A stretch of 64,000 nt of DNA. Source: Magallana gigas. Its lineage: Eukaryota. The position numbers and the translations under genes are program-made. Below are positions 1-64,000 of the stretch, piece by piece. Below the pieces are notes generated by a model. That model had not been told where the DNA came from. It saw only the letters and a list, made by a program, of their open reading frames with translations, and did not search any database. Every line of letters starts with the position of its first letter. Positions within the stretch are counted from its first letter, which is position 1. The stretch is taken from positions 34,348,001 to 34,412,000 of the forward strand of contig NC_088860.1 in NCBI RefSeq assembly GCF_963853765.1, written 5' to 3'.

Positions 1-321
1 CGATATATGTCGCAATCGAGAGGAATTAACATATCCAGTAATTGCTCTCTATTTTGACGGTATGACCAATAAATCCCAAGTGTCTGAAATATGTTTCAGT
101 ATTAAACAAGTCCTTTTAAAATATTTCAACGCTTTTAAAGTCTTGGGGGGGGGGGGGGGGGGCATCTTGCTATTTACCACTAAACCAAATATAACGGTAA
201 CTAGATCTGTTTTTGTCTTCAACAAAAAGACAGAGTGCTTTTCGACTTGTACTACAGTTCCACAAATTTGAAGGAAAAAAAAAACCCACTGAAAAAAGGA
301 TGGTGGGATGGTGGGGAGAAG

Positions 322-390
322 AGGGTAGTGATCGAGCCTGCGACCCTTAGCTTTGCGTTCCTAGTAAGCCTACCACTCAGCCACGGTGAC
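322..390 (-). repeat. tRNA-derived (SINE-head-like) fragment
   Basis: Minus strand reads GTCACCGTGGCTGAGTGG (A box) ... CTAAGGGTCGCAGGCTCGATC (degenerate B box). It resembles the module at 10177-10245. No clean anticodon arm. Confidence 0.5.
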
Positions 391-958
391 TTTTAAAAGA
401 TTGATGTTAAAAATTAAATCAAATGTCAACTGAATGAATGTGATGTGACGCAATAGAACACTTTTTCCACAATGTAAACACGGCGGATCTAAGCCACGCG
501 GGCGCGGTTATACAAGATTGAGATGCGTAGTGAATGGATAGGTGTTACATGACTGGTTAAAATGACAGCATTTCGCTTAAGAAAAATCAGTGCTGCATAA
601 AAACAATGCGGCCGGGTTACTGTTTGCTAAGAAATAAACACGCCAGGTTAAATTCTTGTCGCGAGCTGCCAATTTAAGATGTTGGAAGGCCGGCCACGCT
701 GGATTTACTGATGCACATTCTCATGCTGTTTTGAATTGCATGTGGTTAGACACCGATTCTTTACCGTGCATTTGTGGATTACACGAACGGAAAAGTCTGA
801 AATGAATTCAGGTCAGTCATGTATTTCAGCCAAGTCGGCTAAGAAAAAAAACCAAAAACCGAGCTGAGAGAAAATGTAAACAAAATTGAAATAAAATCGG
901 GGTCAAGGAAGATAGAGTTATCCTTCCTAGAACTTCACAAAGCATTGTCATAGGTTGC

Positions 959-1040
959 TACGAAAGCCGAGAAGGATCATTCGAGATTCGAAATACGAGA
1001 TTCGAATTACGAGATTCGAAATTCGAGATTCGAGATTCAA
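959..1040 (+). repeat. Left TIR with subterminal heptamer array (TTCGAGA/TTCGAAA/TACGAGA)
   Basis: About 8 tandem 7-mers directly after the 22-bp terminal motif, mirrored at 14815-14888. Confidence 0.9.
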
Positions 1041-1373
1041 TAACTGTAACCAACCAATGAAATGTTTTCAAACAGAAGGTATAAGCAATATCCAATCAAA
1101 TGCCGTATCTTATAATGTCGGCAAATTGATCGCCTTAAATAAAAGTCATGGAACCTCATAAAATAAGTATCACAGATGGACTCAAAGAATACAGCTTTAT
1201 CATAAGGCAGAACACATTTTGCCTAGATGAACTAGGTAAGTCAAAATGCACCATCGCATGTGTGAAGATGGTCCTACCCAAATTTACGTTTTCATTTCTA
1301 TTTGCCAGAATTACTTGGCACACTTGAAATTTCTGCACGTGTTACGACCTTGTCATGCTGTACTTTTTTCCCG

Positions 1374-2324
1374 TACGCGGGGGTGTTAAGGAAGCATATG
1401 GGCAATTTAGCGTCTTAATTTGACTGTTATATTCAAAATCGTGAAATTAAATAACTATTTTGAATACGATCAAAAACTAACTATTATCCTTTGAAATAGA
1501 TGTAAGTGCAAAAAAATCGGGTAGTATATTACTGCCACATTGGTGCATTATCACGTGACAACTATAAATAGCTTACGTATATTCCTTAACATAAAATGAG
1601 ATAGAACAACACTACCCCGCGGTTTACAAAATAAAATAAATAAACCAAGTGAAGGCAAAACATCTCAGTTTAATCAAAACTGCTGCTAGAATCCAATGTT
1701 TTTCTTAATTCAATAGTTATTCATCCAGTTCTCGTAAAACCTTCCCAACTTTTATAAAGTTTGCACGGAAAACGGCAAGTTGCATCAAAACAACACACAG
1801 CATGGGATTCTAGCAGCATTTTTCATTTTAAGCATTGATCAAACTAACGATACATATAAAATTCAAAGTTAAATATATGCGGGGTAGTGTTGTTCTAGTC
1901 GGATTTTTATATCGTAAACAACGACAGAGGAAAGCCTGGCCGAAAAATAAAAGCAAATTTACATACCTTTTAGCGAATGATTGATGAAACTAACATCTAT
2001 CCTAGTATTCTTATGTCCCATTCTCAATAAATCACACCACAATATTTTATTAGAGTTCTTAGATTAGTTATGTTTTGAATATGTTTACAATGCTTTCCGA
2101 TCAAATTCACACGACATTCAACTTTTAGTCATGACGTCATCAATGTATAAATCTACGTAATACAAACTAATTTCTGAAAAAAAATTGACTTCAGTATATT
2201 TATTTGCTTTTGGTCTACGTAACGTTGCTTAGATAATTGAATATGTACATAATAACTAAGATTTGTGATATCACGAAATTACATGCAACTCAGAATCCAT
2301 ATGCTTCCTTAACACCCCCGCGTA
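1374..2324. mobile_element. Non-autonomous TIR element (MITE-like), possibly Kolobok-type with TTAA TSD
   Basis: Perfect 28-bp inverted repeat TACGCGGGGGTGTTAAGGAAGCATATGG (1374-1401) and its reverse complement (2297-2324). Second internal 19-bp inverted pair at 1602-1620 and 1879-1897. No ORF. Confidence 0.7.
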
Positions 2325-3356
2325 GTAGATCTTTGATTCTTTTCATAGAACCCCAACCACAATATATCCTTAATTCTAAGTTATAAGTAAGTGTATGCCG
2401 TATATTGAAATTTAATAGCTGGTGTGTGTAAAAGGGGGGGGGGGGGGTAGGAAACGTTACCTAAACCGCCGTACAAATTAAATCTGCTGGTGAGCTGGTT
2501 AGAACAAGGTGCACATTATGAATACATAACTAGTCTTGTGGCTCTAAATCATTTCAATTTATACTCAGTACTGTCTCATGGTTGATCTTGAAAGGGGCAT
2601 TAGGTAGGGTCTAGCCGACCCCCCCCCCCCCCCCCTGGAAAATTCAAATATTTATAATTACCAAACAATACATGTATGCCTAGGAAACCCCCCTGGCAAA
2701 CTCGATTGGTTAATGAAGGCCAAGATCGAGAGAGACCTAGAACATTACACCCCTACGTTGGTTTCAGCTGCACAGGGTTTGTGGGGAGTCCCTCTTCCAA
2801 AATGTCAATACATTACACACCAAGTCTGGGAATTAACTTGTGAAAGAGGTTCATAGAGGTTTATGTTATTTACCTCAATCATGATTATTTACTCTGAATT
2901 TACTCTGAATTTTTATCAACCTTTGCTTAGAAATGTTTTCTTCATTCAATTTATATAGTTCTTTAAATATAACACGATATATAGCTATTTTATTTTATGA
3001 TTGTTGTACAAGAGTTGTGTGTATTACGAGTTTCCTTTTGAATTGCCTCTGCCCCAATTAAGTTCCGTCTGAAATGAAATTATGGTGGAAAAACATCAAA
3101 GGAGTCATTAGCATGGAGGATATTAAGCAATTAAAAAGGTTTCAACATTTTGTTTGGAATATAGAAAAAATGCTGATTAACCTATGTAAGTAATGATGCG
3201 CAAAGAAAAAAGAAATATTTAATTCAGTCATTCCAGGACAGGTCAGCTCTGGAATGTTGAGGGATGTCTGCATTGTTTAAACTTTAAACAGCCCCCCCCC
3301 CACCCCCGAAAAAATTCTGTATCTGCACATACTCTATTTTGGTCCCAAATTTGAGG

Positions 3357-3361
<5 letters not shown>

Positions 3362-3409
<48 letters not shown>
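3362..3409. repeat. (CT)n microsatellite
   Basis: Direct reading. Confidence 0.95.
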
Positions 3410-5195
3410 GTGCCTGTGATGTTAACTGTCAATTTGATCATAATTCTGAATTTCCTAAAAAAACTTATGGAGCGAGTATGCATTTTTTCCATTATACATC
3501 GGGATCAGGGTTCAAATTTAATTAATAATACATCCCAACTTAATTGAAATTGAATTGGTGGGTGTCATGTCATGTATTTACTGAATGAGGTAAGCTCTAT
3601 CAAGGTCTGTGAGGGATGAACTTTATTATTATGAATAGAATGCAATATAATTTGTTTACCAAATTAGGGCCTCATATATCCAGTCATCGGGCATGACATA
3701 TGAATCAATGTAGTCCGACATATCCGAAATAAATCGATCACCAAAGAAAGCATGTTATTGTTTAAATAATTATACATGTATATAAACATGATAAACCAAG
3801 TAGGACAGTTTTGTAGAATGATATAATGCAATGATCAACAGGTCTAGGCAACCTCCGTTGTTGGAGGATAGCTCAATTTCAAGATGGCTGCTAATTTTAA
3901 CCATATATGGAAAGTCACTTTGCATTGTGGGTGAAACTATCCTCCATTTTTGGAGGATAGCATGGGTATATTTCAAAGGTTTCGTGCATATCTTTAATGA
4001 AAAAATGCAAGCACCAGACCATATGGGAAATAAAGTTATGGAAACAAAGTAATGATTTTATGCGGCGATTTGAAATTCTATGTATAGTATTTTCACAATA
4101 TGCTTTGAAAGTGTGTATTTTCTGTGTTCAGTTTAACAAATGACATAGACTATTTACATCTGTTTCATTTAATCAAAATCACAAAATAGTGATGTTTATT
4201 CCTCATTAAAACATTAATGACTTAATTCACGTTTAGAGACACATAATAGATATCTTGATCTGCTATATTGTACATAGGAAATGTTTGCATATACCTTAGG
4301 AACTTTGTAGCTCTTATTCTAATTAATTCACAGGTTATTTAGTATCATTTAAATTTAATCCCCTTCACACAAGAAGACCTTGTTAAATTTTATTAATCAA
4401 AATGATACCATTTATAGATATCAATTATCCTGAATATTGAAAAAAAATGTGAGAGTCTTCACATAAAATATTTTCTTTAAAATCAGCCCTGCAATTATTT
4501 AAACTTAAATATTATCAATAAATATAATTATTAATAGCTAAATAAGGTGATATTTTTATTGTCTAATAATTATATTTTATTCATAGTTAACTCCCTTTGT
4601 AAAAACAGAATTAATTGCCCTTCATCTGAAAAGATCCACCAGGGGGCGCAGACATCTATCCTCCAATTTTGGAGGATAAAATATATCCTCCAAAATTGCT
4701 CAAGATTTATTTATCAAGATATATTTTCAAGTGTAAATAGAATGGAAGCAGCCTAAATTAATCTTTTACCAAAGATTGGAGAGTGCCCGATAGGGCAGTG
4801 CATTTAATACATATAATGATTCAAGATAGTCATGTAGATGTATAAAATCCTAAAAGATAACATCATCAAACGTCTTTGAGAAAGAAAAAAAAATAGATAC
4901 ACCTATATTTCATATCTGACATATGACAGTGACAGACAAGTGATCCTTTTTTTTTTTTTTTAGTTCTGATGTTAGCATTTTTTAGACAATTAGATTAAAG
5001 ATAATATATTTCATACTCAGCCTTATTAATTAAGTGAACAGTTCATATAAGTTCTTGCAGTTCTAGAGTCATGTTTACAATAATATTTCTTAATTACAAT
5101 GTAACGAAGTGATTAAATGATTTTTAATGTATGTAATATAATCTTTGTATATTCTATAATTTTCTTCAGCTCAAGCTTTCCCTGGAGCCACGTCA

Positions 5196-8098
5196 ATGGC
5201 ATATGCAGATAACATCGCAGAAAAACAAAAAATAATAATTCCATCCAAAAATGGATTATTTGTTTCACCAGAAGGGGGGTGGTTCAAACAAAGACGAACA
5301 TTTCATGTAGTCAAAGGTATGTTATTATTCATCATCTTTTACATTTAATTTTATCAAAATTTTAATGTTAATGAAAGATTATTACATGTAATATTAAGCT
5401 AATGTTAATACATGTATATTGCTTTGAATTTTTTTTCGTTGTAAATTTTATTCGTTATTTGTGTTTTTTTTACTTTAAAAGGAAAAGAAGCTGAAAATAC
5501 TAGTCTGAGAGATATAAGAATTGCTAATATCATGAAAAAAATTAGAGATCAGAAAAAAGCATGCGCACAACCACAGAAGGTAATGTTGTGTTATCTGCAT
5601 TGACCATTAGCAATACGTGTACTTAACATAATAATAAGGCCCAAAAAATTAATGAGTTGGTCATCAATTCATGCAAAATATTTCATAAATATTGTGCATC
5701 AGGTGGCTGCATGCTTAGTTTTGGGAGGGGGTCCAGACCCCCTCAAAAAAAAGAAAACTTATTAAGGTAATGCAACAGCAATTGTTTTAAGCAGCAGTGC
5801 CTGATCATGAACCAATGCATATACATTTTTTGGCCTTACTTTTAGGCAATAATATATACTAACTCAAAAAAACCCACATGTGATATGATATATCCACTGC
5901 ATATTCATTGATCTGAATCTCAATTATCTTCCTTTATTTATTTACAGAGAAAGATTGAATCTACATTCTCCTCATATGAAAAGTATACACGGAATCGGAA
6001 CCCAAGAATACGTGTGGGTTGGCGACACTTCAAGAATGGTACTGGTAGTTTTAAGCAGGTTTTTTACAAAGATGGAGGAGGTGTTAGAGAAGTTCCTTTG
6101 CCTTCCCTAGATATTGATATTAGAGCTGTTATTCACCATTTAAAGAAAGTCATGTTTCCCACAGGAGAATGTAAATACGGAGATGTTAATCAGACGGAGC
6201 TGAGTTTGGGTGATTATGCAGGAAAGATATTGAAGAATTTTGACATACAGGGAGATGACAACCAATGCTTTGGAAAATATTTGCAAGCACATGGGCTCCA
6301 TCTTTCAAGATGTACATTTTACTTAATGACTCAAGATATGATTACCTCCTCAGTTGATATTTCCAGTGACATTAGTGATTCTGAAATTTCAGACAAGAAA
6401 ACCTTGGGTAGAAAAAAGACAGACAGAAAACAGGATTCTAAAGTAGAAGAGCTTGATCTGGCATCCCTTTCTGTTCAGCGTCATCTTGTGCCCTTTGATT
6501 TATCTGGTGTTGTCTGTAAAAAAACTAGCTATCAGTATTCAATATGCACGTGAAAATACTTCGAACTATGATAGCGAGAGTTGCTTGATAAAATGTCATT
6601 CAATTTTAGAGTGCCAAAATATTTCGTCATTTACTGAGCAAGTGGATGAAGATGAAGACTACAATCCATGTTTGCATGGATTTTTCATAAGCAGGATCAG
6701 AAAGGTCAAAAGTGTTTTTTGGATTGCAAGTTTGAAAGATCTACTCATAATGGTATTTTAGAAAAGACTGTCCAATTCCCGTCATCCCTCAAAACTGAAA
6801 ACATGGAAGGAATCATTCTTCATGAACCAATTGAGATCTGGGGTTATGATGGGGATAAATGTGCGCTTGGAGTTGTTCCTAATGCAGATGAAAATGTCGA
6901 GTATCAATGGTTTAGAGATGACATTCCAGTAAATAATGGGGAATGTAGCTTGTACATTGTCAACGAACCTGGAACATATACGTGCCTGGTTTCATATGCA
7001 GATCTTCAGCAAAAGTCCAAACCAATCCAATTCATTTCTATTGAGATAAATGGATGTGAGACTTCAGTTGAACCAGCAGAATCTGTCAAACCAAATTCAT
7101 ATTCTAATTCAACTGATTAAGCTGTAGTAAAGGACTTTCCTGTTTCAAAGAAGGTTAGAATTGAAAACTCTGATTTGGTGAGAAAGCCAGGTGATTTAGA
7201 AAAGAAGAATTCTTCATGTGTCAAAGATAATTTGTGTTTTGCTGCTCCTGAAGTAAAAGTTGATGACCTACACATAGACTATTCAACTGCATTAGGATCG
7301 GGGGCATTTGGAACTGTGTACAAAGGCAAATGGGCAGGATCAGTTGTTGCAGTAAAGGCACTCACTGTTACCAAAAGGAATCGGAGTATAATGCTTGATA
7401 TGGTAGAAAAAGAGATAAACATCAGCTCTAGGATCCGTCACCCAAACATTGTTCTATTCCTGGCTGTAGCTAGAGCACCAACCACAATTTATCTTGGTCA
7501 TGAATACATTGATGGTTGTAATATGGAAGATGCTATTTTTGATCAAGAAACAAGGCAGCTGATGGATATAAAACCTGGGGACAAATTGTTCATTCTTCGT
7601 CAATGTGTACAAGGTGTGGCATATTTGCATGCTCTAGTTCCTCCCATAATTCACCAAGATATTAAACCCAGCAATATCATGATTAAAAAGGTTTGTCATA
7701 CTACCAAGCTTTGTGACTTGGTAGTTAGCCGCATCAAATCAGCAAGAGCTGCCAGTATGTGCACTACCCAAATTGGAAATGCCTGTGGAACACCGTCATA
7801 CATGGCCCCGGAGTGTTTGATTCACAACGAGAAAACTAGGATAAGCTCAGACATTTGGTCCCTTGGTATTATCTTGATTGAATTTGCAACTGAGGAAGAT
7901 GCTTGGTCAGTAGATGATGTGGTGGATACAGTGGATGCCATTAAGAAGAAGATGACAGAAAAAGAGCCCCCCATCCCAAATGTTAATGTCATAGGTGTAC
8001 CGGAAGAAGTCATGACCTCTAAAAAACTCTGTGTAAATTATGACAAATTGTTACGCCCAACAGCTGAAGATGTTTTAAAATGTGTGTCTTCAGTCTAA
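5196..8098 (+). pseudogene. Transposon-borne spliced gene: N-terminal domain + Ig-like domain + Ser/Thr (TKL/MAP3K-like) protein kinase; disrupted in this copy
   Basis: GT-AG exons 5196-5316, 5482-5579 and 5948-8098 join in frame (MAYADNIAEK...HVVK-G-KEAENT...QPQK-RKIEST...RVGWRHF). ORFs 6014, 6668 and 7175 share one frame. They are separated by a short out-of-frame stretch (about 6500-6670) and a single TAA at 7118-7120. Kinase motifs: GSGAFG, VAVK, HQDIKPSN, DLV (for DFG/DLG), GTPSYMAPE, SDIWSLG, RP. Confidence 0.85.
7175..8098 (+). CDS. Protein kinase domain ORF (307 aa), C-terminal part of the gene above
   Basis: All major kinase subdomains are recognisable in the supplied translation. 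Confidence 0.9.
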   Translation: MVRKPGDLEKKNSSCVKDNLCFAAPEVKVDDLHIDYSTALGSGAFGTVYKGKWAGSVVAVKALTVTKRNRSIMLDMVEKEINISSRIRHPNIVLFLAVARAPTTIYLGHEYIDGCNMEDAIFDQETRQLMDIKPGDKLFILRQCVQGVAYLHALVPPIIHQDIKPSNIMIKKVCHTTKLCDLVVSRIKSARAASMCTTQIGNACGTPSYMAPECLIHNEKTRISSDIWSLGIILIEFATEEDAWSVDDVVDTVDAIKKKMTEKEPPIPNVNVIGVPEEVMTSKKLCVNYDKLLRPTAEDVLKCVSSV

Positions 8099-8875
8099 AT
8101 GTGCCCCTTTCAAATTGGAAGTAAAGTATCTTGGAACTGAAAATGTTGGAAAATAGTTCGTTTGAATCATATATGAATTCCTTTGTTATAATTTGTATAT
8201 TAAGAACTTTGTCTATTGCTTTGGGTAAGAAATGTCAGCAATACAGAAATTTTCAAAAATCCAGTAGGGCATCTACTGTCTATGAATCTTCTTTTTTAGT
8301 TTCAAACACAGGGCGAAAAACCATCTTTAAGCAAGTCCTTAAAGGTGGCTTAAAGGTGACTTAAAGGAGCTTAAAGGCTATACAACCTTTAAGCCGCCTT
8401 TAAGTCACCTTTAAGCAAGTGCTTATAGGTCCTTAATGTCCAAACTTCTTTAAGCTACCTTTAAGCCACCTTTAAGCCACCTTTAAGCATCTTTAAGTGG
8501 CATTTACGCTCTCTTTACGCTGCCTTTACACTGTCTTCAAGTGGCCTTTAAGTCAATATTGATCAAGCTGAACAATAAAAACATATATTAAATGCAAAAG
8601 CTCTTTTATAGAGATGGGAGGGGGTCATCCGAGTGATAATATAATTTCCAAGGAAGAGGGGGGGGGGTGTTCCAGGCGGTTTTAATCGGCGCTCCATTAA
8701 ACACAGATCGCTATCATCAGCACCGCTCTGATGGACACAGATTGCCGTTATAAAATTCTTTATAATTTTTGGGGGGTTTCAAATTTATTGTAGGTATGAG
8801 CGCAGTCTCTGTATCTTAATATGTGCATAAAACTAATTAAAGTATGTTTGTTTCCTATTATAAAGTAATCGGTGA

Positions 8876-8882
<7 letters not shown>

Positions 8883-8917
<35 letters not shown>
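8883..8917. repeat. (CT)n microsatellite
   Basis: Direct reading. Confidence 0.95.
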
Positions 8918-8921
<4 letters not shown>

Positions 8922-9131
8922 CATCCGGTTATTAAACAAAATAAAGATAATGAACCAAAAATGCATGATTTAATTTGTTAATCGGTTTAAGGTTTGTATT
9001 TTATTTTTCAATTTTCATTATTTCTAACTCTAGATCTGCTAGATACATGTTAAAGATAAAAAGACTCTCAACTGCCTTTGTTATATCGGGCAGGATATTA
9101 CTGCTTTGTTTGTCTAGACATAGTTTTGTTC

Positions 9132-9354
9132 GTTTGTGTATATCTAATTAGAGTCTATTGTTTGTCCAACTTAAGAAAACCCCTGGAACTAACACAGAAT
9201 ATACAAGTTATACACAGCAGTTGTGTCGTGTGCCCAGGTGCATGTTTGTGTATATCTAATTAAAGTCTATTGTTTGTCCAACTTAAGAAAACCCCTGGAA
9301 CTAACACAGAATATACAAGATATACACAACAGGTGTGTCGTGTGCCCAGGTGCA
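9132..9354 (+). repeat. Tandem duplication, 2 x about 111 bp
   Basis: GTTTGTGTATATCTAATT...GTGCCCAGGTGCA at 9132-9242 and 9244-9354, with few mismatches. Confidence 0.9.
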
Positions 9355-10176
9355 CGTCAGGGTTTCTAAAGGCGTTGAATCTTAGTATGTACGAGTATAC
9401 GATAAGTCTAGTGAATAAAAGTTAATCTACATTTGTAATTCATTTTCAAAGTATTATATCCTAGCTCTGGGTTTCAAAGATGTTACGTCTACAAATTAAC
9501 GATACATGTATGTAAGAATAAAATCTTGAGGCTAATTAATTAATGTACCGGTGATCATAAATAGGGGTTGATTATTTAAATATATGTATAAGGGTAAATA
9601 TGTCAAATATACCCGGCCTGGCACATCATACAATTGTATGTACAAGTCATTTGCAATTGCCACATGCAGTAAATACGTCACCGGTAATTGGTAATTTTGT
9701 TTGTTATAGAATTGATAGTTTAAAAATCATGTACATGTACATACAATTACATGTAAATATTTAAACATATTGGAACGGCGCCGCGATCATGAAAACCGGG
9801 AAATTGCGGGAAATTGAACAAATACCCTAATAGTATCAATGCATTTAATAAAAGAAATGATTTCATTTTCTTTCTTACACTTTTATAGCTATAAATTAGA
9901 TGAACGTATATCTACTCGGTTTAAATTTATTAACTAAGAAAGCCTACTATAGTGAACCTAACAGTTTCCATTTAGGTATAATATATTTTTGTTCACTGAA
10001 GACCAAGTTCCGTATTTCATTCTAAATACATGCATGCATGTAATTTATAAATTAGATATAATTGATTGTTACAAACTGAATGGTTTGTCAAAATCTTTTC
10101 AAGTAAACACATTCAATACAGTGATTCAATATCCACTGATATATAGGATATAAAAACGCTCATATATATGTAAGTT

Positions 10177-10245
10177 GCCGTGGCGCAGAGGATGTGTGGT
10201 GATGCTAGTAAACTAAGGGTCCCGGGTTCAATTCTCGCCGTGGCC
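10177..10245 (+). repeat. tRNA-like Pol III module (SINE-head-like) inside the CACTA element
   Basis: A box TGGCGCAGAGG, B box GGTTCAATTC, GCCG/TGGC acceptor-like pairing, followed by a long T run. Anticodon arm is non-canonical. Confidence 0.55.
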
Positions 10246-10924
10246 GGTTTTTTTGTGTTTTTTTTTTTTTCATTTTTCTTTCTAGAACAAAAACCGTTTT
10301 AATACATTTTCTTTCATAAAGCTAATACATTTTGTTGGAAATTAAGCACAATATTGAATTAAATTTTCTTTAATGGCTTAAAGGTGGCTTAAAGGTGGCT
10401 TAAAGGTAGCTTAAAGGTGGCTTAAAGGTGGCTTAAAGAAGTTTGGACATTAAGGACCTATAAGTTGTCCTTAAAGGTGGCTTAAAGGTGGCTTAAAGAT
10501 GGTCTTTAAGCTGCCTTTAAGCCATCTTTACGCTTTCTTTAAGCCACCTTTAAGCAATACTTATAGCTTAAAGGTAGCTTAAAGGTTGCTTAAAGATCGT
10601 CTTTAAGCTACCTTTAAACACCTTTAAGCTATCTTTAAGGAGGACTTAAAGATGGTCATTCATCCTGTGAAAAGTACTTAATTTCATTACAGTGAACTCT
10701 TTAATTGTTTGTATTTTTGAGAGGAAAATACCTTTAATATGTTAAAATGTTGAGATTTTCTATCACTAGAGGTACATGTTGATTCATTACTACAGAAAAT
10801 GGTGCAATTTTTTTTTACAAAGCTGCGCATGCAAGTTTTACTGCATATCTCTTTTAGCATTGTATGAGTTATGTATGTGTTGTTTAGTTACTTTAATTTT
10901 TTTTTTATTTGTTTTATGGGTTTT

Positions 10925-11475
10925 TTGTAGGTCACCTGAGTCAATCAAAGGATGTACTGCTATTTGTTTTTCTTCTATTGACATACATTGACCTTTAACA
11001 TTTGAACATCCAGATAAATTGTTTAAATTAATTCATGAACCCAGGGTCAGGGGTTTTGTTATTAAGATGGGGCTCTTTTGTGATATAGTGGACATGGATT
11101 TTACTCTTTAATTAAAGATCATCCTTTCTACTACTGATACTGGGCATATAATAGGAAAACTAAGTGCATAGTTTAAGTGAGCCAAAAGCTGTTCTTGATT
11201 GGTGAAATTCATGACCCTAGGGGAAAATACTGTTTAAATTTTAAGATTTAAAGCGTTAATCTAAAAACCTTTAAACTGCCTATTGTTTATGTCATACATG
11301 TTTTTCAGGTCATACTTACTTCAATGGGTCACAATTGTCCATCTACTAGACATTGAATGTTACCAAATATTTTAAAAAAAACTTACAGCAATTATTTTAA
11401 AAACATGACATGCTAATTTTTTATCATGTTTTTTAAAATACTCAGGTGACTGTTAGAGCCCTTGGGCCTCTTGTT
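10925..11475 (-). mobile_element. Helentron-type non-autonomous element (HINE)
   Basis: Sub-terminal inverted repeat GTCACCTGAGT (10931-10941) and ACTCAGGTGAC (11440-11450). Ends GGGCCTCTTGTT. Flanked by T-rich sites. Confidence 0.6.
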
Positions 11476-11982
11476 TATATCCACATTCCAAGAGTTTGCA
11501 TGATGTTTGATTACAATAAATTGTTGATTTAAATAGAGAACATTTTAAATACATCTTTTGATTATTTCCTCCAACACTTTTTTATACATTTATATAGCCA
11601 ATACCGTAGTTGGAACATAGTGAGGTCACGATTAAGTATTTATTATTTACCATGGTAAATTTAACTACTACTGTTTGAGGTTTAACTGTGCAAATGTATC
11701 GAGTGTGCCCCTCAAATTAGCCTATCTTCAAGTAAATTTTACCAGCCCTGAGGGATGGAGTGAAACTTAGGATTTACTAGTCTTTTGTTTGCCGAAGGGT
11801 TTGATACGTATATGTACCCTTTTCAGTGAGATTATTTACTACGTAGATATGAAAATTTTAATTTGAGGAAAGAGTGAGGGTGTCAGAACATCACCCTTTC
11901 CCAAGATCCACAAATTGCCCATATGAAACAAAATTTGTTTCTAAAGCTATTTAAAAAAGCAATTTTTAATCGACATTCTAAA

Positions 11983-12498
11983 CAGTCAGGGGTGCGACTG
12001 ATATTCATTATATTGAAAAATAACTGATTATTGTCCTTTCTACTAACTTACAGGCTTACCAATTTGATAAAAAAAATTATGAAATACAGTCATTCATTTT
12101 TCCAAGGTCACTCTATATTTTAAACTCCAAATATTTATGACTGTTTTTACCCTTATTCTAAAAATGATGGATTTCAGTTATTATTAAGTTCAGACTAGAA
12201 ATCATCATTTTTAAATAAATTGGTAAGTCTGGGCGCACTTAATCATCTCAGTTGTGTTACGGGGTGCACTAATATATTTTGGTTTCAACTGTGGGTCAAG
12301 GTGTTTCCCTACACATGAGAGTCCATGGCAGGATAGAATACTATAAAGTAATTGGGTTGGAAGAATTAACTTGGGAATGGAAACATGATGAGAACAAGCT
12401 ATATGTACCACAGAAAAAAAGATGTGTACATTATGTAGTTAGTAGAAATGACAATAATCAGTTATTTTAATATGATGGATTTCAGTCGCACCCAACTG
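11983..12498. mobile_element. MITE with about 60-bp TIRs and 5-bp TSD
   Basis: CAGTCAGGGGTGCGACTGATATTCATTATATTGAAAAATAACTGATTATTGTC matches the reverse complement of 12435-12498. CTAAA lies on both flanks (11978-11982 and 12499-12503). Confidence 0.75.
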
Positions 12499-12625
12499 CT
12501 AAATGGTACATCATTTTCAGTAGAAGAAAAGTATCTCAAAATCATTTTTAATAGTATTGTCTGCAGGAGTATCAGAATTTAAGCATATTCACATGACAGA
12601 AATAAATTTGCCATTATGACAGGAA

Positions 12626-13825
12626 CTAGCCATCGTATTGATTGAACATTGTTATAAACTGGGCATACAGATTACATGCTTCATTTACATTTGATGGTCT
12701 TTGATGATTTGGCAGAATCAAGTTTGCCAGTTCTAAAAAATCTGTAGAACAACCATGTATTGGTCTCTCGGCACCAAAGTTTTTAAAACAGTTCCGTATA
12801 TCATCGGCACTGCAATTGACTTTAAAATCTCGAGCCCCATATGGTTCTGGGGTGAAGAATAAGACATCAGGTTTTCCTTTAGGACTGCAGCATTGTTTTT
12901 TGACCTGTATTCTGTGTTGGTTCCACTGTATTACGATTCGATGTAATTCCTCTTGCAGAAGGTCCATAAAGCAGTACCTTAAACAGTCGATCTGCAAAAG
13001 GTCACCATCATTGAAGAGGTTTGCATCTCGTAAATCTTTAAAAAATGTGATCCACCAGTCTGCAGCTTGTCGGCGTAAAATGCTCCACCAAGCCTCAATT
13101 CATTGATTAGAGGTGCTTCTCCCGTATATGAAACAGTTTTCATATTCCTGGTCATTAAGGGTGTGTAGCAATACTTGTATTTCTTCCAGCTCCTTGTTTT
13201 CTGTTCCGAGATCACATCTACATATATATGGACAGCCTCCTAACTGTTGTATGGTTTCTAAAAAATATCTTGAAACAATTTTAGGGCTGTTGTTGCTAGG
13301 TCCCACTTCAAGCCACATAATTCTCCTGGAAAATCCATCTATTGCTCCATGAATAGCAAACCCGAACGGTTTTAATTTATCATCTCCGTCGATATGCCAA
13401 ACAAAATTTGGTCCAGGTGCAGCGAACTGACGCTTAAGTAATCGTTTCTGTTTCCGTCTTTCTACTCCATCTGGGTCTATTACACGCATACGTTCCATGA
13501 CTTTATCCCGTTGAATTACTAAACCACAGTCGGTAATCAAACGTTTCCAAATTGTGCGGTACCCAAGACATTGCCCGCTGTTTTCTGTAACATCTAAAAT
13601 TGCATTTATGGTATTATAAATGTCAATGTTGTCAGTGCGTCGCTTCCAACCTTGGTTTCTGAACATTCTTTTCAAATGTGGTTCGCTTATTCTAATTCTA
13701 TGAACTGCTAACAACAGTTGTGAAATCTCCTTGTTGGTGTATCCTTGTCGAAATTATCTGTTAATTAGCTCATGTTTTGATAAAATTTCAGGATTTAGAG
13801 CAAGTGTGTATTTTGGCAAAACCAT
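12626..13825 (-). pseudogene. IS3EU DDE transposase (integrase core), 399 codons, two premature stops
   Basis: ATG at 13825 (MVLPKYTL...LINR*FRQGYTNKEI) runs in one frame through ORFs 13100-13714 and 12626-12997. Stops at 13754-13756 and 13100-13102. Catalytic motifs WHIDGDDKLK, RCDLGTEN and NQ*IEAWW. Confidence 0.92.
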
Positions 13826-14312
13826 ATTGGCCTGAAAATATCAATAGGCATGTTCATGATGTTGATCTGTTGTACATTTAAATAATCCTTCCATGCAACT
13901 ACATACATTTAGTTATTAAATCATGGACATTTTATACTATATATCACTACAATAGGTTTGTTTCTCACCTTAAAGGCATAACCCAACAAAAAATTATCAA
14001 GCTGTTGATTTCATGTTTACTTCATATGTTTACTTTCACTTTTTGATTCACAGTAGTCAACCGGAAGTCAATGTTGTTAAGTCGTACATAAAATAACTTT
14101 TAACAATTAACGATACTTTAATAAACATTTACCTAATTAACTTCAAGACAACATTAATAGTGTTGAATATGTCAGCCGCGGCAATGCTGTATCACTTTCG
14201 CAACGAGTTGCGCAAATGGATTAATGTAATGTAAGGGGGTTATGTAATAAAAGAGACAAACACTACAGCTTGAATTATAATAGTTATAGTTATTAGTATA
14301 ACCACACGGGGA

Positions 14313-14392
14313 CACAGGGGCTCGTCACGAAGTTTTTCAACCTTCTATATATACCACTTCTATACTATGAAAAACATAAACGAGCCCCTGTG
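14313..14392. mobile_element. 80-bp micro-MITE with 8-bp TSD
   Basis: Perfect 13-bp TIR CACAGGGGCTCGT / ACGAGCCCCTGTG. Direct repeat CACGGGGA at 14305-14312 and 14393-14400. Confidence 0.8.
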
Positions 14393-14814
14393 CACGGGGA
14401 GTGCGCCTGGCTAAAATGAGTTTTCTATACGCGAATTAGTTGTTCAATTTATTTACCAAAATGGATTATGGTTAGCTTCATTTCGACGAGTAGGCCCCCT
14501 AAATATATCGTTGATAAAGACAACAATGGCTACGTATTTTATTATTATATATGTATTGTAATAGAACACGGGGTAGATTTTACAAAACCATACATCAATG
14601 ACGTTGCCTGAACATGCATACACTGTAAATGAAAAGTTAAAAGTATAGAGAGCAATGTATTTGACTTACCGTGTCTGTACTCTAAAGTCTAACCTTGAAA
14701 CATATTAAATGCAATCGTTTACAATTAACAATTAAACGCGATGAATGTGTTATCTTGTTTCTCTTTGGATTTGATTTGTTTGTAACCTTTTTTCTGATTG
14801 GTTTATATAGATAT

Positions 14815-14888
14815 TGAATCTCGAATTTCGAATCTCGAATCTCGTATTTCGAATCTCGAATCTCGAATGATCCTTCTCGGCTTTCGTA
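14815..14888 (-). repeat. Right TIR with subterminal heptamer array
   Basis: Reverse complement of the left end: (TCTCGAA/TTTCGAA)n followed by TGATCCTTCTCGGCTTTCGTA. Confidence 0.9.
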
Positions 14889-15910
14889 GGTTGCTGATAG
14901 AAATGCAAACACATATTTTTATTGTAAGTTGAGCATGAATTTATTAGATACAAATATCGTAGTGTTTAATTTTTGTTTCTCGGGATGATGGTTTGATGCC
15001 TCCGGAGTTGATTATTTTCTTCGATAGCTACCATTTCGGTTTAAATTTAGCAGACATTTAGATGAAGGTGTAAGTAACAATCCCTCAAAGTTTCGTTTAG
15101 TTCTTAAGAAATTTACTGGAGCTGGAATATTTATTTAGAGGCATGGTCTAAAACGTGGTCTGGATCGACGGAGCAGTCAGAGTGTCAGACTTTGTATACA
15201 TTTTGACAAACGTTTTGTAACACTTCGATGGGTGTGATTTCTATTAGAAATGATGGATTTCAAAGTCAATCATCACATTTCAAGGTAATATAGGAATTCA
15301 ACCATATAAAAAGGGGGGGGGGGTTAAGTTCACCGAAGTGTACGTATAAATGAAACTGGTATACCGGTCTGTTGCACATTCCTATAACATAGTAGTTCTA
15401 AGATGTCAAAGGTCAAGGTCAAAAGGTCACGTTCAAAAGGGTCAAAGGTCAAAGTCGTTCAAGATAACTCTTTACGAGTAGTTTTAGATTGTCTGGCAGT
15501 GAATAGTCATGTTAGGCCCTTTAAACCCCTTTTAGGAGTCAAAAAGTGGCCCCTCGGACCACAATTTTTAAAATGACTCTTTTGTTCCTAACTAAAATTT
15601 GAAAAAGTTTTTAAAATCGGATGAATTATAGAAAAGTTACAGCTAAAGGGCTGTTTTGAACGTTGACCCCTGCAGAACCCCTATTTTTTCAAACTGTATA
15701 CCCAAAAACTTTTCCGGTCTGCGGATTGTGTGTGTCATTATATATATATAAACTATTGTAACAATTCCTTAAACACTTGAGAAAACGAATAACGCGTGAT
15801 TTTTGTTTAACATTAAACCTCCAATAGACGATTTTCATCGACTAATAAAACTGGAAGTAGTCAACATTTTTTAATGAAACTTAAAATATATGTTGATTAC
15901 GTCTATTTAA

Positions 15911-16954
15911 GGTAGCTCGCGGGTTTACCTGCTTGTGAGAAAGCCTACCTTGAAAATTTGTCCACGTGATCCATAGGTTTTATAGTTTTATTTCTAAAAT
16001 TTATTTAGGATTCGTCTGCGCGGTAATAATGTTATTGTGTTTCAAATACAATGTCATTAATAAAATCAAGCAACGCCATTTCAATGAAATATATAGTAAA
16101 ATGCACATTTTAACCGAGAAACGCATTACTAAACTATGCTCCAAACTTTTAAACGATGCAGACGAAATTAATCATACTCAACACAAAAACAGAGGAGATA
16201 ATTATGAATCAATTCATAAAAAAATATCAGTATGTGTTCTCGGCCAATTTTTGGCAGAAAAACTTTAAAGATTTAAAAGATTTCTCAAAACCTTATATTT
16301 TCATTACGACGTTAGCCTGACGTCATCATCTCCTTACTTCTTAGAACACCAAAATTGGAATGCATTTATTGACAAGACTAGCTGTTTAACACATTTTAGA
16401 ACATGTAAATGCTTATTAGACATTATTGTGAATGTTATCAAATGCAGTTAATGTAAGGCTGTAAAGATACAGAAAATTCTATTTTTGTTTTTATGAAACT
16501 ATGAGTCAATCAATGCAAAAATAAAATGCTAGGCAACTACTGACATTATAAGTAAGTAATCGAATAAAACAGTTATCTCAAGTCAAAAGAAATTTAAGAA
16601 TTTAATCGGTAGTACAGATAATTACGGAAATTATAATTGTAAAAAAAAAAGCGAAGTTAATGCATTCATTCTATTTTAAAACATGACTTTAAATGGAAGA
16701 ACTCTAACGCAAACTCATTCTTTATCTTTATAGAACAAAATGTGACAATGTATGTGATACCTTTAAATTTTCAGCACTTGATATTATAAATCTTTGTATA
16801 AACAGTCATAAACCGCATATAAGCTTTTTAAGATATTTTCTTTTATACTTCTAAATATCTCATTTGTCATTTAAAAAAAAAATTATGAGTTTACTATGAC
16901 GGTCAACTCTTTACATTGTTTCCTATTGTGACGTCAGCAAACCCGCGAGCTACG
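15911..16954. mobile_element. Kolobok-like non-autonomous element
   Basis: TTAA|GGTAGCTCGCGGGTTT ... AAACCCGCGAGCTACG|TTAA: 16-bp TIR with 1 mismatch and TTAA flanks. Confidence 0.75.
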
Positions 16955-17239
16955 TTAAATAATATTCAGGCGTCATATAAACTTTCAAAAGTCATTTGAA
17001 TTTTTTGCTGAATTTTTACAGTTAACCGGTTAACCGAGTACTCGTTGAAAATACTAGAAAAATTACAACAACCATAGACTAAATTTTTTAAATTAAAAAA
17101 AACTGTTATGTAAAAGGTTAATTCCTTGTGTCATATTAAATAACAGCCAAGTACGCTTTAATTAGCAAAATTGACCACTGAATTTGATTTCCTAAATGAA
17201 TTAGTATTTAGAAAAAATATTATAAATATTTCATTTTTC

Positions 17240-17551
17240 TATTCATAACGTAGCCATCACAATCTATGCTGGACATTAGAACCTATAGTGGAGGAACAAA
17301 AATAACCAGTACAAAGAATTGATCATTAAGAAGATAGTTCATGAAATTCAAAACGCAACTGCTTGTATTAGAATTCTTCGAGACAATAAGTGATTTATAT
17401 TCATAGCGTAGCAATCACAATCTATGCTGGACATTAGAACCTATAGTGGAGGAACAAAAATAACCAGTACAAAGAATTGATCATTAAGAAGATAGTTCAT
17501 GAAATTCAAAACGCAACTGCTTGTATTAGAATTCTTCGAGACAATAAGTGA
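17240..17551 (+). repeat. Tandem duplication, 2 x about 154 bp (period 158)
   Basis: TATTCATA(A/G)CGTAGC...GAGACAATAAGTGA at 17240-17393 and 17398-17551. Confidence 0.9.
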
Positions 17552-17869
17552 AATTCGCCCAACTTTTAAAAATAGTAACTTTCATGGTCAATGTGTGCGT
17601 ATGGGCGATCTTGCCCTATTCTAAGACCGACAATGAAGATTAAATATAATCTTTTGTTGACTCAAAAGACTGTACTCTAGTGTTGTGAGTACATATTCAT
17701 ACGTTTTAATTTTCATAATTAAAGTGCTCTGGTTTGTCTTTTTAGTTTAGAATTGGGAGGGGAATTCAACAGTGCATTAGCAAGTCATTAATCCTCACTG
17801 TTCTCTCTTCTCTTTCTTTTTTTACCCCACTATCACTCTTTAACCCAGTCTCTTACTACACTTTCACAA

Positions 17870-18985
17870 TGGGGTAAGATAGCAAGGTGGGAAGAGTAGA
17901 CACAGGAGGTGAGTGTAAGAACAATGAGAGTGGGATGAAAGTGGGTTGGGTGTGGGGTAGAAAGAGGTGTGTGGAAGTGGAGGGGAAAGAGTGTGGATTA
18001 GAGTGGGAAGTGAAAGATGGGTGTGGGGGAGATAGTGTGGGGTGTGAAAGGGATTGGTGTGAGAGAGGGGTTTAAGTGTAGGAGAGTAAGGTGAAAAAAG
18101 ATTTGAGAGAGGAAGATTGGTGTCGGAAGAGACATTATTTTGAGAATGGGATGAGAAAATTGGGAGATAGAGTGTGTGAGATGAGAGTGGGATAGAGAGG
18201 TGGAACAAATGGGGTGAGAGGTGTTTGTTTGTTTGTGGAGAGAGAGAGACAGAGAAAGAGAGGTGGGAAAACGGAGAGAGAGAGAGAGAGAGTGGGGTGA
18301 GTGAGAGGGGTGAGTGGGAGAAGTGAGAGGGATGGGTGTGGGTTGAAAGAGATGAGTGAGTGGTGAGAGAGAGCGGGGTTAGAATGTGGACAAGAGTTCA
18401 GAATGAGAAAAGGGTGAGTCGGTTGAGAGAGTAGGGAAAGAGGGTACATGTAATTGGTAAGAGTGAAGATGAGAAATTGGCGTGTGAGTGAGTGTAGAAG
18501 AAGGTAAAAGAGTGGATTGAGAGAGAGGAGAGAGGGGTGACTTTGAGAGAAAGTGGGTGTTAGAGAGAGGGGCAGGGAGAAGCAATAGGCAATGAGATTA
18601 AGGTGAAATAGTCGTTTGGTTTTGCTGAGAGAGAGGAATAACAAAGTGAGGTGTTAGTGGGAAAGTGGCGTTAGAGAGAGAAAGAGAGAGAGTGTGTGTG
18701 TGTGTGTGTGTTTAAGAGAGAGAGTGTGTTTAAGTGGAGGATAAGAAAGATATAGAAAGAGGGGTTTAGACTGCGTGGATTGTTGGGTGAGAGTGTTGGG
18801 TAAGGGGGGTGTAATGGGTGAGTATGTTGAAAATGTTGGGTCAGAGCGTGAATGTGGTAAGAGAGAGGTGAAAGAAAGAGGGAGAGGAGAGGAGGTTGGT
18901 GCAATGAAAATGAATGTGCAGAGAAAGAGGTGTAAGTGTTGGTGAGAGAGAGAGAGAGAGAGAGGGAAGTGAGTGTTAAGTGAGT
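17870..18985 (+). repeat. GA/GT-rich low-complexity polypurine tract
   Basis: About 1.1 kb nearly devoid of C on the plus strand, a mosaic of (GA)n and (GT)n. The ORFs called here are compositional artefacts. Confidence 0.9.
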
Positions 18986-19577
18986 GCTTAGTTCTACCGT
19001 CTGGTTTTGCAGTGGGGTTGGGGGTTCAAAATATCCATTGAATTAGTGTGGGGTTTTTTCTTTGAAAATATTTGTCTTTGTCAAAATTTGAGATTTTGAT
19101 GAGGAAGTCAAATTCCTGTCAATATCGGATTTTGAGTTAAAGTCTATTTTAACGAGGCCGGGTCTAATTTGTTCTGCCCTAGATTTTTGTATGAATTTTT
19201 TTACATGAATTTCTACTGACCACACCGTTTGTTTAAGGGGTCATCTCAAAGTTTGTTAATTTTTAACATAGGACCCTATGGGATTTTAATCAATTTTGCA
19301 CATTTGTTACAATTTTTTTAAACTTCTGCCCTAGGGATTTCTTTTTCTATTCTACACGTTAAAGTTATTGCTAAAAGACATCAAATGGTCAAATAAAAAA
19401 AAACCTTTTACCTCCTGGATTGTTCCAGGGGTCTTATCAAAGTTGTTTTTTTGTATGCCCAATTTCCCAGTTTGTCAGATAATGGCTATTTTTTTTTTGA
19501 CAAAGGCGGAAATGGTGATCTCTATAGTATTATTAAAACATTCAGACATATTTAAGTAATAAACTAGAACTGTCCTT

Positions 19578-22500
19578 ATGGGGCTAACAACCCTAACTTG
19601 TAAAACAAACATTGTTACAGAAACAGTAACGAGGAATATATCTATACCTGTGGACGAGAACCTCTCCAGGACCACCACTGGAACCAGTATGACTGTGGGT
19701 AGTCAAAGCCACCAGGAAGCAACTTGCATGATTAGAGAGGCACTCAACACGGCCAAAACCAAGGTCAGAATAGGATTTTGGAACGTGCGAAACATGTACG
19801 CAGCAGGAAAATTGGCACAAGTAACAGCAGAAATGAGGAAATACAACTTACATGTGCTGGGAGTCAGTGAGAGCAGATGGGTCAATTCGGGAAGAATGCG
19901 AACAACAACAGGTGAAACTCTATTGTATTCTGGCCGAGAAGATGGACAACACCATGAAGGGGTGGCAGTTATACTCAAGAAAGGAGTAGAAAAGTTCTTG
20001 ATGGAATGGAAACCAGTTAGCAGCAGATTGATGTTGGTGAGACTTAGAGGAAAGCAGGTCAACACTACGGTTTTCCAGTGTTATGCACCTACTAACAATG
20101 CAGATGAAGAAGACAAAGATGCGTTTTACGAACAACTGCAAAGAGAACTAGACAACACACCAGACCATGATATGAAGATCATCATGGGAGATATGAATGC
20201 TAAAGTAGGAGCAGATAATGAACTCTACAATAGAGCAATGGGGCACCATGGTTGCGGTATCATGAATGAAAATGGACATAGGCTTGCAGAGTTGTGTACC
20301 ACCAACAACTATGTGATCGGAGGAACTCTATTCCCCCACCGAGACATTCATAAGTTGACATGGCATTCACCAAACGCGAGAGATCAAAACCAAATTGACC
20401 ACATCATGATAAATGGTAAATGGAGATCATTGCTTGATGTGAGGGTTAAGAGAGGCGCTGATGTTGGTAGTGATCACCACCTGGTAACAGCATCTATCAA
20501 ACTAAAACTGCGCAACACACAAGGAAAGCTTACAACAAGGAAGAGATTTGATGTGGACAAACTCAGAGATATCAAGACAAGGCATGAGTTCAACATCACA
20601 CTCAAAAATAAGTTTGGCATTCTACAAAACCTACAATCAGAAAACAAGACAACATCGGTTGATGAAAAATGGAAAGAAATTTGTAACATATACACTGAAG
20701 CTAGCGAAAAGTGCATTGGCTACAAACAAAAACAAAAGAACAAAGAATGGATAACACCTAACACTTGGAAAATGATCGAAACAAGAAAATGCACCAAAAA
20801 GAAAATACTTGAAGCCAAATCACTGAGACTCAAGGAGAAACATCAACAAGATTACAGTGAAATACAGAAACAAGTGAAAAAAGCTGTACGTACAGATAGA
20901 AGAGCATACATAGATGCCTTTGCAACAAGAGCAGAAGAGACAGCCAACAAAGGGGAACAAGGAAATCTATACAAAATAACAAAAGTAATATGTGGGAAAA
21001 ACAGACCATCACCAAACCTTCCCATCAAAGACAAACAAGGAAAGCTGATAACATCAGAGAATGAAATGGATGAACGGTGGACAGAACATTTTAAGGAGAT
21101 CTTAAACAGACCACCTCCGATCCATGAACCTGAAATCAGTGAACCCGAATCAGAGTTGAATATAAACACCAATCCACCAGACGTTCCAGAAATTACATCG
21201 GCCATACAGTGTTAAAAAATGGAAAATCTCCTGGGAGTGACAATTTAAATGCTGAGCTATTCAAAACGGACCCACTCCTTACAGCTACCATCCTCCAACC
21301 AACCTTCAAAGAAATCTGGGAAAGTAAGACCATACCAGATCAATGGAATCATGGAGTCATCATTAAAATACCAAAAAAAGGAAATTTAAATGACTGTAAT
21401 AACTGGCGTGGAATAACACTTCTCTCCATTCCAAGTAAAATCATGGCTAAAATTATCATCAGAAGAATATCCAAAGCCGTAGATGTCAAACTACGGATGG
21501 AACAAGCAGGGTTCAGACCAGGACGAGGATGTATCGACCAAATATTCACACTGAGAAACATCATCGAACAGTGTACGGAATGGCAGCGACAACTTTATCT
21601 GAACTTCATCGATTTTGAAAAGGCCTTCGACAGCATTCATAGAAACAGTCTCTGGAGAATTGTGCGTTCGTACGGCATCCCCCAACATCTTATAGACATC
21701 ATCAAGAGTTTCTACGTCAACTTCAGATGCAAAGTTGGAAACTCAAGCATCGAGTTTGATGTCAAAACTGGAGTTCGCCAAGGTTGTGTAATGTCATCAA
21801 CGCTCTTCATCATAGCCATCGACTGGGTCATGAGGAACACAACATCAGACATCCCAAGAGGCATCCGATGGGGAACGTTCACAACACTTGAAGACTTGGA
21901 CTTTGCCGATGATATTGTCCTGTTTTCTCACTTCCATCAGCACATTCAAGACAAAACACATAGGCTCCACGAGTATGCTAGAAACATTGGACTGAAGATC
22001 AATGCCAAGAAAACTGAAGTCATGACCCTAAATGTGAATAACCCACAAGGAATTAAAATGGACAATCACATCCTTCCATTTACCAATAACTTTACTTATT
22101 TAGGGAGTATTGTCACAACAGATGGTGGAGCAGACAGGGACATTCAGCAGCGACTAGCCAAAGCGAGAGCAGCATTTAAGAACTTGCAAGCTGTGTGGAA
22201 ATCCAGCCAGTATACCAACAGGACAAAGCTCAAACTGTACAAAAGCTGCATCATACCAATTCTTTTGTACGGTTCAGAGTGCTGGAGAATGACAGAGAAC
22301 GACCTTAACAAACTGTCAACTTTCCACACCAAGTCCCTGAGAAGAATCCTTAAAGTATTTTGGCCAAATACTATCTCAAATCAGGACCTTCTCAGCAGAT
22401 GCGATCAGGAGGATATGGCCACCATCATCACCAGGAGACGATGGACCTGGGTTGGCCACATACTCAGAAGGGACCCTGAATCCATCATAAAGACAGCCCT

Positions 22501-22687
22501 CTTCTGGACACCAGAAGGAAAAAGGAAGAGAGGGAGACCAAAAGTTACCTGGAGGCGAACAGTGGAAGCCGAGATGAAAGAGCATCAGAGAAGCTGGGGC
22601 ACTCTCCAGAAGCTAGCCAGGGACAGACAGGGATGGAGAGCCCTCGTTACTGCCCTATACGCCAAAGGCGTCACGGGCAGTAAGTAA
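19578..22687 (+). pseudogene. RTE endonuclease-reverse transcriptase with one frameshift at about 21210
   Basis: APE motifs GDMNAK, NQIDHI, SDHHLV. RT motifs QAGFR, GVRQGC, LDFADDI. ORFs 19578-21215 and 21209-22687 join if one T is restored (AIQC-LKNGKSPG). The ATG at 19578 lies in the TSD, so the native start is probably MTVGSQ at about 19689. Confidence 0.9.
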
Positions 22688-22691
22688 GTAA
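19583..22691 (+). mobile_element. RTE-clade non-LTR retrotransposon (LINE), near full ORF
   Basis: TSD GTCCTTATGGG at 19572-19582 and 22692-22702. (TAAG)3 tail immediately after the ORF. APE endonuclease and RT domains. Confidence 0.92.
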
Positions 22692-25600
22692 GTCCTTATG
22701 GGACTAATACCCCCACAAGGCTAATTTCAAATGGGACAAATAATTGAATAATAAAGGTTTGGAACACATACAAAAATTTTTTCTAGAATTGTAAAAAAAA
22801 AATTAGTTAACAAAGAAAAATTAAAATCAAAATTGTCAGAATTTCACTGTAAATACATATCTATAACAGTAATACATTTACAAATGTATGTATCTGATAA
22901 TATATATATTTTTTAAATTTAATTGATTTAAAGAAAAACCAATAAAATGACAATAACCCCTCCCTTTGCAGTACATGGAAATACCGGTAGCCAAGCAATG
23001 CTCTTCTGTTGATAAAACTTTCAATATCTTTCTAATAAGAGTCTTGACAGCTGCAATTAGTTGTTTCAATTTTCCCCCACTTTCTCCTATGGCACAATGG
23101 AACTCCATATCAGAAAATTGATCCCATAGGACTATGATTTTTTTTGATAAGCTTGTTAAATTTAATAAACTCCCAAAACATTACCATAATAACCATACTA
23201 TGTAAAATATGTAAAAATACAAACAATTTTAAAATTGCCAAAACACTACAATCATATCAGTAATTTTGAATTTCATTTAAATTAATTCCCAATAGGGTCA
23301 CTTTATCAATTTACTTGACAAATAAATTTAAACAACCTCTAAAAATATTTTAACTTCTTTTTTAATAATGATATTATTTATTTCCTATTAATGATAGAAC
23401 TTTTGGTTTACATGAAACAGTTTTAAAATAGCCCCAAAACCATCACCCATTTTACAGATTATCAATTTCCCCTAAACACATGCTCCATCTGAACCATGGC
23501 TCAGATAATGGCTCCCTTGGGACAAATGAATTCAGCCACACTTGTCTTTGATGTTCTTATTACCTCCTAAGAATTTATCATTGACAAACAAAAACTTTGC
23601 ATTGTCAGTTGATAAAATACGTATAAAAAATATTTTTTTTATTAATTAAGACATAAAGACAAAAAAACCTCCATCTGGATGTATTTATATAAATATATTT
23701 TAGAGTGTTTTCTATTAATCAATTAATAAAATCTGTAAGGATTACCTCCCTTACTTTTCAACATTAGTGTACAATACATAGAATAAGGAAAATGAAAACT
23801 GTCATAAAATCATTAAATCTTGTCTGATCTTAAAAAAAATTGCAGGTGCACATCTTCAGATGGTGTTCAACATATGTACAAATTTTCAAACTGTTCCATG
23901 CAGTAATAAAAAATTCTATAGGGGGACAAAGTTGCGTCTACAGACAGACGGACAGACAGACAGACGGACAGACGGACAGGGTGAAACCAATATACCCCCC
24001 TAAACTTCGTTTGCGGGGGTATAATAAATATATAACATCACATATTAAGGGTCATTAATAAAGAATACATGGTTACTCTTTTGAAATATGAATTAAGCTA
24101 TATTTAGGCGGGTTAAAAAAACGTGACAAAAGGCTAGACTTGCTGAACCCTCTTCACATTTTCGACTCGAGCCCAAATATAGCTTATACTTCGAGACATT
24201 TATCTTTATTCCACAATATGATATCAATTTTACGCATCAAACAAGTTTTTTTCAACAAATTTCGCTGAATATCTGCAGTTGAAACTATCACGCCATGGCG
24301 TCAACAAAGCAAAAAGATGACGTCACAATACAAATGAAACGCTGCGCGAAAGCGGGCGTACTCGTTCTGTACTCGGCCTCGTTAAATGCATTTTTTTTTT
24401 ACAGAATATCATATAAATTGTACGACTTATCATTTAGTACACACGACCGTCTATCCCGTGCCTATATTTCATCGGTGTTGTGCCCCTTATTAACGATCCA
24501 CCTTAATTAAATGGCTGAAAAACAAACAGACAATCGTTAGACCCAGGAATCTCTGTGCAAATATCTAGCATTTTGCGATTAATGGAGCATTTGCTTATTT
24601 TGCACTAGTGAGAAGTGATTGACAAATGTAAACGAAAAGTATACCTAAGCTGTGAAAAAAAAATTAAGAATTTTTGCTAATGATCAATCAACAGATACAT
24701 CTTTGTATATGTTTTATAACATGCTACATGTATTAAACAGTATGCTTTCATTCAAGACTATATTAGATCAGATTTATTGAAAAATCAAATATCCGACAAT
24801 TATTACAAATGCGAGATTAATTATGTTTTGTTTGATAACGCTAAATGTTAAAATGTCCATGAAATCTTTGTTAACAGTGTGGTAGATATATGTTGTATTG
24901 CATCTTAGTGATGATTGTGCATTTATATACAAATAATGGCACAGATATTGACCTCTAAAAGCAGCAGTGTTCGAATAAATCAATCGAAGGAAACTCTTGC
25001 ACGAAACAGCTTGAAAATAACTCATCCGAACTAGAGAAATATAATGCTCAATTGATGTAATTTTTTTTATGTCAAACTATATCCAGACTAATCGAACATG
25101 GGAGCTTAATCAAATTTCTCTCATCAAACTAATAGCAAAGGTCAAAACACAAGGCAAAGAGTAGCAAGGCTTCTAGAAATCCCCAGTGTCGATCTTACGG
25201 TCAGATATCAATATCCAAGTGCGCAATAAGAAAATTAAAACGGCACTAAAGAGTCACTCAGAGAGCCAACGTGCAAAGAGAGACAACAATATATTACTAA
25301 TAGACTGCTTACGGCAAAAACACACGAGACAAGAACATTAAGCCAAAGTCATGTTCAATATAATGGTTTACACTGTTTATTAGTTGCTCCCTCAGAAATA
25401 ACATCTGTTTTTATAAAATATCACGATGTACATGGAAAACTACTATAATTTATTTTGGTGCATCAAATATAAGTGTCTATGAACGGAACAGAAAAAACCT
25501 AATTTTTGATATTTGGTCTGTGTACTTTTAAGTCATTCAAATTTTAACTCGTCATGATCTGATCAAAAACCCAGTTCAAGATTCCCATCCATTCTCCTCA

Positions 25601-26964
25601 ATTCTACAAACTAAATCTAGAATCGATTATTACGAAAAAATTCCCATTTAACTTCTAACTCTCAAACATTTTATTTCAACCATACTGTGCAGAAATACCA
25701 GAGGTTTTTATTGTTACGACGCCGACGTCTATTAAGAGCAAGAAATACCAAAAGAAGTACATTTAATTTTACGTGACCTACATGTATATTATAAACTTAT
25801 ATCTCATGTTACATTCTGAAAAGATCATATTTCTTTGTGAACAAATTGAAAAGAATTGTCAGACCTTAATAATTTACATAATACCAATAACAACTGTCTC
25901 AACGATCTTAGAGACCTCGCATAGATGTCAGAATTTCCTAGTTCTCAAGTGATAATCTAGCTTTATATCTACTTAGACCTCAATATTGATAATTGGGTCA
26001 TACCATCAATTGCCATTAGAAACCTCTCTGTGAATTCAGTGGCATATTATTTTCTTATCGTCTTTAACACAACTAAAACACATATCCACTCTGAAGTGGT
26101 CTCACCAGTATGTTCTTGTTATAAACCGTTATTAACAAGTTTATAAAATAATATATATTGATCTCCTTAAGAAATACACCTCTGTAGAAAAAAATGGGAA
26201 CATATTCAAATCTTTGAGCTAGACTGTATGGAATTTGTTCTTCCAAAATAATAATTTCACTGTTTGAGCCTCCTTTAACTATGAAGCAAACACAAGAAAA
26301 TTTTGTTTGGAACTGTCCATTTTAAATTTAAAATATGAGCGAGACTGCTTTGTAACTGTGGATCATCTCTATTTACTGTTTTTGCCAAATGAGGCAAATC
26401 GGGTCAATTGTTCTAATTAGTTTAACATAGCGGCAAATGAACATTTCCTGCAAAACTCGAGCTTGATTTGTTGCTAGCAACACAGAACTATTAATCAAAA
26501 CGACCTGACTGATCGCCTTTTAAGATTTAAAGACGCTGATACTCATAATTATAACGTAGATCATCGATGAAATTACCCACACACTTTCAATCCGTACAAC
26601 GTATGTAAAGCCACACACCTTTAATCAGTTCAATGTATGGATAGCCACACACCTTCAATCAATTCAATGAATGGATAGCAACAATATTAATGTTTTGTAA
26701 TCTTCTTTAACGGAAACCAGAATTTATGGTTGACTGAAAAGGAGCGACGACTGATTTTTTTTTTTAAGATTGGTATACATGAGACATCAATGTAGGCAGC
26801 CTACAAATGATCTTGCTAGGCAAAAGCGCTGACATGTTTTTCGTTTTCATGAATATTTCTAGTTTAATTTAATTCTATATTCTAATTGGCTCTGTTACAC
26901 TTTTCTAAAGAGAATCTAAACAATCGCAACAATGCTTCTTCTCCATCCAAATTGAAGTGTTTTC

Positions 26965-27453
26965 CAGTAAAACTCGGTTATAGCTAAGTCCGAGGGACCA
27001 ATGGATTTACTTCGATATATCCGTAATTCGTTATATCCGTATAACGAATTCGTAATAATAACTATAGTGAATTCCCAATATACATCTTTTCTTTCACCAG
27101 ACTATAATTTTTGTTAATTAAGGCTTAAAATAAAAATACGTTACTTTGATACCTTTAATAATCGGTTTGTGAAATGAAAAATATTTATGAAAATGAAATT
27201 ATTAAAACTATTTCGATAAATGGTAGTGCAAACTTTTTTAACTTTAAAGAAATTCGTTATCAAAGTGTTAAATGTCGTCATTTTTCACCTCTACGGGACT
27301 CAAAATGAGTTCGCTATACCCGTAAATTCGTTTTATCTCCATTATAACCGTAAAATTTTGCAAAGATTTGAAGAATTTCACCTGGAACTAAAAAAAAATT
27401 CACTTTAAAGGAGAATTCACTATATCTGTGTTCGTACTAAACGAGTTTTACGG
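26965..27453. mobile_element. Tc1/mariner-like MITE
   Basis: CAGTAAAACTCG ... CGAGTTTTACGG|TA. The left TA is not preserved. Confidence 0.55.
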
Positions 27454-28324
27454 TATTTTATGACTTTTGCATTCCTACCTATGATGTGATGGATTGAGAG
27501 ATATACAAGTTGCTGTCCTTTAAAAAAGGACTTACGTGGACCATTTGCATGTGTTTACAACACTAACGTGAAAGCCTTAAGATTATCAGAGATTCCACCG
27601 ACTCTAACCCTCTACTTTTAACCACTAAATTTGTACTTTTTTTATTTCGTATACATGTATGTATGGTCCTGACTTTTTATCTCAGAATATAAAGGATTCA
27701 TACTTCTGAAATAATTATGATCTATCTATGAATGAAGTTTGCATGTATAGTATCAGGCATTCGGTGAATTCTACTATATGCGCACACAATACGATTCGCA
27801 CTACTTTGTTAACTATGCAGTGACAGCTTTGTGTAAATTAAAAAAAAATCATATTTTGGTGCATTTGTCTTGAGATTTAAACTTTTATAGTGACATAATT
27901 ATTCAATCATACTTAAATGCTTAAAAAAATGTAATCCAGAAGTTCTCTAGCCTTGCCTACTATAACTGTAAAGTAAAGTTACATGTGTACTCGGAAAACA
28001 ACAAAACATTGCAAATTATGCTATTTGATGCATGTTGTAGTTTCGGCATAACATTAACTTATTTCATAATACTGATAATTCATACCACATGCCAGTCATT
28101 TCTTTAAAAGGAATACTTTGTTTCTGTACTGTTTACCGACAACTTTACAATTACAGCGCCTTTGAACTTATGTGTGCATATGGCACGGAATCTCGATCCC
28201 GATTCAGATAAACGTTTGCTAGCTTCGTTCCCTGAGCTACCCAGTACGCCCAGGAACCAGGCTAGCTCATGCACAGGCTGAATTTTCCCCATAGCATCCG
28301 GTTTAACCTCGCTTATGTATTTTC

Positions 28325-28348
28325 TGCGTGGACCTCAGGGTCCACGCA
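28325..28348. repeat. Perfect hairpin TGCGTGGACC-TCAG-GGTCCACGCA
   Basis: 10-bp stem, 4-nt loop. Probably part of an unclassified non-autonomous element. Confidence 0.7.
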
Positions 28349-28742
28349 ATAATTTAATATTGTTGAAACGAGAAACATTCAGCTAATTACTCGTGCGTTT
28401 CCGCATGTTTACAATTAAAAATAATGATTGATCGAAAACTGACGAGCACATCGTATAATTTGGTGCCAAAACACAATTAAATACGCCTTCAATCTTCTTG
28501 TTATTACTTATACGATGTTTATGTTATTGATATGATGTAGACATATAAAATTACGAGATTAAAGTAAATGTGGGTTGGCTAATTCCTTTGATTAACACCG
28601 ATTAAATGTGATGTTATTTTGAAGGTATAGAAACTATTGAATGTAATTATGTTAGATGAGATTTGGAGATTTTGTTGTCATTAAATGCTAGCGCTGGTTC
28701 TATAATAATTCACACCGATTGTTAACATGCACCGATCTTTAA

Positions 28743-29248
28743 AGGGGCATGGTCACGATTTTTGTAAAAAATATATTTTTCCGATTTTAATGTTAACAAC
28801 GCTTCAATATGGCAGTTTTAATGGGCAACCAAAATTTGAGTATCATTTGTTGAGTTATAAGCGAGTTTCAGAACTTATAATTCTCTGCTATGTAAACAAA
28901 GCTTTTGTTTACCTTTTGAATGTGGAGGTGAAAAAATTCCTCCTCTAGACCTAAAATGAAAGTGGTAAACATTAAGAACTCTTTATTAATGCTTCAAATG
29001 ACTAAGAATATAGCTAGAAAAATCAGCTTGAAAAAGATTTTTACTGGTATATTGAAACCCAAAAAACAAAGACAGGAGACGAGCCATGTTTCCATGATAA
29101 AGAACTCTGCGCTCTGTATCGGTATCTTGCTTCTAACTGAACTACTCACTCTCAAATTTCATTTGATCATTAAAAATGCATCCCTTACGCATTGTAAATA
29201 ATAAAAACAGAAAAATAGAATTTGAACAAAAATTGTGACAATGCTCCT
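28743..29248. mobile_element. Kolobok-like non-autonomous element
   Basis: TTAA|AGGGGCATGGTCACGATTTT ... AAAATTGTGACAATGCTCCT|TTAA. A truncated relative starts at about 57843. Confidence 0.75.
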
Positions 29249-31329
29249 TTAAAACTTTAGGGAAAATCTGAGATACCATTTGACATACTTCATACTTGAT
29301 CAACGATTCGACCATGTTTGGAACATATCGCATAACCTATTATGCAATGCATGTTTCCTGTCGAGACATTTCATTCTCAGAATCACCAAAAGACGATATT
29401 ACCTTGTAAATAACATCAATTTTTTTTATTCAATACAGTGTATACGGTAAACGACAACGTTCACGAGAAGGGGGAATCTATATATCAGTTTTCCTTCCAT
29501 AAAGTTTTCACTCAATGACTTGCTAATACAATTTTTCTATCCATCTTAATATTTCGTTCTTAAAATTTTTGTAAATGTTTTTACAGTAACCTGAAATGTT
29601 CACACTCGGATGAGTTGAGCATTAAAAAATTGGAAACCACTATAAGATGAAATTCATGCCGAATTTCTATTACAGAAGAATGTTTTTTGACTGTTAATAA
29701 TTAAATGAATAAATTAAAAATAATTTTGGAAGGAAGTCTTAACACGGGATTTTCGCCAAAATGATAAATGACAATTTCCATTTTCAATAAAGAGTATGTC
29801 GTACACATTTTACAAGGTAACAGCACGATTTAAGTGGCGTTTTATTTCTGCGCAATGAATTCCATGCACAGCCAATTTCTTCTCGCATGAACAAATGGAA
29901 AAATAAACAATTAAAAGGTGCGATTATAGAATGATTATTAAAAAATGATATCGTAATCATGTTACTTTCAGATTCGATTAAAAATAACTAGTTTATCTAA
30001 AAAATAATTTAAACCCGTGTCGGACTCTAATTTTATGCTATGTTTATTTTAACAATTTTGACTTATCACCACGGATTATCTCTCCTTCGTTTAGGAAAAC
30101 AGAAGAACCAAACAAGCTTAAAAAATACTTGTGTTCTAAGTATTTCACTCAAATTCCTGCACGATATAATTATTAAGGTTGTGGAAAATAACGGATAATA
30201 CTTACGTGTACATGAATGTCAAACTTTTTATAAATATTGACCCGAGTTTATTGAAAGGTGTTGTTATTTTACTTTTCAAGACATATTACGGCACATCTAA
30301 ATAATTTGTTTTTTATTTTAGTCTTTGTAATACATTGTGCGTTGACAAATTTAACTCAACGCCATGTTGTTACTAGGAGCAACCCTATATATGGCGCACT
30401 TCTAATCAAAAACGTAGACAGCCATTCATCCCTTTGTCGAAAACTTCCGGTCTCTGTTTTCAGAGTTTCCCATCAAGATCAAATAACACTTATTTATTTC
30501 AGTAACTTGAAGGACAATTTATGCAGAATAAATCTCCAGTGAAAGGTTTTTTTTCCCTTTTGAATGTGTTCATCTTTTGGTTTTGTTTGTAAACACTTTG
30601 ATTTAAGTTAAGGGTTTAAAGTAATAAGCTACATGTAATTTACAATCACAAAAGAAAACTGTTTTTCCCTTATCAAAATTGATAAACACTTTTACACTAT
30701 GAACTTCTCTGCAATTTTCTACGAAATCTTGTACATATAAACATCACCTGAATAAAGACATGGGAAGGAGAGGAGAGGGGAGGGGGGTATTTTATGTGGT
30801 GTTCCTCTTCAAGATATATACTTGTTTATGTAAAGGTCCCAGATTTCAGGTGCATTTCAATGTAACACACATGAATTGTCGGGAGTTAAGAAAAATAGAT
30901 AACGATGTCAACTTGATGAATATATCATCGTTAAATGGAATTTTAAATGCACTGAAAAAAATTTCAGTGTGTTTTCTGAATCTGTCTCTGCTTCTGAAGA
31001 TGGAAAAGTTACGATTTGAGTTGACAAATTTAAATCTTGCTATCCTAAACGTTGAGAATGCTTGCTATGAATGTTAATGTGCAAAACAATTTAAATAAAA
31101 TTGTAAAACTTAGCGTCAAAGTTTAATTTTGTTCACTTGTTCAATTAATCAAATATATTGCTACAAACTTGTAACTCCGACAGTTAAGCAACTGAAAGCA
31201 ATATACGTACAACTGAAATATATATATATATATCTTTGATTGTCTATGCAAACCGGTACATGTACCATTTTGGGCTGATGCAAATCCAATTGTAAAATTT
31301 ACTGTATACAATCATATCATTGTGAGGAG

Positions 31330-33170
31330 GTCACGTTTTGTAGACCTTATAAAAGTATGTCGACAGAAGATTGAGGTTAATCAATTTCTTGTCATCAAGT
31401 TTATTACCACTTCTCCAAATTCACTGTGCCAATTTCAACAAAAGAAGGCACATTGCATCTTTAGGTTAAAAGAATTCATAAGGGGCCATACCTTTTTTTC
31501 AATTGGAGATAATAAAATTGATTTAAAAATGTGTTAGGATTAAAAATAAATTATCCTCAGTCTCAAAAATATTATTTGGCAGAAAAGCTGAAATCTGTTT
31601 GAAAAAATCATCAGTGTAGATTTGAGTTTGTTTAAATCATGATCCCCGAGAGTAATTTGGAACTGCAGAGGCGGGGTGGGTGAAATTCTATTTAAGGAAT
31701 GAAATGGAAACAAATATTTTGAAATCTTCTTAATAATCGCTTGGTCAGAAAATCTTGTCCTTGTGTTGAACAATCCTTAAATAGTGTATATTCATGCTTG
31801 ATCAAAACATAATCCCTATAGGGGTAGGGTTGGGCAACAATTGGGAATGGTTTAATTTTTACGTATGAATAAATAGAAAATTTAAAAAAAGTCTTATAAA
31901 AAGTCATTAGACCAGGAAAGCTTAAATTTGTTTGAAAACATCCACAGGTTATGTTGACTCAAGTTTGGTCAGATTATGATCCTGGGCATAGGGTGGAACC
32001 GCAGTGATAGTGTGTGAATTTTAAGATAGGAATAAAAAGAAACTTTTTTCTTAGGTCACCTTAATCACTTCAAGTGACCTATCGCAAATAGTCTTTGTCC
32101 TTCGTCGTGCGGCGACCGTTAATATTTTTTACAGTTTTATTGTCTTGAAAACTTCAATACCAGTTGATACCATTTTTCGTATGAGACATCTTTATGGAAA
32201 AATGTATCTAAATTGTGAAATTTATGGCTCTACATGTACCACCTCTGGGGTGTCATAGGCAGGCCAAAATATGCAAAAAGCCAATCAAAATTCTTCTCTC
32301 TAGTCCCCCACATATAAGAAAAAAAAAATAACTGTGTGCGTGGTTATGATATCCATGAAGCTTTTTACCAACATTGTGAAATCCATTATCTCTGAGTCAT
32401 TAGTTTAGACCCTAGGGCGGGGCCAATAGAGTCCTAATTGAAAATGTATTAAATTTTGAAAATGTTCTGCTTTACTTCCATTCATGTAGGGATAAACACT
32501 GGGATAATCAAAAACAAAATCCACGTCTATCGTCCATTTTTTTTCTATTTTTTTATCCCTACAATGTGAAGATTTACACTAAGTCATTCCATAATTATAT
32601 TTTCATTATATATGATACATTTTTATTTCGATATGATGTGTTCAATTAAAAAATATTTCTACGACTGTATTTGTAAGCATTCAAGTAATTTAATAACACA
32701 TGGAAGACATTAAATTTCACTCTGCCACAAACCAATAAATTCGTTTTAACACAAGTTGTAATCAAACTTTAACATTGAAATGAAAATATCCTTATCTCTC
32801 CATGTATCCAGATTAGTTTGACTCTTGAACCATGATCTTGTGACCTCATAATCAAGCATATTACCATCGTCTTAAAGGGCATCAACTAAGTTTAAATTTA
32901 GCACAGCAAACGTTTCTTATGATATTCATTGAACAACACTCCGTCTATTATTCGATTTCTGGAATAGTTTGACCTTTGACCCCAACATCAATTGGGGTCA
33001 TCAAACCTTATGAGGGTATCATGTACCAAGTATGGAGTCCGTCAAATAAAAGGTTCTAAACATTTTAATTGGACATGCAATACTTTGTTTACAGGCCACC
33101 ACCCCAACTGATTAACCTACATACACGTGCAAAACAATATTATTCCCTATGCAAATTGGATAATGAGTAA
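31330..33170. mobile_element. Cluster of degenerate Helentron-type (HINE) fragments
   Basis: AGGTCAC...GTGACCT hairpin end at about 32052-32080, TGACCTTTGACC core motifs, and repeated GATCC(C/T)GGG units. Boundaries approximate. Confidence 0.45.
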
Positions 33171-33337
33171 TGATTGGTTGCCCCGCTCTGCTTAGACTGT
33201 TTATGTCTAAAATGTAGTTTTTGGCTATATCTTTGAAAAGAAACATACACATTATGACAAACTAAATACACATCAAATTAATATTAACAGTTGATTTTAT
33301 GAAAGCAAATATTGCAGCATGTCAACATACATTGCAC

Positions 33338-33365
33338 ATCTCTCTCTCTGTCTCCCTCTGTCTCC

Positions 33366-33410
<45 letters not shown>
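33338..33410. repeat. (CT)n microsatellite
   Basis: Direct reading. Confidence 0.95.
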
Positions 33411-33413
<3 letters not shown>

Positions 33414-34104
33414 ATACATATCATTTCTAAATCTAATATGATTCAAAACTCATATGCATGTACCTTATCCTCTTTCACTTCTGAACTCATGTCATTTTTC
33501 TCATCCTGTCAATAACAGATGTAAAAATTCAATGCTGTATCTGCCGTATATTTATTAGTAATTCATTTAAATAATTACAGGAATGAGTGAGTTTGTTTAC
33601 TCATCAAATTAGATGTATTTAAACATTATGCGAATTGCAAAATTTCGTTCAGCTTTTTAAAGTTGTAAAATTCTGAAAATACAAAATTATATAAAGTAAA
33701 TATTTGTCTGGATATGCATATATATCTTTACATATATGACCTTAATACATTCCTAATATAAATGTATATATAGTTGGGGTTGTATGAGGATTATACAGAC
33801 AATTCCTAATAATACAGTCAGTTCTTGATCAAATGAAAACTTACCAATTTATTAATGATTGCAATACCCACAATCCACAATGGGGTCGCCAATATCAGCA
33901 CTGTCCACACAATGTTCTTCTTCATAAACTCAGCTGAAAAAAACCGCCTCTCTTAATTAAAGAACCATCTCAAAAATAATTATTTTCTTTAACATTTTGG
34001 ACAAACCAGTTCTATCCAAAAACTACGTGTAATTAAACTTTGTCATAAAAAGTCAGATAATTTTTAATAAGAACGCTTTAAAGTGTTAGCTGATCATTAA
34101 ATAT

Positions 34105-34540
34105 TGTAACATTTCTGGGTTCAGGTATTCGGTTGCTCTACCTGAGCAATTTAAGAAATATGTAATTAAACTATAACTTTCTCAATCAAATATTTTAATC
34201 AATAATATTTACAATATCCCACTCTATTATGGAGCGCGCGCGCTTTCTATTAACCCTAACAGCTATCACAAGCTAATATAATAACAACTCAAGTCTCGAA
34301 AGCCTTATTCAGGCACATAAGACTTATCCTAATATCAAGGGTTTGTTCTCACCTATTACGAAGTGAACACTTTCAGCTTCAGACTGCAACTGCCTTACAA
34401 CCTCCGTTGTAGCCGCTTATATACTATCACAACCCACGTGATCAACGAGGATCGAAAGGGAGTGATAAACCGGAAGCGCTTATTACTCAGCTCCAGTAAA
34501 CAGAATGGGATAAATGATCTCGATTTCGACATTTGTTTCA
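34105..34540 (-). repeat. 3' LTR
   Basis: TG..CA ends. 8 mismatches versus the 5' LTR by manual comparison. Preceded on the minus strand by G-rich PPT GGAGGCGTGGGT. Confidence 0.95.
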
Positions 34541-34869
34541 TTACCCACGCCTCCAGGAAATGCGTCTCGCATTTAAATCATTAACCTGGTCTAACTATCA
34601 CGCAAGGGACACGAAAACTATAATATTGACAACAACAAAAGACTAAATTTACGACTTTCAATTATTCTGATAAATCAACAAATGAATAATAGAGTATGCT
34701 CTATGTACAAATAAAATCAGCAAAAAGAGTCATTGTCGTAAAAAGAAAACCATCATAATACAAATCAGCCAATGATTTATAAATGGCGCAAGCGCCGCTG
34801 TTTTATTATCACAAAAAAAAATGTTATGATTTCAAAAGATTTCAGTCAATAATTGCCAAAACGCTTCCT

Positions 34870-35548
34870 TTAAAACCAATTCTCGTCCTCGTGCATTTCA
34901 ACAACTGTTTTTCCGTCTCTTTGATACGTCTCCTGCACTCGATCCAGTTTCCGCCGTTTGTGTCCTTCAGTCTGCGTATCCCACATCTTCGAACTGCCCA
35001 TTGGTCTGGATACTGGCATCGACAAGTTGACGCTGTGTCAGTGTATTTGCATCACGAGACGACAATACAGACACTGGAGATAAATCTGCATCAATGGATG
35101 AGCGTTTTCTTGGAGTGGTCATCGGGTGTCGAAACGGGGAAGGAGCGCGTGGCGTCAGAAGATCCCGAGAAACCTTCGACTTTGTTGCTGGCGCGCAAAC
35201 AGGAGTCGGTCTTGTCGGCTTTCTTTGGACAACTTCTTCAACCAGGGGCTGCTGTGGTGTACTTCCAACTACATCCGACATAATCCTTGGGTCCAGTTGC
35301 TCCCAATCATCAGTGCCGCTATCAGCCGTAACTGAAACAATTTCATTATGTCGAGTGCGGCGATGTCTCCCCATGTCACTTTTCTTATTCGTGGCATAGT
35401 CACAATCGGCGCATTCAAATTTCTTCTGCCTTCGCTTTCTTCCACATTCCACCACATGCTTTTCCCACTCGCTCTCATTTGCAATCCTGACATTACACAT
35501 TGGACATCGATGGCCTTCCATCCTAGGTGTTGTTTTTGTATTCACCAT
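34870..35548 (-). CDS. Accessory zinc-finger ORF of the Gypsy element (193 aa as is; about 225 aa if one base at 34978 is removed)
   Basis: CPMC..H..C and CADC..H...H zinc-finger motifs. Splice-acceptor-like TTTGTTTTCTTTTCGTAATAG directly before the ATG. An alternative frame continues TQTEGHKRRK...ENWF* to 34870. Confidence 0.75.
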
Positions 35549-35649
35549 TATCTATTACGAAAAGAAAACAAACATGCTACAATTACTCTAATTTCAAAAA
35601 CTCAAATGAACACAGCATTTACACATATCTACTATGAAATTTTAAAGCT

Positions 35650-38600
35650 CTAAGCGCTGTAATCGACTTCATAGTCCTGCAGCCATTTAGGTAAGTTTTT
35701 AGTACGCCGCGGTCTACTATTTTCGCATGCGCCAATTTCTTCTTTTAATGCACAAGGTCCCTCAGCAACAAGAACATTGTCTTGAGATTGCTCTTCAACA
35801 AGCTGATCATCCTCTTTCTCAACCAGATCTTCCTCAGTTTCTCCCTGAAGGATCTGAGGTTGACATCTCATTCTATCACAATGTATTACTGTGTTCTTCC
35901 CGCGAGACCCGCATGCAACCGTGTAAAGAATATCAGACAGTTTATTCTGTACTTCGAAAGGCCCTCTCCAAAAAGATGTTAACTTTGGAGAGCATCCACT
36001 CTTCCTTACCGGAAAGTATACATAAACCATATCTCCTGTCTCGAATGAAGACCAAGACACCTTAGTATCATGATACTTTTTCTGTCGAAGCATCTCACCT
36101 GGCATATGTTCTCTCACAACTGCATGCGCGTTTTCTAAGCGCTCGCGCAAAACCCAGACCCATTGATGCGCTGGAATGTCTTTCATCTCTGTTGGCATTT
36201 CAAACATTAAATCTAGAGGTGTTGTTGCCTCTCTTCCAAGCATTAGCATATTTGGAGAAAAGTTGGTACTCTCATGTACTGTTGAGCGGTACGCCATAAG
36301 GATATAGGGAAGATGTAAGTCCCAATCCTTTTGATTTTTTTGAACATAAGTGCTCAACATTGATATCAGCGTTCGGTTGAAGCGCTCAACCATCCCATCC
36401 GATTTACGATGATATGGGGTAGTCCTGGTTTTTGTTATTCCCAACAACCGACACATCTCCATAAATAGCTTGCTTTCATACTGGCGCCCCTGATCTGAAT
36501 GGATAACAGAGGGTACGCCAAATCTTACTATCACTTGCTCCATGATTGTGCGGGCGATAGTTTCTGCCTCCATATTCGGTAGAGCAAACGCATCCGTCCA
36601 TTTCGTGAAATAATCTGCGACGACGAGAATATGACGATTCCCCCTGTCTGTTTCGGGTAATTCGCACAAAATATCAGAGGCCAATCTTTCCATTGGCACA
36701 CCAGATGCTAGAATCTGCATTGGTGCCCGACGCTTAGGGATTGGATTCTTTCGTCTACTACAAGCATCACAGCCTGCTATGTACTGATGGACGTCCTGTT
36801 GTAATCCCGGCCAATAATACCTCTGTCTAATTCTGGCCAATGTTTTCGTAACACCAAGATGACCTGATGTTTTATTATCATGGCACATCTTTAGTACATT
36901 CCTCCTCTCTGAGTCAGGTATTATGACTTGAAATGTCTCTCGGTTTGAAGGAAGCAAAATCCATCGCCGTACTAAGAATCCATTTTGAATGCTCAGTCTC
37001 TCAAATTGGTTCCATAGTGACTTCACTACATAACCATATTGTGTCACATCAGAAAATGCTGGTCGTCTGCCATTTTCGACCCACTGGCGCACTAGCTGAA
37101 TATCTTTCTTACCTCCTTGCGCTTCCAGTAGATTTCCATTTTCTGCTTCAGAGTACTCTTTATCGAGTTTTGGAAACGCTTGCAAAGTTTTCACTGATGG
37201 AAGAGGCGAATCTTCCAAAGTAGGGACATATCCACATTGATTGCAGGGTATCCTACTAAGCGCGTCCGAATTTCCATGTTTCTTACCTGGGCGGTGCTCA
37301 ATCGTCATGTCATACGTGCTAATGACCTCGAGCCATCTTGCCAACTGGCCCTCTGGGTTCTTGAATTTAAGCAACCACCTAAGCGATCCATGGTCTCTTC
37401 TTAGTAGGAACCGTCTGCCGTACAGATAATGGCGGTAGTGTTTAATAAAGTGCACTACAGCCAATAACTCTTTTCGAGTTACACAATATCGTGTTTCGGC
37501 TTTTGTCAGTGTGCGACTCGCATAAGCTATCACGCGCTCCTTTCCATCTATTTCTTGAGAAAACACTGCGCCTATAGACCAATTGCTTGCGTCTGTGTCA
37601 AGTATAAATGGTTTAGATATGTCTGGCAGTGATAATATTGGTGCAGAAATCAGCCTGTTTCGAAGTGTTTCAAAAGCATCATGTGTCTCCTTTGTCCATT
37701 GAAACCTGCGCCCTTTCTCTGTCAAGCGGTGCAACGGTTTTGCTTCTGAAGCAAGGTCCCTGATCAATCGCCTATAGTAGCTGCACAATCCTAGAAAGGA
37801 GCGGACCTCAGACACAGAAGACGGAACTGGCCATTCCGCAACTGATTTGATTTTTTCCGGGTCTGTTGCAATGCCGTCTTGTGAAATGATATGCCCTAGA
37901 TACGAGACTTTAGTGGCAAGCAGATTGCACTTTCCTGCTTTTAATTTAAGCCCCGCTCTCAGCAGTCTATCAAATACCCTTTCAAGGTTGCAAAGCATAT
38001 CGTCGAATGACTTACCAATAACTATAATATCATCGAGATATACAAGACATTTGTCCCATTGTAGACCTGCAAGGACCGTCTCCATTAAGCGTTCAAATGT
38101 CGCAGGCGCACAGGTAAGACCAAAAGGCATTACCTTGAACTGGAATAAACCTTTGCGCGTTACAAAGGCTGTTTTACTCTTGTCATCCTCTTCCATTGCA
38201 ACCTGCCAGTAGCCGCTGTTGAGGTCAAGCGTAGAGAATAAAGCATGTCCTGACAGATGATCAAATGCTTCTTCTATGTTTGGAAGGGGATACGCGTCCT
38301 TAACTGTGACTTCATTGAGTCGTCTATAATCTATGCAGAAGCGCATCGACCCATCTTTCTTGCGCACAAGAACCACAGGTGAAGCCCAGGGGCTATTAGA
38401 GGGTTCAATTACCCCTTTCTCCAACATTTCGTTCACCTGTTTATCAACTTCTTGCATTAGATGCAAAGGAATTCTTCGTGCCCCTTGTTTAATTGGTTTC
38501 TCTATAGGCCCAGTGTTGATTTTGTGTTTAACTACTGAGGTTCGACCTAAATCAAAGTTCGAAGAAGCAAACAAGTGCTGATAACTTTGAAGGAATTTAT

Positions 38601-40770
38601 CGGCTTGCATAGCTTGTGCATTAGATAGATTTTCCTTACATCGATCAAGCAATTCTCGCAAATCAGGTCGTAGTTTTGAACTATTTACTACCGCTGTTTC
38701 TTGCGGATTCTCTTCATCAGCACCCGTCATCTTTGCCAGCAAAGTCCCCTTGTATATTTGCTGAGCAACGTCTGTAACATTCATCAGACATACAGGCACC
38801 GTTTCACTGCCCTTAACCAATGTCCTACCTACGAAAGCACGCCCCTTCTCAAGAAATCTCTCTTCTGGCTCGACAATATAGTCTGAGGCTCCAAATGTAT
38901 TCTGTCCTGGAACTTTAGCCTCTACAATCATTTCACTCCTAGGAGGGATACAAATATCGTCGGCTGCAACAACACGAAAACAACCCAGGGTCCCCTCACA
39001 AGAAATGCGATATTCCTCATTGTTAAGTCGTATTGTATTCGAGTTGAGATCTATAATACCCTTGCCTTTCTTCAGAAAATCTAGACCAAGGATTCCATCG
39101 ACCGTAACATCTGTAACCATTGCTGGGATAAATGCTTCAGTCTTCCCAATTTTGATAAGATATTCTGCTTTTCCATATAGAGAAAGTGGGTTTCCACTTG
39201 CGTTCAAAACTTTCTGTCCATTCTCCTCTACTGCTGGGCGTTTTTCTGCTGAAATGATATCATGCACCCTTTTTGAGATCAACGTCAATGATGCACCTGT
39301 ATCAATCAACATTTTTGACCGTACTCCACGTATATCAGCTTCAACAAAAATACCAGATTCGTTAATCATGGTGTTTCCACCAACATGTCCTTGTGCTTTG
39401 CGCTGCTTCCTCCTGCGCTCACTACGAATCCGCCGCGCATTGCCACCTTTCTTCGCTGATGCATTACTGTTTCTGTTTGTTTCTTTATCTTTAAGTTTCG
39501 GACAATTTCTACGAATGTGTCCCTTTTCCTTGCAATAATAGCAAGTCACCCCATCATTTGTGTTTCTGACTGGCAACTGTAATGTTCGTCTCCTCCGAAA
39601 ATTCTGATCTTGGACCTGTTTTTCCAAGTTATCTAACTGGGTTTGCATCCTCGCCATAAATTGATTAAGCTCTGTTGATTGTGCGGGTTGATCGCACTCG
39701 CGTTCCTTACCCTCAACCATCCGCAAATCACCTCGCCTTTCTGTTCTATAGTATGCATCTAGTTCTACAGCAAGTCGGATTGCATCATTTAAGTTTTCAG
39801 GCCTATTCTGTTTAATGCGCAAGCGCATATCCGAATTTACTAGTGCATCAATAAATGCGTCCTTACCAAGCGTCTCCCTTAATTCCGCTGTCGCCGTAGG
39901 ATAAGCAAGGCACGTCAATCTACGGATGGCCTGTCCTAGCTCGGACAGGGTCTCAGACGCTCTTTGTTTTCTCTCCTTTAACTGCGCCCGGTAAAGTTCG
40001 GTCTGATTGGGTGGAGCAAATCGTTCTTCAAGAGCTTTTACCAACAAGTCATAATGCTGCCCTGTTTCTTTCGAAACATTTCCCAGTACGCCCTGAGCTG
40101 TCCCTCTTAGTGATACAGCTAAATACAGGCCTTTCTCTTTTTCCGACCAATTGTTTATAGTAGCGCATGCATCAAAATGGGACTTATAGTCAAGCCAAGA
40201 ATTACTTCCATCAAATGTCGCTGGTTTGATGTTACACCTTGAACCTTTATTACCGTGGTCAAATTCCTCCCGTAGTCGATTTTCATTTATCAAATGTCTG
40301 GTTCCAGCTCCCAGGCTATGCGTCTGTGCGCTGTTATGAAAATTTCTTTGTCGATCATTTGGCGCATTCGCTAATAAAGCAGAAGCATTCACAATCGACG
40401 GTGCTCGCGCTCTCCGCTGTGCGCTCACCATAACTGGATGTTCATCATTCCTTAAGCTGTAATTATACAGCGCATCCGCAAGTTCCGTTTCACTTCTGCC
40501 ATTTCTGTTTTGCGCTCTCGCTGGTCGCACTGTAACATGTTCATTGGATGCTCCTTCAACAAGGTTTCCACTTTGCTCATTTCCCTGCAGTACCACTGTA
40601 TCATCAGTTGCATGACTCTGGTCCCCGATCGCACCAACCAAAGTCGCTATGCCTGAATCGCGCGCTTGCGCTCGTCTATCTAACGGTGTTGAGTATCTCT
40701 CTATCTCCTTGCGCAACCGCTCGCAACTGCTCTCCAAAAATGAAATTTCTTCATCTACTATTTCCTCCAT
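35650..40770 (-). CDS. gag-pol: Gypsy Gag-Pol polyprotein (1706 aa, uninterrupted)
   Basis: CCHC knuckle CYYCKEKGHIRRNC, protease LIDTGAS, RT YLDD, RNase H TDAS, integrase HHCC, DDE core and GPF motif. Confidence 0.97.
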   Translation of the reverse strand: MEEIVDEEISFLESSCERLRKEIERYSTPLDRRAQARDSGIATLVGAIGDQSHATDDTVVLQGNEQSGNLVEGASNEHVTVRPARAQNRNGRSETELADALYNYSLRNDEHPVMVSAQRRARAPSIVNASALLANAPNDRQRNFHNSAQTHSLGAGTRHLINENRLREEFDHGNKGSRCNIKPATFDGSNSWLDYKSHFDACATINNWSEKEKGLYLAVSLRGTAQGVLGNVSKETGQHYDLLVKALEERFAPPNQTELYRAQLKERKQRASETLSELGQAIRRLTCLAYPTATAELRETLGKDAFIDALVNSDMRLRIKQNRPENLNDAIRLAVELDAYYRTERRGDLRMVEGKERECDQPAQSTELNQFMARMQTQLDNLEKQVQDQNFRRRRTLQLPVRNTNDGVTCYYCKEKGHIRRNCPKLKDKETNRNSNASAKKGGNARRIRSERRRKQRKAQGHVGGNTMINESGIFVEADIRGVRSKMLIDTGASLTLISKRVHDIISAEKRPAVEENGQKVLNASGNPLSLYGKAEYLIKIGKTEAFIPAMVTDVTVDGILGLDFLKKGKGIIDLNSNTIRLNNEEYRISCEGTLGCFRVVAADDICIPPRSEMIVEAKVPGQNTFGASDYIVEPEERFLEKGRAFVGRTLVKGSETVPVCLMNVTDVAQQIYKGTLLAKMTGADEENPQETAVVNSSKLRPDLRELLDRCKENLSNAQAMQADKFLQSYQHLFASSNFDLGRTSVVKHKINTGPIEKPIKQGARRIPLHLMQEVDKQVNEMLEKGVIEPSNSPWASPVVLVRKKDGSMRFCIDYRRLNEVTVKDAYPLPNIEEAFDHLSGHALFSTLDLNSGYWQVAMEEDDKSKTAFVTRKGLFQFKVMPFGLTCAPATFERLMETVLAGLQWDKCLVYLDDIIVIGKSFDDMLCNLERVFDRLLRAGLKLKAGKCNLLATKVSYLGHIISQDGIATDPEKIKSVAEWPVPSSVSEVRSFLGLCSYYRRLIRDLASEAKPLHRLTEKGRRFQWTKETHDAFETLRNRLISAPILSLPDISKPFILDTDASNWSIGAVFSQEIDGKERVIAYASRTLTKAETRYCVTRKELLAVVHFIKHYRHYLYGRRFLLRRDHGSLRWLLKFKNPEGQLARWLEVISTYDMTIEHRPGKKHGNSDALSRIPCNQCGYVPTLEDSPLPSVKTLQAFPKLDKEYSEAENGNLLEAQGGKKDIQLVRQWVENGRRPAFSDVTQYGYVVKSLWNQFERLSIQNGFLVRRWILLPSNRETFQVIIPDSERRNVLKMCHDNKTSGHLGVTKTLARIRQRYYWPGLQQDVHQYIAGCDACSRRKNPIPKRRAPMQILASGVPMERLASDILCELPETDRGNRHILVVADYFTKWTDAFALPNMEAETIARTIMEQVIVRFGVPSVIHSDQGRQYESKLFMEMCRLLGITKTRTTPYHRKSDGMVERFNRTLISMLSTYVQKNQKDWDLHLPYILMAYRSTVHESTNFSPNMLMLGREATTPLDLMFEMPTEMKDIPAHQWVWVLRERLENAHAVVREHMPGEMLRQKKYHDTKVSWSSFETGDMVYVYFPVRKSGCSPKLTSFWRGPFEVQNKLSDILYTVACGSRGKNTVIHCDRMRCQPQILQGETEEDLVEKEDDQLVEEQSQDNVLVAEGPCALKEEIGACENSRPRRTKNLPKWLQDYEVDYSA

Positions 40771-40816
40771 TGTAAATACTGATTTAAAATTATTAGTATA
40801 GATTATTTCTTTTGCC

Positions 40817-40836
40817 GAATCCCGACGCTGCCACCA
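40817..40836 (-). other. Primer binding site, likely tRNA-Leu
   Basis: Minus strand TGGTGGCAGCGTCGGGATTC just inside the 5' LTR is complementary to a tRNA 3' end ...CGCUGCCACCA, typical of eukaryotic tRNA-Leu. Confidence 0.7.
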
Positions 40837-40842
40837 AATTTA

Positions 40843-41278
40843 TTTAACGTTTCTGGATTCAGGTATTCGGCTGCTCTACCTGAGCAATTTAAGAAATATG
40901 TAATTAAACTATAAATTTCTCAATCAAATATTTTAATCAATAATATTTACAATATCCCACTCTATCATGGAGCGCGCGCGCTTTCTATTAACCCTAACAG
41001 CTATCACAAGCTAATATAATAACAACTCAAGTCTCGAAAGCTTTATTCAGGTACATAAGACTTATCCTAATATCAAGGGTTTGTTCTCACCTATTACGAA
41101 GTGAACACTTTCAGCTTCAGACTGCAACTGCCTTACAACCTCCGTTGTAGCCGCTTATATACTATCACAACCCACGTGATCAACGAGGATCGAAAGGGAG
41201 TGATAAACCGGAAGCGCTTATTACTCAGCTCCAGTAAACAGAATGGGATAAATGATCTCGATTTCGACATTTGTTTCA
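40843..41278 (-). repeat. 5' LTR
   Basis: Copy of 34105-34540. The terminal CA on the minus strand is mutated to AA. Confidence 0.95.
41154..41161 (-). promoter_or_regulatory. Candidate TATA box in the 5' LTR (TATATAAG)
   Basis: Position in the U3-side half of the LTR. Motif only. Confidence 0.5.
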
Positions 41279-41343
41279 ATATGAATAAAAAGAAGGGAAG
41301 TTTTTATAAGATAAATCGAGAATTTAAACATATCTAGTGAGAT

Positions 41344-41379
<36 letters not shown>
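41344..41379. repeat. (ATG)n microsatellite
   Basis: Direct reading. Confidence 0.95.
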
Positions 41380-42458
41380 CATTTTGTATTATCATGAATC
41401 ACCAGCAGTTCTATGGTAAAAGTGGTAAAGCAACTTATGCATTCTCCCATTTTTGTTGAGACCTCCCCATTTGTCTTCGTTTTTTCTTGCTAAAGTTTTC
41501 TCATTTAAGTTAATCCCAACCTCTTTTTTAAAAATATTTTCTTTCAATACCATATACCCCAGCATCACATATAAAAGAGAAACTATGAGATACAGCAAAC
41601 ACTGAAATTAAAAAAATAAATAAATAAAAACTGAATTTAGATGTAAATACCGGTATTATATTTAGCAAATAAAGCAACAAGTTTTCACCATGAAAAACAT
41701 TACCTCAAAGAAAAACTTTGAATGTGATTTTTTTTGGGTAAAAATAGATCAGGCAAAATATGTATTCAGGTCACTCAGTACAATCACAATTACAACTTAT
41801 TTGATTTTTTTTTCATAAGAACAAAAGCTAACATAAGAATTAAACATCATTCACAATGCTTTGTATTGTGACACCATATTCCTAAAGAGATATTAAGATA
41901 TAAATGATTCGTCCAATAAAATGATGATTGTACAGCCAACTTAACATCACTTTCTTACAAAGTCAATACTCAAAGACTGAATTATGTAATACTGCCTTTG
42001 CACCCGTTTAGACACTATTGACATTTTCTTTAAATAAGTAAAGACTTTGTGTTGTTATGAGAAAAAGCACATTCATCAATAATCAAGATATATCAAAAAT
42101 AATGTTTAACTTTAATTCCCAAACTGACTGGGAAAGAGCACCTGGTATAAAAGGTCATCGGACCATCCTAGAATTCATTTGATCCAAATGCAGGTGAATG
42201 TACAATAGCAACTAATGAATAAGTGAAAACAAAAAAACTATGAACTCATTTGACTCGTATGTATCGGGCAATAAGAATGTGTTGTGTTGGTATTTAGCTG
42301 GTGTTCATCTAGCAAATCCACATTGTTTTCAAACATTATACATATTAATCTAAACATATTTGTCTTTTCTACAAAAGTTAAATAATACAGATAAGTCTGC
42401 TTTAAATCTATACCTAAAACTTCAGATATAGATTAATCCTCATCAAGTTTCAAGTTAA

Positions 42459-42610
42459 CGGTAAACCATCTTTTATTTGCATGCGAGAAAATTTCGCGTG
42501 ATTTTGCTATAAACTGTCTAGATAATTTCGTTTTGTTCGCTAAAATTAGTCGCCGCGAATTTGTTAACCTCAAGGAAATCGGGAAATAGCCAATTAAAGT
42601 TGGCTTACAG
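42459..42610. mobile_element. Short mariner-like MITE
   Basis: CGGTAAACCATCTTTTA ... TAAAGTTGGCTTACAG|TA, an imperfect TIR. Confidence 0.45.
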
Positions 42611-43216
42611 TAGTTTAATGCTTAGATTTCAAACTATAAAATTTGATTAGGTCAATGAAATCTACTTTTGAATCATATGACACAACTTCCACCAAGATTC
42701 ATTAGCAAGTTACATAGAATATATGGTACAGTCTAACAGTATGCAAAACATTTATTGGATATGTTATACAATTGTATTTACATTATACAGTGTCTTTGTC
42801 TATGATAACACTACTCGATTTTGTATTCACAATCCATTAAATTCAAATGACGTAAAGTTGGGTGACGCAAGCAGGTTTGCATAATGACATGGAAATCACA
42901 TGAAAAAGTCAACATTCAAATACTAAATCCAGACCTACTACTGCTAAAATTTATATAAATATTAGTAATAAGGATGATTCATTCTTTGAATATTATGAGG
43001 TAATAATCTCAGTCGAAGCGTGGTCAAATCTCTCGTGAGGCCCTTCAGTTTCAACATGAGGCCAATGACTTAGATTTACTTTGGGGTAATTGTGACACAC
43101 CTGTTATACAATTTGATATATAATTTATAGGTTAAATATAGCTACTTGCACAAAGTTAAAGTAAAGTACAAGTATGTACTACAACAGTTCTGACTTATTG
43201 AATCTGGTGAACCTAC

Positions 43217-43344
43217 TTGTTTACAAAATCCATTGTAGCATGGTCTCCCATCTTCCAGAATTTTCTCTGATAAAGATTCACAAAGCTGTGTATTGGGTTT
43301 GTAGCAGCATGTTTAACATGCATACAATGCAAGTGTTTCCTCTC
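43217..43344 (-). pseudogene. ADAM17-like exon (membrane-proximal domain) with in-frame TAA
   Basis: Pyrimidine-rich acceptor ...TTCCGTAACAG|GA GAG GAA; donor CAA|GTAGG. Translation GEETLALYAC*TCCYKPNTQLCESLSEKILEDGRPCYNGFCKQ. Confidence 0.75.
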
Positions 43345-43399
43345 CTGTTACGGAAGTAGAGAAGATTTTCTATTAAATACATTTTCACTTCATAATCAT

Positions 43400-43955
43400 A
43401 ATGTCCCCGCCCAAGTGCCTGAACCAAATATCCAGAGACCGTGAATTTTACCATTGAAGTAGAGGGTTTTACGAGCATCATAACCATATGCATACATTTA
43501 GTTCTTTACAAATTATTATGGGAGAAGAGAACTAGATTTTCAAAGATTAAAATACCTGTTCATTCTATGGATATTATTTTCCCAGCCATGGGGTCTCAAT
43601 CCCTGACCGAAGGGCTATCAAATTAACAACTTTGGCAGAAGGTTTCATGAATCTCATAACCACGAATTTAGTTAGTCCCACAATTTAGGGAGTAGAGAAG
43701 AAGATCTGGCCTTTTGCTTGCATCTTTGGCTCCTCTCATGTGACCCCGGTGTAGGTAAGGTCATAAAATTTATATTTAAAGTCCTCTTATCTTAGAAAGG
43801 CTTTAAATAAAAAATGGTAACGATTTTCAAGAAGTTAGAAATATATCATTATTGTTATAGGTGACGCGCAATGGACAATGTAGGATGATGATGGACGACA
43901 ACGGGCAAATACCAATAGCAATAGATCACCTGAGTCACTCATTTGACCTTATAGT
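43400..43955 (+). mobile_element. Degenerate Helentron-type (HINE) element
   Basis: 3' end GACGACAACGGGC...GCAATAGATCACCTGAGTCACTCATTTGACC resembles the terminal motif seen at 10925 and 32052. Start approximate. Confidence 0.45.
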
Positions 43956-44435
43956 ATGTTAAATTTCAATTTTACTTTATTATGAACTGGTAAATATTTT
44001 ATAATTATTAATTGGGTATAACTAAGCATTGACGATCAGTCAGGTCAACATGTGATATAGCATTCATTTGATTTTTTTATTACATTTGTTGGTAAGAACT
44101 AAAAAGAAAAAAATATTATAAAGGGTAAAACAGTGACACATATTGACAAGACAATGTTTTTGGGTAGGATTATAATTCAATTGTTGATAATTCGTCAGCT
44201 TAATCACTAAACTAGACATTAGTGAAATGGTCAAAGGGTCCCGCTTAAATTTAATAGTGGACAATAGGATGAAAAGTATTTCAGAGAACTTTGCTCCTTG
44301 ACCTTAACCTTTAATTTTGAAATTTTCCAGCTGGCATAGTATTCAAAATTCAATCTCACTACCTCTAATATACAGGCATTTTTGTTCAATCTGAACAGAT
44401 TATCCAAATGAGAAATAATTTATGGTCTCAAACTG

Positions 44436-44437
<2 letters not shown>

Positions 44438-44515
<78 letters not shown>
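44438..44515. repeat. (TA)n microsatellite
   Basis: Direct reading. Confidence 0.95.
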
Positions 44516-44518
<3 letters not shown>

Positions 44519-44599
44519 AGGATGACCTTCGTTAATGATGCACGTCATTAACCAAAAGGCTCTGTTTTAGTAAAGTATTAGTCAAAAGGGTCGAATAGA

Positions 44600-45243
44600 G
44601 AGTAAATATATGCTCTTAAAAATCAGTAAACATCATTCAAGGTCACTGCATACCCGTTGAACAAAGGCACCATATGGGTGAAGTATGAGCCAGATTAGAG
44701 CAAAGGAAAGAAGATTATCCGGCCAAGGATTTTTCGTATAATTCTGCTATGACTATCACATTTGACCTTGAAAATTGGTTCTAGGTTACTACACACCTGT
44801 TATTCATAAACTCTAAGTGGAAAGTATATATGCTCTGAAAATAGGATTTTTGCATGGTCCGGTATGACCTTGACCTACACAACTATTCAAGGTCACTGTA
44901 GACCTTTGACCATAAATACTCTGCGAGTGAAGTATGAACTAGATTTGATCAAGGGGAGAGAAGATATGCTAAATAAGACAAGGATTTTATTTATTATTCT
45001 GCTATGACCTAAACCTTAGACCTATAAACATGGTTCATGGTCGCTGTACACCCTTCAACCAAAGGCACTTTGTGGGTGAAGTATATGAGCCAGATTGGGT
45101 CAAGGGGAGAGAAAATATGCTCCAGACAAGCACTCTTGCATGGACAGATGGAGGCCAGGGTATTGGACGGAAGGACGGACGGATGGATGGACAGATGGAC
45201 AGACTGATCACTATAGGGCTCACGCAGAGCAGGACCCTTATAA
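44600..45243 (+). mobile_element. Helentron-type (HINE) element with internal degenerate tandem repeats
   Basis: Repeated CAAGGTCACTG...GTGAAGTATGAGCCAGATT units, (GGAC/GGAT)n tract, terminal ATAGGGC...GACCCTTAT hairpin. Confidence 0.65.
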
Positions 45244-47581
45244 AACAAATAGTGTATAATCACCTGAACAGAGACATGGATCTCTGCCCACCTGTCTTAA
45301 TGGTTCCAAACATTGTCCATTTTTACATTTCCCATATCTACAATGGGAACCACTTCAATCAACACTGCTAACGGCTTTTGATGCGTTTTCCTTTTTTAAA
45401 TACAAATGTACTAATACTTGATAGAAATTGATTGAAACATTTAAAAAGGAGCGATTTATCAATATTTTATTGTGTTTTCTAAAATAACAATAACAAGAGA
45501 CAGAGGTAGATATCAATAATGTGTAAACTACAAGTAGCAATCAATGACATGCAAATTGATGGTAGCAATCACTGACATGTACAACAACGTTAGCAATCAA
45601 TAGCAATGGCATGTTATTGCAAACCCCACTTGATACTATATGCTTCAGTTGATATAGAGATGCGTTGAATCATGACAGTCTATTTGAAGTTACATTTAAA
45701 CGAGTCGGATTACAGGTTGCAGTTTAAATATAGAAACGTTTTAATATGCCGATTTGGTACCCGACCATTCTTACGCAGTAGTGATATTTTATTTCCTAAC
45801 TGCCAGCTCCCACTTATGACGTTAAAATTAAAAAGCTTCTATCAGGACTGCAAAATCTTAATAAATTACCGCAATAGTTGACCCCGATCGAGTTCTCACA
45901 ATAATCAATTCTTGTTTGTTATGGTGTAAACAAAAACACACCGCTGTCCTTAGATATATTAAACATGCTCCTAATTTCATTTTTAGCATTGTGTTTCCTT
46001 GATAAATTCAACCATTTTTACCATATCAATTGAATTTGAGGCAGTAGTTATTCTGCTTATCTTATTCCATGAAATTTACAACAGACTGTATATAAATATT
46101 ACAGAAATTGCGTTTCATTAAACACCAATCAATCAATGGCACACTCACTTTTACAAGTGTGTGTGTGCCTTAAATATTGCAAAATTTGCAATATACGGCG
46201 CAATTTTAGTCTGATCTGTGATTAACCGTATTTTGTTACTCACTCAGTCTGTAGGAACATTAATTTACCTCAAAATTCATCAGAAAAAAATATATAATAT
46301 TAATGTTGACGGCTTGTCGCTTTAATTACTTGCCGCAGCTTTTCTCTAAACCACGCTACCCGACCTCAGATTGCTAAATGCACGTGCAGATTGGGTCGCC
46401 ATTTGACACAGGTTTACATGCATACAAACCACACTTCTTTATTTTATGGAGTTAATGACGATGTTTCAAAGATTTTCAGTACAGATTTCTTGGAAGTAAA
46501 TAGGTGAAGACATATAGTGATAGTGTAACGCGTCTAATGGATTTCACGGCATGTCAACCCGAATGTTCCCGTGGATCTACATTTTGAAGAAAGCCTTTTT
46601 GTTAGGCAAACACTAGTTCTATTACAGTTTGTTCAATTCATACGACATTCCACATATGGTACTTTTGAATGGTTACGTAAAATATATTTGTTCACCTAAC
46701 AGTTTCTGGCGAATTTCTACACAAAAACTGATAACGTTATTCGATGTGCGAAGAGCAATCTGTGCAACTTTAAATTAAATGCACCCTTCTCTGCTTTTAA
46801 AAAAGGTTTCTTTGGGTTGTTTTTTTTTACCAGTAACATCGTTTATACATGTACAATAACATCGACCCGTTTGTTTTCAAATAACTCTGTAATTTTAACT
46901 TGCAAGCACAACTTTATTATTAGTTTTCTTTCTCCTACTTTTTTTCCACGAGTTAGTCTTTATTATTTCGATAATGAGCGAGTCTATAAAAATGCGCCAA
47001 TCAGAACCTTTGTTGCAAATCACAATTGCACAATTGCAATATACACCGATTAGAAATTGTCGTTATATTCTCCCTCACTGCGGTTGTCCGAATATAAAAC
47101 AATAAAGTTCTAAATGAATAAAACCAACAAGTACTACATAGGTACGCTGCTCGCTAGCGTTATTTTATTTATACACAAAAACACATATTAAACAACCATC
47201 TGTCAGCCAAAAATCAACACTTTCCATATCATCTGCAGCCATTTTAACTTAAATCGCTACTAGCGAGCGTGCTTAGAGTGCCACGCCACCGCATGGTCCT
47301 ACTATTTATATTACCTGACCACGTGACCCGAAACCCATTCTTGTACGTATGAAAACCAATCACGCACATAATTTTAATTATATTCTCCCTCACTATGTTT
47401 GTCCGAATATTAAACAATAACGTGCTAAATGAATAAAAGCAACAAATACTACATAGATACGCTGCTCGCTAGCATTTAGAGATACAAAGAGATATTCTAA
47501 TATGTCGTTTGGCTGACAAGTACACAAGCAATACAATTTATAACACAATAAACGACAACATACATGTATAAACATTTAATT

Positions 47582-48591
47582 TTATATGCTTAAATTTTGT
47601 GTAACGTTTAATTGATTTCCAACAGTGTCTTTAACATAATTGTCCCTTGAAAAATCCGATTTCCATCGGCCATGTAGTTTTAATAAAGTATCATTTACCC
47701 CATTTGAAGCTGCAGATGTAGCACCGCCACTGCGCAAACTATGCAAACCAAAAAGCTTTGAATTTTAACCAATAGACGATAGAGCTTCAATCAGAATTTC
47801 TAGCGCCCTAGTTAAAGACAAATGTTTGTTAATGACACAAAGCTTATGACATTTTTACGATTTCAAATAACGTATGGAACGAAAAATGAAATTGTCTGGC
47901 TTATCCGATAATTCTGCAAGCTGCAAATAAAGCTTTGTCCAATAAACAGGACTAGTAGATTTACCTGTACTAGCAATAAGCACATCATTACTTCGTCTAT
48001 AAACATCAGTTTTGCTACTTTCAATATGTACAGACATATACATTTCATGAAATGATATATTTCTAACACGTAAATTTGCTAACTCATTGTATCTGAAAAA
48101 TCCTGCAAATCCAATCAAAAACATAGCGCACAATCTTACACATAATAAATCACGTTTACAGTGGTCATTTCAATACTTCGCTATGATCTGTTATAAAATT
48201 TCAGGGGTAATCGGTTCCTTCTTCTGGATCGACTTGCTAAGAATTCTCTTTCCTCCTTCCATAACCATATGTAAAAGCTTAGAATCACACGGATTATCAA
48301 CACATACATTTATAGATCATGATACCACTTAATACTGTAGAACTATGCCTATACATGTAACACTGATTCAGACACTGACTCATGTATTAGACTACTAAGA
48401 AAAACGGCTACTGTACTCGCTGTAGCTGGCAGATGAGAAACGCAATGCTTTAAACACCAGCTTTGAAACTTCTTGAAGTAAGAATCATAAATATTATTCG
48501 AGTTGTCGCTCTTTCCTCTTCTGATGATATAACGAATGTTCGAAGCTGCTGATGAAAATCTGCTGTCCTTTTCCAAATCCTGAATTTCCAT
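47582..48591 (-). pseudogene. DIRS tyrosine recombinase, fragmented
   Basis: FFRYNEL (R), SKTD (K), GLHSLRSGGAT (HxxR), HGRWKS and DNYVK (Y) read across frames. Stop at 47582-47584. Confidence 0.88.
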
Positions 48592-48748
48592 CCAAATATT
48601 GCGATCCTATATGTAAAATGTTTAAATCACTTTAAATTAAAAACCATTTAAAATGATCAACATTACTGTTTAATTTTTTTTCTTTTTGCACATGGTGCTT
48701 TATAAACAACACATGGAGTCATTATTGTGTAACTTTCGCACATGGTGC

Positions 48749-51303
48749 CTATATACACATAACAAAATGCACATGGTGCTTTTTTTCATTCAATTTCAAC
48801 ACCTCTAAAATCCACTTTCCAAACCAGCAATTACTATTAAATATTTCAATAAACTTTAACACGAAATTATAAAAGTTAATAGATATAGAGTTCCTTACCA
48901 TAGGCGAAAACAAAGACGATTTCCATTTTGGAATAACTAATGTACCAAACGCTTTGCAAATTTTCATATGCACAATTACTTGACAAATTACAACAGGAGG
49001 CGGAACCCAACAATTTTCATCCGCCCAATTTTGTGCAAAAGCGTCAACTCCCGATGTCTCAGGAGTCAAAAATCTAGAGTAAAATGTTTTGACTTTGGTA
49101 TTTTTGCTGTCTGCAAATAAATCACAGGTATATTCACCCCACATCTTATTCAAGCATTCAAAAAATTTATCTGAAACTCCCCAGTCGTCATAGTCATACA
49201 TCTTCCTTAGCTCATCTGTAACTGTATTCATATTTCTAGGTATCTATTATATTTCCAATTTTATCGAATGTGCCACACACAATCCAAACATATCTAATGC
49301 AAGCTGATGCAGCTCTTTGTTCATACTACCTTTACATGCAACTAATTCATAATTCTGATTATCTGTGTACACCTTTACAAGTCTGCCCGACAGATCATCA
49401 CATAAACTTTCAATGATAACACATATAGCTTTCAACTCTAACCACGTATAACTTTTTTGATTTTTCCTAGTCATTCCACATATGATGTACAATCTTTGTA
49501 TCCTGTTCAATAGAATAGCCTGCGCTTGCAAACCCACTTGCATCAGAAAACAAAATTGTTGATGGTGTTTTATTAAACCATGTGATTTTGGAACTTGGCA
49601 AATTACCCAAATTTTTTTTCCAGAAAAACAGTTCTGTAACACAATCACGTGACAAATTCAATACACTATCCCAACCAGTTCTTTTACACAAAGCCATGCT
49701 CAAGCACCGTGTCATCAGCTGACACATACTACATAACGCAGGTTTCAATAAAATAACTTTGCCAACAAAAGAAGCGACATCTCGCACACTCACTCGTTCG
49801 ATATCAGCCACTACCAATTCTACATTCTTTCTAATCTTTTCAATTTTTTCATTAGGTACTTCTAATATACCATATCTAAAATTCCACAAAAAACCTAACC
49901 AAATAATCTTATCCACCGGTACGGATTGCGACTTTTCTATATTTACTTGAAAACATGAACATTCTAAAGTTTTCCGCAAAAAGTAGCTGTCTCTTTTCAG
50001 GAATTATAGTCAGAACAAATCAAACCATCGTCTAGATATACGACAACCGGAATACAATGAGATCTCCAATACTTCACCAATGCTCTGACAATTTTTGTAA
50101 AAATGTAACCAGCTGAAGAAAGCCCGAAAGGCAAAACAGAGAATTCAAAATATCTAGTTTTACCTTCAATTTCCCAACTAAAACCTAAATATTTCTGAAA
50201 TTTAGGATGTATATCTACATGGTGATAACCAGATTTTAAATCAAACTTGATCATAAACTTTCCCTTTCTTGTGTAATACAAAGCCCATTTAATACCTTCA
50301 AATTTAACTTTTTGTTTTTTAATGAACTGATTTACATGTCGAAGATCTAACACCAAACGTTTTTTACCTAAGGTATTGACCGAAACTGTCAATGGATTAA
50401 CTACAAAAGATGGCTTATTAACCTCCTTTATACACCCATTATCAAGAAGTTCTGAAACAGCGCCATTAACAAAATCTGCATTATTCAATGATGACTTGTT
50501 TTTTTTTTTAAAGATGATACTCGTTGGAAATTCTTTAAAAGGAATTGCATACCCACATTTTATAACATTCAAAATGAAACTATTAGCATTAAGTTCAGTA
50601 TTCCAAAAACCCACGTTTTTCTTGAGCTTTGATTTAACGCTAATAACTTTAACATTTTGTTTATATTCATATTTCTCATGCAAATCAAACATATACTCAA
50701 CTTCACTATGTTCACTGTTCTGGGGCTCCGCTAGTATTTGGTGCTGACAGGGTTGGGATTGTTGTCCTTTGAGATAGGGGCATTCCCTGACCATGTGACT
50801 GACTTGCCGACAGTAGAAACACCCAGCACGCTCTCTTGGGAATTGAGATCCTGTGGGTCCGACTTTTGAGGTTGCATTGCTTAATTTGTCGGTGGAGCTA
50901 TACGACTGGCTAAAGCCACGAAAAAAGTCACTGGGCGCAAAACCGCCCCTGCGTCTGTCGTACGGTCTACTTCTCTAGGCACGTTTCCTTGCAGCACGAC
51001 CCATAGCGTAACGAAGCTTAGCAGCATCTTCAGTGCCGTCTGCCAGCGAGTCGTCCAGATATTCGTGTACTGTGTCCCAGCCATGACGGTCAGCAATTTT
51101 AAGGATTTTTTTTTTTGTAGAGCGGCTTTCTCTTTGTTAATAACGAGCGCGGCCTTCGCTAAATTTACCTCCTGAACCAGTCCTTCAATTTCAGCCAACT
51201 TTTGGGACCTCCCCTGGTTGAAAGTGAATTGGATTTTGTGCCCCTCGTGCTTAAATTCAAAAGCTGGTTCGGTCTCTACCACGTGGTCAGCACTGCTCAC
51301 CAT
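48749..51303 (-). pseudogene. DIRS gag / RT / RNase H / DNA N6-adenine methyltransferase-like, fragmented
   Basis: CFYCRQVSHMVREC at about 50783-50821. RLVLDLRHVN, FDLKSGYHH, LPFGLSSA, YLDD. FSDAS, ELKA, YTDNQN. DLFAD...DAFAQNW...VPPP. Multiple frameshifts and stops. Confidence 0.88.
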
Positions 51304-51699
51304 ATTGTTTTTTTGAAAGTTGCTCAGTGAGCCCTGTTATGGTATTCACAATTAAACTACTCTGTTTTTCTAGCGCTTTGTTTCATGAGGAACTAAATAA
51401 CAAAACTCCCTCTTCGTTTGAAAGTCCGAAATCAACACTTTCCATAACATCTGCAGCCATTTTAACTTAAATCGCTACTAGCAAGCGAGCTTAGAGTGCC
51501 ACGCCACCGCCTGGTCCTACTATTTATATTACCTGACCACGTGACCCGAAGCCCATTCGAGTACGTATGAAAACCTATCACGCACATAATTTTAATTACT
51601 CACCGCGGTGCTACATCAGCATAAGTGTATACCTACACGCGAGATTTGCAATAAACAAACTAGCTTTCAATGACATGCGTAATCAAGGTAACAATTAAT

Positions 51700-52996
51700 T
51701 ATAATGCCAGGTTAATCAAAAGTAGAAACTAATGACATGTGAAACTAAAGACGCTATCCATGACATGAAAAACAAAGGAAGCAATCAATGTCATATATAA
51801 TGAAGGTAGCAAACGATGGCATATTTAACGATAATGGCAACAAATTACAAAAAGGTAGCAATTAACGACATGTAATTGAAGGTAGCAATCAATAACATAT
51901 GACAAGAAGGTTGCAATCCATGGCATGTAACAAGACGGTAGCAATCAACGACATGATATTTGAAGGTAGCAATAAATGACATGAAGATGAAAGTGGAATC
52001 AAAGACATGTAAATGAAGGTAGCAATTAATGACAGGTTATTTGAAACTAGAAATCAATGACATGTAAAATAAAAGTTGAAATGAAGGACTCAATGAGTGT
52101 TTAATGAAGGCGGGAATGAATGACATGTAAAGTGAAAATAGCAATGAATGACGTGTAAGACTAAACTAGCAATCAATTGCACGTAAAATGAAGACAGCAA
52201 TCAATGAAATGATGTAGATTGAAAGTAGCAATGAATGACATGTAAAAGTAATAGTGCCATCAATGACACGTCAAATAAAGGTAGGAATCAATGACATGTT
52301 AATAAAGAAAGCACTTAATGATACATTAAATGAAGGTAGCAATCAATCAAATCAATGACCACATGTTGACCTAACAATCAATGACATGTAAAATAAAGAT
52401 ACCAATCAATGACATGCTAACAAAGGTAGCAATAAATGGCATGTAAGACTAAAGTAGCAATCCATGGCATGTTAAAATGAAGGTAGAAATCAATGACATG
52501 ATGTAGAATGAAGGAAACAATCAATGACATGGTGTAGAACGAAGGTAGCAATTAATGTAATGATGAAGAACGAAGGTAGCAATCAATGATATGTACAATA
52601 AAAATACCAACGGAAGACATGAAATCAAGGTAGCAATCAATGGCATAATGCAGAAAGAAGGTAGCAATCAATGTAATGAATTGGAAAGAAGGTAGCTATC
52701 AACATGTACAATAAAAGTAGCAACCAATGACATGTTCAAAATAAAGGTACAGGTAACAATGATATCACGTAAAACGAAAAAAGGTAACAATCAACAACAA
52801 ATAATGATAGCAATAAATGACATGTAAAACAAATATAGCAATTAATGACATGTAAAACAAATAATGATAGCAATAAATGCCATGTAAAACAAAGGTAGCA
52901 ATAAATGATATATAAAATAAAGGTAGCAATAAATGACGTGAAATAAAGGTAACAGTATATGACATGTAAAACAAAGGTAGCAATCAATGACATGCA
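51700..52996 (+). repeat. Degenerate about 28-30 bp minisatellite (consensus near AAAATAAAGGTAGCAATCAATGACATGT)
   Basis: Dozens of GGTAGCAAT(C/A)AATGACATG units. A short remnant of the same array lies at about 45525-45620. Confidence 0.9.
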
Positions 52997-53249
52997 GAAT
53001 GTTATGTGGCTTTAATAGTGGCATTTAGACAGGTAAGGTCTCCACTGATAAAGGCCAAGGACAATGTAATGAATATTGAAAACAACTATGGCATATTATG
53101 TTACAAGCGCTTGTTACAAAAGTATCACTATAAAGGGAATTTTGTCCATAACTCCTTTTTAACTCCTCACAATGAAAAACATGTATGCCTCTTAACGAAA
53201 GTTCACTTAAAAAAACAAGAAAACGAGCGACTTTTGCTGCTAAAGATAC

Positions 53250-53357
53250 TTGCAATGGGATTTCCCCTTGCAAGCACAGTTGTCGTTAAAGCGGTATAAG
53301 CACCGATAACCACGCGGTGCAACAGTACCATTTACACAGCAAGCATAGTTTATGGGG
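53250..53357 (-). CDS. ADAM17-like exon (disintegrin domain)
   Basis: Phase-2 junction compatible with the previous exon. Cys-rich SPINYACCVNGTVAPRGYRC...CKGKSHC. Confidence 0.75.
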
Positions 53358-53493
53358 CTGAAAAGTCAGTAGAACATCTCGGTTAGTATAAACATGCTAT
53401 AACTCAACATTCGACAAAGATACTTGCAAAGTAAAGTAAAATCCATTAACTGAATGGTTTTTACCCATCAGAGTGAAGTAAAATGAATCTTAC

Positions 53494-53644
53494 CTGCTTT
53501 GAATTTTATCTCGAACTTTGACCCTGAAGTCGCACTTTTCATTACAGCATTTGTCGCCTATGTAGCCAGCACCACATTCTTCATTCTTGTCCAGACGGCC
53601 ATTAGCACATAAACCATGTCCTGGATCCAATGCCTCTTTATTTA
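53494..53644 (-). CDS. ADAM17-like exon (start of disintegrin domain)
   Basis: TTTTCTTAACAG|...|GTAAGA splice sites. CANGRLDKNEEC..G...DKCCNEKC parallels CGNSRVDEGEECD...DTCCNSDC. Confidence 0.8.
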
Positions 53645-55038
53645 CTGTTAAGAAAAATTAATGAAAAGCAAAAAGACCTTGAACTCTCAGTGGGATGTAG
53701 ATATCTAGTTTGCTCATTAAAACAAATATTGAGTACTTATTTGATTTGCTATTAGAATCTCGCCAATATTCATTGACTGTCTAAATTTTGAATTTTTTTT
53801 AGAAGTCTGCTCTATTTGAAATTGACAGTGTTTAAACAGAAATATACAGTCCTGAACACAGTCGGACATATGTTGCTGCATTGAATGAATACATGTCAGG
53901 TTCCTGCTCAAACCTCAGACTATGAGCAACTTTTCAATGACAAACTAGTTTGAGTAGTATGAGTAGTTTTAATGTTCTCCTTTTTAATCCACCCCCAAAA
54001 CTACTATAGGTCATTTATTCAATTGTAATGACCTATCAAACAAATAATGGCAGATAAGATGATAAGTGAAAACCAATATGCCACGCCTTTTTGTTCAAAC
54101 AATGTAAGTTAACATAAAAATGCTGCAAAGTATAAAACACATACATTTAACACAGTGTACCTTTAAAACAGTCTTATCCTTTCATCATCACAACTTGGTA
54201 AATGTACTGTCTACTACACGCCGAAAAGAGCTAAAAAAAATTGTACAATGTCATACATTTTGCAAACAAAACATGGTCTTTCATTACTTCAGTTGGAGTA
54301 AATAAATCAAAAGAATTGACATGGGAAAAACATGACAGAGGAAATGTGGATGCATTAGAGAGATGGAGTGTAGAAGTGTGCAATGTTCAACAAGTCTGGT
54401 CTACCTGATTATTTTTTCATATCCATAGACGGCGGAGCGATACATGATAAAGCGGCCCCCCTCTGAAGTGGAGGGGGCGCTGTTAGTATCGGGGTAATGT
54501 TTCTTCCCCCAGTTATAACCAACAATTTTACAAGTAATAAACCTGTGTATTAGGATTTAATCAAGTCATTGTAATAGAAGGATACTCTAAAGGTATTACA
54601 TGTGGCTGTGGATTCTATTTAGTTTTAGATGTAAAAAGAATTAACAGTTATACTCACCAAAGTCTACAAATATAAAACAAAGAAACATTATTTTGATACA
54701 AACAGTTTGATTGATAATTGACAAAGTACCTATTTATGTACATGAATAAAATTTACTGAAAACAGCTTTATCAAATTTATTTATTTATTCAAATTCATTT
54801 AAGCGTAAATTGCAGAACGCTTTAAAATTCAGAGTTAAACCATTTACTTAAAAATAAATAGTTAAGCACGTCTTATAGGACAGAAACCCCATTGAAATTA
54901 ATAAAATTAATAAAGAAAGATATACGTAATTAATTTCAATGTCAAGTTATATTTCTTATGAGAAATTGCTATTGAAAATGATATCAAAGATAATGCATTT
55001 CTAATGCTTTCATGGATTTAAACGAACGCTTGACAGAC

Positions 55039-55139
55039 CGTGGGCTGTAGTGATGGTGGCTTGGTGGATGAGAGCTTGGCTTTCATCAGAATTACGGTAG
55101 GTACTAAGTCCAGTGTTTGCTGCCATTTTATTACCATTT
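55039..55139 (-). CDS. ADAM17-like exon (metalloprotease domain, ends at the H-E of HEXXH)
   Basis: AG|a aat ggt aat...gcc cac g|GT. Translation NGNKMAANTGLSTYRNSDESQALIHQATITTAH parallels ADAM17 NSGLTSTKNY...LVTTHE. Confidence 0.75.
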
Positions 55140-56679
55140 CTATAAGCTACTGCAAAACATCAGTATGACTATCTATGATATGCAAATGGATAAACTCAAA
55201 CAATAAGACACTTTTAACCCTTTGTAATGCTGTAAATAAAATTCATGCATTATTTACACAGCTGAATACACACAGAGAAGTCACCTTAGAGTAATTTTTC
55301 ATGAAAAAATGAAAGGTAAAAATTGAAAAATAAATTCATAGAAAGGACTGTGAGCTTTACATAACAAAACACAAAAAAATACATGACCAGTAAGAATCAA
55401 TTTAGGTGGATAGTTGATCATCAGTTTAGATCAAAATAGAAAAAAAATCAATAAATGTTTTAAAAGTTTAAAAAAATAATATTCCTTAACCTTTCATCTC
55501 TCAATTCAAAGTGTGTGCAGAATCATCATAAAATAACTAAGAGATTTGTTCACAAAAAAAACCTGAAGTGCCTTCAAGAAAGTCAACTCCAATTAGCAAA
55601 CGTATATACATGTATTTACCAATAAAGGTACTGAAGATTCTGATGTCAAACTGCTCAAAGAGTTGATTCATTGCACTTTCAATACTTTGATGCACCATTT
55701 AACTGGTCTAGGACAATGTCAGAAGATCATACCAAGATTGACAAGTAAACAATTCCAATGCTCAATGTGCAATACTTTCATGCATGGTTCTTGTTGTAGT
55801 AGAGTTAAAATAATTAACATAAAATACACGGTTCTTGTTGTAGTAGAGTTAAAATAATCAACATAAAATACACGAAAAACTAAAATTTCTGAGACATTTT
55901 TCCATGCAAAGTTACAAAACTACTGTGAAGTAAAGAAGCACACTCCCGTAATATATATAGTGAGACTGTTATTTTAACTTCCTTGGAAAGTAAAAGGATT
56001 TTTCTTTTTCATTACACGGGTCATTAAAGCCATACATAGACAGTGGTAACAGTCAACTTTTGGAAATCTTACCTTACTCTATTTATATACTGTAATATAT
56101 ACATCAACATGGAAGTTTTTTAACCACATATGATAATAACACCATGTTTTTACTGTTTTAGTGATTGACCAATCGTAGAGAACCACATAGATTCCAACCC
56201 CAAAGGGTAGTCGCTTTCGAATTTCCAAGTACTGTGTTTTATTTACGCTATATCATACACAATTACAGTAAGACCCATATAGCTGTATTTCACCAATACA
56301 TTTCCTATGAGCGATTTTTTGACATTAAACATCAAAGCTCAGTATAATACAAGTAACCATAAATAAAACAAACAGAAAATATTCAAACCCTGCATTGACT
56401 TGCAACACTACTCTCTCTTCAATTATGAATTCTGATGTGTATCTAGATAATGATTTTTTTCTCTTAAATGAAGTGATATCCATTTGTTAATTAGCTTTAT
56501 TTATTGTACCCCTGTGGATATTTTCTGTGCAAATTACAACAAATAAACATGTTACTCTATCTTACAATGAAATTGTTTCCGTTGTAACCCTTGTCTTTAC
56601 ATTAAACTCAGTCCGATTACTCTTATTTGTTTACCATCGAGAAAATCTGCATTGCCGACAAATGAAGTGTTTTTCGGTA

Positions 56680-56825
56680 TAGTAAAATATATATTTACTG
56701 ACTATTGGTCGATAGTAAGTTTGTCATCTTCGACGGTACTTATTTCCCTCGGCTTCGCCCCGTTAAATTGCTGTTTCGGGGGACAATAAACTTGCTATCG
56801 TCCTCATAGCCAGTTAATAAGTTTA
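56680..56825. mobile_element. Probable non-autonomous DNA element fragment (Crypton-like motif)
   Basis: CCCTCGGCTTCGCCCCG motif with flanking ACTGACTAT / ATAGCCAGT inverted segments. Family assignment is from recollection only. Confidence 0.3.
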
Positions 56826-57159
56826 TGGTTTACATTTCTTACAAGAAATCAAGAGACTTAGCCTACAATAATTCAAACCGGACAAAGAACATATTTTTAC
56901 CATGACCAATAGTGGAAAATAATTGAAAGAGAAAAAGGAAACGAGTGTCTGAAGTACTTTTTCCGTTCTAATTTCGTCTAAAACACGAAGTCCTGTACTG
57001 TGTGCAAGTGAAATCGGAATAAGGAAATTCAACACTTTGATAAAACGAGACAACTATTGTGCGTATATATCTACGAAGTTTTTTTTTTTTTTACAAAATT
57101 ATGTGCATTGTAAACTTTAGTAAAAGAAGCGTCTCAACAGTAACATCAACACTAAAGAG

Positions 57160-60100
57160 CTTTATTAAGAGTGTGTGCATTCAAAATACCAGAGTCATTA
57201 AGTATTTTGGGATGATTGGATAATCTATTTGCCGAAATGAAGGTTTCACCTACAATCGGAAAAACATACTCTACCCATATTTTCAATATGTGAAAAAATT
57301 AGTACCATTGCAAGTTTTTCTATCTTTTATCATGTTTTTAATTGATATTTGTGAACATTGTACCTTTTCTTCACATAATGTTTTGAAGCTGTGGAATCAT
57401 TAGTCTTATAAGTACAAAGGTCCATATCACTTCCGCAGTAGCCTTTGACATAAAGGAGTTGATTCAATGCATTCCTTGTTAGGTAGATTATATATTTGCG
57501 CATTAGGCTAAGATCTAGGTATAGATATTCATTTTTTTACAGTGTAAATATAACCGCACATCAAGACACCAACTTACACAGTCAAATAAAACGCTTTTTG
57601 ACAGAATGGTAACTAAGCGTGGATTTTTGGGACTCTAAAAAATCACGGATCCTATACTTTAAACGTGTCTGCCTTTAAAATACCAGAACTAATCAGATTG
57701 TTGTATATAATAAATAATATAATATCATTATAATAATAATCCGCATAAATGAAAGTCGTGCCAATGATCGGATTAGCATACACTACCCATATTTAATATC
57801 ATAAAAAAATGACGAGTTCTTACACAAATTATTATATCTCTATTAAATGGGCATGGTTACGATTCTGGTAAAAAATCATTTGTTCGATATAAATGTCTAC
57901 AATGCCTAAATAATGTATTTTTAATATGCAACCAAAATTTGAGTGCCATTCATTAACATTATGAGTGTGATTCATTTATGTATACTAAAATACTCATAGA
58001 AAGTGCACATATCTAAATATGTTACCTTGATTTTTACAGAAACTGAAATGATATTTTACATGAGTACGTCACAAAAAAGGTCGCATAAACACTATGAAAT
58101 GATTGCAATTACATTGTTAGGAATCTACTTTACAATTTATATATTCTCTCTTTGACTTCAAAACAATTAACATTATATTTACATAAACAATGGTTATTGG
58201 TTTATGAATGAAATCAAGGAATGCTTGTTTTTGACCTACTGATGCTGACTTTTGTAAAACAAAAATTAACTCAGATTGCTATTATTCACCATATATTAGT
58301 AAACATTTGTTCGTGGTGTCATGTTGTTTTAATATAATGACATAATGCAAAGCAAAATCAAAGGATTTTAACTTGAATCTTAATTTTTTTTTTTAGATTT
58401 TCTATTCAGAAATATAGTGAACAGATGAAGCAGTATTTTAAAGTTTTATCGGTGGAATGAAGGCCATAAACTCGGTTTTCCCGGCATGAAGTGAACACGT
58501 GATTATTGTGTTGATACAGAGTGACTGTAGCTCCTCGTAACATTTAAATCACAAAATGGCTACGTAAGGGGAGCTTGGTTCTTTCCGTGAAGAAAAAAGT
58601 TACATCAAAACCTAATGTAAGTATCTGAAATTAAAAAATATATAATAGTGTAATTAACGGTTGAAATTAATGAAGACTATCATTATCCAATTTAAAAAAA
58701 AAAACACCAACAAATCAAACTTTTGCAATGACTTACCGGTATTAGTATACACTGTATGAAGAGTATTCATCACTGTTTATCAGATCAACAAATGAATATT
58801 GATTGATATGAAGAAAAATAAAAGTATGTATAACGTTTATATATGTAATGACAAAGGATGGCACTTTCGGGTAGAACGATTGTGGCTGGTTAAAAAAATC
58901 AGTATATATTACATATACTGTATATTTTAACAAATTTCATTACAAATTAAATTTGCGAGACATTAAAATCGGAACAATTTAATTTACATCACTTGAGTTC
59001 ATCCATCATTGAACACCAGTTTTTGTGGATTTCATTGTTCATATAATCCACAATATTAAATGTTGATTGAAGTGTGCTTTCTATTAACATTTTGTATTGA
59101 TAAGGTCATTGGCCAAGAATTTACATATCCTTGAAACTGTGATTTTCACTTGATCCACAAAAATTGATACCCATGAATATCAATGAAACCACCAGTAATT
59201 GCCCTGTCTGATAAGTTTTTGAAATGTGGTTTTTTGATGATCACTGACCACAAGGTTCCACTACACGAGGTGGTGACTTGACCTATATTTTAAAAGGTGT
59301 CTGCATTGAAAATGCCAGAGCCATTCAGATTATTTAATATTCAATCCGCAGAAATGAAAGTATCGCCTATAATCGAAATAACATACACCACCCATATTCA
59401 ATATTAGGGGAAAACTGAGTCCATATGAAGTTTTTCTATCTCTATTAAAACCAGATGACATTGTTTTGTTCTTTAAGTAAATTATTTAAGCTCTGGAGTC
59501 ATTGATCTAATGGGTACACAGGTCCACGTCATTTCTGCAGCAGCGAATTGCATAGAAAAGTTGATCAAATGCATTTCCTTGTTCGCCTATGCATCTAGTT
59601 TGGACCTTAAACAACTATATTAATTATTTTAACATTGTTAATCAGTACTATATTTTAGGGCATCCCCTTACATATTTATAGAACGTGAACATATCGAAAC
59701 AAGTTCCATTTATTTTTACAGAAACGGCAAAAAAGCAAAACAAGAGTGCACCACAAATGGTTGCATAAGCACTCTTTTATGATTGCACGCTGCATTGGGG
59801 TGAATATATTTTTTTCTCTGACTTCAAAATAGTGAATCAACATTGTATTTACTGAAACAATGGTTATTGGTTTATGAAAGAAAGCAGGGAATTTTTTTCC
59901 CACTAATGCCTCCTTGTGTAAATGAATATGGAAACATTGTGACTCAGACTGCTATTTTTCCCCATATATTACTAACTACTTGTTTGTGGTATCATTTTTT
60001 AATATGATAACATATAGAGACTTTATTGTTATGTTTGCGAATTGAGTGGCCTCTTGATTTTTGCTAAATTTCCTGTTCAGCGATATAGTGAACAGATGAA

Positions 60101-60310
60101 CCAGGGGTTTTTTTTTTAGTTTTTCATAAAGGAAGGAAAGACTCTAAACTCGGTCTCCCCGGCATGAAGTGATCACGTGATTGTTTTGTTAATATAGAAT
60201 GATTGTAATTCTTTGTAACATTTAATTCATAAGATGGCTACGTAAGGAGAACATTTTTGCTTTTAAAAAAAGTAACATAATAACTTAATGTAAGTAATGT
60301 AAATACAACC
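57160..60310 (+). repeat. Diverged local segmental duplication (three partial copies)
   Basis: Shared anchors: TGC(A/C)TT(C/T/G)AAAAT(A/G)CCAGA at about 57172, 57668 and 59300; CATAC..ACCCATATT at about 57268, 57778 and 59381; ACAATGGTTATTGGTTTATGAA at about 58188 and 59858; CCCGGCATGAAGTGA.CACGTGATT at about 58480 and 60157. Confidence 0.75.
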
Positions 60311-63069
60311 TTAAACAAAAGAGATATGTTCAATATTTATTATTTAAAAGATTTTAAAATGATCTTGACCTTTCACTTTTAAGTCATTTCATTCGGCCAA
60401 AGTATACGCTCCAATCCCAAGGGTTTTGAAGTCTCGAGGACACAAAAAAAGTTAGAAGTGTTTTTATTGACATTTAAATACATTAAAGGTCAATAATTGC
60501 TTAAAGTCCTTGAAGTGTAAATATATTGAACAAGCCTCTTAGTCAACTTAAAACATTGGAAAAAGTTCAAATCTTTATTTCTAATGGTTTCAGAGAAGTA
60601 GCGATAACAGAAACAAGCATTTCCTTCTTTATTTCAATAACTCTGTAAGTTCTGGGAGGTTGTAGACAAAGGATCATTTGGTACATGAACCATACCATTT
60701 AATGACCAATTACATAAAGTTTTAATTGTTTGGATAAATTTAATATCAAAAAGTCATCCAGAGAAAAAAAAGAATAAACATAAATTACATGTAAAGAAAG
60801 CAAGAGGTCTTTCACCAGACGTGGAAACACCTAATTCTTACAAAAGTTATTACATGGCAAAAGATGTTTCATCCTAAAACAGTTGATGATAGAATGCATC
60901 GGTAGCTTAGTTCTACATACATTTCAGGAGAGAAAAAAAATTCAAACATAAATTGACTTACAAGTAGAACACGACACATTGCTTAACTTCACAAATTAAT
61001 ATATTTACTTAAGACGAAGTACTAACACATTTCTTATTTTAAACATGCTCCTCAAAATATGTGAACATGTCACTTATGTGATTAGTTGGATACAGTCAAA
61101 CATTTCCCTCTATATAACATTTGACCTTTTCCCTTCGTTTTCTTATATCATGAAATAAAAACGAAGCTTGATATACAATTGTGATGATAATAACAAATAT
61201 CACTTTTATCTTGTAATTTACTAAGACGGTAGATGTACTGATTATCACAAAGCATGCGTGTTGTGTCCTTAAGCTGATGTATTGTTACATGTACCACCAT
61301 AATATGTATTTCTAAATCAATCTGTGTTTCGTGCGTACAGTAGTAAACATATCATTAGAGGGACAATGCTTGTTTATGATGACCCATCTCTGTCAAATAT
61401 GTTTAAATTAGATTTTAAAGATCATATTTAAGAATATCTTTTTTTCCCGCAAAGTTAAAATATCATACTTTAAGAAATTTTATATCTAGTTAAGCTAAAA
61501 CATTTTATCACAATTTGTTTTCCAAGTTGAAAATACTATTTAATACATTTACTATTAATGTAAAAGCAAGAAATCATATTTTAGAACACGTTCCTTTACC
61601 TTAAATGTTACAAAATATATTGAATAGTTTTACCGTCATATTAAAGGTCACTTTTACATCGTAAAGTAAAGAAACAAATTTTATGAGTAAAGTTAACTAA
61701 ATATACATGATAGGAAAGAGTTTTTAAAAACTTAATTTTTCTCAAGCAATGAAATTTGACTTTTTCAAGTGTTACGATTAGTTTCATGCTACTTTGAATT
61801 GCGCCTTTACAGAAGAGTCCATCTTTTTTTAATTTTCAATGAACATATTTCAATTCCATTCATTTAGATAAAGTTGTGGAGATACTTTAACACATTTAAT
61901 CATGCTTTCAATAGAGATCAATGTTATTTGATATCTTGAGATTTCATAATGCGGGTTTATTTACTTCAGAGGAATCGACTGTCTTCGCCATTTTTAAACT
62001 ATATGAATCTTATTGAGAATTAGAGCTCTGTATAAGGGTATAGAAAATGTTAGAATCTTTAACATAGTTGTATGATTTTTTTTTCTTTATTCATAAAATT
62101 CTAATAAATCATTAAATTATGTTTAAAAATTGTAACTATCACCGTTATATAGAAACACAAACTAAAATTAATTTTTTCAATGTTTTTAATCACAAAATAA
62201 TATGACAGCGTACGAAGTCTGACTTGAGTCTTAAACTATACTTCTTAACCCTGAACCAAGGTCTGATAACCGTAAAAAATCTTCTTTTTTCAAAATCCTT
62301 TGTTAATTGTCAAACAAAGTGAATCATCCATGTTAAACTATTTAATCTACATAAAACGTCATATTTGACAAACTCAATACACATTGACAATGTTGTTTAA
62401 TTAAACAAAAGAAAGTGAAAGCTGAACAAAACAGCGGATATGAGTGTCTAAAGCACTTTATCCGCTCTGAATTCGTCATTGTAGCGTTATCGATTTAGTA
62501 CCGTGTGCAAATGAGAGTCAAGTAAGGATATTTAAGTAATAGTAAGATATTATGAAGAGGTATCTTCGTCATGACGTCTTCTTGACGAGGATTTCTCTTC
62601 ATATTATATTACTGTCTTGGAACAGAACACAAGCCAATGAAATCAAAGATTTGAGGAAAATACACCGCCCCCTATTGTGTCCAAATATTGACCTGTCTTA
62701 AATGACATTTAAGGATCCCGGTGTATTTATGTACGTGGAAATCGAACACGCGTATTTTTAACATGGATTTCCAACCAAGTCATGTTAGAATGAATATGAT
62801 TTGAAGAATATTCATTTTGATGTAATAGGATATTGAGATTAAGGATCGTAATGTCATTTCTTGTACAATCAGGAACACACCGTCATTGTTTTGTTTTCAG
62901 TTATATTTATTTATATTCTCTTAATTTCAATATCATTACCTCTACGCCGCCTTGGAGTTGTTTTCCAATTCCAGTATCCGTTTTATTCTATCTTGTTTGT
63001 TCAAAAAAGCTATTCATACTACTTTCAATTTCCTTATGTTAGGGATCGAGCATTTGAAATATTGAACCA

Positions 63070-63507
63070 TGTAACGTGCGCCGAACTAGAAATCTAAAAT
63101 TAGCCCAAAACTTCCCCCAATTCTAAATATATCGACACTTACAAACGACACCAGTCAAAATGATTAACGTTTACACATTTAATAGATTACACATATATCA
63201 AAGCACACAAACCATAAACAAATACTGAATCAATTAATCTTAACAAAGTTTCACAGATACTCAGCTGATTAAATGACGACAGGACGGTGTAGTTTTACGG
63301 GTCGGTACGCGCACACGGACGAATCACAGTACACAGGAAGTCACAGTAATATGTAGATCCCGCACCGCATGGCCGAATTACCGAGGATTCCTCAATGTCT
63401 TTTCTCATGCTGGCGTGTCTCTCACTTCGCAGACGACACTCCACATCCTGTCGCGCGCTATGACGTCACACATAAACATAAACACAAAACAACTGGTTAT
63501 CATAACA
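63070..63507 (-). repeat. 3' LTR of a second Gypsy element (438 bp)
   Basis: Minus strand: PPT (G10)A, then TGTTATG ... CGTTACA. The partner LTR lies outside the window. Confidence 0.7.
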
Positions 63508-63589
63508 TCCCCCCCCCCTTTAAAGAAAAGTTTGAGTAAACGAAAAATTTTACACAATACAAAGTATACACAGAAAATGTTACAAAATA

Positions 63590-64000
63590 AAATTTAAATC
63601 TACAACAATTCTTGACAAAGCATCAGCAATAATGTTTTCTCTCCCTTTAATATGTTTAATCACAATGTTATGCTCTTCTGATTCTTATTTCTCATTTTGT
63701 TCACAAAGGTGAGATGGTTGTGATCAGTAATAACACGTACTGGATGAGCAGACGAATATCAATATACATCAAAGTGTTGCAATGCTAATAACAAAGAGAG
63801 GCATTCTTTTTCAACAGTTGAATAGTTATGCTGACATTTAGAAAACTTTTTAGAAAATTATGCTACAGGATGACAAACATCATCTTCATTCTCTTGTAAC
63901 AATACAGTACCATATCCCACATCGCTTGCATCAATTTGTAACACAAACTCTTTTTCTAAATTTGGTGATGAAAGAACTGGAGAAACCATAAGAATGGCTT
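63590..64000 (-). pseudogene. Gypsy RT-RNase H C-terminus, decayed, truncated by the window edge
   Basis: Minus frame: SPVLSSPNLEKEFVLQIDASDVGYGTVLLQ...HPVA*FSKKF...NYSTVEKECL...TDHNHL...NKNQ // IKHIKGRENIIADALSR, then a stop shortly before the PPT. Confidence 0.85.

Follow-up and report, generated by a model that had tools for sequence, protein, structure and literature searches.

IS3EU/GingerRoot transposons have TA..TA termini and make 6-bp target-site duplications (PMC10045372), and TAY..RTA serves as the end criterion for IS3EU (PMC10045372, PMC12730594). Published descriptions centre on the transposase, an integrase-like DDE enzyme that finds its best bacterial match in the IS3 family, and they report inverted ends of more than 30 bp and list C. 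gigas among the hosts; the GingerRoot paper says nothing of a kinase. Repbase has included IS3EU families from the acorn worm and from other animals since 2012 (PMC11934779), the repeats of C. gigas include an IS3EU class (PMC8268682), and a talk in 2012 mentioned transposons carrying host-derived proteins (PMC3520738). For fungi, a 2025 paper mentions in passing IS3EU elements in which an alpha-kinase gene runs in the opposite orientation to the transposase gene, and the TET+ families of Pucciniales and Tuber hold genes for a transposase, a TET/JBP dioxygenase and an alpha-kinase (PMC12730594). In the searchable full-text literature (IS3EU together with kinase or with bivalves), no animal IS3EU element was found to be described as carrying a eukaryotic-type protein kinase.

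The window analysed here, 64,000 nucleotides of Magallana gigas contig NC_088860.1, contains a 13.9-kb element (959-14888) in which a transposase gene (minus strand) and a protein-kinase gene (plus strand) converge. It resembles the published IS3EU/GingerRoot elements in its TA..TA termini, long inverted ends and 6-bp duplications. The fungal TET+ families belong to the same superfamily, also have a kinase-type gene opposite to the transposase, and have TAYGG..CCRTA ends (PMC12730594). However, the fungal enzyme is an atypical alpha-kinase, whereas that of the window is a canonical TKL-like kinase behind a predicted ubiquitin-like domain and an Ig-like domain, and the window family has animal hosts and no TET/JBP gene. 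We consider it about 85% probable that the window holds an old, dead copy of an autonomous IS3EU/GingerRoot-type transposon, from a lineage with two conserved genes whose kinase, for which we infer a role, has travelled with the transposase, under purifying selection, in bivalves and in at least one nemertean.

Structure and decay of the element

The left terminal inverted repeat (959-1036, plus strand; repeat-search pair I1) starts TACGAAAGCC and has subterminal ATTCGAGATTCGA-type repeats, and the right one (14811-14888, minus strand; repeat search) ends GGCTTTCGTA. The repeat search paired 958-1036 with 14811-14889 over 79 nt at 89% complementarity, and the outermost 33 nt, beginning TACGAAAGCC, are the same at both ends. 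GGTTGC was read directly outside them, at 953-958 and again at 14889-14894, a six-base match with a chance of 1 in 4096. The inverted ends and perfect duplication described in an earlier note on this DNA were both confirmed, and its assignment to IS3EU holds: the termini TACGAAAGCC...GGCTTTCGTA conform to 5'-TA...TA-3' (TAY..RTA) with inverted repeats, 6-bp duplications were read at five elements (GGTTGC, TGATTG, AAAATC, GATATG and TTTTTC), and an IS3 transposase model is the best bacterial match.

The transposase gene occupies 12626-13825 on the minus strand (about 400 codons, from Pfam rva_4 and translations) and is interrupted by two in-frame stop codons, a TAA at 13754-13756 and a TGA at 13100-13102, the latter within the NQ[R]IE catalytic motif. 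The proposed IS3-like DDE identity of its product was borne out by a match to Pfam rva_4 'integrase core' (1.1e-18), which rises to 1.1e-32 in the intact transposase P0203 (412 aa, 237 members, 91% identical to that of the window). The NCBIfam IS3 transposase model, the best bacterial match, scores 9.3e-11, below its curated cut-off, and IS481 is second at 3e-3. The motifs WHIDG, CDLGTEN and NQRIE are present, and relatives also match rve and HTH_21. An HHCC zinc-binding motif, looked for by eye in the N-terminal 145 residues of P0203, was not seen there; relatives match HTH_21 in this region.

The kinase gene has four exons on the plus strand. Exon 1 (992-1235, with the ATG at 1148) is drawn from an RNA contig and a GT donor at 1236; its 5' limit of about 992 was deduced from a 244-nt overhang of the RNA contig, whose loose end ahead of 5168 matches 1204-1233. 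Exon 2 (5170-5316) has an in-frame GT..AG joint in two RNA runs that lacks a counterpart in the DNA run, and exon 3 (5482-5579) is joined at 5316/5482 and 5579/5948 in RNA runs X15 and X17. Exon 4 (5948-8098; homologue alignment and RNA) encodes a predicted ubiquitin-like domain and middle beta, Ig-like and TKL-type kinase domains, and the modelled reading frame stays open from the ATG at 1148 across all four exons. Exon 1 is situated about 190 bp in from the left end of the element, and the kinase gene may thus be transcribed from there. The convergent plus-strand kinase gene of the earlier note was real, but its three exons were not: when compared with intact homologues, the open reading frames 6014-6553, 6668-7120 and 7175-8098 are a single exon in one frame, broken three times. 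Alignment to the intact homologues P0001, P0002 and P0152 located the three lesions: an A-run at about 6519 is one A too long, one base has been lost after 6702, and a TAA stop stands in frame at 7118-7120. None of them is present in the DNA and RNA of other individuals. The DLG motif also reads DLV in the window. The copy had been taken for intact, a misreading given the broken kinase frame and the two transposase stops. Other oysters have intact, spliced and transcribed versions of the kinase, and the intact reading frame P0152 (694 aa) represents 232 member sequences in a cluster that includes a RefSeq protein of Crassostrea gigas. In at least one gene model of Magallana gigas, exons of the window element are joined to a gene with a CUB domain.

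This copy also contains four nested repeats of later origin. A 951-bp non-autonomous element with 28-bp perfect inverted ends (1374-2324, repeat pair I19) was inserted into intron 1; among 836 candidates, 40 scored copies are 93-98% identical, and it is absent from the sister copies L003 and C2:41.17 Mb. A 2.37-kb repeat inserted between both genes (8304-10673, pair I2) has dozens of copies in the genome at 94-98% identity and swamped the whole-element DNA search of the genome, so that parts of the element were searched separately. The other two are a non-autonomous element of about 520 bp (11979-12503, pairs I14 and I21), with many copies at 74-85% identity, and a small insert of about 80 bp (~14313-14392), seen as a gap relative to a sister copy at C2:30.70 Mb and with copies elsewhere. 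With these insertions and two stops in its transposase, the window copy is dead.

No intact copy was found in this genome, in which only the window copy and, on C2, a truncated fragment carry the kinase. At C2:41.17 Mb, the copy has lost the outermost 35-40 bp on its left side and breaks off within the kinase exon, and hence no duplication can be read there; the only further duplication read in this genome, TGATTG, flanks L003, a 1.49-kb derivative. Candidate matches to the window termini number more than 1000 in the genome, with abundant end-sharing relatives that lack the kinase. At 12 loci inspected at +/-2 kb, each relative showed one end only, with 1.7 kb or more of family-specific interior behind it, which indicates long non-autonomous elements rather than short MITEs.

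Domains of the kinase protein and of its relatives

The N-terminal domain (6014-6352, plus strand) is predicted by an AlphaFold model to be ubiquitin-like (beta-grasp) and is common to the second proteins of other IS3EU families. The model has a pLDDT of about 90 over residues 1-113, and its best structural matches are the ubiquitin-like domains of plexin B1, plexin D1 and kindlin-1, at Z of only 6.8-6.9, which is middling (below 8). The domain has no Pfam match, and a Foldseek search of the PDB with the 407-residue N-terminal model gave no match at E <= 0.001, returning Ig-domain matches only. The Ig-like domain (approximately 6806-7054, plus strand) gives a weak Pfam Ig_2 match in the window and one of 3.6e-8 in the homologue P0002, and it resembles the Ig domain of MALT1 in structure (Z 7.8, 36% identity). 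The catalytic domain (7283-8080, plus strand) is TKL-like, with a Pfam Pkinase match of 9.5e-45 in the open reading frame 7175-8098, and among solved kinase sequences CTR1 and B-Raf come closest (E 7e-36 to 1e-24). All catalytic motifs, i.e. the Gly-rich loop, VAxK lysine, alpha-C glutamate, HxD-x-K-x-x-N, DxG and APE, are kept in 23 family representatives. An alpha-kinase domain was not found in the kinase open reading frame, for which the Pfam scan gave only Pkinase, PK_Tyr_Ser-Thr and Pkinase_fungal.

Kinases of the Raf and CTR1 type share with the window family the Ser/Thr-type catalytic loop D-I-K-P-x-N, and the predicted beta-grasp domain N-terminal to the kinase would correspond in placement to the Ras-binding domain of Raf. 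The window family differs from them in having H-Q-D for H-R-D in most members and D-L/M-G for D-F-G, in having no detectable sequence relation to them outside the kinase domain, and in being encoded by a mobile element. Relatives of the whole element are found in the same oyster genome, where HECT-type IS3EU elements (C4:29.98 Mb, C7:16.46 Mb and C2:35.71 Mb) also have a convergent second gene with the same N-terminal domain, and have related ends of the TACGAAAG type where these are readable (C4 and C7). Their transposases are 41-45% identical to that of the window and form a separate clade, and their second proteins end in a HECT-like enzyme (Pfam HECT 3.3e-7) in place of Ig plus kinase. HECT-type second proteins of other oyster families match the N-domain HMM of the window family at E of about 1e-21, whereas a HECT-like domain is absent behind the N-terminal domain of the window, where the Ig-like and kinase domains stand in its place, and was matched only in other families.

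The gene pair in other animals

The same pair of genes was found at independent loci in other species, between near-identical inverted ends and with different duplications. In Saccostrea echinata, a complete element with the TSD AAAATC and the same convergent pair sits inside a tetraspanin gene, and in Mytilus coruscus another complete element with the convergent pair is flanked by GATATG. Two further M. coruscus loci and one 450-kb contig hold more convergent pairs of kinase and rva_4 genes. An element of Lineus longissimus (TSD TTTTTC) keeps the kinase gene and only the C-terminal part of the transposase. The Saccostrea, Mytilus and Lineus elements have nearly the same terminus as the left end of the window element. 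Saccostrea cucullata L016 (left end clipped, kinase gene adjoining) and M. coruscus L022 (left end and kinase) have no transposase within 10 kb, and we treated both as partial copies that are evidence neither for nor against. Proteins of Saccoglossus have the same N-domain and kinase architecture. A Potamilus streckersoni protein, P0027 (Macro plus kinase, 38-40% identity), was rejected as a member, as neither a transposase nor the N-domain lies nearby.

Both genes diverge in step. Identity to the window is 75-77% for the kinase and 75-82% for the transposase in Saccostrea, and 52-57% and 58-66%, respectively, in Mytilus. Between Crassostrea and Saccostrea, dS is alike (0.87-1.17 for the kinase, 0.92-1.0 for the transposase), as is dN/dS (0.11-0.13 and 0.11-0.14); a dN/dS of about 0.1 between genera indicates purifying selection on both genes. 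Among copies within M. coruscus, dN/dS is 0.35-1.3. In the transposase tree, the kinase-linked enzymes of oysters, mussels and Lineus group in a single clade (support 99/97) that excludes their HECT-linked counterparts, with one kinase-linked transposase, P0218, outside this main clade, so that a single acquisition is not proven. The suggestion of a transposon family that encodes its own kinase is supported by this co-divergence and by the pair lying between like ends in S. echinata and M. coruscus.

That a host kinase was picked up by, or inserted into, a single copy of a family otherwise without one would agree with the restriction of the kinase in this genome to the window copy and one C2 fragment, and with the many end-sharing relatives that lack it. 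We give this reading next to no credence, since the pair recurs in S. echinata and M. coruscus with nearly the same ends around it and with different duplications, the kinase gene also stands between such ends in Lineus, exon 1 lies within the left end of the element, kinase and transposase co-diverge with both dN/dS near 0.1, and no host parent gene above 30% identity was found in this genome, the next best match being 30% identical. The purifying selection on both genes between genera, and the transcription and splicing of the kinase in oysters, could also be expected of a conserved host gene pair that resembles a transposon and is no longer mobile, but each locus has its own flanks and its own 6-bp duplication, four or more copies lie at separate places in M. 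coruscus with near-neutral divergence, the S. echinata copy lies inside a tetraspanin gene, and this genome has a broken copy where other individuals have an intact one. The more than 1000 candidate terminus matches further point to mobilised non-autonomous relatives, and such domestication is very improbable. There is a more substantial chance, which we nevertheless place below even, that the family is not new and already stands in Repbase with its kinase annotated, for instance among the oyster or acorn-worm IS3EU entries. The animal families entered since 2012, the IS3EU class among C. gigas repeats, the host-derived proteins of the 2012 talk and the shared architecture of the Saccoglossus proteins all favour this; against it stand the searchable full-text literature, in which no eukaryotic-type protein kinase was found described for animal IS3EU elements, and the silence of the GingerRoot paper on one.

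Proposed role of the kinase

We propose that the ubiquitin-like domain may be a shared adaptor of IS3EU second proteins, and that the enzyme placed on it, which is a kinase in this family, a HECT-like ligase in the sister families and reportedly an alpha-kinase in fungal elements, would modify proteins in a way that favours transposition. As both of its genes are broken, none of these actions would be possible from the window copy itself. The targets of the kinase may be host factors that restrict or process transposition, a view to which we give slightly less than an even chance and which we judge likelier than action on the transposase of the element. The latter, in which the kinase would alter the activity, stability or nuclear import of its own transposase, agrees with the strict co-inheritance and co-divergence of both genes and with the known regulation of other transposases by phosphorylation; the presence in sister families of a HECT-like ligase where the kinase would otherwise follow the shared N-terminal domain fits a host target equally easily, and we regard the transposase as a rather unlikely substrate. 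A complex prediction for the M. coruscus transposase and the ubiquitin-like domain of its partner scored 0.00, which is uninformative either way. Targets of neither kind take up the remaining probability.

Cut-and-paste transposons are usually held to require a transposase alone. That oysters, mussels and a nemertean have elements in which a canonical signalling kinase is kept intact alongside the transposase implies that protein modification is of benefit to the element. For annotation, the finding means that bivalve gene sets carry these proteins as 'uncharacterized' or 'kinase domain-containing' host genes. The two-gene system, with its natural domain-swap variants, offers a model for host manipulation or self-regulation by a DNA transposon. 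More tentatively, and in our view doubtfully, IS3EU elements might be modular effectors, in which a ubiquitin-like adaptor is combined with interchangeable enzymes (TKL kinase, HECT-like ubiquitin ligase, perhaps fungal alpha-kinase) that rewire host signalling, silencing or DNA-damage responses. Large DNA viruses deploy kinases and E3 ligases against host restriction, and if the modular view is true, these transposons would be the cut-and-paste counterpart of those viral anti-restriction enzymes.

The element and its nested insertions

The inverted ends and the perfect 6-bp GGTTGC duplication that the earlier note had claimed are real and were read at both ends of the element (959-14888). Its inverted repeats (958-1036 and 14811-14889; 79 nt, 89% complementary) have identical outer 33 bases, starting TACGAAAGCC, and GGTTGC immediately flanks the element on both sides (953-958 and 14889-14894), the expected empty site being CATAGGTTGCTGATAG. 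The defining traits of IS3EU/GingerRoot elements are TA..TA ends, duplications of 6 bp and a DDE transposase that resembles IS3 and lacks the HHCC motif (PMC10045372), and by this definition the element is one of them. The minus strand encodes the transposase in roughly 400 codons (12626-13825), which match Pfam rva_4 ('integrase core domain') at 1.1e-18. This frame contains the motifs WHIDG, CDLGTEN and NQ-x-IE and is interrupted by two stops, TAA at 13754-13756, where relatives have tyrosine, and TGA at 13100-13102, at the arginine of the relatives' NQRIE. Among bacterial family models, IS3 fits this protein best, with an E of 9.3e-11 that falls short of the curated cut-off, and IS481 comes second. 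An intact 412-residue transposase, P0203, is 91% identical to that of the window and has 237 member sequences, close to the 232 of P0152, an intact form of the kinase.

Four nested repeats are younger than the element, each being multicopy elsewhere in the genome or missing from sister copies. These are a 951-bp non-autonomous element (1374-2324) with perfect 28-bp inverted ends (TACGCGGGGGTGTTAAGG...) and 836 candidate copies in the genome, 40 of which were scored and found to be 93-98% identical; a 2.37-kb repeat (8304-10673) that ends with inverted arrays of an 11-bp CTTTAAGCCAC-type unit; an element of roughly 520 bp (11979-12503); and an insert of roughly 80 bp near 14313-14392. Dozens of copies of the 2.37-kb repeat, at 94-98% identity, are spread over all chromosomes, which indicates that it has been recently active. 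Just downstream of the element lies a non-LTR retrotransposon (19578-22687), with an AP-endonuclease and a reverse transcriptase encoded in adjacent plus-strand ORFs of 545 and 492 aa. Nearby, G strongly outweighs C across 18001-19000 (skew 0.875), and the simple repeat near 18238-18310 has matches among the simple repeats of several other loci compared.

A transcribed and spliced kinase gene

The earlier note had suggested that the element may belong to a transposon family that encodes its own kinase; this is supported at the level of the family, while the window copy is dead and the proposed kinase gene model was a misreading. The three supposed exons (6014-6553, 6668-7120 and 7175-8098) all lie in one frame, and intact homologues run uninterrupted across them: the homologous region is one long exon in Saccostrea cucullata and a single 642-codon ORF in a metagenome contig. 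The ORF at 7175-8098 on the plus strand encodes a protein-kinase domain (Pfam Pkinase 9.5e-45), with DLV in place of the DLG motif. Relative to intact homologues, the window copy has one A too many in an A-run near 6519, lacks one base after 6702 and has an in-frame TAA at 7118-7120. Public oyster sequencing runs, one of DNA and two of RNA, were compared over 5100-8300, and all contain a version, about 1.6% different, without any of these three lesions. This version forms the 694-residue ORF P0152, whose cluster includes a Crassostrea gigas RefSeq protein.

The RNA contigs contain GT..AG joints at 5316|5482 and 5579|5948, which are absent from the DNA contig. One RNA contig extends upstream of 5168 into sequence matching 1204-1233, just ahead of a GT at 1236, and a second uses a different upstream exon, whose end is at 3587. 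These contigs define plus-strand exons at 1148-1235, 5170-5316, 5482-5579 and 5948-8098; from the length of the 244-nt RNA overhang, not base by base, we infer that exon 1 begins at about 992. Starting at an ATG that lies 190 bp within the left end, the frame stays open across the four exons, and the gene models of Saccostrea echinata and Mytilus coruscus likewise start 170-270 bp inside their own left ends; therefore, the kinase gene is built into the left arm of the element. An annotated Magallana gigas protein, P0159 (A0A8W8LZ58, 'CUB domain-containing protein'), terminates in exons 2-4 of this gene, with 94% identity to 5945-6265, and its gene model is probably a chimeric annotation across the transposon.

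The AlphaFold model of P0152 residues 1-407 (pLDDT 78) has confident domains at 1-113, 152-260 and 265-347. The first, hereafter the N-domain, weakly resembles the ubiquitin-like domains of plexin and kindlin-1 (Z 6.8-6.9), and the last is Ig-like, its closest match being the intracellular Ig domain of MALT1 (Z 7.8, 36% identity). By sequence, CTR1 and B-Raf are the nearest kinases of solved structure, and the catalytic motifs are all conserved in 23 representatives.

Relatives in the oyster genome and in other species

A search of the genome (564 Mb, ten large contigs) placed the kinase at only two sites, the window copy and a fragment at C2:41.165-41.175 Mb, which shares the left arm of the window copy and reaches into the beginning of the kinase exon. 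Both ends of this fragment are clipped, it contains two stops, and it is 83-96% identical to the window in DNA and 92% in protein. The next best kinase is 30% identical to that of the element, which thus has no recent host parent in this genome. The family's transposase occurs only in the window copy and, truncated, at C2:30.70 Mb, and a 1.49-kb internal-deletion derivative on contig C5 has kept both ends (duplication TGATTG). The terminal 94 bp have 1040 candidate matches, of which the 40 scored are 91-98% identical; at 12 inspected loci (L028-L039) at least 100 terminal bases are identical, the interior differs and the flanks are all different. These matches represent an abundant non-autonomous family with the element's termini around a different interior of at least 1.7 kb. 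Despite such abundant relatives, the assembly contains no intact transposase of the element's family. Another IS3EU-type family is represented by a complete element of 11.2 kb at L040/L041 (G000:C1:49675539-49686782), with ends beginning TACGGAAGCCCGTAAG, the duplication CGTAGC and an intact 412-aa transposase ORF.

The N-domain is common to the kinase protein and to the HECT-type second proteins of sister families. The family profile detects it (E about 1e-21) in the second ORFs of three other oyster IS3EU families, convergent with transposases 41-45% identical to that of the window, and two of these ORFs (580 and 597 residues, 45% mutual identity) have a C-terminal HECT-like domain (Pfam HECT 3.3e-7). 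TRIM-like ORFs, probably host genes, lie beside two HECT-type elements (L042:5117-6109, RING and B-box; L045:7653-9383, B-box and NHL).

The nearest relatives of the kinase share its architecture and are about 640-790 residues long. The S. echinata element (L020:9829-24321; duplication AAAATC; ends starting TACGAAAGCCCAGAAGG) is inserted within a tetraspanin gene and encodes a kinase (+, 75% identical) and a transposase (-, 75-82%). In M. coruscus, a complete element (L023:9731-30189; duplication GATATG) carries the kinase (+) and transposase (-), the convergent pair recurs at two further loci, and only the left end and kinase are present at a fourth. The element of the nemertean Lineus longissimus (L026:6904-14362; duplication TTTTTC) keeps the N-domain, Ig and kinase, with the transposase reduced to its C-terminal part, and on a 450-kb contig a kinase ORF of 674 residues is followed by an intact rva_4 ORF of 409 residues in convergent orientation. 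The outer 27 end bases are identical between Lineus (L026:6904-6930) and Saccostrea (L020:9829-9855), and the Mytilus ends are only a few bases off, though the proteins are only 50-65% identical; such ends point either to a transposase binding site under very strong constraint or to horizontal transfer. In the freshwater mussel Potamilus streckersoni (L027), a Macro domain is joined to a kinase 38-40% identical to that of the element; no transposase was found near this gene, and its product may be a host relative or another fusion variant.

Selection, precedents and proposed role

Within this transposon lineage the kinase gene is conserved and under selection, and it is transcribed and spliced. 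Relative to the window, the kinase and transposase are 75-77% and 75-82% identical in Saccostrea, and 52-57% and 58-66% in Mytilus, so that the two diverge in step. Between Crassostrea and Saccostrea, dN/dS is 0.11-0.13 for the kinase domain (dS 0.87-1.17), 0.14 for the N-domain (dS 1.89) and 0.11-0.14 for the transposase (dS 0.92-1.0), and among copies within M. coruscus it is 0.35-1.3, almost neutral. Such a pattern is typical of transposon genes, which are selected in the active lineage and decay once inserted. In the maximum-likelihood tree, the kinase-linked transposases of oyster, mussel and Lineus form one clade (support 99/97) and the HECT-linked oyster transposases a separate one (100/100); P0218, another kinase-linked transposase, falls outside the main kinase-linked clade.

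In the literature searched, the only published link between a kinase and IS3EU elements was one sentence on fungal TET+ families, in which an alpha-kinase gene is oriented opposite to the transposase (PMC12730594). The oyster element, in contrast, encodes a canonical protein kinase rather than an alpha-kinase. The GingerRoot paper does not mention kinases, and a 2025 paper describes IS3EU structure and function as largely unexplored, citing Repbase entries from acorn worm and clam (PMC11934779). Saccoglossus proteins share the architecture of the kinase gene, and therefore a Repbase consensus may already contain it.

We propose that the N-domain would act as an adaptor, and that the enzyme joined to it would modify proteins to the benefit of the element. 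From the analogy to viral kinases and E3 ligases, host factors are the likelier target of the attached enzyme (a probability of about 45%), and the element's own transposase is a less likely one.

Follow-up and report, generated by a model that had tools for sequence, protein, structure and literature searches.

The locus analyzed here raises the question of what kind of gene joins an N-terminal motif block, an immunoglobulin (Ig)-like fold, and a protein kinase domain, and whether it serves the oyster or a transposon. The window, i.e., the whole stretch of DNA that was analyzed, comprises 64,000 nucleotides of the Magallana gigas genome (contig NC_088860.1, positions 34,348,001 to 34,412,000), and all coordinates below refer to it. 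A reading made from the sequence alone (hereinafter, the sequence-only reading) had placed the gene at 5196 to 8098 and suggested that it was transposon cargo, in which the C-terminal effector had been changed from a ubiquitin ligase to a kinase. IS3EU elements have been described as encoding two proteins (PMC8232023), and their superfamily has been called “largely unexplored” (PMC11934779). In the literature searched, the second protein of the animal IS3EU elements was not described, and no paper tied HECT ligases or classical kinases to IS3EU.

The stretch in question consists of exons 2 to 4, i.e., the large 3'-terminal exons, of a genuine multidomain kinase gene that is both spliced and expressed (Table 1). 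Both introns that had been predicted in it, with junctions at 5316/5482 and 5579/5948, are spliced: segments 5317 to 5481 and 5580 to 5947 are absent, with GT..AG borders, from the RNA contigs of three runs, each belonging to a different study (the joints were listed as 5312/5478, “cut +4,” and 5577/5946, “cut +2”), and one single contig covers all three exons. The predicted gene start at 5196 did not hold. Upstream of the acceptor AG (5168-5169), RNA contigs continue in an exon whose end is at either 1235 or 3589; the true start lies ∼4 kb upstream, likely at the ATG in exon 1a. The 5' limit of this exon is approximate, being taken from a contig (loose end X3) that reaches 244 nt upstream of the splice; its peptide, with the pattern KEYSFII..F.LDEL, is kept in P0109 and P0112 and is conserved in Saccostrea and Mytilus proteins. 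The alternative exon 1b, also with an approximate 5' limit, has an in-frame stop immediately ahead of the splice. At the other end, transcripts continue beyond 8300. Transcription probably starts in, or adjoining, the left terminal repeat of the transposon described below. Expression is seen in numerous RNA runs. The RNA libraries are metatranscriptomes that possibly contain DNA; the signal cannot be ascribed to DNA, however, because the contigs lack both introns at the exact GT..AG borders and are joined to upstream exons.

The copy in the window is itself dead, with both genes of its element broken, and the full protein cannot be made from it. It contains two frameshifts, i.e., a one-base indel at each end of an out-of-frame stretch, and one stop, an in-frame TAA in place of a sense codon of the transcribed form. 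The DLG motif of the kinase reads DLV in this copy and DLG in P0110 and P0002. The intact transcribed form, P0110, which represents 232 member sequences, is 98% identical to the window copy, is in frame at all three damaged places, and has a 694-aa product. This intact 98%-identical copy or allele, whose genomic location was not determined, is transcribed and correctly spliced in oysters. The window copy is the only one in the assembly, which otherwise contains just fragments (chromosome 2); being single and broken, it is not a mobile unit here now. Comparison with Saccostrea cucullata yielded dN/dS values of 0.12 to 0.15 in all three blocks of the protein.

Only one public gene model, P0117, in which CUB and transmembrane exons are joined to the kinase gene, would make the protein a receptor kinase with an extracellular CUB domain. 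This view was rejected for the window locus: the closest matches of the CUB exons, at ≤73% identity, lie in a gene cluster on a different chromosome, and the RNA contigs instead join exons inside the element.

The stretch likely belongs to a complete IS3EU-type DNA transposon of 13,930 bp (959 to 14888) with two tail-to-tail genes, of which the kinase gene is the second. IS3EU elements are defined by TA..TA termini and 6-bp target-site duplications (TSDs) (PMC10045372), and the element shows TA..TA termini with inverted repeats (79 nt, 89%), a 6-bp duplication, and an IS3-like DDE transposase. The left terminus contains subterminal 7/14-bp ATTCGAG repeats, and the same terminus and repeat pattern are found in an element of Saccostrea echinata. 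The right-terminal 94 bp recur at many loci with 98% identity, most likely as non-autonomous derivatives. Among the repeats nested in the element, the one in intron 1 has at least 40 copies genome-wide, at 93 to 98% identity. The transposase matches the Pfam profile rva_4 with an E value of 1e-18 (1e-27 for the active HECT-type family described below) and, weakly, the rve and HTH_21 profiles. Its translation shows the D, D, and E positions, and inspection by eye revealed no HHCC motif. Two stops disrupt this gene, one at 13100-13102, shortly ahead of the catalytic Glu, and the other close to the N terminus.

Table 1. Features of the IS3EU-type element and its kinase gene (window coordinates)
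Feature	Position	Strand	Remarks
Left target-site duplication	953..958	.	GGTTGC; same hexamer flanks both termini
Left terminal inverted repeat	959..1040	+	Starts TACGAAAGCC
Exon 1a, kinase gene	994..1235	+	Likely ATG 1148; GT donor 1236
Nested high-copy repeat, ∼950 bp	1374..2325	.	Inside intron 1
Exon 1b, alternative, non-coding	3480..3589	+	GT donor 3590; loose ends of contigs X1 and X9
Exon 2	5170..5316	+	RNA contigs; includes the formerly proposed start ATG at 5196
Exon 3	5482..5579	+	GT..AG joints, three RNA runs
Exon 4	5948..8098	+	N-domain, middle domain, Ig-like domain, kinase; stop 8096-8098
N-domain, putative beta-grasp (ubiquitin-like)	6005..6340	+	Motif GWxH..GGGxR..FFPxG..LYLxT; common to HECT-type second genes
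Alpha/beta “middle” domain, conserved	6485..6778	+	Fold without assignment
Out-of-frame stretch	about 6519..6702	+	One-base indel at each end relative to transcribed form
Ig-like C2-type domain	6803..7051	+	Pfam in relatives, family model
In-frame TAA	7118..7120	+	Sense codon in transcribed form
Kinase domain, TKL-like	7283..8080	+	Motifs GSGAFG, VAVK, HQD, APE
Nested repeat	8290..10640	.	11-bp CTTTAAGCCAC arrays at both ends, inverted (97%); downstream of kinase gene
Nested MITE-like repeat, ∼520 bp	11980..12500	.	
IS3EU transposase	12626..13800	-	rva_4 integrase core and HTH-like N-terminal part; convergent with kinase gene
Right terminal inverted repeat	14811..14888	-	Ends GGCTTTCGTA
Right target-site duplication	14889..14894	.	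GGTTGC; directly flanks the terminus

The full protein is predicted to have ∼830 residues and to consist of a small N-terminal domain, the beta-grasp N-domain, a Ser/Asp-rich linker, an alpha/beta domain, an Ig-like C2 domain, and a TKL-like Ser/Thr kinase. The blocks recognized in the sequence-only reading all held: the N-terminal block was found at 6014 to 6340 as a real protein family, the Ig/I-set-like stretch (about 6809 to 7010) is an Ig-like C2 domain with slightly wider limits, and the kinase domain is complete (Pkinase E=1e-44, profile positions 4 to 259 of 263). The reported absence of a signal peptide or membrane segment also held by eye, with the true N terminus included, although no predictor stands behind it. 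The same reading would have been refuted if the three blocks never shared a reading frame in other copies; they do so in intact Saccostrea, Mytilus, Mactra, Haliotis, and Saccoglossus proteins. A lack of splice junctions in the whole family, another of its refuting conditions, does not apply either, given the junctions seen in RNA.

The small domain formed by exons 1a and 2 weakly resembles TDP-43_N (weak matches in P0109 and P0117, below the Pfam threshold). The N-domain, which had no match in the Pfam search of the window, belongs to a family of 98 representative proteins at E≤1e-3. Its AlphaFold model (pLDDT 88.7) displays the order beta-beta-beta-alpha-beta-alpha-beta, and its best PDB matches are the ULD domain of SATB1 and UBL domains, all of them weak (Foldseek E of about 2e-3, TM 0.46 to 0.56); strong structural matches are solely to uncharacterized animal proteins of the same family. 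The model suggests a beta-grasp topology, as in ubiquitin-like oligomerization domains such as the SATB1 ULD, UBL/UBX, and TDP-43 N-terminal domains, but the matches are weak and the N-domain has no Pfam family. No fold could be assigned to the middle domain: a search of a language-model atlas gave only low scores (0.76), and structure searches with a two-domain model were filled by its Ig half.

In the window, the Ig-like stretch scores below the Pfam threshold (Ig_2, 19 bits versus a cutoff of 27); the relatives P0022 and P0053 exceed it, with 32.6 and 33.9 bits, respectively. The family model is all-beta and matches Ig C2 domains with Z scores of 7 to 7.8 and rmsd of 2.1 to 3.0 Å over 71 to 81 residues; a Z score below 8 is only middling according to the tool's own note. 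The structural matches with the highest identity (31 to 32%, rmsd 2.5 to 2.7 Å) are the Ig-like C2 domains of the paracaspase MALT1, in which, similarly, an Ig domain is found within a cytoplasmic signaling protein. However, the oyster protein has a single Ig domain and neither a death nor a caspase-like domain, and common descent has not been shown.

The kinase domain scores 153 bits in the window (cutoff 31.7) and 163 bits in P0110. It retains GSGAFG, VAVK, the Glu of VEKEI, the HQD motif (with the Asp kept and the Arg replaced), and APE. These motifs would permit kinase activity in the intact form, a possibility inferred from the motifs alone. The best matches among sequences with solved structures are CTR1 (2e-34) and B-Raf/C-Raf (1e-24), and the closest outside relatives are Raf or plant TKL/receptor-like kinases, at about 30% identity. 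The TKL-like label is a putative one, resting on best-hit evidence only, without phylogenetic placement. The canonical kinase subdomains are present, as in Raf and the CTR1/MAP3K-like enzymes, which also supply the best structure matches; the differences are the ∼30% identity, the lack of Ras-binding and C1 domains, the replacement of HRD by HQD, and the fusion to Ig-like and beta-grasp domains.

The sequence-only reading, which likened the N-domain to a domain of HECT/G2E3-like genes next to similar integrases, would have failed had this domain no link to IS3EU. Genome-wide, an rva_4 integrase lies within 25 kb of 35 of the 46 N-domain loci of the oyster, versus a chance expectation of 0.6%, and in all 35 cases the two genes are convergent. 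The suggested HECT association held as well: at 28 of the 46 loci, the N-domain is followed by a HECT-like region in which the AHTC motif with its catalytic cysteine is retained. The C-terminal partners at the other 18 loci, which lack a HECT region, were not classified; a kinase partner was identified at the window locus only, and the window gene has no HECT region. The HECT domain scores above the Pfam threshold in P0042 and P0086 and below it (18.8 bits) in the active oyster family, and the motif AHTC..LE.P.TY is conserved in the HECT-like second genes. This active HECT-type sister family comprises nine copies of 8.6 to 9 kb in the same genome, ∼99% identical, with the same terminal motif as the window element and perfect 6-bp duplications in 5 of the 6 copies checked. 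Like the G2E3-like HECT ligases (“G2/M phase-specific E3 ligase-like”) that are expanded in fish and invertebrates, the second genes of these sister elements end in a HECT C-lobe with AHTC, which the window gene, having no HECT domain, does not. The HECT genes of the sister elements may be linked to G2E3 proper.

The suggested swap of the effector from a ubiquitin ligase to a kinase is supported by these data, with the qualification that a “modular slot” exists only in the evolutionary sense. In the N-domain tree, the distribution of the HECT and kinase types requires just two changes, and the integrases of the kinase-type elements are nearer to each other across species than to those of HECT-type elements in the same genome; therefore, the exchange was old and rare rather than an ongoing shuffling. 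The integrases co-diverge with the second gene. The N-domain is thus best regarded as the constant module, on which one catalytic “writer” was probably replaced by another, once or twice, long ago.

Kinase-bearing relatives in other animals include complete elements. In Mactra antiquata, the element spans 17.6 kb and is present in two copies, 99.94% identical and located on different chromosomes, with TSDs GGAAAT and TTTATC, TA..TA termini, and both genes intact. The Saccostrea echinata element has the terminal repeat of the window element, TA..TA termini, and the TSD AAAATC; the catalytic core of its integrase is open, including the site of the stop at 13100-13102, and 78% identical to that in the window. 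In its own numbering, its right end is at 24321; a candidate end at 27094 was rejected, as its duplication did not match. A metagenome contig contains the kinase gene with a convergent rva_4 gene 3.6 kb downstream. In Saccostrea cucullata and Haliotis rubra, the 10 kb around the intact kinase gene yielded neither an integrase nor the terminal motif, which fits transposase loss or domestication. The flanks of the gene differ between the Saccostrea species, with EGF-like genes in S. cucullata versus a tetraspanin intron in S. echinata.

All these elements resemble published IS3EU transposons in the TA..TA termini, 6-bp duplications, the IS3-like DDE transposase without an HHCC zinc finger, the two encoded proteins, and the presence in animals, including molluscs and acorn worms. 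What is added is a definition of the second protein, a predicted beta-grasp N-domain followed by either a HECT-like ligase or an Ig-like domain and a TKL-like kinase; in addition, the present elements are large (8.6 to 17.6 kb), their second genes have several exons, and short tandem repeats lie in subterminal positions. In certain IS3EU families of fungi, an alpha-kinase gene is found in the orientation opposite to that of the transposase, and some of these families also have a TET/JBP dioxygenase gene; the authors of that study suggest that such transposon-encoded enzymes counteract host silencing (PMC12730594). The opposite orientation of the kinase and transposase genes is common to the fungal and oyster elements. 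However, the fungal alpha-kinase is atypical, whereas the oyster enzyme is a classical Pkinase with Ig-like and beta-grasp domains, and no sequence relation between them has been established.

It is proposed that the kinase protein is cytoplasmic and serves the element; this is an inference, and a role in transposition has not been shown. Through its N-terminal modules, it would bind either a host target or the transposition machinery, and the enzyme would phosphorylate (in the sister elements, ubiquitinate) host or element proteins, with an outcome that would favor transposition or blunt host silencing or defense. Complex prediction with the Mactra transposase and the N-domain of its neighbor P0018 gave scores of 0.32, 0.00, and 0.00 against a mark of 0.34, which is evidence neither way. 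A bolder reading, to be viewed with more doubt than trust, is that animal IS3EU elements carry a host-manipulation protein, made of a constant beta-grasp adaptor and interchangeable writers (mostly HECT, elsewhere Ig plus TKL kinase), that licenses transposition by modifying either the transposase or factors of the host's chromatin, DNA repair, or innate immunity. Such a protein would be the animal counterpart of the fungal TET/JBP and alpha-kinase genes, and the kinase may be turning into a host signaling gene in some hosts, possibly oysters.

The main rival of this proposal is domestication, whereby the kinase gene arrived by transposition and is now a host gene, e.g., for innate-immune-type signaling, with the transposon as a relic. 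It draws support from the intact orthologue-like genes in three oyster species with their low dN/dS (0.12 to 0.15), from expression in many RNA runs, from the lack of an integrase within 10 kb in S. cucullata or Haliotis, and from the dead transposase in the window. Further, the Ig domain is nearest to that of MALT1, and the kinase is of the non-RD (HQD) type, a feature common among immune kinases. However, the S. echinata and Mactra genes belong to complete elements that have both transposase genes and fresh TSDs, and the Mactra copies are nearly identical on different chromosomes. Orthology of the three oyster loci has not been shown, the flanks in the two Saccostrea species differ, and a gene that the element needs would be expected to be under purifying selection just as well. 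Domestication is considered unlikely.

Accidental cargo, i.e., a host kinase captured by IS3EU in the manner of Pack-MULEs and without a role for the element, is less likely still. DNA transposons, including GingerRoot/IS3EU relatives, do capture fragments of host genes (PMC6839031). However, apart from its own fragment, the oyster genome contains no kinase more than about 31% identical to this one, and the nearest relatives elsewhere are Raf or plant TKL kinases, at about 30% identity. The kinase shares one reading frame with the N-domain proper to the lineage, both molluscs and a hemichordate show this architecture and gene order, dN/dS is 0.12 to 0.15, and the near-identical Mactra copies keep both genes intact. 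The remaining possibility, a decayed pseudogene without significance whose RNA reflects read-through or DNA contamination, could be invoked on account of the two frameshifts, the stop, and the damaged DLG motif of the window copy and of metatranscriptome libraries that may contain DNA. It is all but excluded by the contigs that lack introns at exact GT..AG borders and continue into upstream exons and by a transcribed form that is intact over 694 residues. This reading is refuted for the gene family; of the window copy, it remains true that no full protein can be made.

These findings bear on genome annotation as well. They offer an explanation for part of the “G2E3-like” HECT and orphan kinase expansions in invertebrate annotations, and they warn annotators that such genes are transposon genes and that gene models of the P0117 type may be chimeras. 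Defined and recently active elements, with nine copies in the oyster and at least two in Mactra, are now available for testing transposon-encoded signaling enzymes. The second gene of animal IS3EU elements has been given an identity, and it is expressed and under purifying selection. In this lineage of cut-and-paste transposons, a ubiquitin ligase has given way to a protein kinase on a common N-terminal module.

The kinase gene lies within a complete IS3EU transposon that spans positions 959 to 14888. The element starts with TACGAAAGCC and ends with GGCTTTCGTA, its ends carry a 79-nt inverted repeat (958-1036 paired with 14811-14889), and GGTTGC adjoins both of them as a 6-bp target duplication; TA..TA termini and 6-bp duplications are hallmarks of IS3EU elements (PMC10045372). 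The integrase-core gene of the element, rva_4 (see the table), is interrupted in the window by one stop just 5' of the catalytic Glu codon and another near the N terminus. Four unrelated repeats are nested within the element; the repeat with arrays of CTTTAAGCCAC, which has very many near-identical copies genome-wide, is inserted directly past the 3' end of the kinase gene. The terminal 94 bp of the element (14795-14888) recur with 98% identity at at least 10 loci on many chromosomes, which suggests recently mobilised non-autonomous derivatives (MITEs) using the transposase of this family.

The window as a whole is AT-rich animal DNA, dense in transposable elements, several of which are listed in the table. 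Judging by its domain make-up, the series of frames with a Dam-like methyltransferase domain represents a DIRS-like retroelement split into several frames.

Coordinates of the features discussed (window positions, unless a chromosome of the M. gigas assembly is named)
Feature	Position	Strand	Content
Integrase-core gene rva_4	12626-13800	-	in the element, oriented convergently to the kinase gene
RNA contigs versus window	6519		one base absent
RNA contigs versus window	after 6702		one extra base
RNA contigs versus window	7119		T replaces A
Alpha/beta domain	6485-6778		~100 residues between linker and Ig-like domain; columns 1-100 of family alignment A4
Arrays of 11-bp unit CTTTAAGCCAC	8290-8550 and 10370-10640		inverted, ~1.9 kb apart
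Skewed region	18200-18700		strong GC-skew and GA-rich simple repeats directly upstream of the LINE
LINE-type retrotransposon	19578-22687	+	two adjoining long open frames (545 and 492 aa); endonuclease/exonuclease/phosphatase domain and reverse transcriptase; appears intact
C2H2 zinc-finger frame	34967-35548	-	193 aa, adjoins the Gypsy frame
Gypsy-type LTR retrotransposon	35650-40770	-	uninterrupted 1706-aa gag-pol frame: zinc knuckle, aspartyl protease, RT, RNase H, integrase with H2C2
Series of frames	47855-51303	-	reverse transcriptase and Dam-like adenine methyltransferase domain
Element fragment	C2:41167371-41175327		rearranged kinase-gene 5' exons, introns, kinase N-lobe; 89-96% identity, two stops
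Element fragment	C2:30700903-30702455		truncated, transposase 5' half through right terminus; 95% identity
Nearest genomic kinases	C7:33011610-33024264	alternating	three intronless frames of ~333-346 aa within 13 kb; ~30% identity to window kinase
HECT-type family, copy L035/L042	C10:547866-556490		one of nine copies, ~99% identical, 8.6-9 kb

Splicing of the kinase gene is supported by RNA contigs from three runs in three studies, a single contig joining exons 2 (5170-5316), 3 (5482-5579), and 4 (5948-8098). Both introns predicted in the sequence-only reading (5317-5481 and 5580-5947, each GT..AG) are absent from these contigs, and the runs containing the kinase-gene stretch are labelled as oyster. 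The extent proposed there, 5196-8098, held only in part: the gene is longer, with RNA contigs running 5' beyond the acceptor AG (5168-5169). The loose 5' ends of these contigs could be placed at 1204-1233 and 3558-3587, and AG|GTAAG donors are found directly 3' of both upstream exons (1235/1236 and 3589/3590). Of the two, the exon with its 3' end at 1235 codes for protein; its ATG at 1148 is in frame with exon 2, and the peptide from this ATG onward can be aligned to the N termini of the Saccostrea echinata and Mytilus proteins. The other, with its 3' end at 3589, is a non-coding alternative, as there is an in-frame stop immediately 5' of the splice. Given that one RNA contig extends 244 nt 5' of the splice, transcription should start at or before ~994, which would place the start in or adjoining the left terminal repeat.

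The motifs listed in the sequence-only reading are all present in frame 2 of 5948-8098. This frame is disrupted by a cluster of stops at 6551-6668 and a TAA at 7118, and a second frame is open over 6453-6761, so that the window copy contains one nonsense codon and needs its frame changed twice. The RNA contigs differ from the window by ~2% overall, including the three positions in the table. The transcribed form corresponds to P0110, a 694-residue protein from public assemblies that represents 232 member sequences; its reading frame continues across the stop and the two frame changes, and it has DLG versus DLV in the window. A public M. gigas protein model is near-identical to the first exons. 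In the 564-Mb assembly that was searched (29 contigs, with matches located on chromosomes C1 to C10), this element family is otherwise represented by only two fragments, both on chromosome 2 and ten megabases apart. The intact form could be either the other allele of the window locus or a separate insertion, and these possibilities were not distinguished. In the public M. gigas model P0117 (440 aa), exons 2 to 4 of the intact form are preceded by CUB-like and transmembrane exons. For the CUB-like part, the assembly has matches in a tandem cluster at C4:24.4-24.7 Mb alone, with at most 73% identity; P0117 might be an annotation chimera or might indicate that the intact copy lies at another site in that individual.

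The complete kinase domain recognized earlier was confirmed by Pfam (Pkinase, 1e-44). The label “TKL-like” is fair because the best solved relatives are the CTR1 and Raf kinases, a judgment from best matches and not from a tree. The motifs of the intact form are compatible with an active non-RD kinase, its activity likewise being inferred from motifs. A Pfam search with the N-terminal 200 residues of the protein returned no match. The N-domain, which recruited 98 representative proteins, has the signature GWxH..GGGxR..FFPxG..LYLxT in an alignment of 48 and is predicted by AlphaFold to adopt the beta-grasp topology (pLDDT 88.7). Among solved structures, it has only weak matches, to SATB1 ULD and UBL domains (E ~2e-3); strong matches to predicted structures are limited to uncharacterised animal proteins, with HECT, SAM, kinase, and integrase among their entry names. 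For the stretch that separates the N-domain from the kinase, a model from 14 family members (pLDDT 79) predicts an alpha/beta domain and an Ig-like C2 domain, the latter with structural matches at Z 7-7.8 and 31% identity to MALT1 Ig domains. The Ig-like stretch proposed earlier thus held in the family model; the Pfam Ig_2 match in the window is below threshold. The alpha/beta domain, in which certain Tyr, Ser, Pro, and Phe residues are invariant between molluscs and Saccoglossus, matched no Pfam family and was assigned to no fold. In keeping with the reported lack of a signal peptide or membrane segment, inspection by eye, the only check made, found no hydrophobic N terminus or membrane segment.

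A profile search of the oyster genome revealed 46 N-domain loci. At 35 of these, an integrase match occurs no more than 25 kb away, in every case downstream of the N-domain and on the other strand (chance expectation, 0.6%). At 28 of the 46 loci, the N-domain is followed by a HECT-like region that includes the catalytic AHTC motif; the kinase partner is found at the window locus only, and the C-terminal partner at 18 of the 46 loci is unclassified. Both the suspected link of the N-domain to IS3EU elements and the suggestion that it precedes HECT-like frames are borne out by these counts. The nine-copy HECT-type family has the terminal motif of the window element and exact 6-bp duplications in 5 of the 6 copies checked. 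Its copies carry subterminal arrays (~0.6-0.9 kb, inverted, at both ends) of the 21-bp unit GTCGTTATAACGAGATAAAA, whose copy number differs among insertions and which may serve as transposase binding sites.

Kinase-bearing elements are not confined to M. gigas. Mactra antiquata has two copies on different chromosomes, with 17,588 bp in common at 99.94% identity and unrelated flanks. Their termini are TACGGAAGCC..GGCTTCCGTA, the duplications are GGAAAT and TTTATC, and each copy has two genes, one for an N-domain-kinase protein (991 aa) and one for an integrase (362 aa). The 14.5-kb element of S. echinata, located in a tetraspanin intron, has the duplication AAAATC, a terminal repeat nearly identical to that of the window, and an open integrase core 78% identical to the window integrase. 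The gene pair is also found on one metagenome contig, and the kinase-gene architecture in Mytilus and the hemichordate Saccoglossus. A search of up to 10 kb around the kinase gene found no integrase in Saccostrea cucullata or Haliotis rubra. In comparison with its S. cucullata counterpart, the kinase gene has dN/dS values of 0.14 (N-domain), 0.15 (Ig region), and 0.12 (kinase), with synonymous sites near saturation.

Capture of the kinase was not recent, because the remaining kinases of the genome share at most ~31% identity with it. The window integrase shows 45-47% identity to the Mactra kinase-type integrase versus 38% to the HECT-type one of its own genome. A tree of 55 N-domains has two halves (support, 92), one with 5 of the 6 HECT types and the other with all 20 kinase/Ig types and one HECT type, so that at least two partner changes are required. 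The exceptional HECT-bearing protein, P0072, has its N-domain on a long branch within the kinase/Ig half, and its placement could reflect either a further, independent swap of enzyme modules or a long-branch artefact. The integrase identities and the tree indicate that exchanges of the enzyme module were rare and ancient, and that each lineage has kept its own module since; the effector swap from ubiquitin ligase to kinase proposed in the sequence-only reading holds in this sense.

IS3EU is a known superfamily encoding two proteins (PMC8232023), one of which in fungi is an alpha-kinase with its gene in opposite orientation to the transposase (PMC12730594); its structure and function have been called largely unexplored (PMC11934779). 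The literature searched contained neither an identification of the second protein of animal IS3EUs nor anything connecting the latter with HECT ligases or classical kinases, with prior mention in Repbase notes or Kojima 2019 not excluded.

The data show a two-gene, tail-to-tail IS3EU element whose second gene is transcribed, spliced, conserved, and moved together with the element, and this structural description as a whole is very likely correct. The main rival explanation, that the kinase gene has been domesticated in oysters, draws support from the loci without integrase and from the broad expression of the gene; however, complete elements exist in S. echinata and Mactra, which makes domestication unlikely. 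The main functional reading, in which the element uses the second protein as an accessory factor, is an inference that could go either way; it is made by analogy with the reasoning on TET/JBP enzymes of fungal transposons and the alpha-kinase of fungal IS3EUs (PMC12730594). As such an accessory factor, the second protein would rely on its conserved beta-grasp modules for targeting or assembly, and its C-terminal enzyme may modify proteins of the host or of the element itself.

Follow-up and report, generated by a model that had tools for sequence, protein, structure and literature searches.

A conserved third gene with a histone-H3-like N-terminus, two zinc fingers, and LC8-type motifs in a clade of bivalve Gypsy retrotransposons

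INTRODUCTION

What kind of protein is encoded by the open frame that lies between pol and the 3′ LTR of a Gypsy retrotransposon in the oyster Magallana gigas, how is it expressed, and what might it do for the element that carries it? In errantiviruses this is the place of env, which is expressed via splicing. How animal LTR retrotransposons stay active despite chromatin silencing is a largely open question, and to our knowledge self-encoded counter-silencing proteins are known mainly from plants. A sequence-only reading of the window (the whole stretch of 64,000 nucleotides that was analysed) had proposed that the frame encodes a non-env nuclear regulatory or trafficking protein with two zinc fingers, a splice acceptor immediately before its start, and a motif for the dynein light chain LC8 close to a C-terminal tail hidden by a one-base indel. 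That reading also named what should be compared among family copies, namely the indel, the ratio dN/dS, and the conservation of the fingers, the TQT motif, and a KRRK patch. Here we follow the gene, termed ORF3, from the window copy to its relatives and weigh the functions that it may serve.

RESULTS

The region 34105–41278 of the window (minus strand, as are all features of the element) is a young Gypsy LTR retrotransposon of 7.2 kb, with TG...CA ends and a 4-bp target-site duplication, ATAT. Its 5′ LTR (40844–41278) and 3′ LTR (34105–34540) differ at 7 of 435 aligned bases; a primer-binding site (40821–40841, ends approximate) is complementary to the 3′ end of tRNA-Leu(AAG), and the GAGGCGTGGG polypurine-tract motif of the clade precedes the 3′ LTR. 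A single gag-pol frame of 1,729 aa (35650–40839) encodes gag, a CCHC knuckle, protease, RT, RNase H, and integrase. The order protease-RT-RNase H-integrase, together with the TG...CA LTR pair, the target-site duplication, and the tRNA primer site, places the element in Ty3/Gypsy. Directly before the 3′ LTR, an ACGC...GCGT inverted pair (34541–34565) flanks the polypurine tract and is conserved in all ORF3 families; a small stem or a finger-binding site is possible. Elsewhere in the window, a degenerate tandem array with a unit of approximately 28–31 nt and a GTAGCAATCAATGACAT core was observed in two places (51700–53010 and 45485–45610), and arrays of the 11-nt CTTTAAGCCAC unit (8376–8565 and 10373–10652) lie in inverted orientation approximately 1.9 kb apart, like the ends of a DNA element.

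ORF3 spans 34870–35548 and encodes 225 aa in intact sister copies. The sense frame that had been claimed between gag-pol and the 3′ LTR is present in the window, where it is open from 35551 to 34967 and encodes 194 aa from an ATG at 35548. The quoted acceptor text, GTTTGTTTTCTTTTCGTAATAG|ATAATGG, is found there as well, with the first exon base at 35551, and DASIQT lies in frame in the window copy as stated. The one-base indel at 34978, which was said to hide a tail of TQTEGHKRRKLD...ENWF*, also proved correct: the tail occupies the other frame, ends at 34870, and is reached by sister copies that are open through this point. When family copies were compared, the frameshift near 34979 was found to be private to the window copy, as none of the nine other loci that span this site agrees with the window there, among them four (L002–L005) with ORF3 open for 222–226 aa to ENWF*, and as 7/7 RNA reads over the site likewise differ (three in run X21 and four in run X22). 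The family thus has an intact gene, of which the window copy is a damaged version whose protein would be truncated. Intact copies have three TQT-type motifs with an 11-residue period (DANTQT, DASTQT, and DVGTQT; 34964–35053), as opposed to the two noted earlier; of these only the middle one, DASIQT, still matches in the frame of the window copy, where the first has diverged from the motif and the frameshift cuts through the third. A basic patch and a C-terminal beta-hairpin predicted by AlphaFold2 on the intact copy L003 (34870–34960) are out of frame in the window copy.

By inspection, at least 18 divergent Gypsy families of the 564-Mb genome analysed have ORF3 downstream of pol, namely the 13 families of the analysed set plus L051, L082, L086, L092, and L097. 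A protein search of this genome with ORF3 gave 94 matches; 20 distant loci were examined, and all 20 had pol upstream and a related ORF, with 23–58% identity to the window ORF3 and approximately 47–74% identity in pol. An unbiased sample was drawn as 40 loci chosen by RT similarity alone. The 20 nearer loci had (i) ORF3 in seven cases, (ii) an internally deleted remnant in three, (iii) a pol-fused form in one, (iv) another zinc-finger gene in one, (v) no such gene in seven, and (vi) a truncation in one; the 20 more distant loci had other zinc-finger ORFs after pol in 18 cases, none in one, and a truncation in one. No trace of ORF3 was found at L136. The RT tree covers the loci of this genome, is unrooted, and is weak at its deep nodes. 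In many ORF3 carriers the LTR pairs are 97–100% identical, and many of these carriers are thus young. In one locus (L048; G000 C5:21732000–21741999), a tandem Gypsy arrangement holds two identical ORF3 copies 6945 bp apart.

Synonymous sites were saturated in eight of nine between-family pairs (dN 0.34–0.51), and the dN/dS of ORF3 was 0.37 within the family of the window copy and 0.14 in the sole unsaturated between-family pair. Judging from these ratios, ORF3 is under purifying selection across families. Several lineages have nonetheless lost ORF3 while retaining long gag-pol frames and several copies, which indicates that the gene is not essential in cis. A multi-copy subfamily (L093, L094, L101, L130, and L135) has an internally deleted ORF3 of which the acceptor, the N-terminal tail, and the TQT end remain, and its RT is identical or nearly so to that of the intact L064. 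Both the loss of the gene and the multiplication of copies with a deleted ORF3 alongside an intact sibling of identical RT fit either action in trans or an advantage that is dispensable.

The nearest named relatives of the ORF3 protein are from oysters, and protein sequence matches were named from Magallana gigas, Crassostrea virginica, Saccostrea, Ostrea edulis, Pinctada imbricata, and Argopecten irradians. One homologue filed under a Thiodiazotropha bin lies on a 1.9-kb contig and is probably host DNA. A profile search of 1.84 billion representatives returned mostly host poly-zinc-finger proteins, and 32 short rows among the 150 matches listed were examined; in the ESM Atlas the nearest clusters were unnamed, and residues 70–135 were without a named match. 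In an alignment of 40 ORF3 homologues, gathered with profiles that already contain the motifs and with near-duplicates and fragments left out by hand, the columns common to at least 30 of the 40 were those of the N-terminal tail, the finger ligands, W-x(2,3)-DPG, R-K-x-T-x-P, Q-T, and two residues in the C-terminal part. Conservation of the fingers and of the LC8-type motif, which the sequence-only reading had proposed to compare among family copies, is borne out among the 40 homologues. The KRRK patch is kept in the closer families only, with a looser basic patch in the distant ones.

Both zinc fingers that had been claimed were found. Finger 1 (35444–35506) is a C2HC finger of the form CxxC-x12-H-x3-C that falls below the Pfam cut-off, and its ligands C15, C18, H31, and C35 are invariant (40/40). 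Finger 2 (35348–35413) is of the C2H2 type and scores at or above the cut-off for Pfam zf-C2H2 and zf-H2C2_5; with K/R at helix position −1 in 39 and R at +6 in 36 of 39, it has the base-contact residues of a putative DNA-binding finger. Downstream lie an acidic W-x(2,3)-DPG motif (35285–35305; W in 38, D in 37, P in 37, and G in 35 of 40) and an R-x-x-T-x-P motif (35207–35224; 36/40), the latter of which resembles a 14-3-3 mode I phosphosite and may act as a 14-3-3 switch. In the AlphaFold2 model of L003, a natural intact copy, the fingers are confident, the middle is disordered (residues 147–192 have pLDDT <50), and a C-terminal beta-hairpin with strands at residues 199–210 and 213–224 is likewise confident (pLDDT approximately 92). 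A PDB fold search with this model yielded weak zinc-finger rows but nothing at E ≤ 0.001, and a PDB sequence search with the last 66 residues gave nothing real. None of the 40 homologues had a membrane-type hydrophobic stretch (the highest 19-residue hydropathy was 1.08, and none reached 1.6), and ORF3 is therefore not env, in agreement with the earlier reading.

The most telling part of the protein, as we read its sequence, is its N-terminus, which had gone unremarked in the earlier reading. In the window copy this segment (35519–35548) is MVNTKTTPRM, in which T3, K4, T6, and R8 stand in the register of histone H3; host H3 in this genome starts MARTKQTARK. With the Met closest to 14 residues upstream of finger 1 taken as the start of the register, the 40 homologues had T3 in 30, K4 in 37, T6 in 38, R8 in 25, K9 in 27, and R2 in none, residue 1 was small in all 40, and the register from the Met was fixed in approximately 37. 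With a matrix built from the ORF3 tails alone, H3 residues 1–9 outscored all but 1 of 201,619 background 9-mers. A genome-wide scan with M-[APVL]-x-T-K-x-T-x-R-K gave 53 matches, made up of 29 H3 genes, 23 ORF3 starts, and 1 chance match (the reversed control gave 1 match); as both H3 and ORF3 went into the design of the pattern, this census speaks for exclusivity and is not an independent discovery. A distant family that was found by RT similarity only sits on a long branch of its own; its tail begins MARTKNTARK or MARTKNTVRK, and the fingers, RRxTxP, and three Q-anchored motifs are all retained. This family equals H3 at 9 of 10 residues, and four more RT-chosen families keep K4 and T6. Tails of the T-P-R-K kind, which we take to be also a CDK-type site, occur in 20 of the 40 homologues (of the 38 with T6); the other 18 have T6 without P7, and 16 of these have K4.

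The known H3-tail mimics (H3TM) follow the rule iM-Z1-R2-X3-K4, in which R2 is required as the rule is described (PMC8166343). The ORF3 tails have the small residue 1 (40/40) and K4 (37/40), but the main type lacks R2 (0/40); it thus falls outside the H3TM rule and does not belong to the group, although it may function in a similar way, and many H3K4 readers would not bind it. R2 is present only in the pol-fused family, and the family of the window copy is among those without it. The pol-fused family comprises L143, L144, and L145 (G000 C1:68939850, C5:1620041, and C9:48981687), with an ORF3 of 197 aa that starts MARTKNTVRK or MAKTKNTVRK. Here the pol frame continues into ORF3 without an intervening stop, and an LTR donor is absent; these loci represent either a Gag-Pol-fused form or a stage in the origin or capture of the gene.

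The claim of a TQT-type motif for LC8 gains from the comparison, since at least one LC8-type match was present in 38 of 40 proteins, compared with 4.5 expected from their own shuffles, and two or three matches in 13. In the last motif Q is present in 39/40 homologues; among these 39, T/V/I stands at −1 in 39, T/C at +1 in 39, D/S at −4 in 31, and E/D at +2 in 30, and the motif lies 34–46 residues from the C-terminus in 38. The published LC8 preferences at −4, −1, 0, +1, and +2 fit these residues (PMC6607443). Small residues are frequent at position −3 (A in 8 of 39); these are described as less favored there (PMC6607443) and count against our main model. A host LC8 gene is present in the genome, and with a TQT-type anchor, a polar −4, an acidic +2, and a disordered region the ORF3 protein is a predicted LC8 client.

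Post-pol genes of other kinds were observed at further loci. In a sister Gypsy lineage (L119:946–2190 and L120:1048–2220, both minus strand) the post-pol ORF encodes two zinc fingers and a KCTD-type BTB domain (Pfam BTB_2; E 2e-18 and 1e-15, respectively), and further sister lineages combine fingers with TQT motifs or with an apparent coiled coil. The presence of a BTB domain in place of the LC8 motifs, and of TQT motifs or a coiled coil in other lineages, suggests that pairing is a common need. A post-pol gene with two fingers, a Ser/Pro/Arg-rich linker, and a conserved 'DPR[FL]FF[AL]GAP' domain without a Pfam family was seen at L108, L113, L114, L116, L117, and L118, and its C-terminus carries two or three TQT/TQV motifs. 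At L099, L104, L109, L110, and L112 and at L102 and L106, the N-terminus of the post-pol ORF is acidic and is accompanied by two fingers and an N-x-x-[FY]-I-[DN]-P-G motif; L102 also has two TQT motifs and an apparent coiled coil. The post-pol ORFs of L103, L107, and L111, of up to 525 aa, combine fingers with a conserved domain at the C-terminus that matches no Pfam family. As to the proposed nuclear regulatory or trafficking role, the first part is in keeping with a non-env accessory gene with conserved fingers. Trafficking is the weaker reading, as LC8 is described as a dimerisation hub and not a cargo adaptor, its clients and the dynein chain being in competition for one groove (PMC6607443), and as BTB replaces the LC8 motifs in a sister lineage.

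The predicted splice acceptor (35552–35573) consists of a pyrimidine tract and an AG 3 nt before the ATG. Such a tract with an AG at most 20 nt from the ATG is present in 12 of 13 families, versus 10% of other ATGs and 17% of shuffles, so that the acceptor read from the window is conserved across families. The AG-to-ATG distances (0, 1, 3, 7, 8, 13, and 17 nt) are not all divisible by three, which excludes a coding first exon. In the 5′ LTR of the window element, a TATA box (41154–41161) marks the predicted promoter, and a predicted donor, TAG|GTGAGA (41085–41093), would begin the intron at 41090, 71 nt after the TATA; this donor, which matches the acceptor, had also been overlooked in the earlier reading. 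For the LTR donor test 17 of 19 ORF3 families were scored, L082 and L086 being left out because no polypurine-tract motif was found in them. The TATA box lies 81–142 nt into the LTR in 17/17 of these families, and a first- or second-ranked donor lies 45–110 nt after it in 14/17, with a distance range chosen after a first look at the data and with a rough donor matrix. The three misses were a top donor at 112 nt, a top donor at 120 nt, and the pol-fused family, which has none; among ORF3-less families, 0/3 have such a donor. Near the start of gag, where a donor for env would lie, none was conserved across families.

No reads joining the LTR to the acceptor were found in four RNA runs, with a depth of 0.4–1.3 over the acceptor in the raw-read runs. 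Most read pairs in run X22 are oriented in a way that usually points to antisense RNA of the element, which counts against the main model. Candidates rejected as splice evidence were (i) a joint at 38312–39062, the only one in the four runs, which has CA..CC ends in one contig and is a deletion variant; (ii) a loose read end at 35556, which is the start of ORF3 of a diverged relative; and (iii) a loose read end at 41092, at the predicted donor, which looks like an LTR variant with a short deletion. Overall, the acceptors and LTR donors suggest that ORF3 is likely made from spliced RNA.

DISCUSSION

ORF3 is a real and conserved third gene of a bivalve Gypsy clade, which joins an H3-like tail to two zinc fingers and LC8-type motifs. 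We lean, by a little, toward the view that its protein is made from spliced RNA and serves as an LC8-paired nuclear regulator that keeps its own LTR active. Transcription would start approximately 30 nt downstream of the TATA box in the LTR, and splicing would join a short non-coding exon, across gag-pol, to the acceptor before the ATG. Removal of the initiator Met, which we propose because residue 1 is small in every homologue, would expose the H3-like end. Host LC8 would bind the TQT motifs and pair two chains, so that two fingers become four; the fingers would bind element DNA, and the tail may there engage H3K4/K9 enzymes or readers, as bait or decoy, in a manner favoring expression. The protein would act in trans. 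A bolder form of this model, which we offer tentatively and hold to be plausible rather than probable, is that an H3-tail decoy on a sequence-specific, LC8-dimerised finger scaffold disarms or redirects the H3K4/H3K9 machinery of the host at the LTRs of the element; this would be a counter-silencing device of an animal retrotransposon and one form of a wider kit, with TQT, BTB, and coiled-coil modules pairing the two fingers of sister lineages. With its 9-residue tail, two fingers, and LC8 site, ORF3 is in any case a candidate that is small, modular, and open to testing, and one genome provides natural controls in the form of families that have ORF3 intact, deleted, absent, or fused to pol.

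The same parts could be assembled to the opposite end, as a self-limiting repressor whose unmodified H3-like tail recruits repressive complexes to the LTR, restraining transposition and sparing the host. Lineages in which ORF3 was lost multiplied nonetheless, which fits this reading, as does the report that NuRD is bound by host zinc-finger factors whose H3-like N-terminus is unmethylated (PMC8166343) and that ASCIZ activity is lowered by LC8 occupancy (PMC5963919). The main type is, however, without R2, the acidic tryptophan motif seems more like an activation segment, and a pure brake would be expected to be lost quickly, yet most families keep ORF3 under selection; we consider self-repression unlikely.

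An equally unlikely account makes ORF3 a component of the particle or integration complex, in which the LC8 motifs would link it to dynein or scaffold it, and the fingers and tail would steer integration or shield the new copy from silencing, in the manner of a chromodomain or Vpx-type factor. Viral proteins do use LC8, and the pol-fused family (three copies, in frame with the end of pol and without an LTR donor) would make the protein within Gag-Pol. Other families have a separate gene with its own acceptor, however, BTB stands in for the LC8 motifs in a sister lineage, and a fused tail would have no free N-terminus unless it were cut out. The competition of LC8 clients with the dynein chain and the role of LC8 as a dimerisation hub (PMC6607443) speak against it as well.

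A little less likely again is a Rev- or CERV-like export factor, made from spliced RNA, that would bind the unspliced genomic RNA via its fingers and basic patches and export it from the nucleus. An element that splices out gag-pol must export its unspliced RNA, and Cer1 is described as using CERV, a phosphoprotein from a spliced mRNA, to do so (PMC10309623); the joint loss of donor and gene and the conserved phosphosite-like motif point in the same direction. Such a factor would leave the H3-like tail unexplained, and finger 2 is basic at the DNA base-contact positions −1 and +6. That the H3 likeness is incidental, with the tail serving as a basic localisation or CDK-type signal of an ordinary small transactivator or LC8 sponge, agrees with TPRK in half of the homologues and with the missing R2 but is improbable given the many tails with T6 and K4 that lack P7, the family nearly identical to H3, and the fixed register from the Met.

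Public databases name proteins of the ORF3 type (P0208–P0212, P0015, and P0045) 'zinc finger protein 296-like', 'RE1-silencing transcription factor-like', or 'zinc finger protein 407-like', so that transcription-factor counts and expression studies in bivalves include these retrotransposon proteins unrecognised. A search of the open-access literature, with Repbase and subscription journals outside its scope, found no description of ORF3. The survey of mollusc Gypsy clades by Thomas-Bulle et al. (2018) concerns Gypsy families of oysters and other molluscs, as here; it is described as classifying on RT/RNase H only, and the word ORF is absent from its main text (PMC6238403). ORF3 is thus apparently undescribed, and would be a new form of retroelement accessory regulator.

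Among known systems, the errantivirus env (ORF3 of Drosophila gypsy) is alike in that it is the third sense ORF, lies after pol and before the 3′ LTR, and follows a splice acceptor (a predicted one in the oyster element); the oyster protein differs in that it is without a membrane segment (0/40), has zinc fingers, and has its predicted donor inside the LTR. The sORF2 of env-less Drosophila Gypsy elements, another extra small gene, reportedly serves cell-to-cell entry, and the absence of a membrane segment sets the oyster protein apart from it too. CERV of Caenorhabditis elegans Cer1 is likewise a non-env nuclear accessory protein of an LTR retrotransposon from a spliced mRNA (with splicing and a nuclear role predicted for the oyster gene), but it exports RNA, and its description, by which we set it apart, names no finger pair, H3-like tail, or LC8 motif (PMC10309623). 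H3TM proteins (PMC8166343) share an H3-like N-terminus with K4 after Met removal, which is proposed for ORF3; the main type of ORF3 is without R2, matches H3 further along (T3, T6, R8, and K9), and is encoded by a retrotransposon. The histone mimic of influenza NS1 is also an H3-like stretch of a parasite, though C-terminal in NS1 as described (PMC12937675). ASCIZ/ATMIN has N-terminal zinc fingers and a disordered C-terminal part with several TQT motifs for LC8 (PMC5963919), a likeness that is architectural, and the nuclear regulator Panoramix has disordered C-terminal TQT motifs for LC8, the fly protein being dimerised via tandem TQT/TQV (PMC7919418). Both, as described, are nuclear regulators and host genes with no H3-like tail mentioned (PMC5963919, PMC7919418), and Panoramix silences transposons (PMC7919418), whereas the oyster ORF3 is carried by one. 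If the H3-tail decoy is true, it would use the same LC8 pairing trick as the piRNA silencing complex of the fly host.
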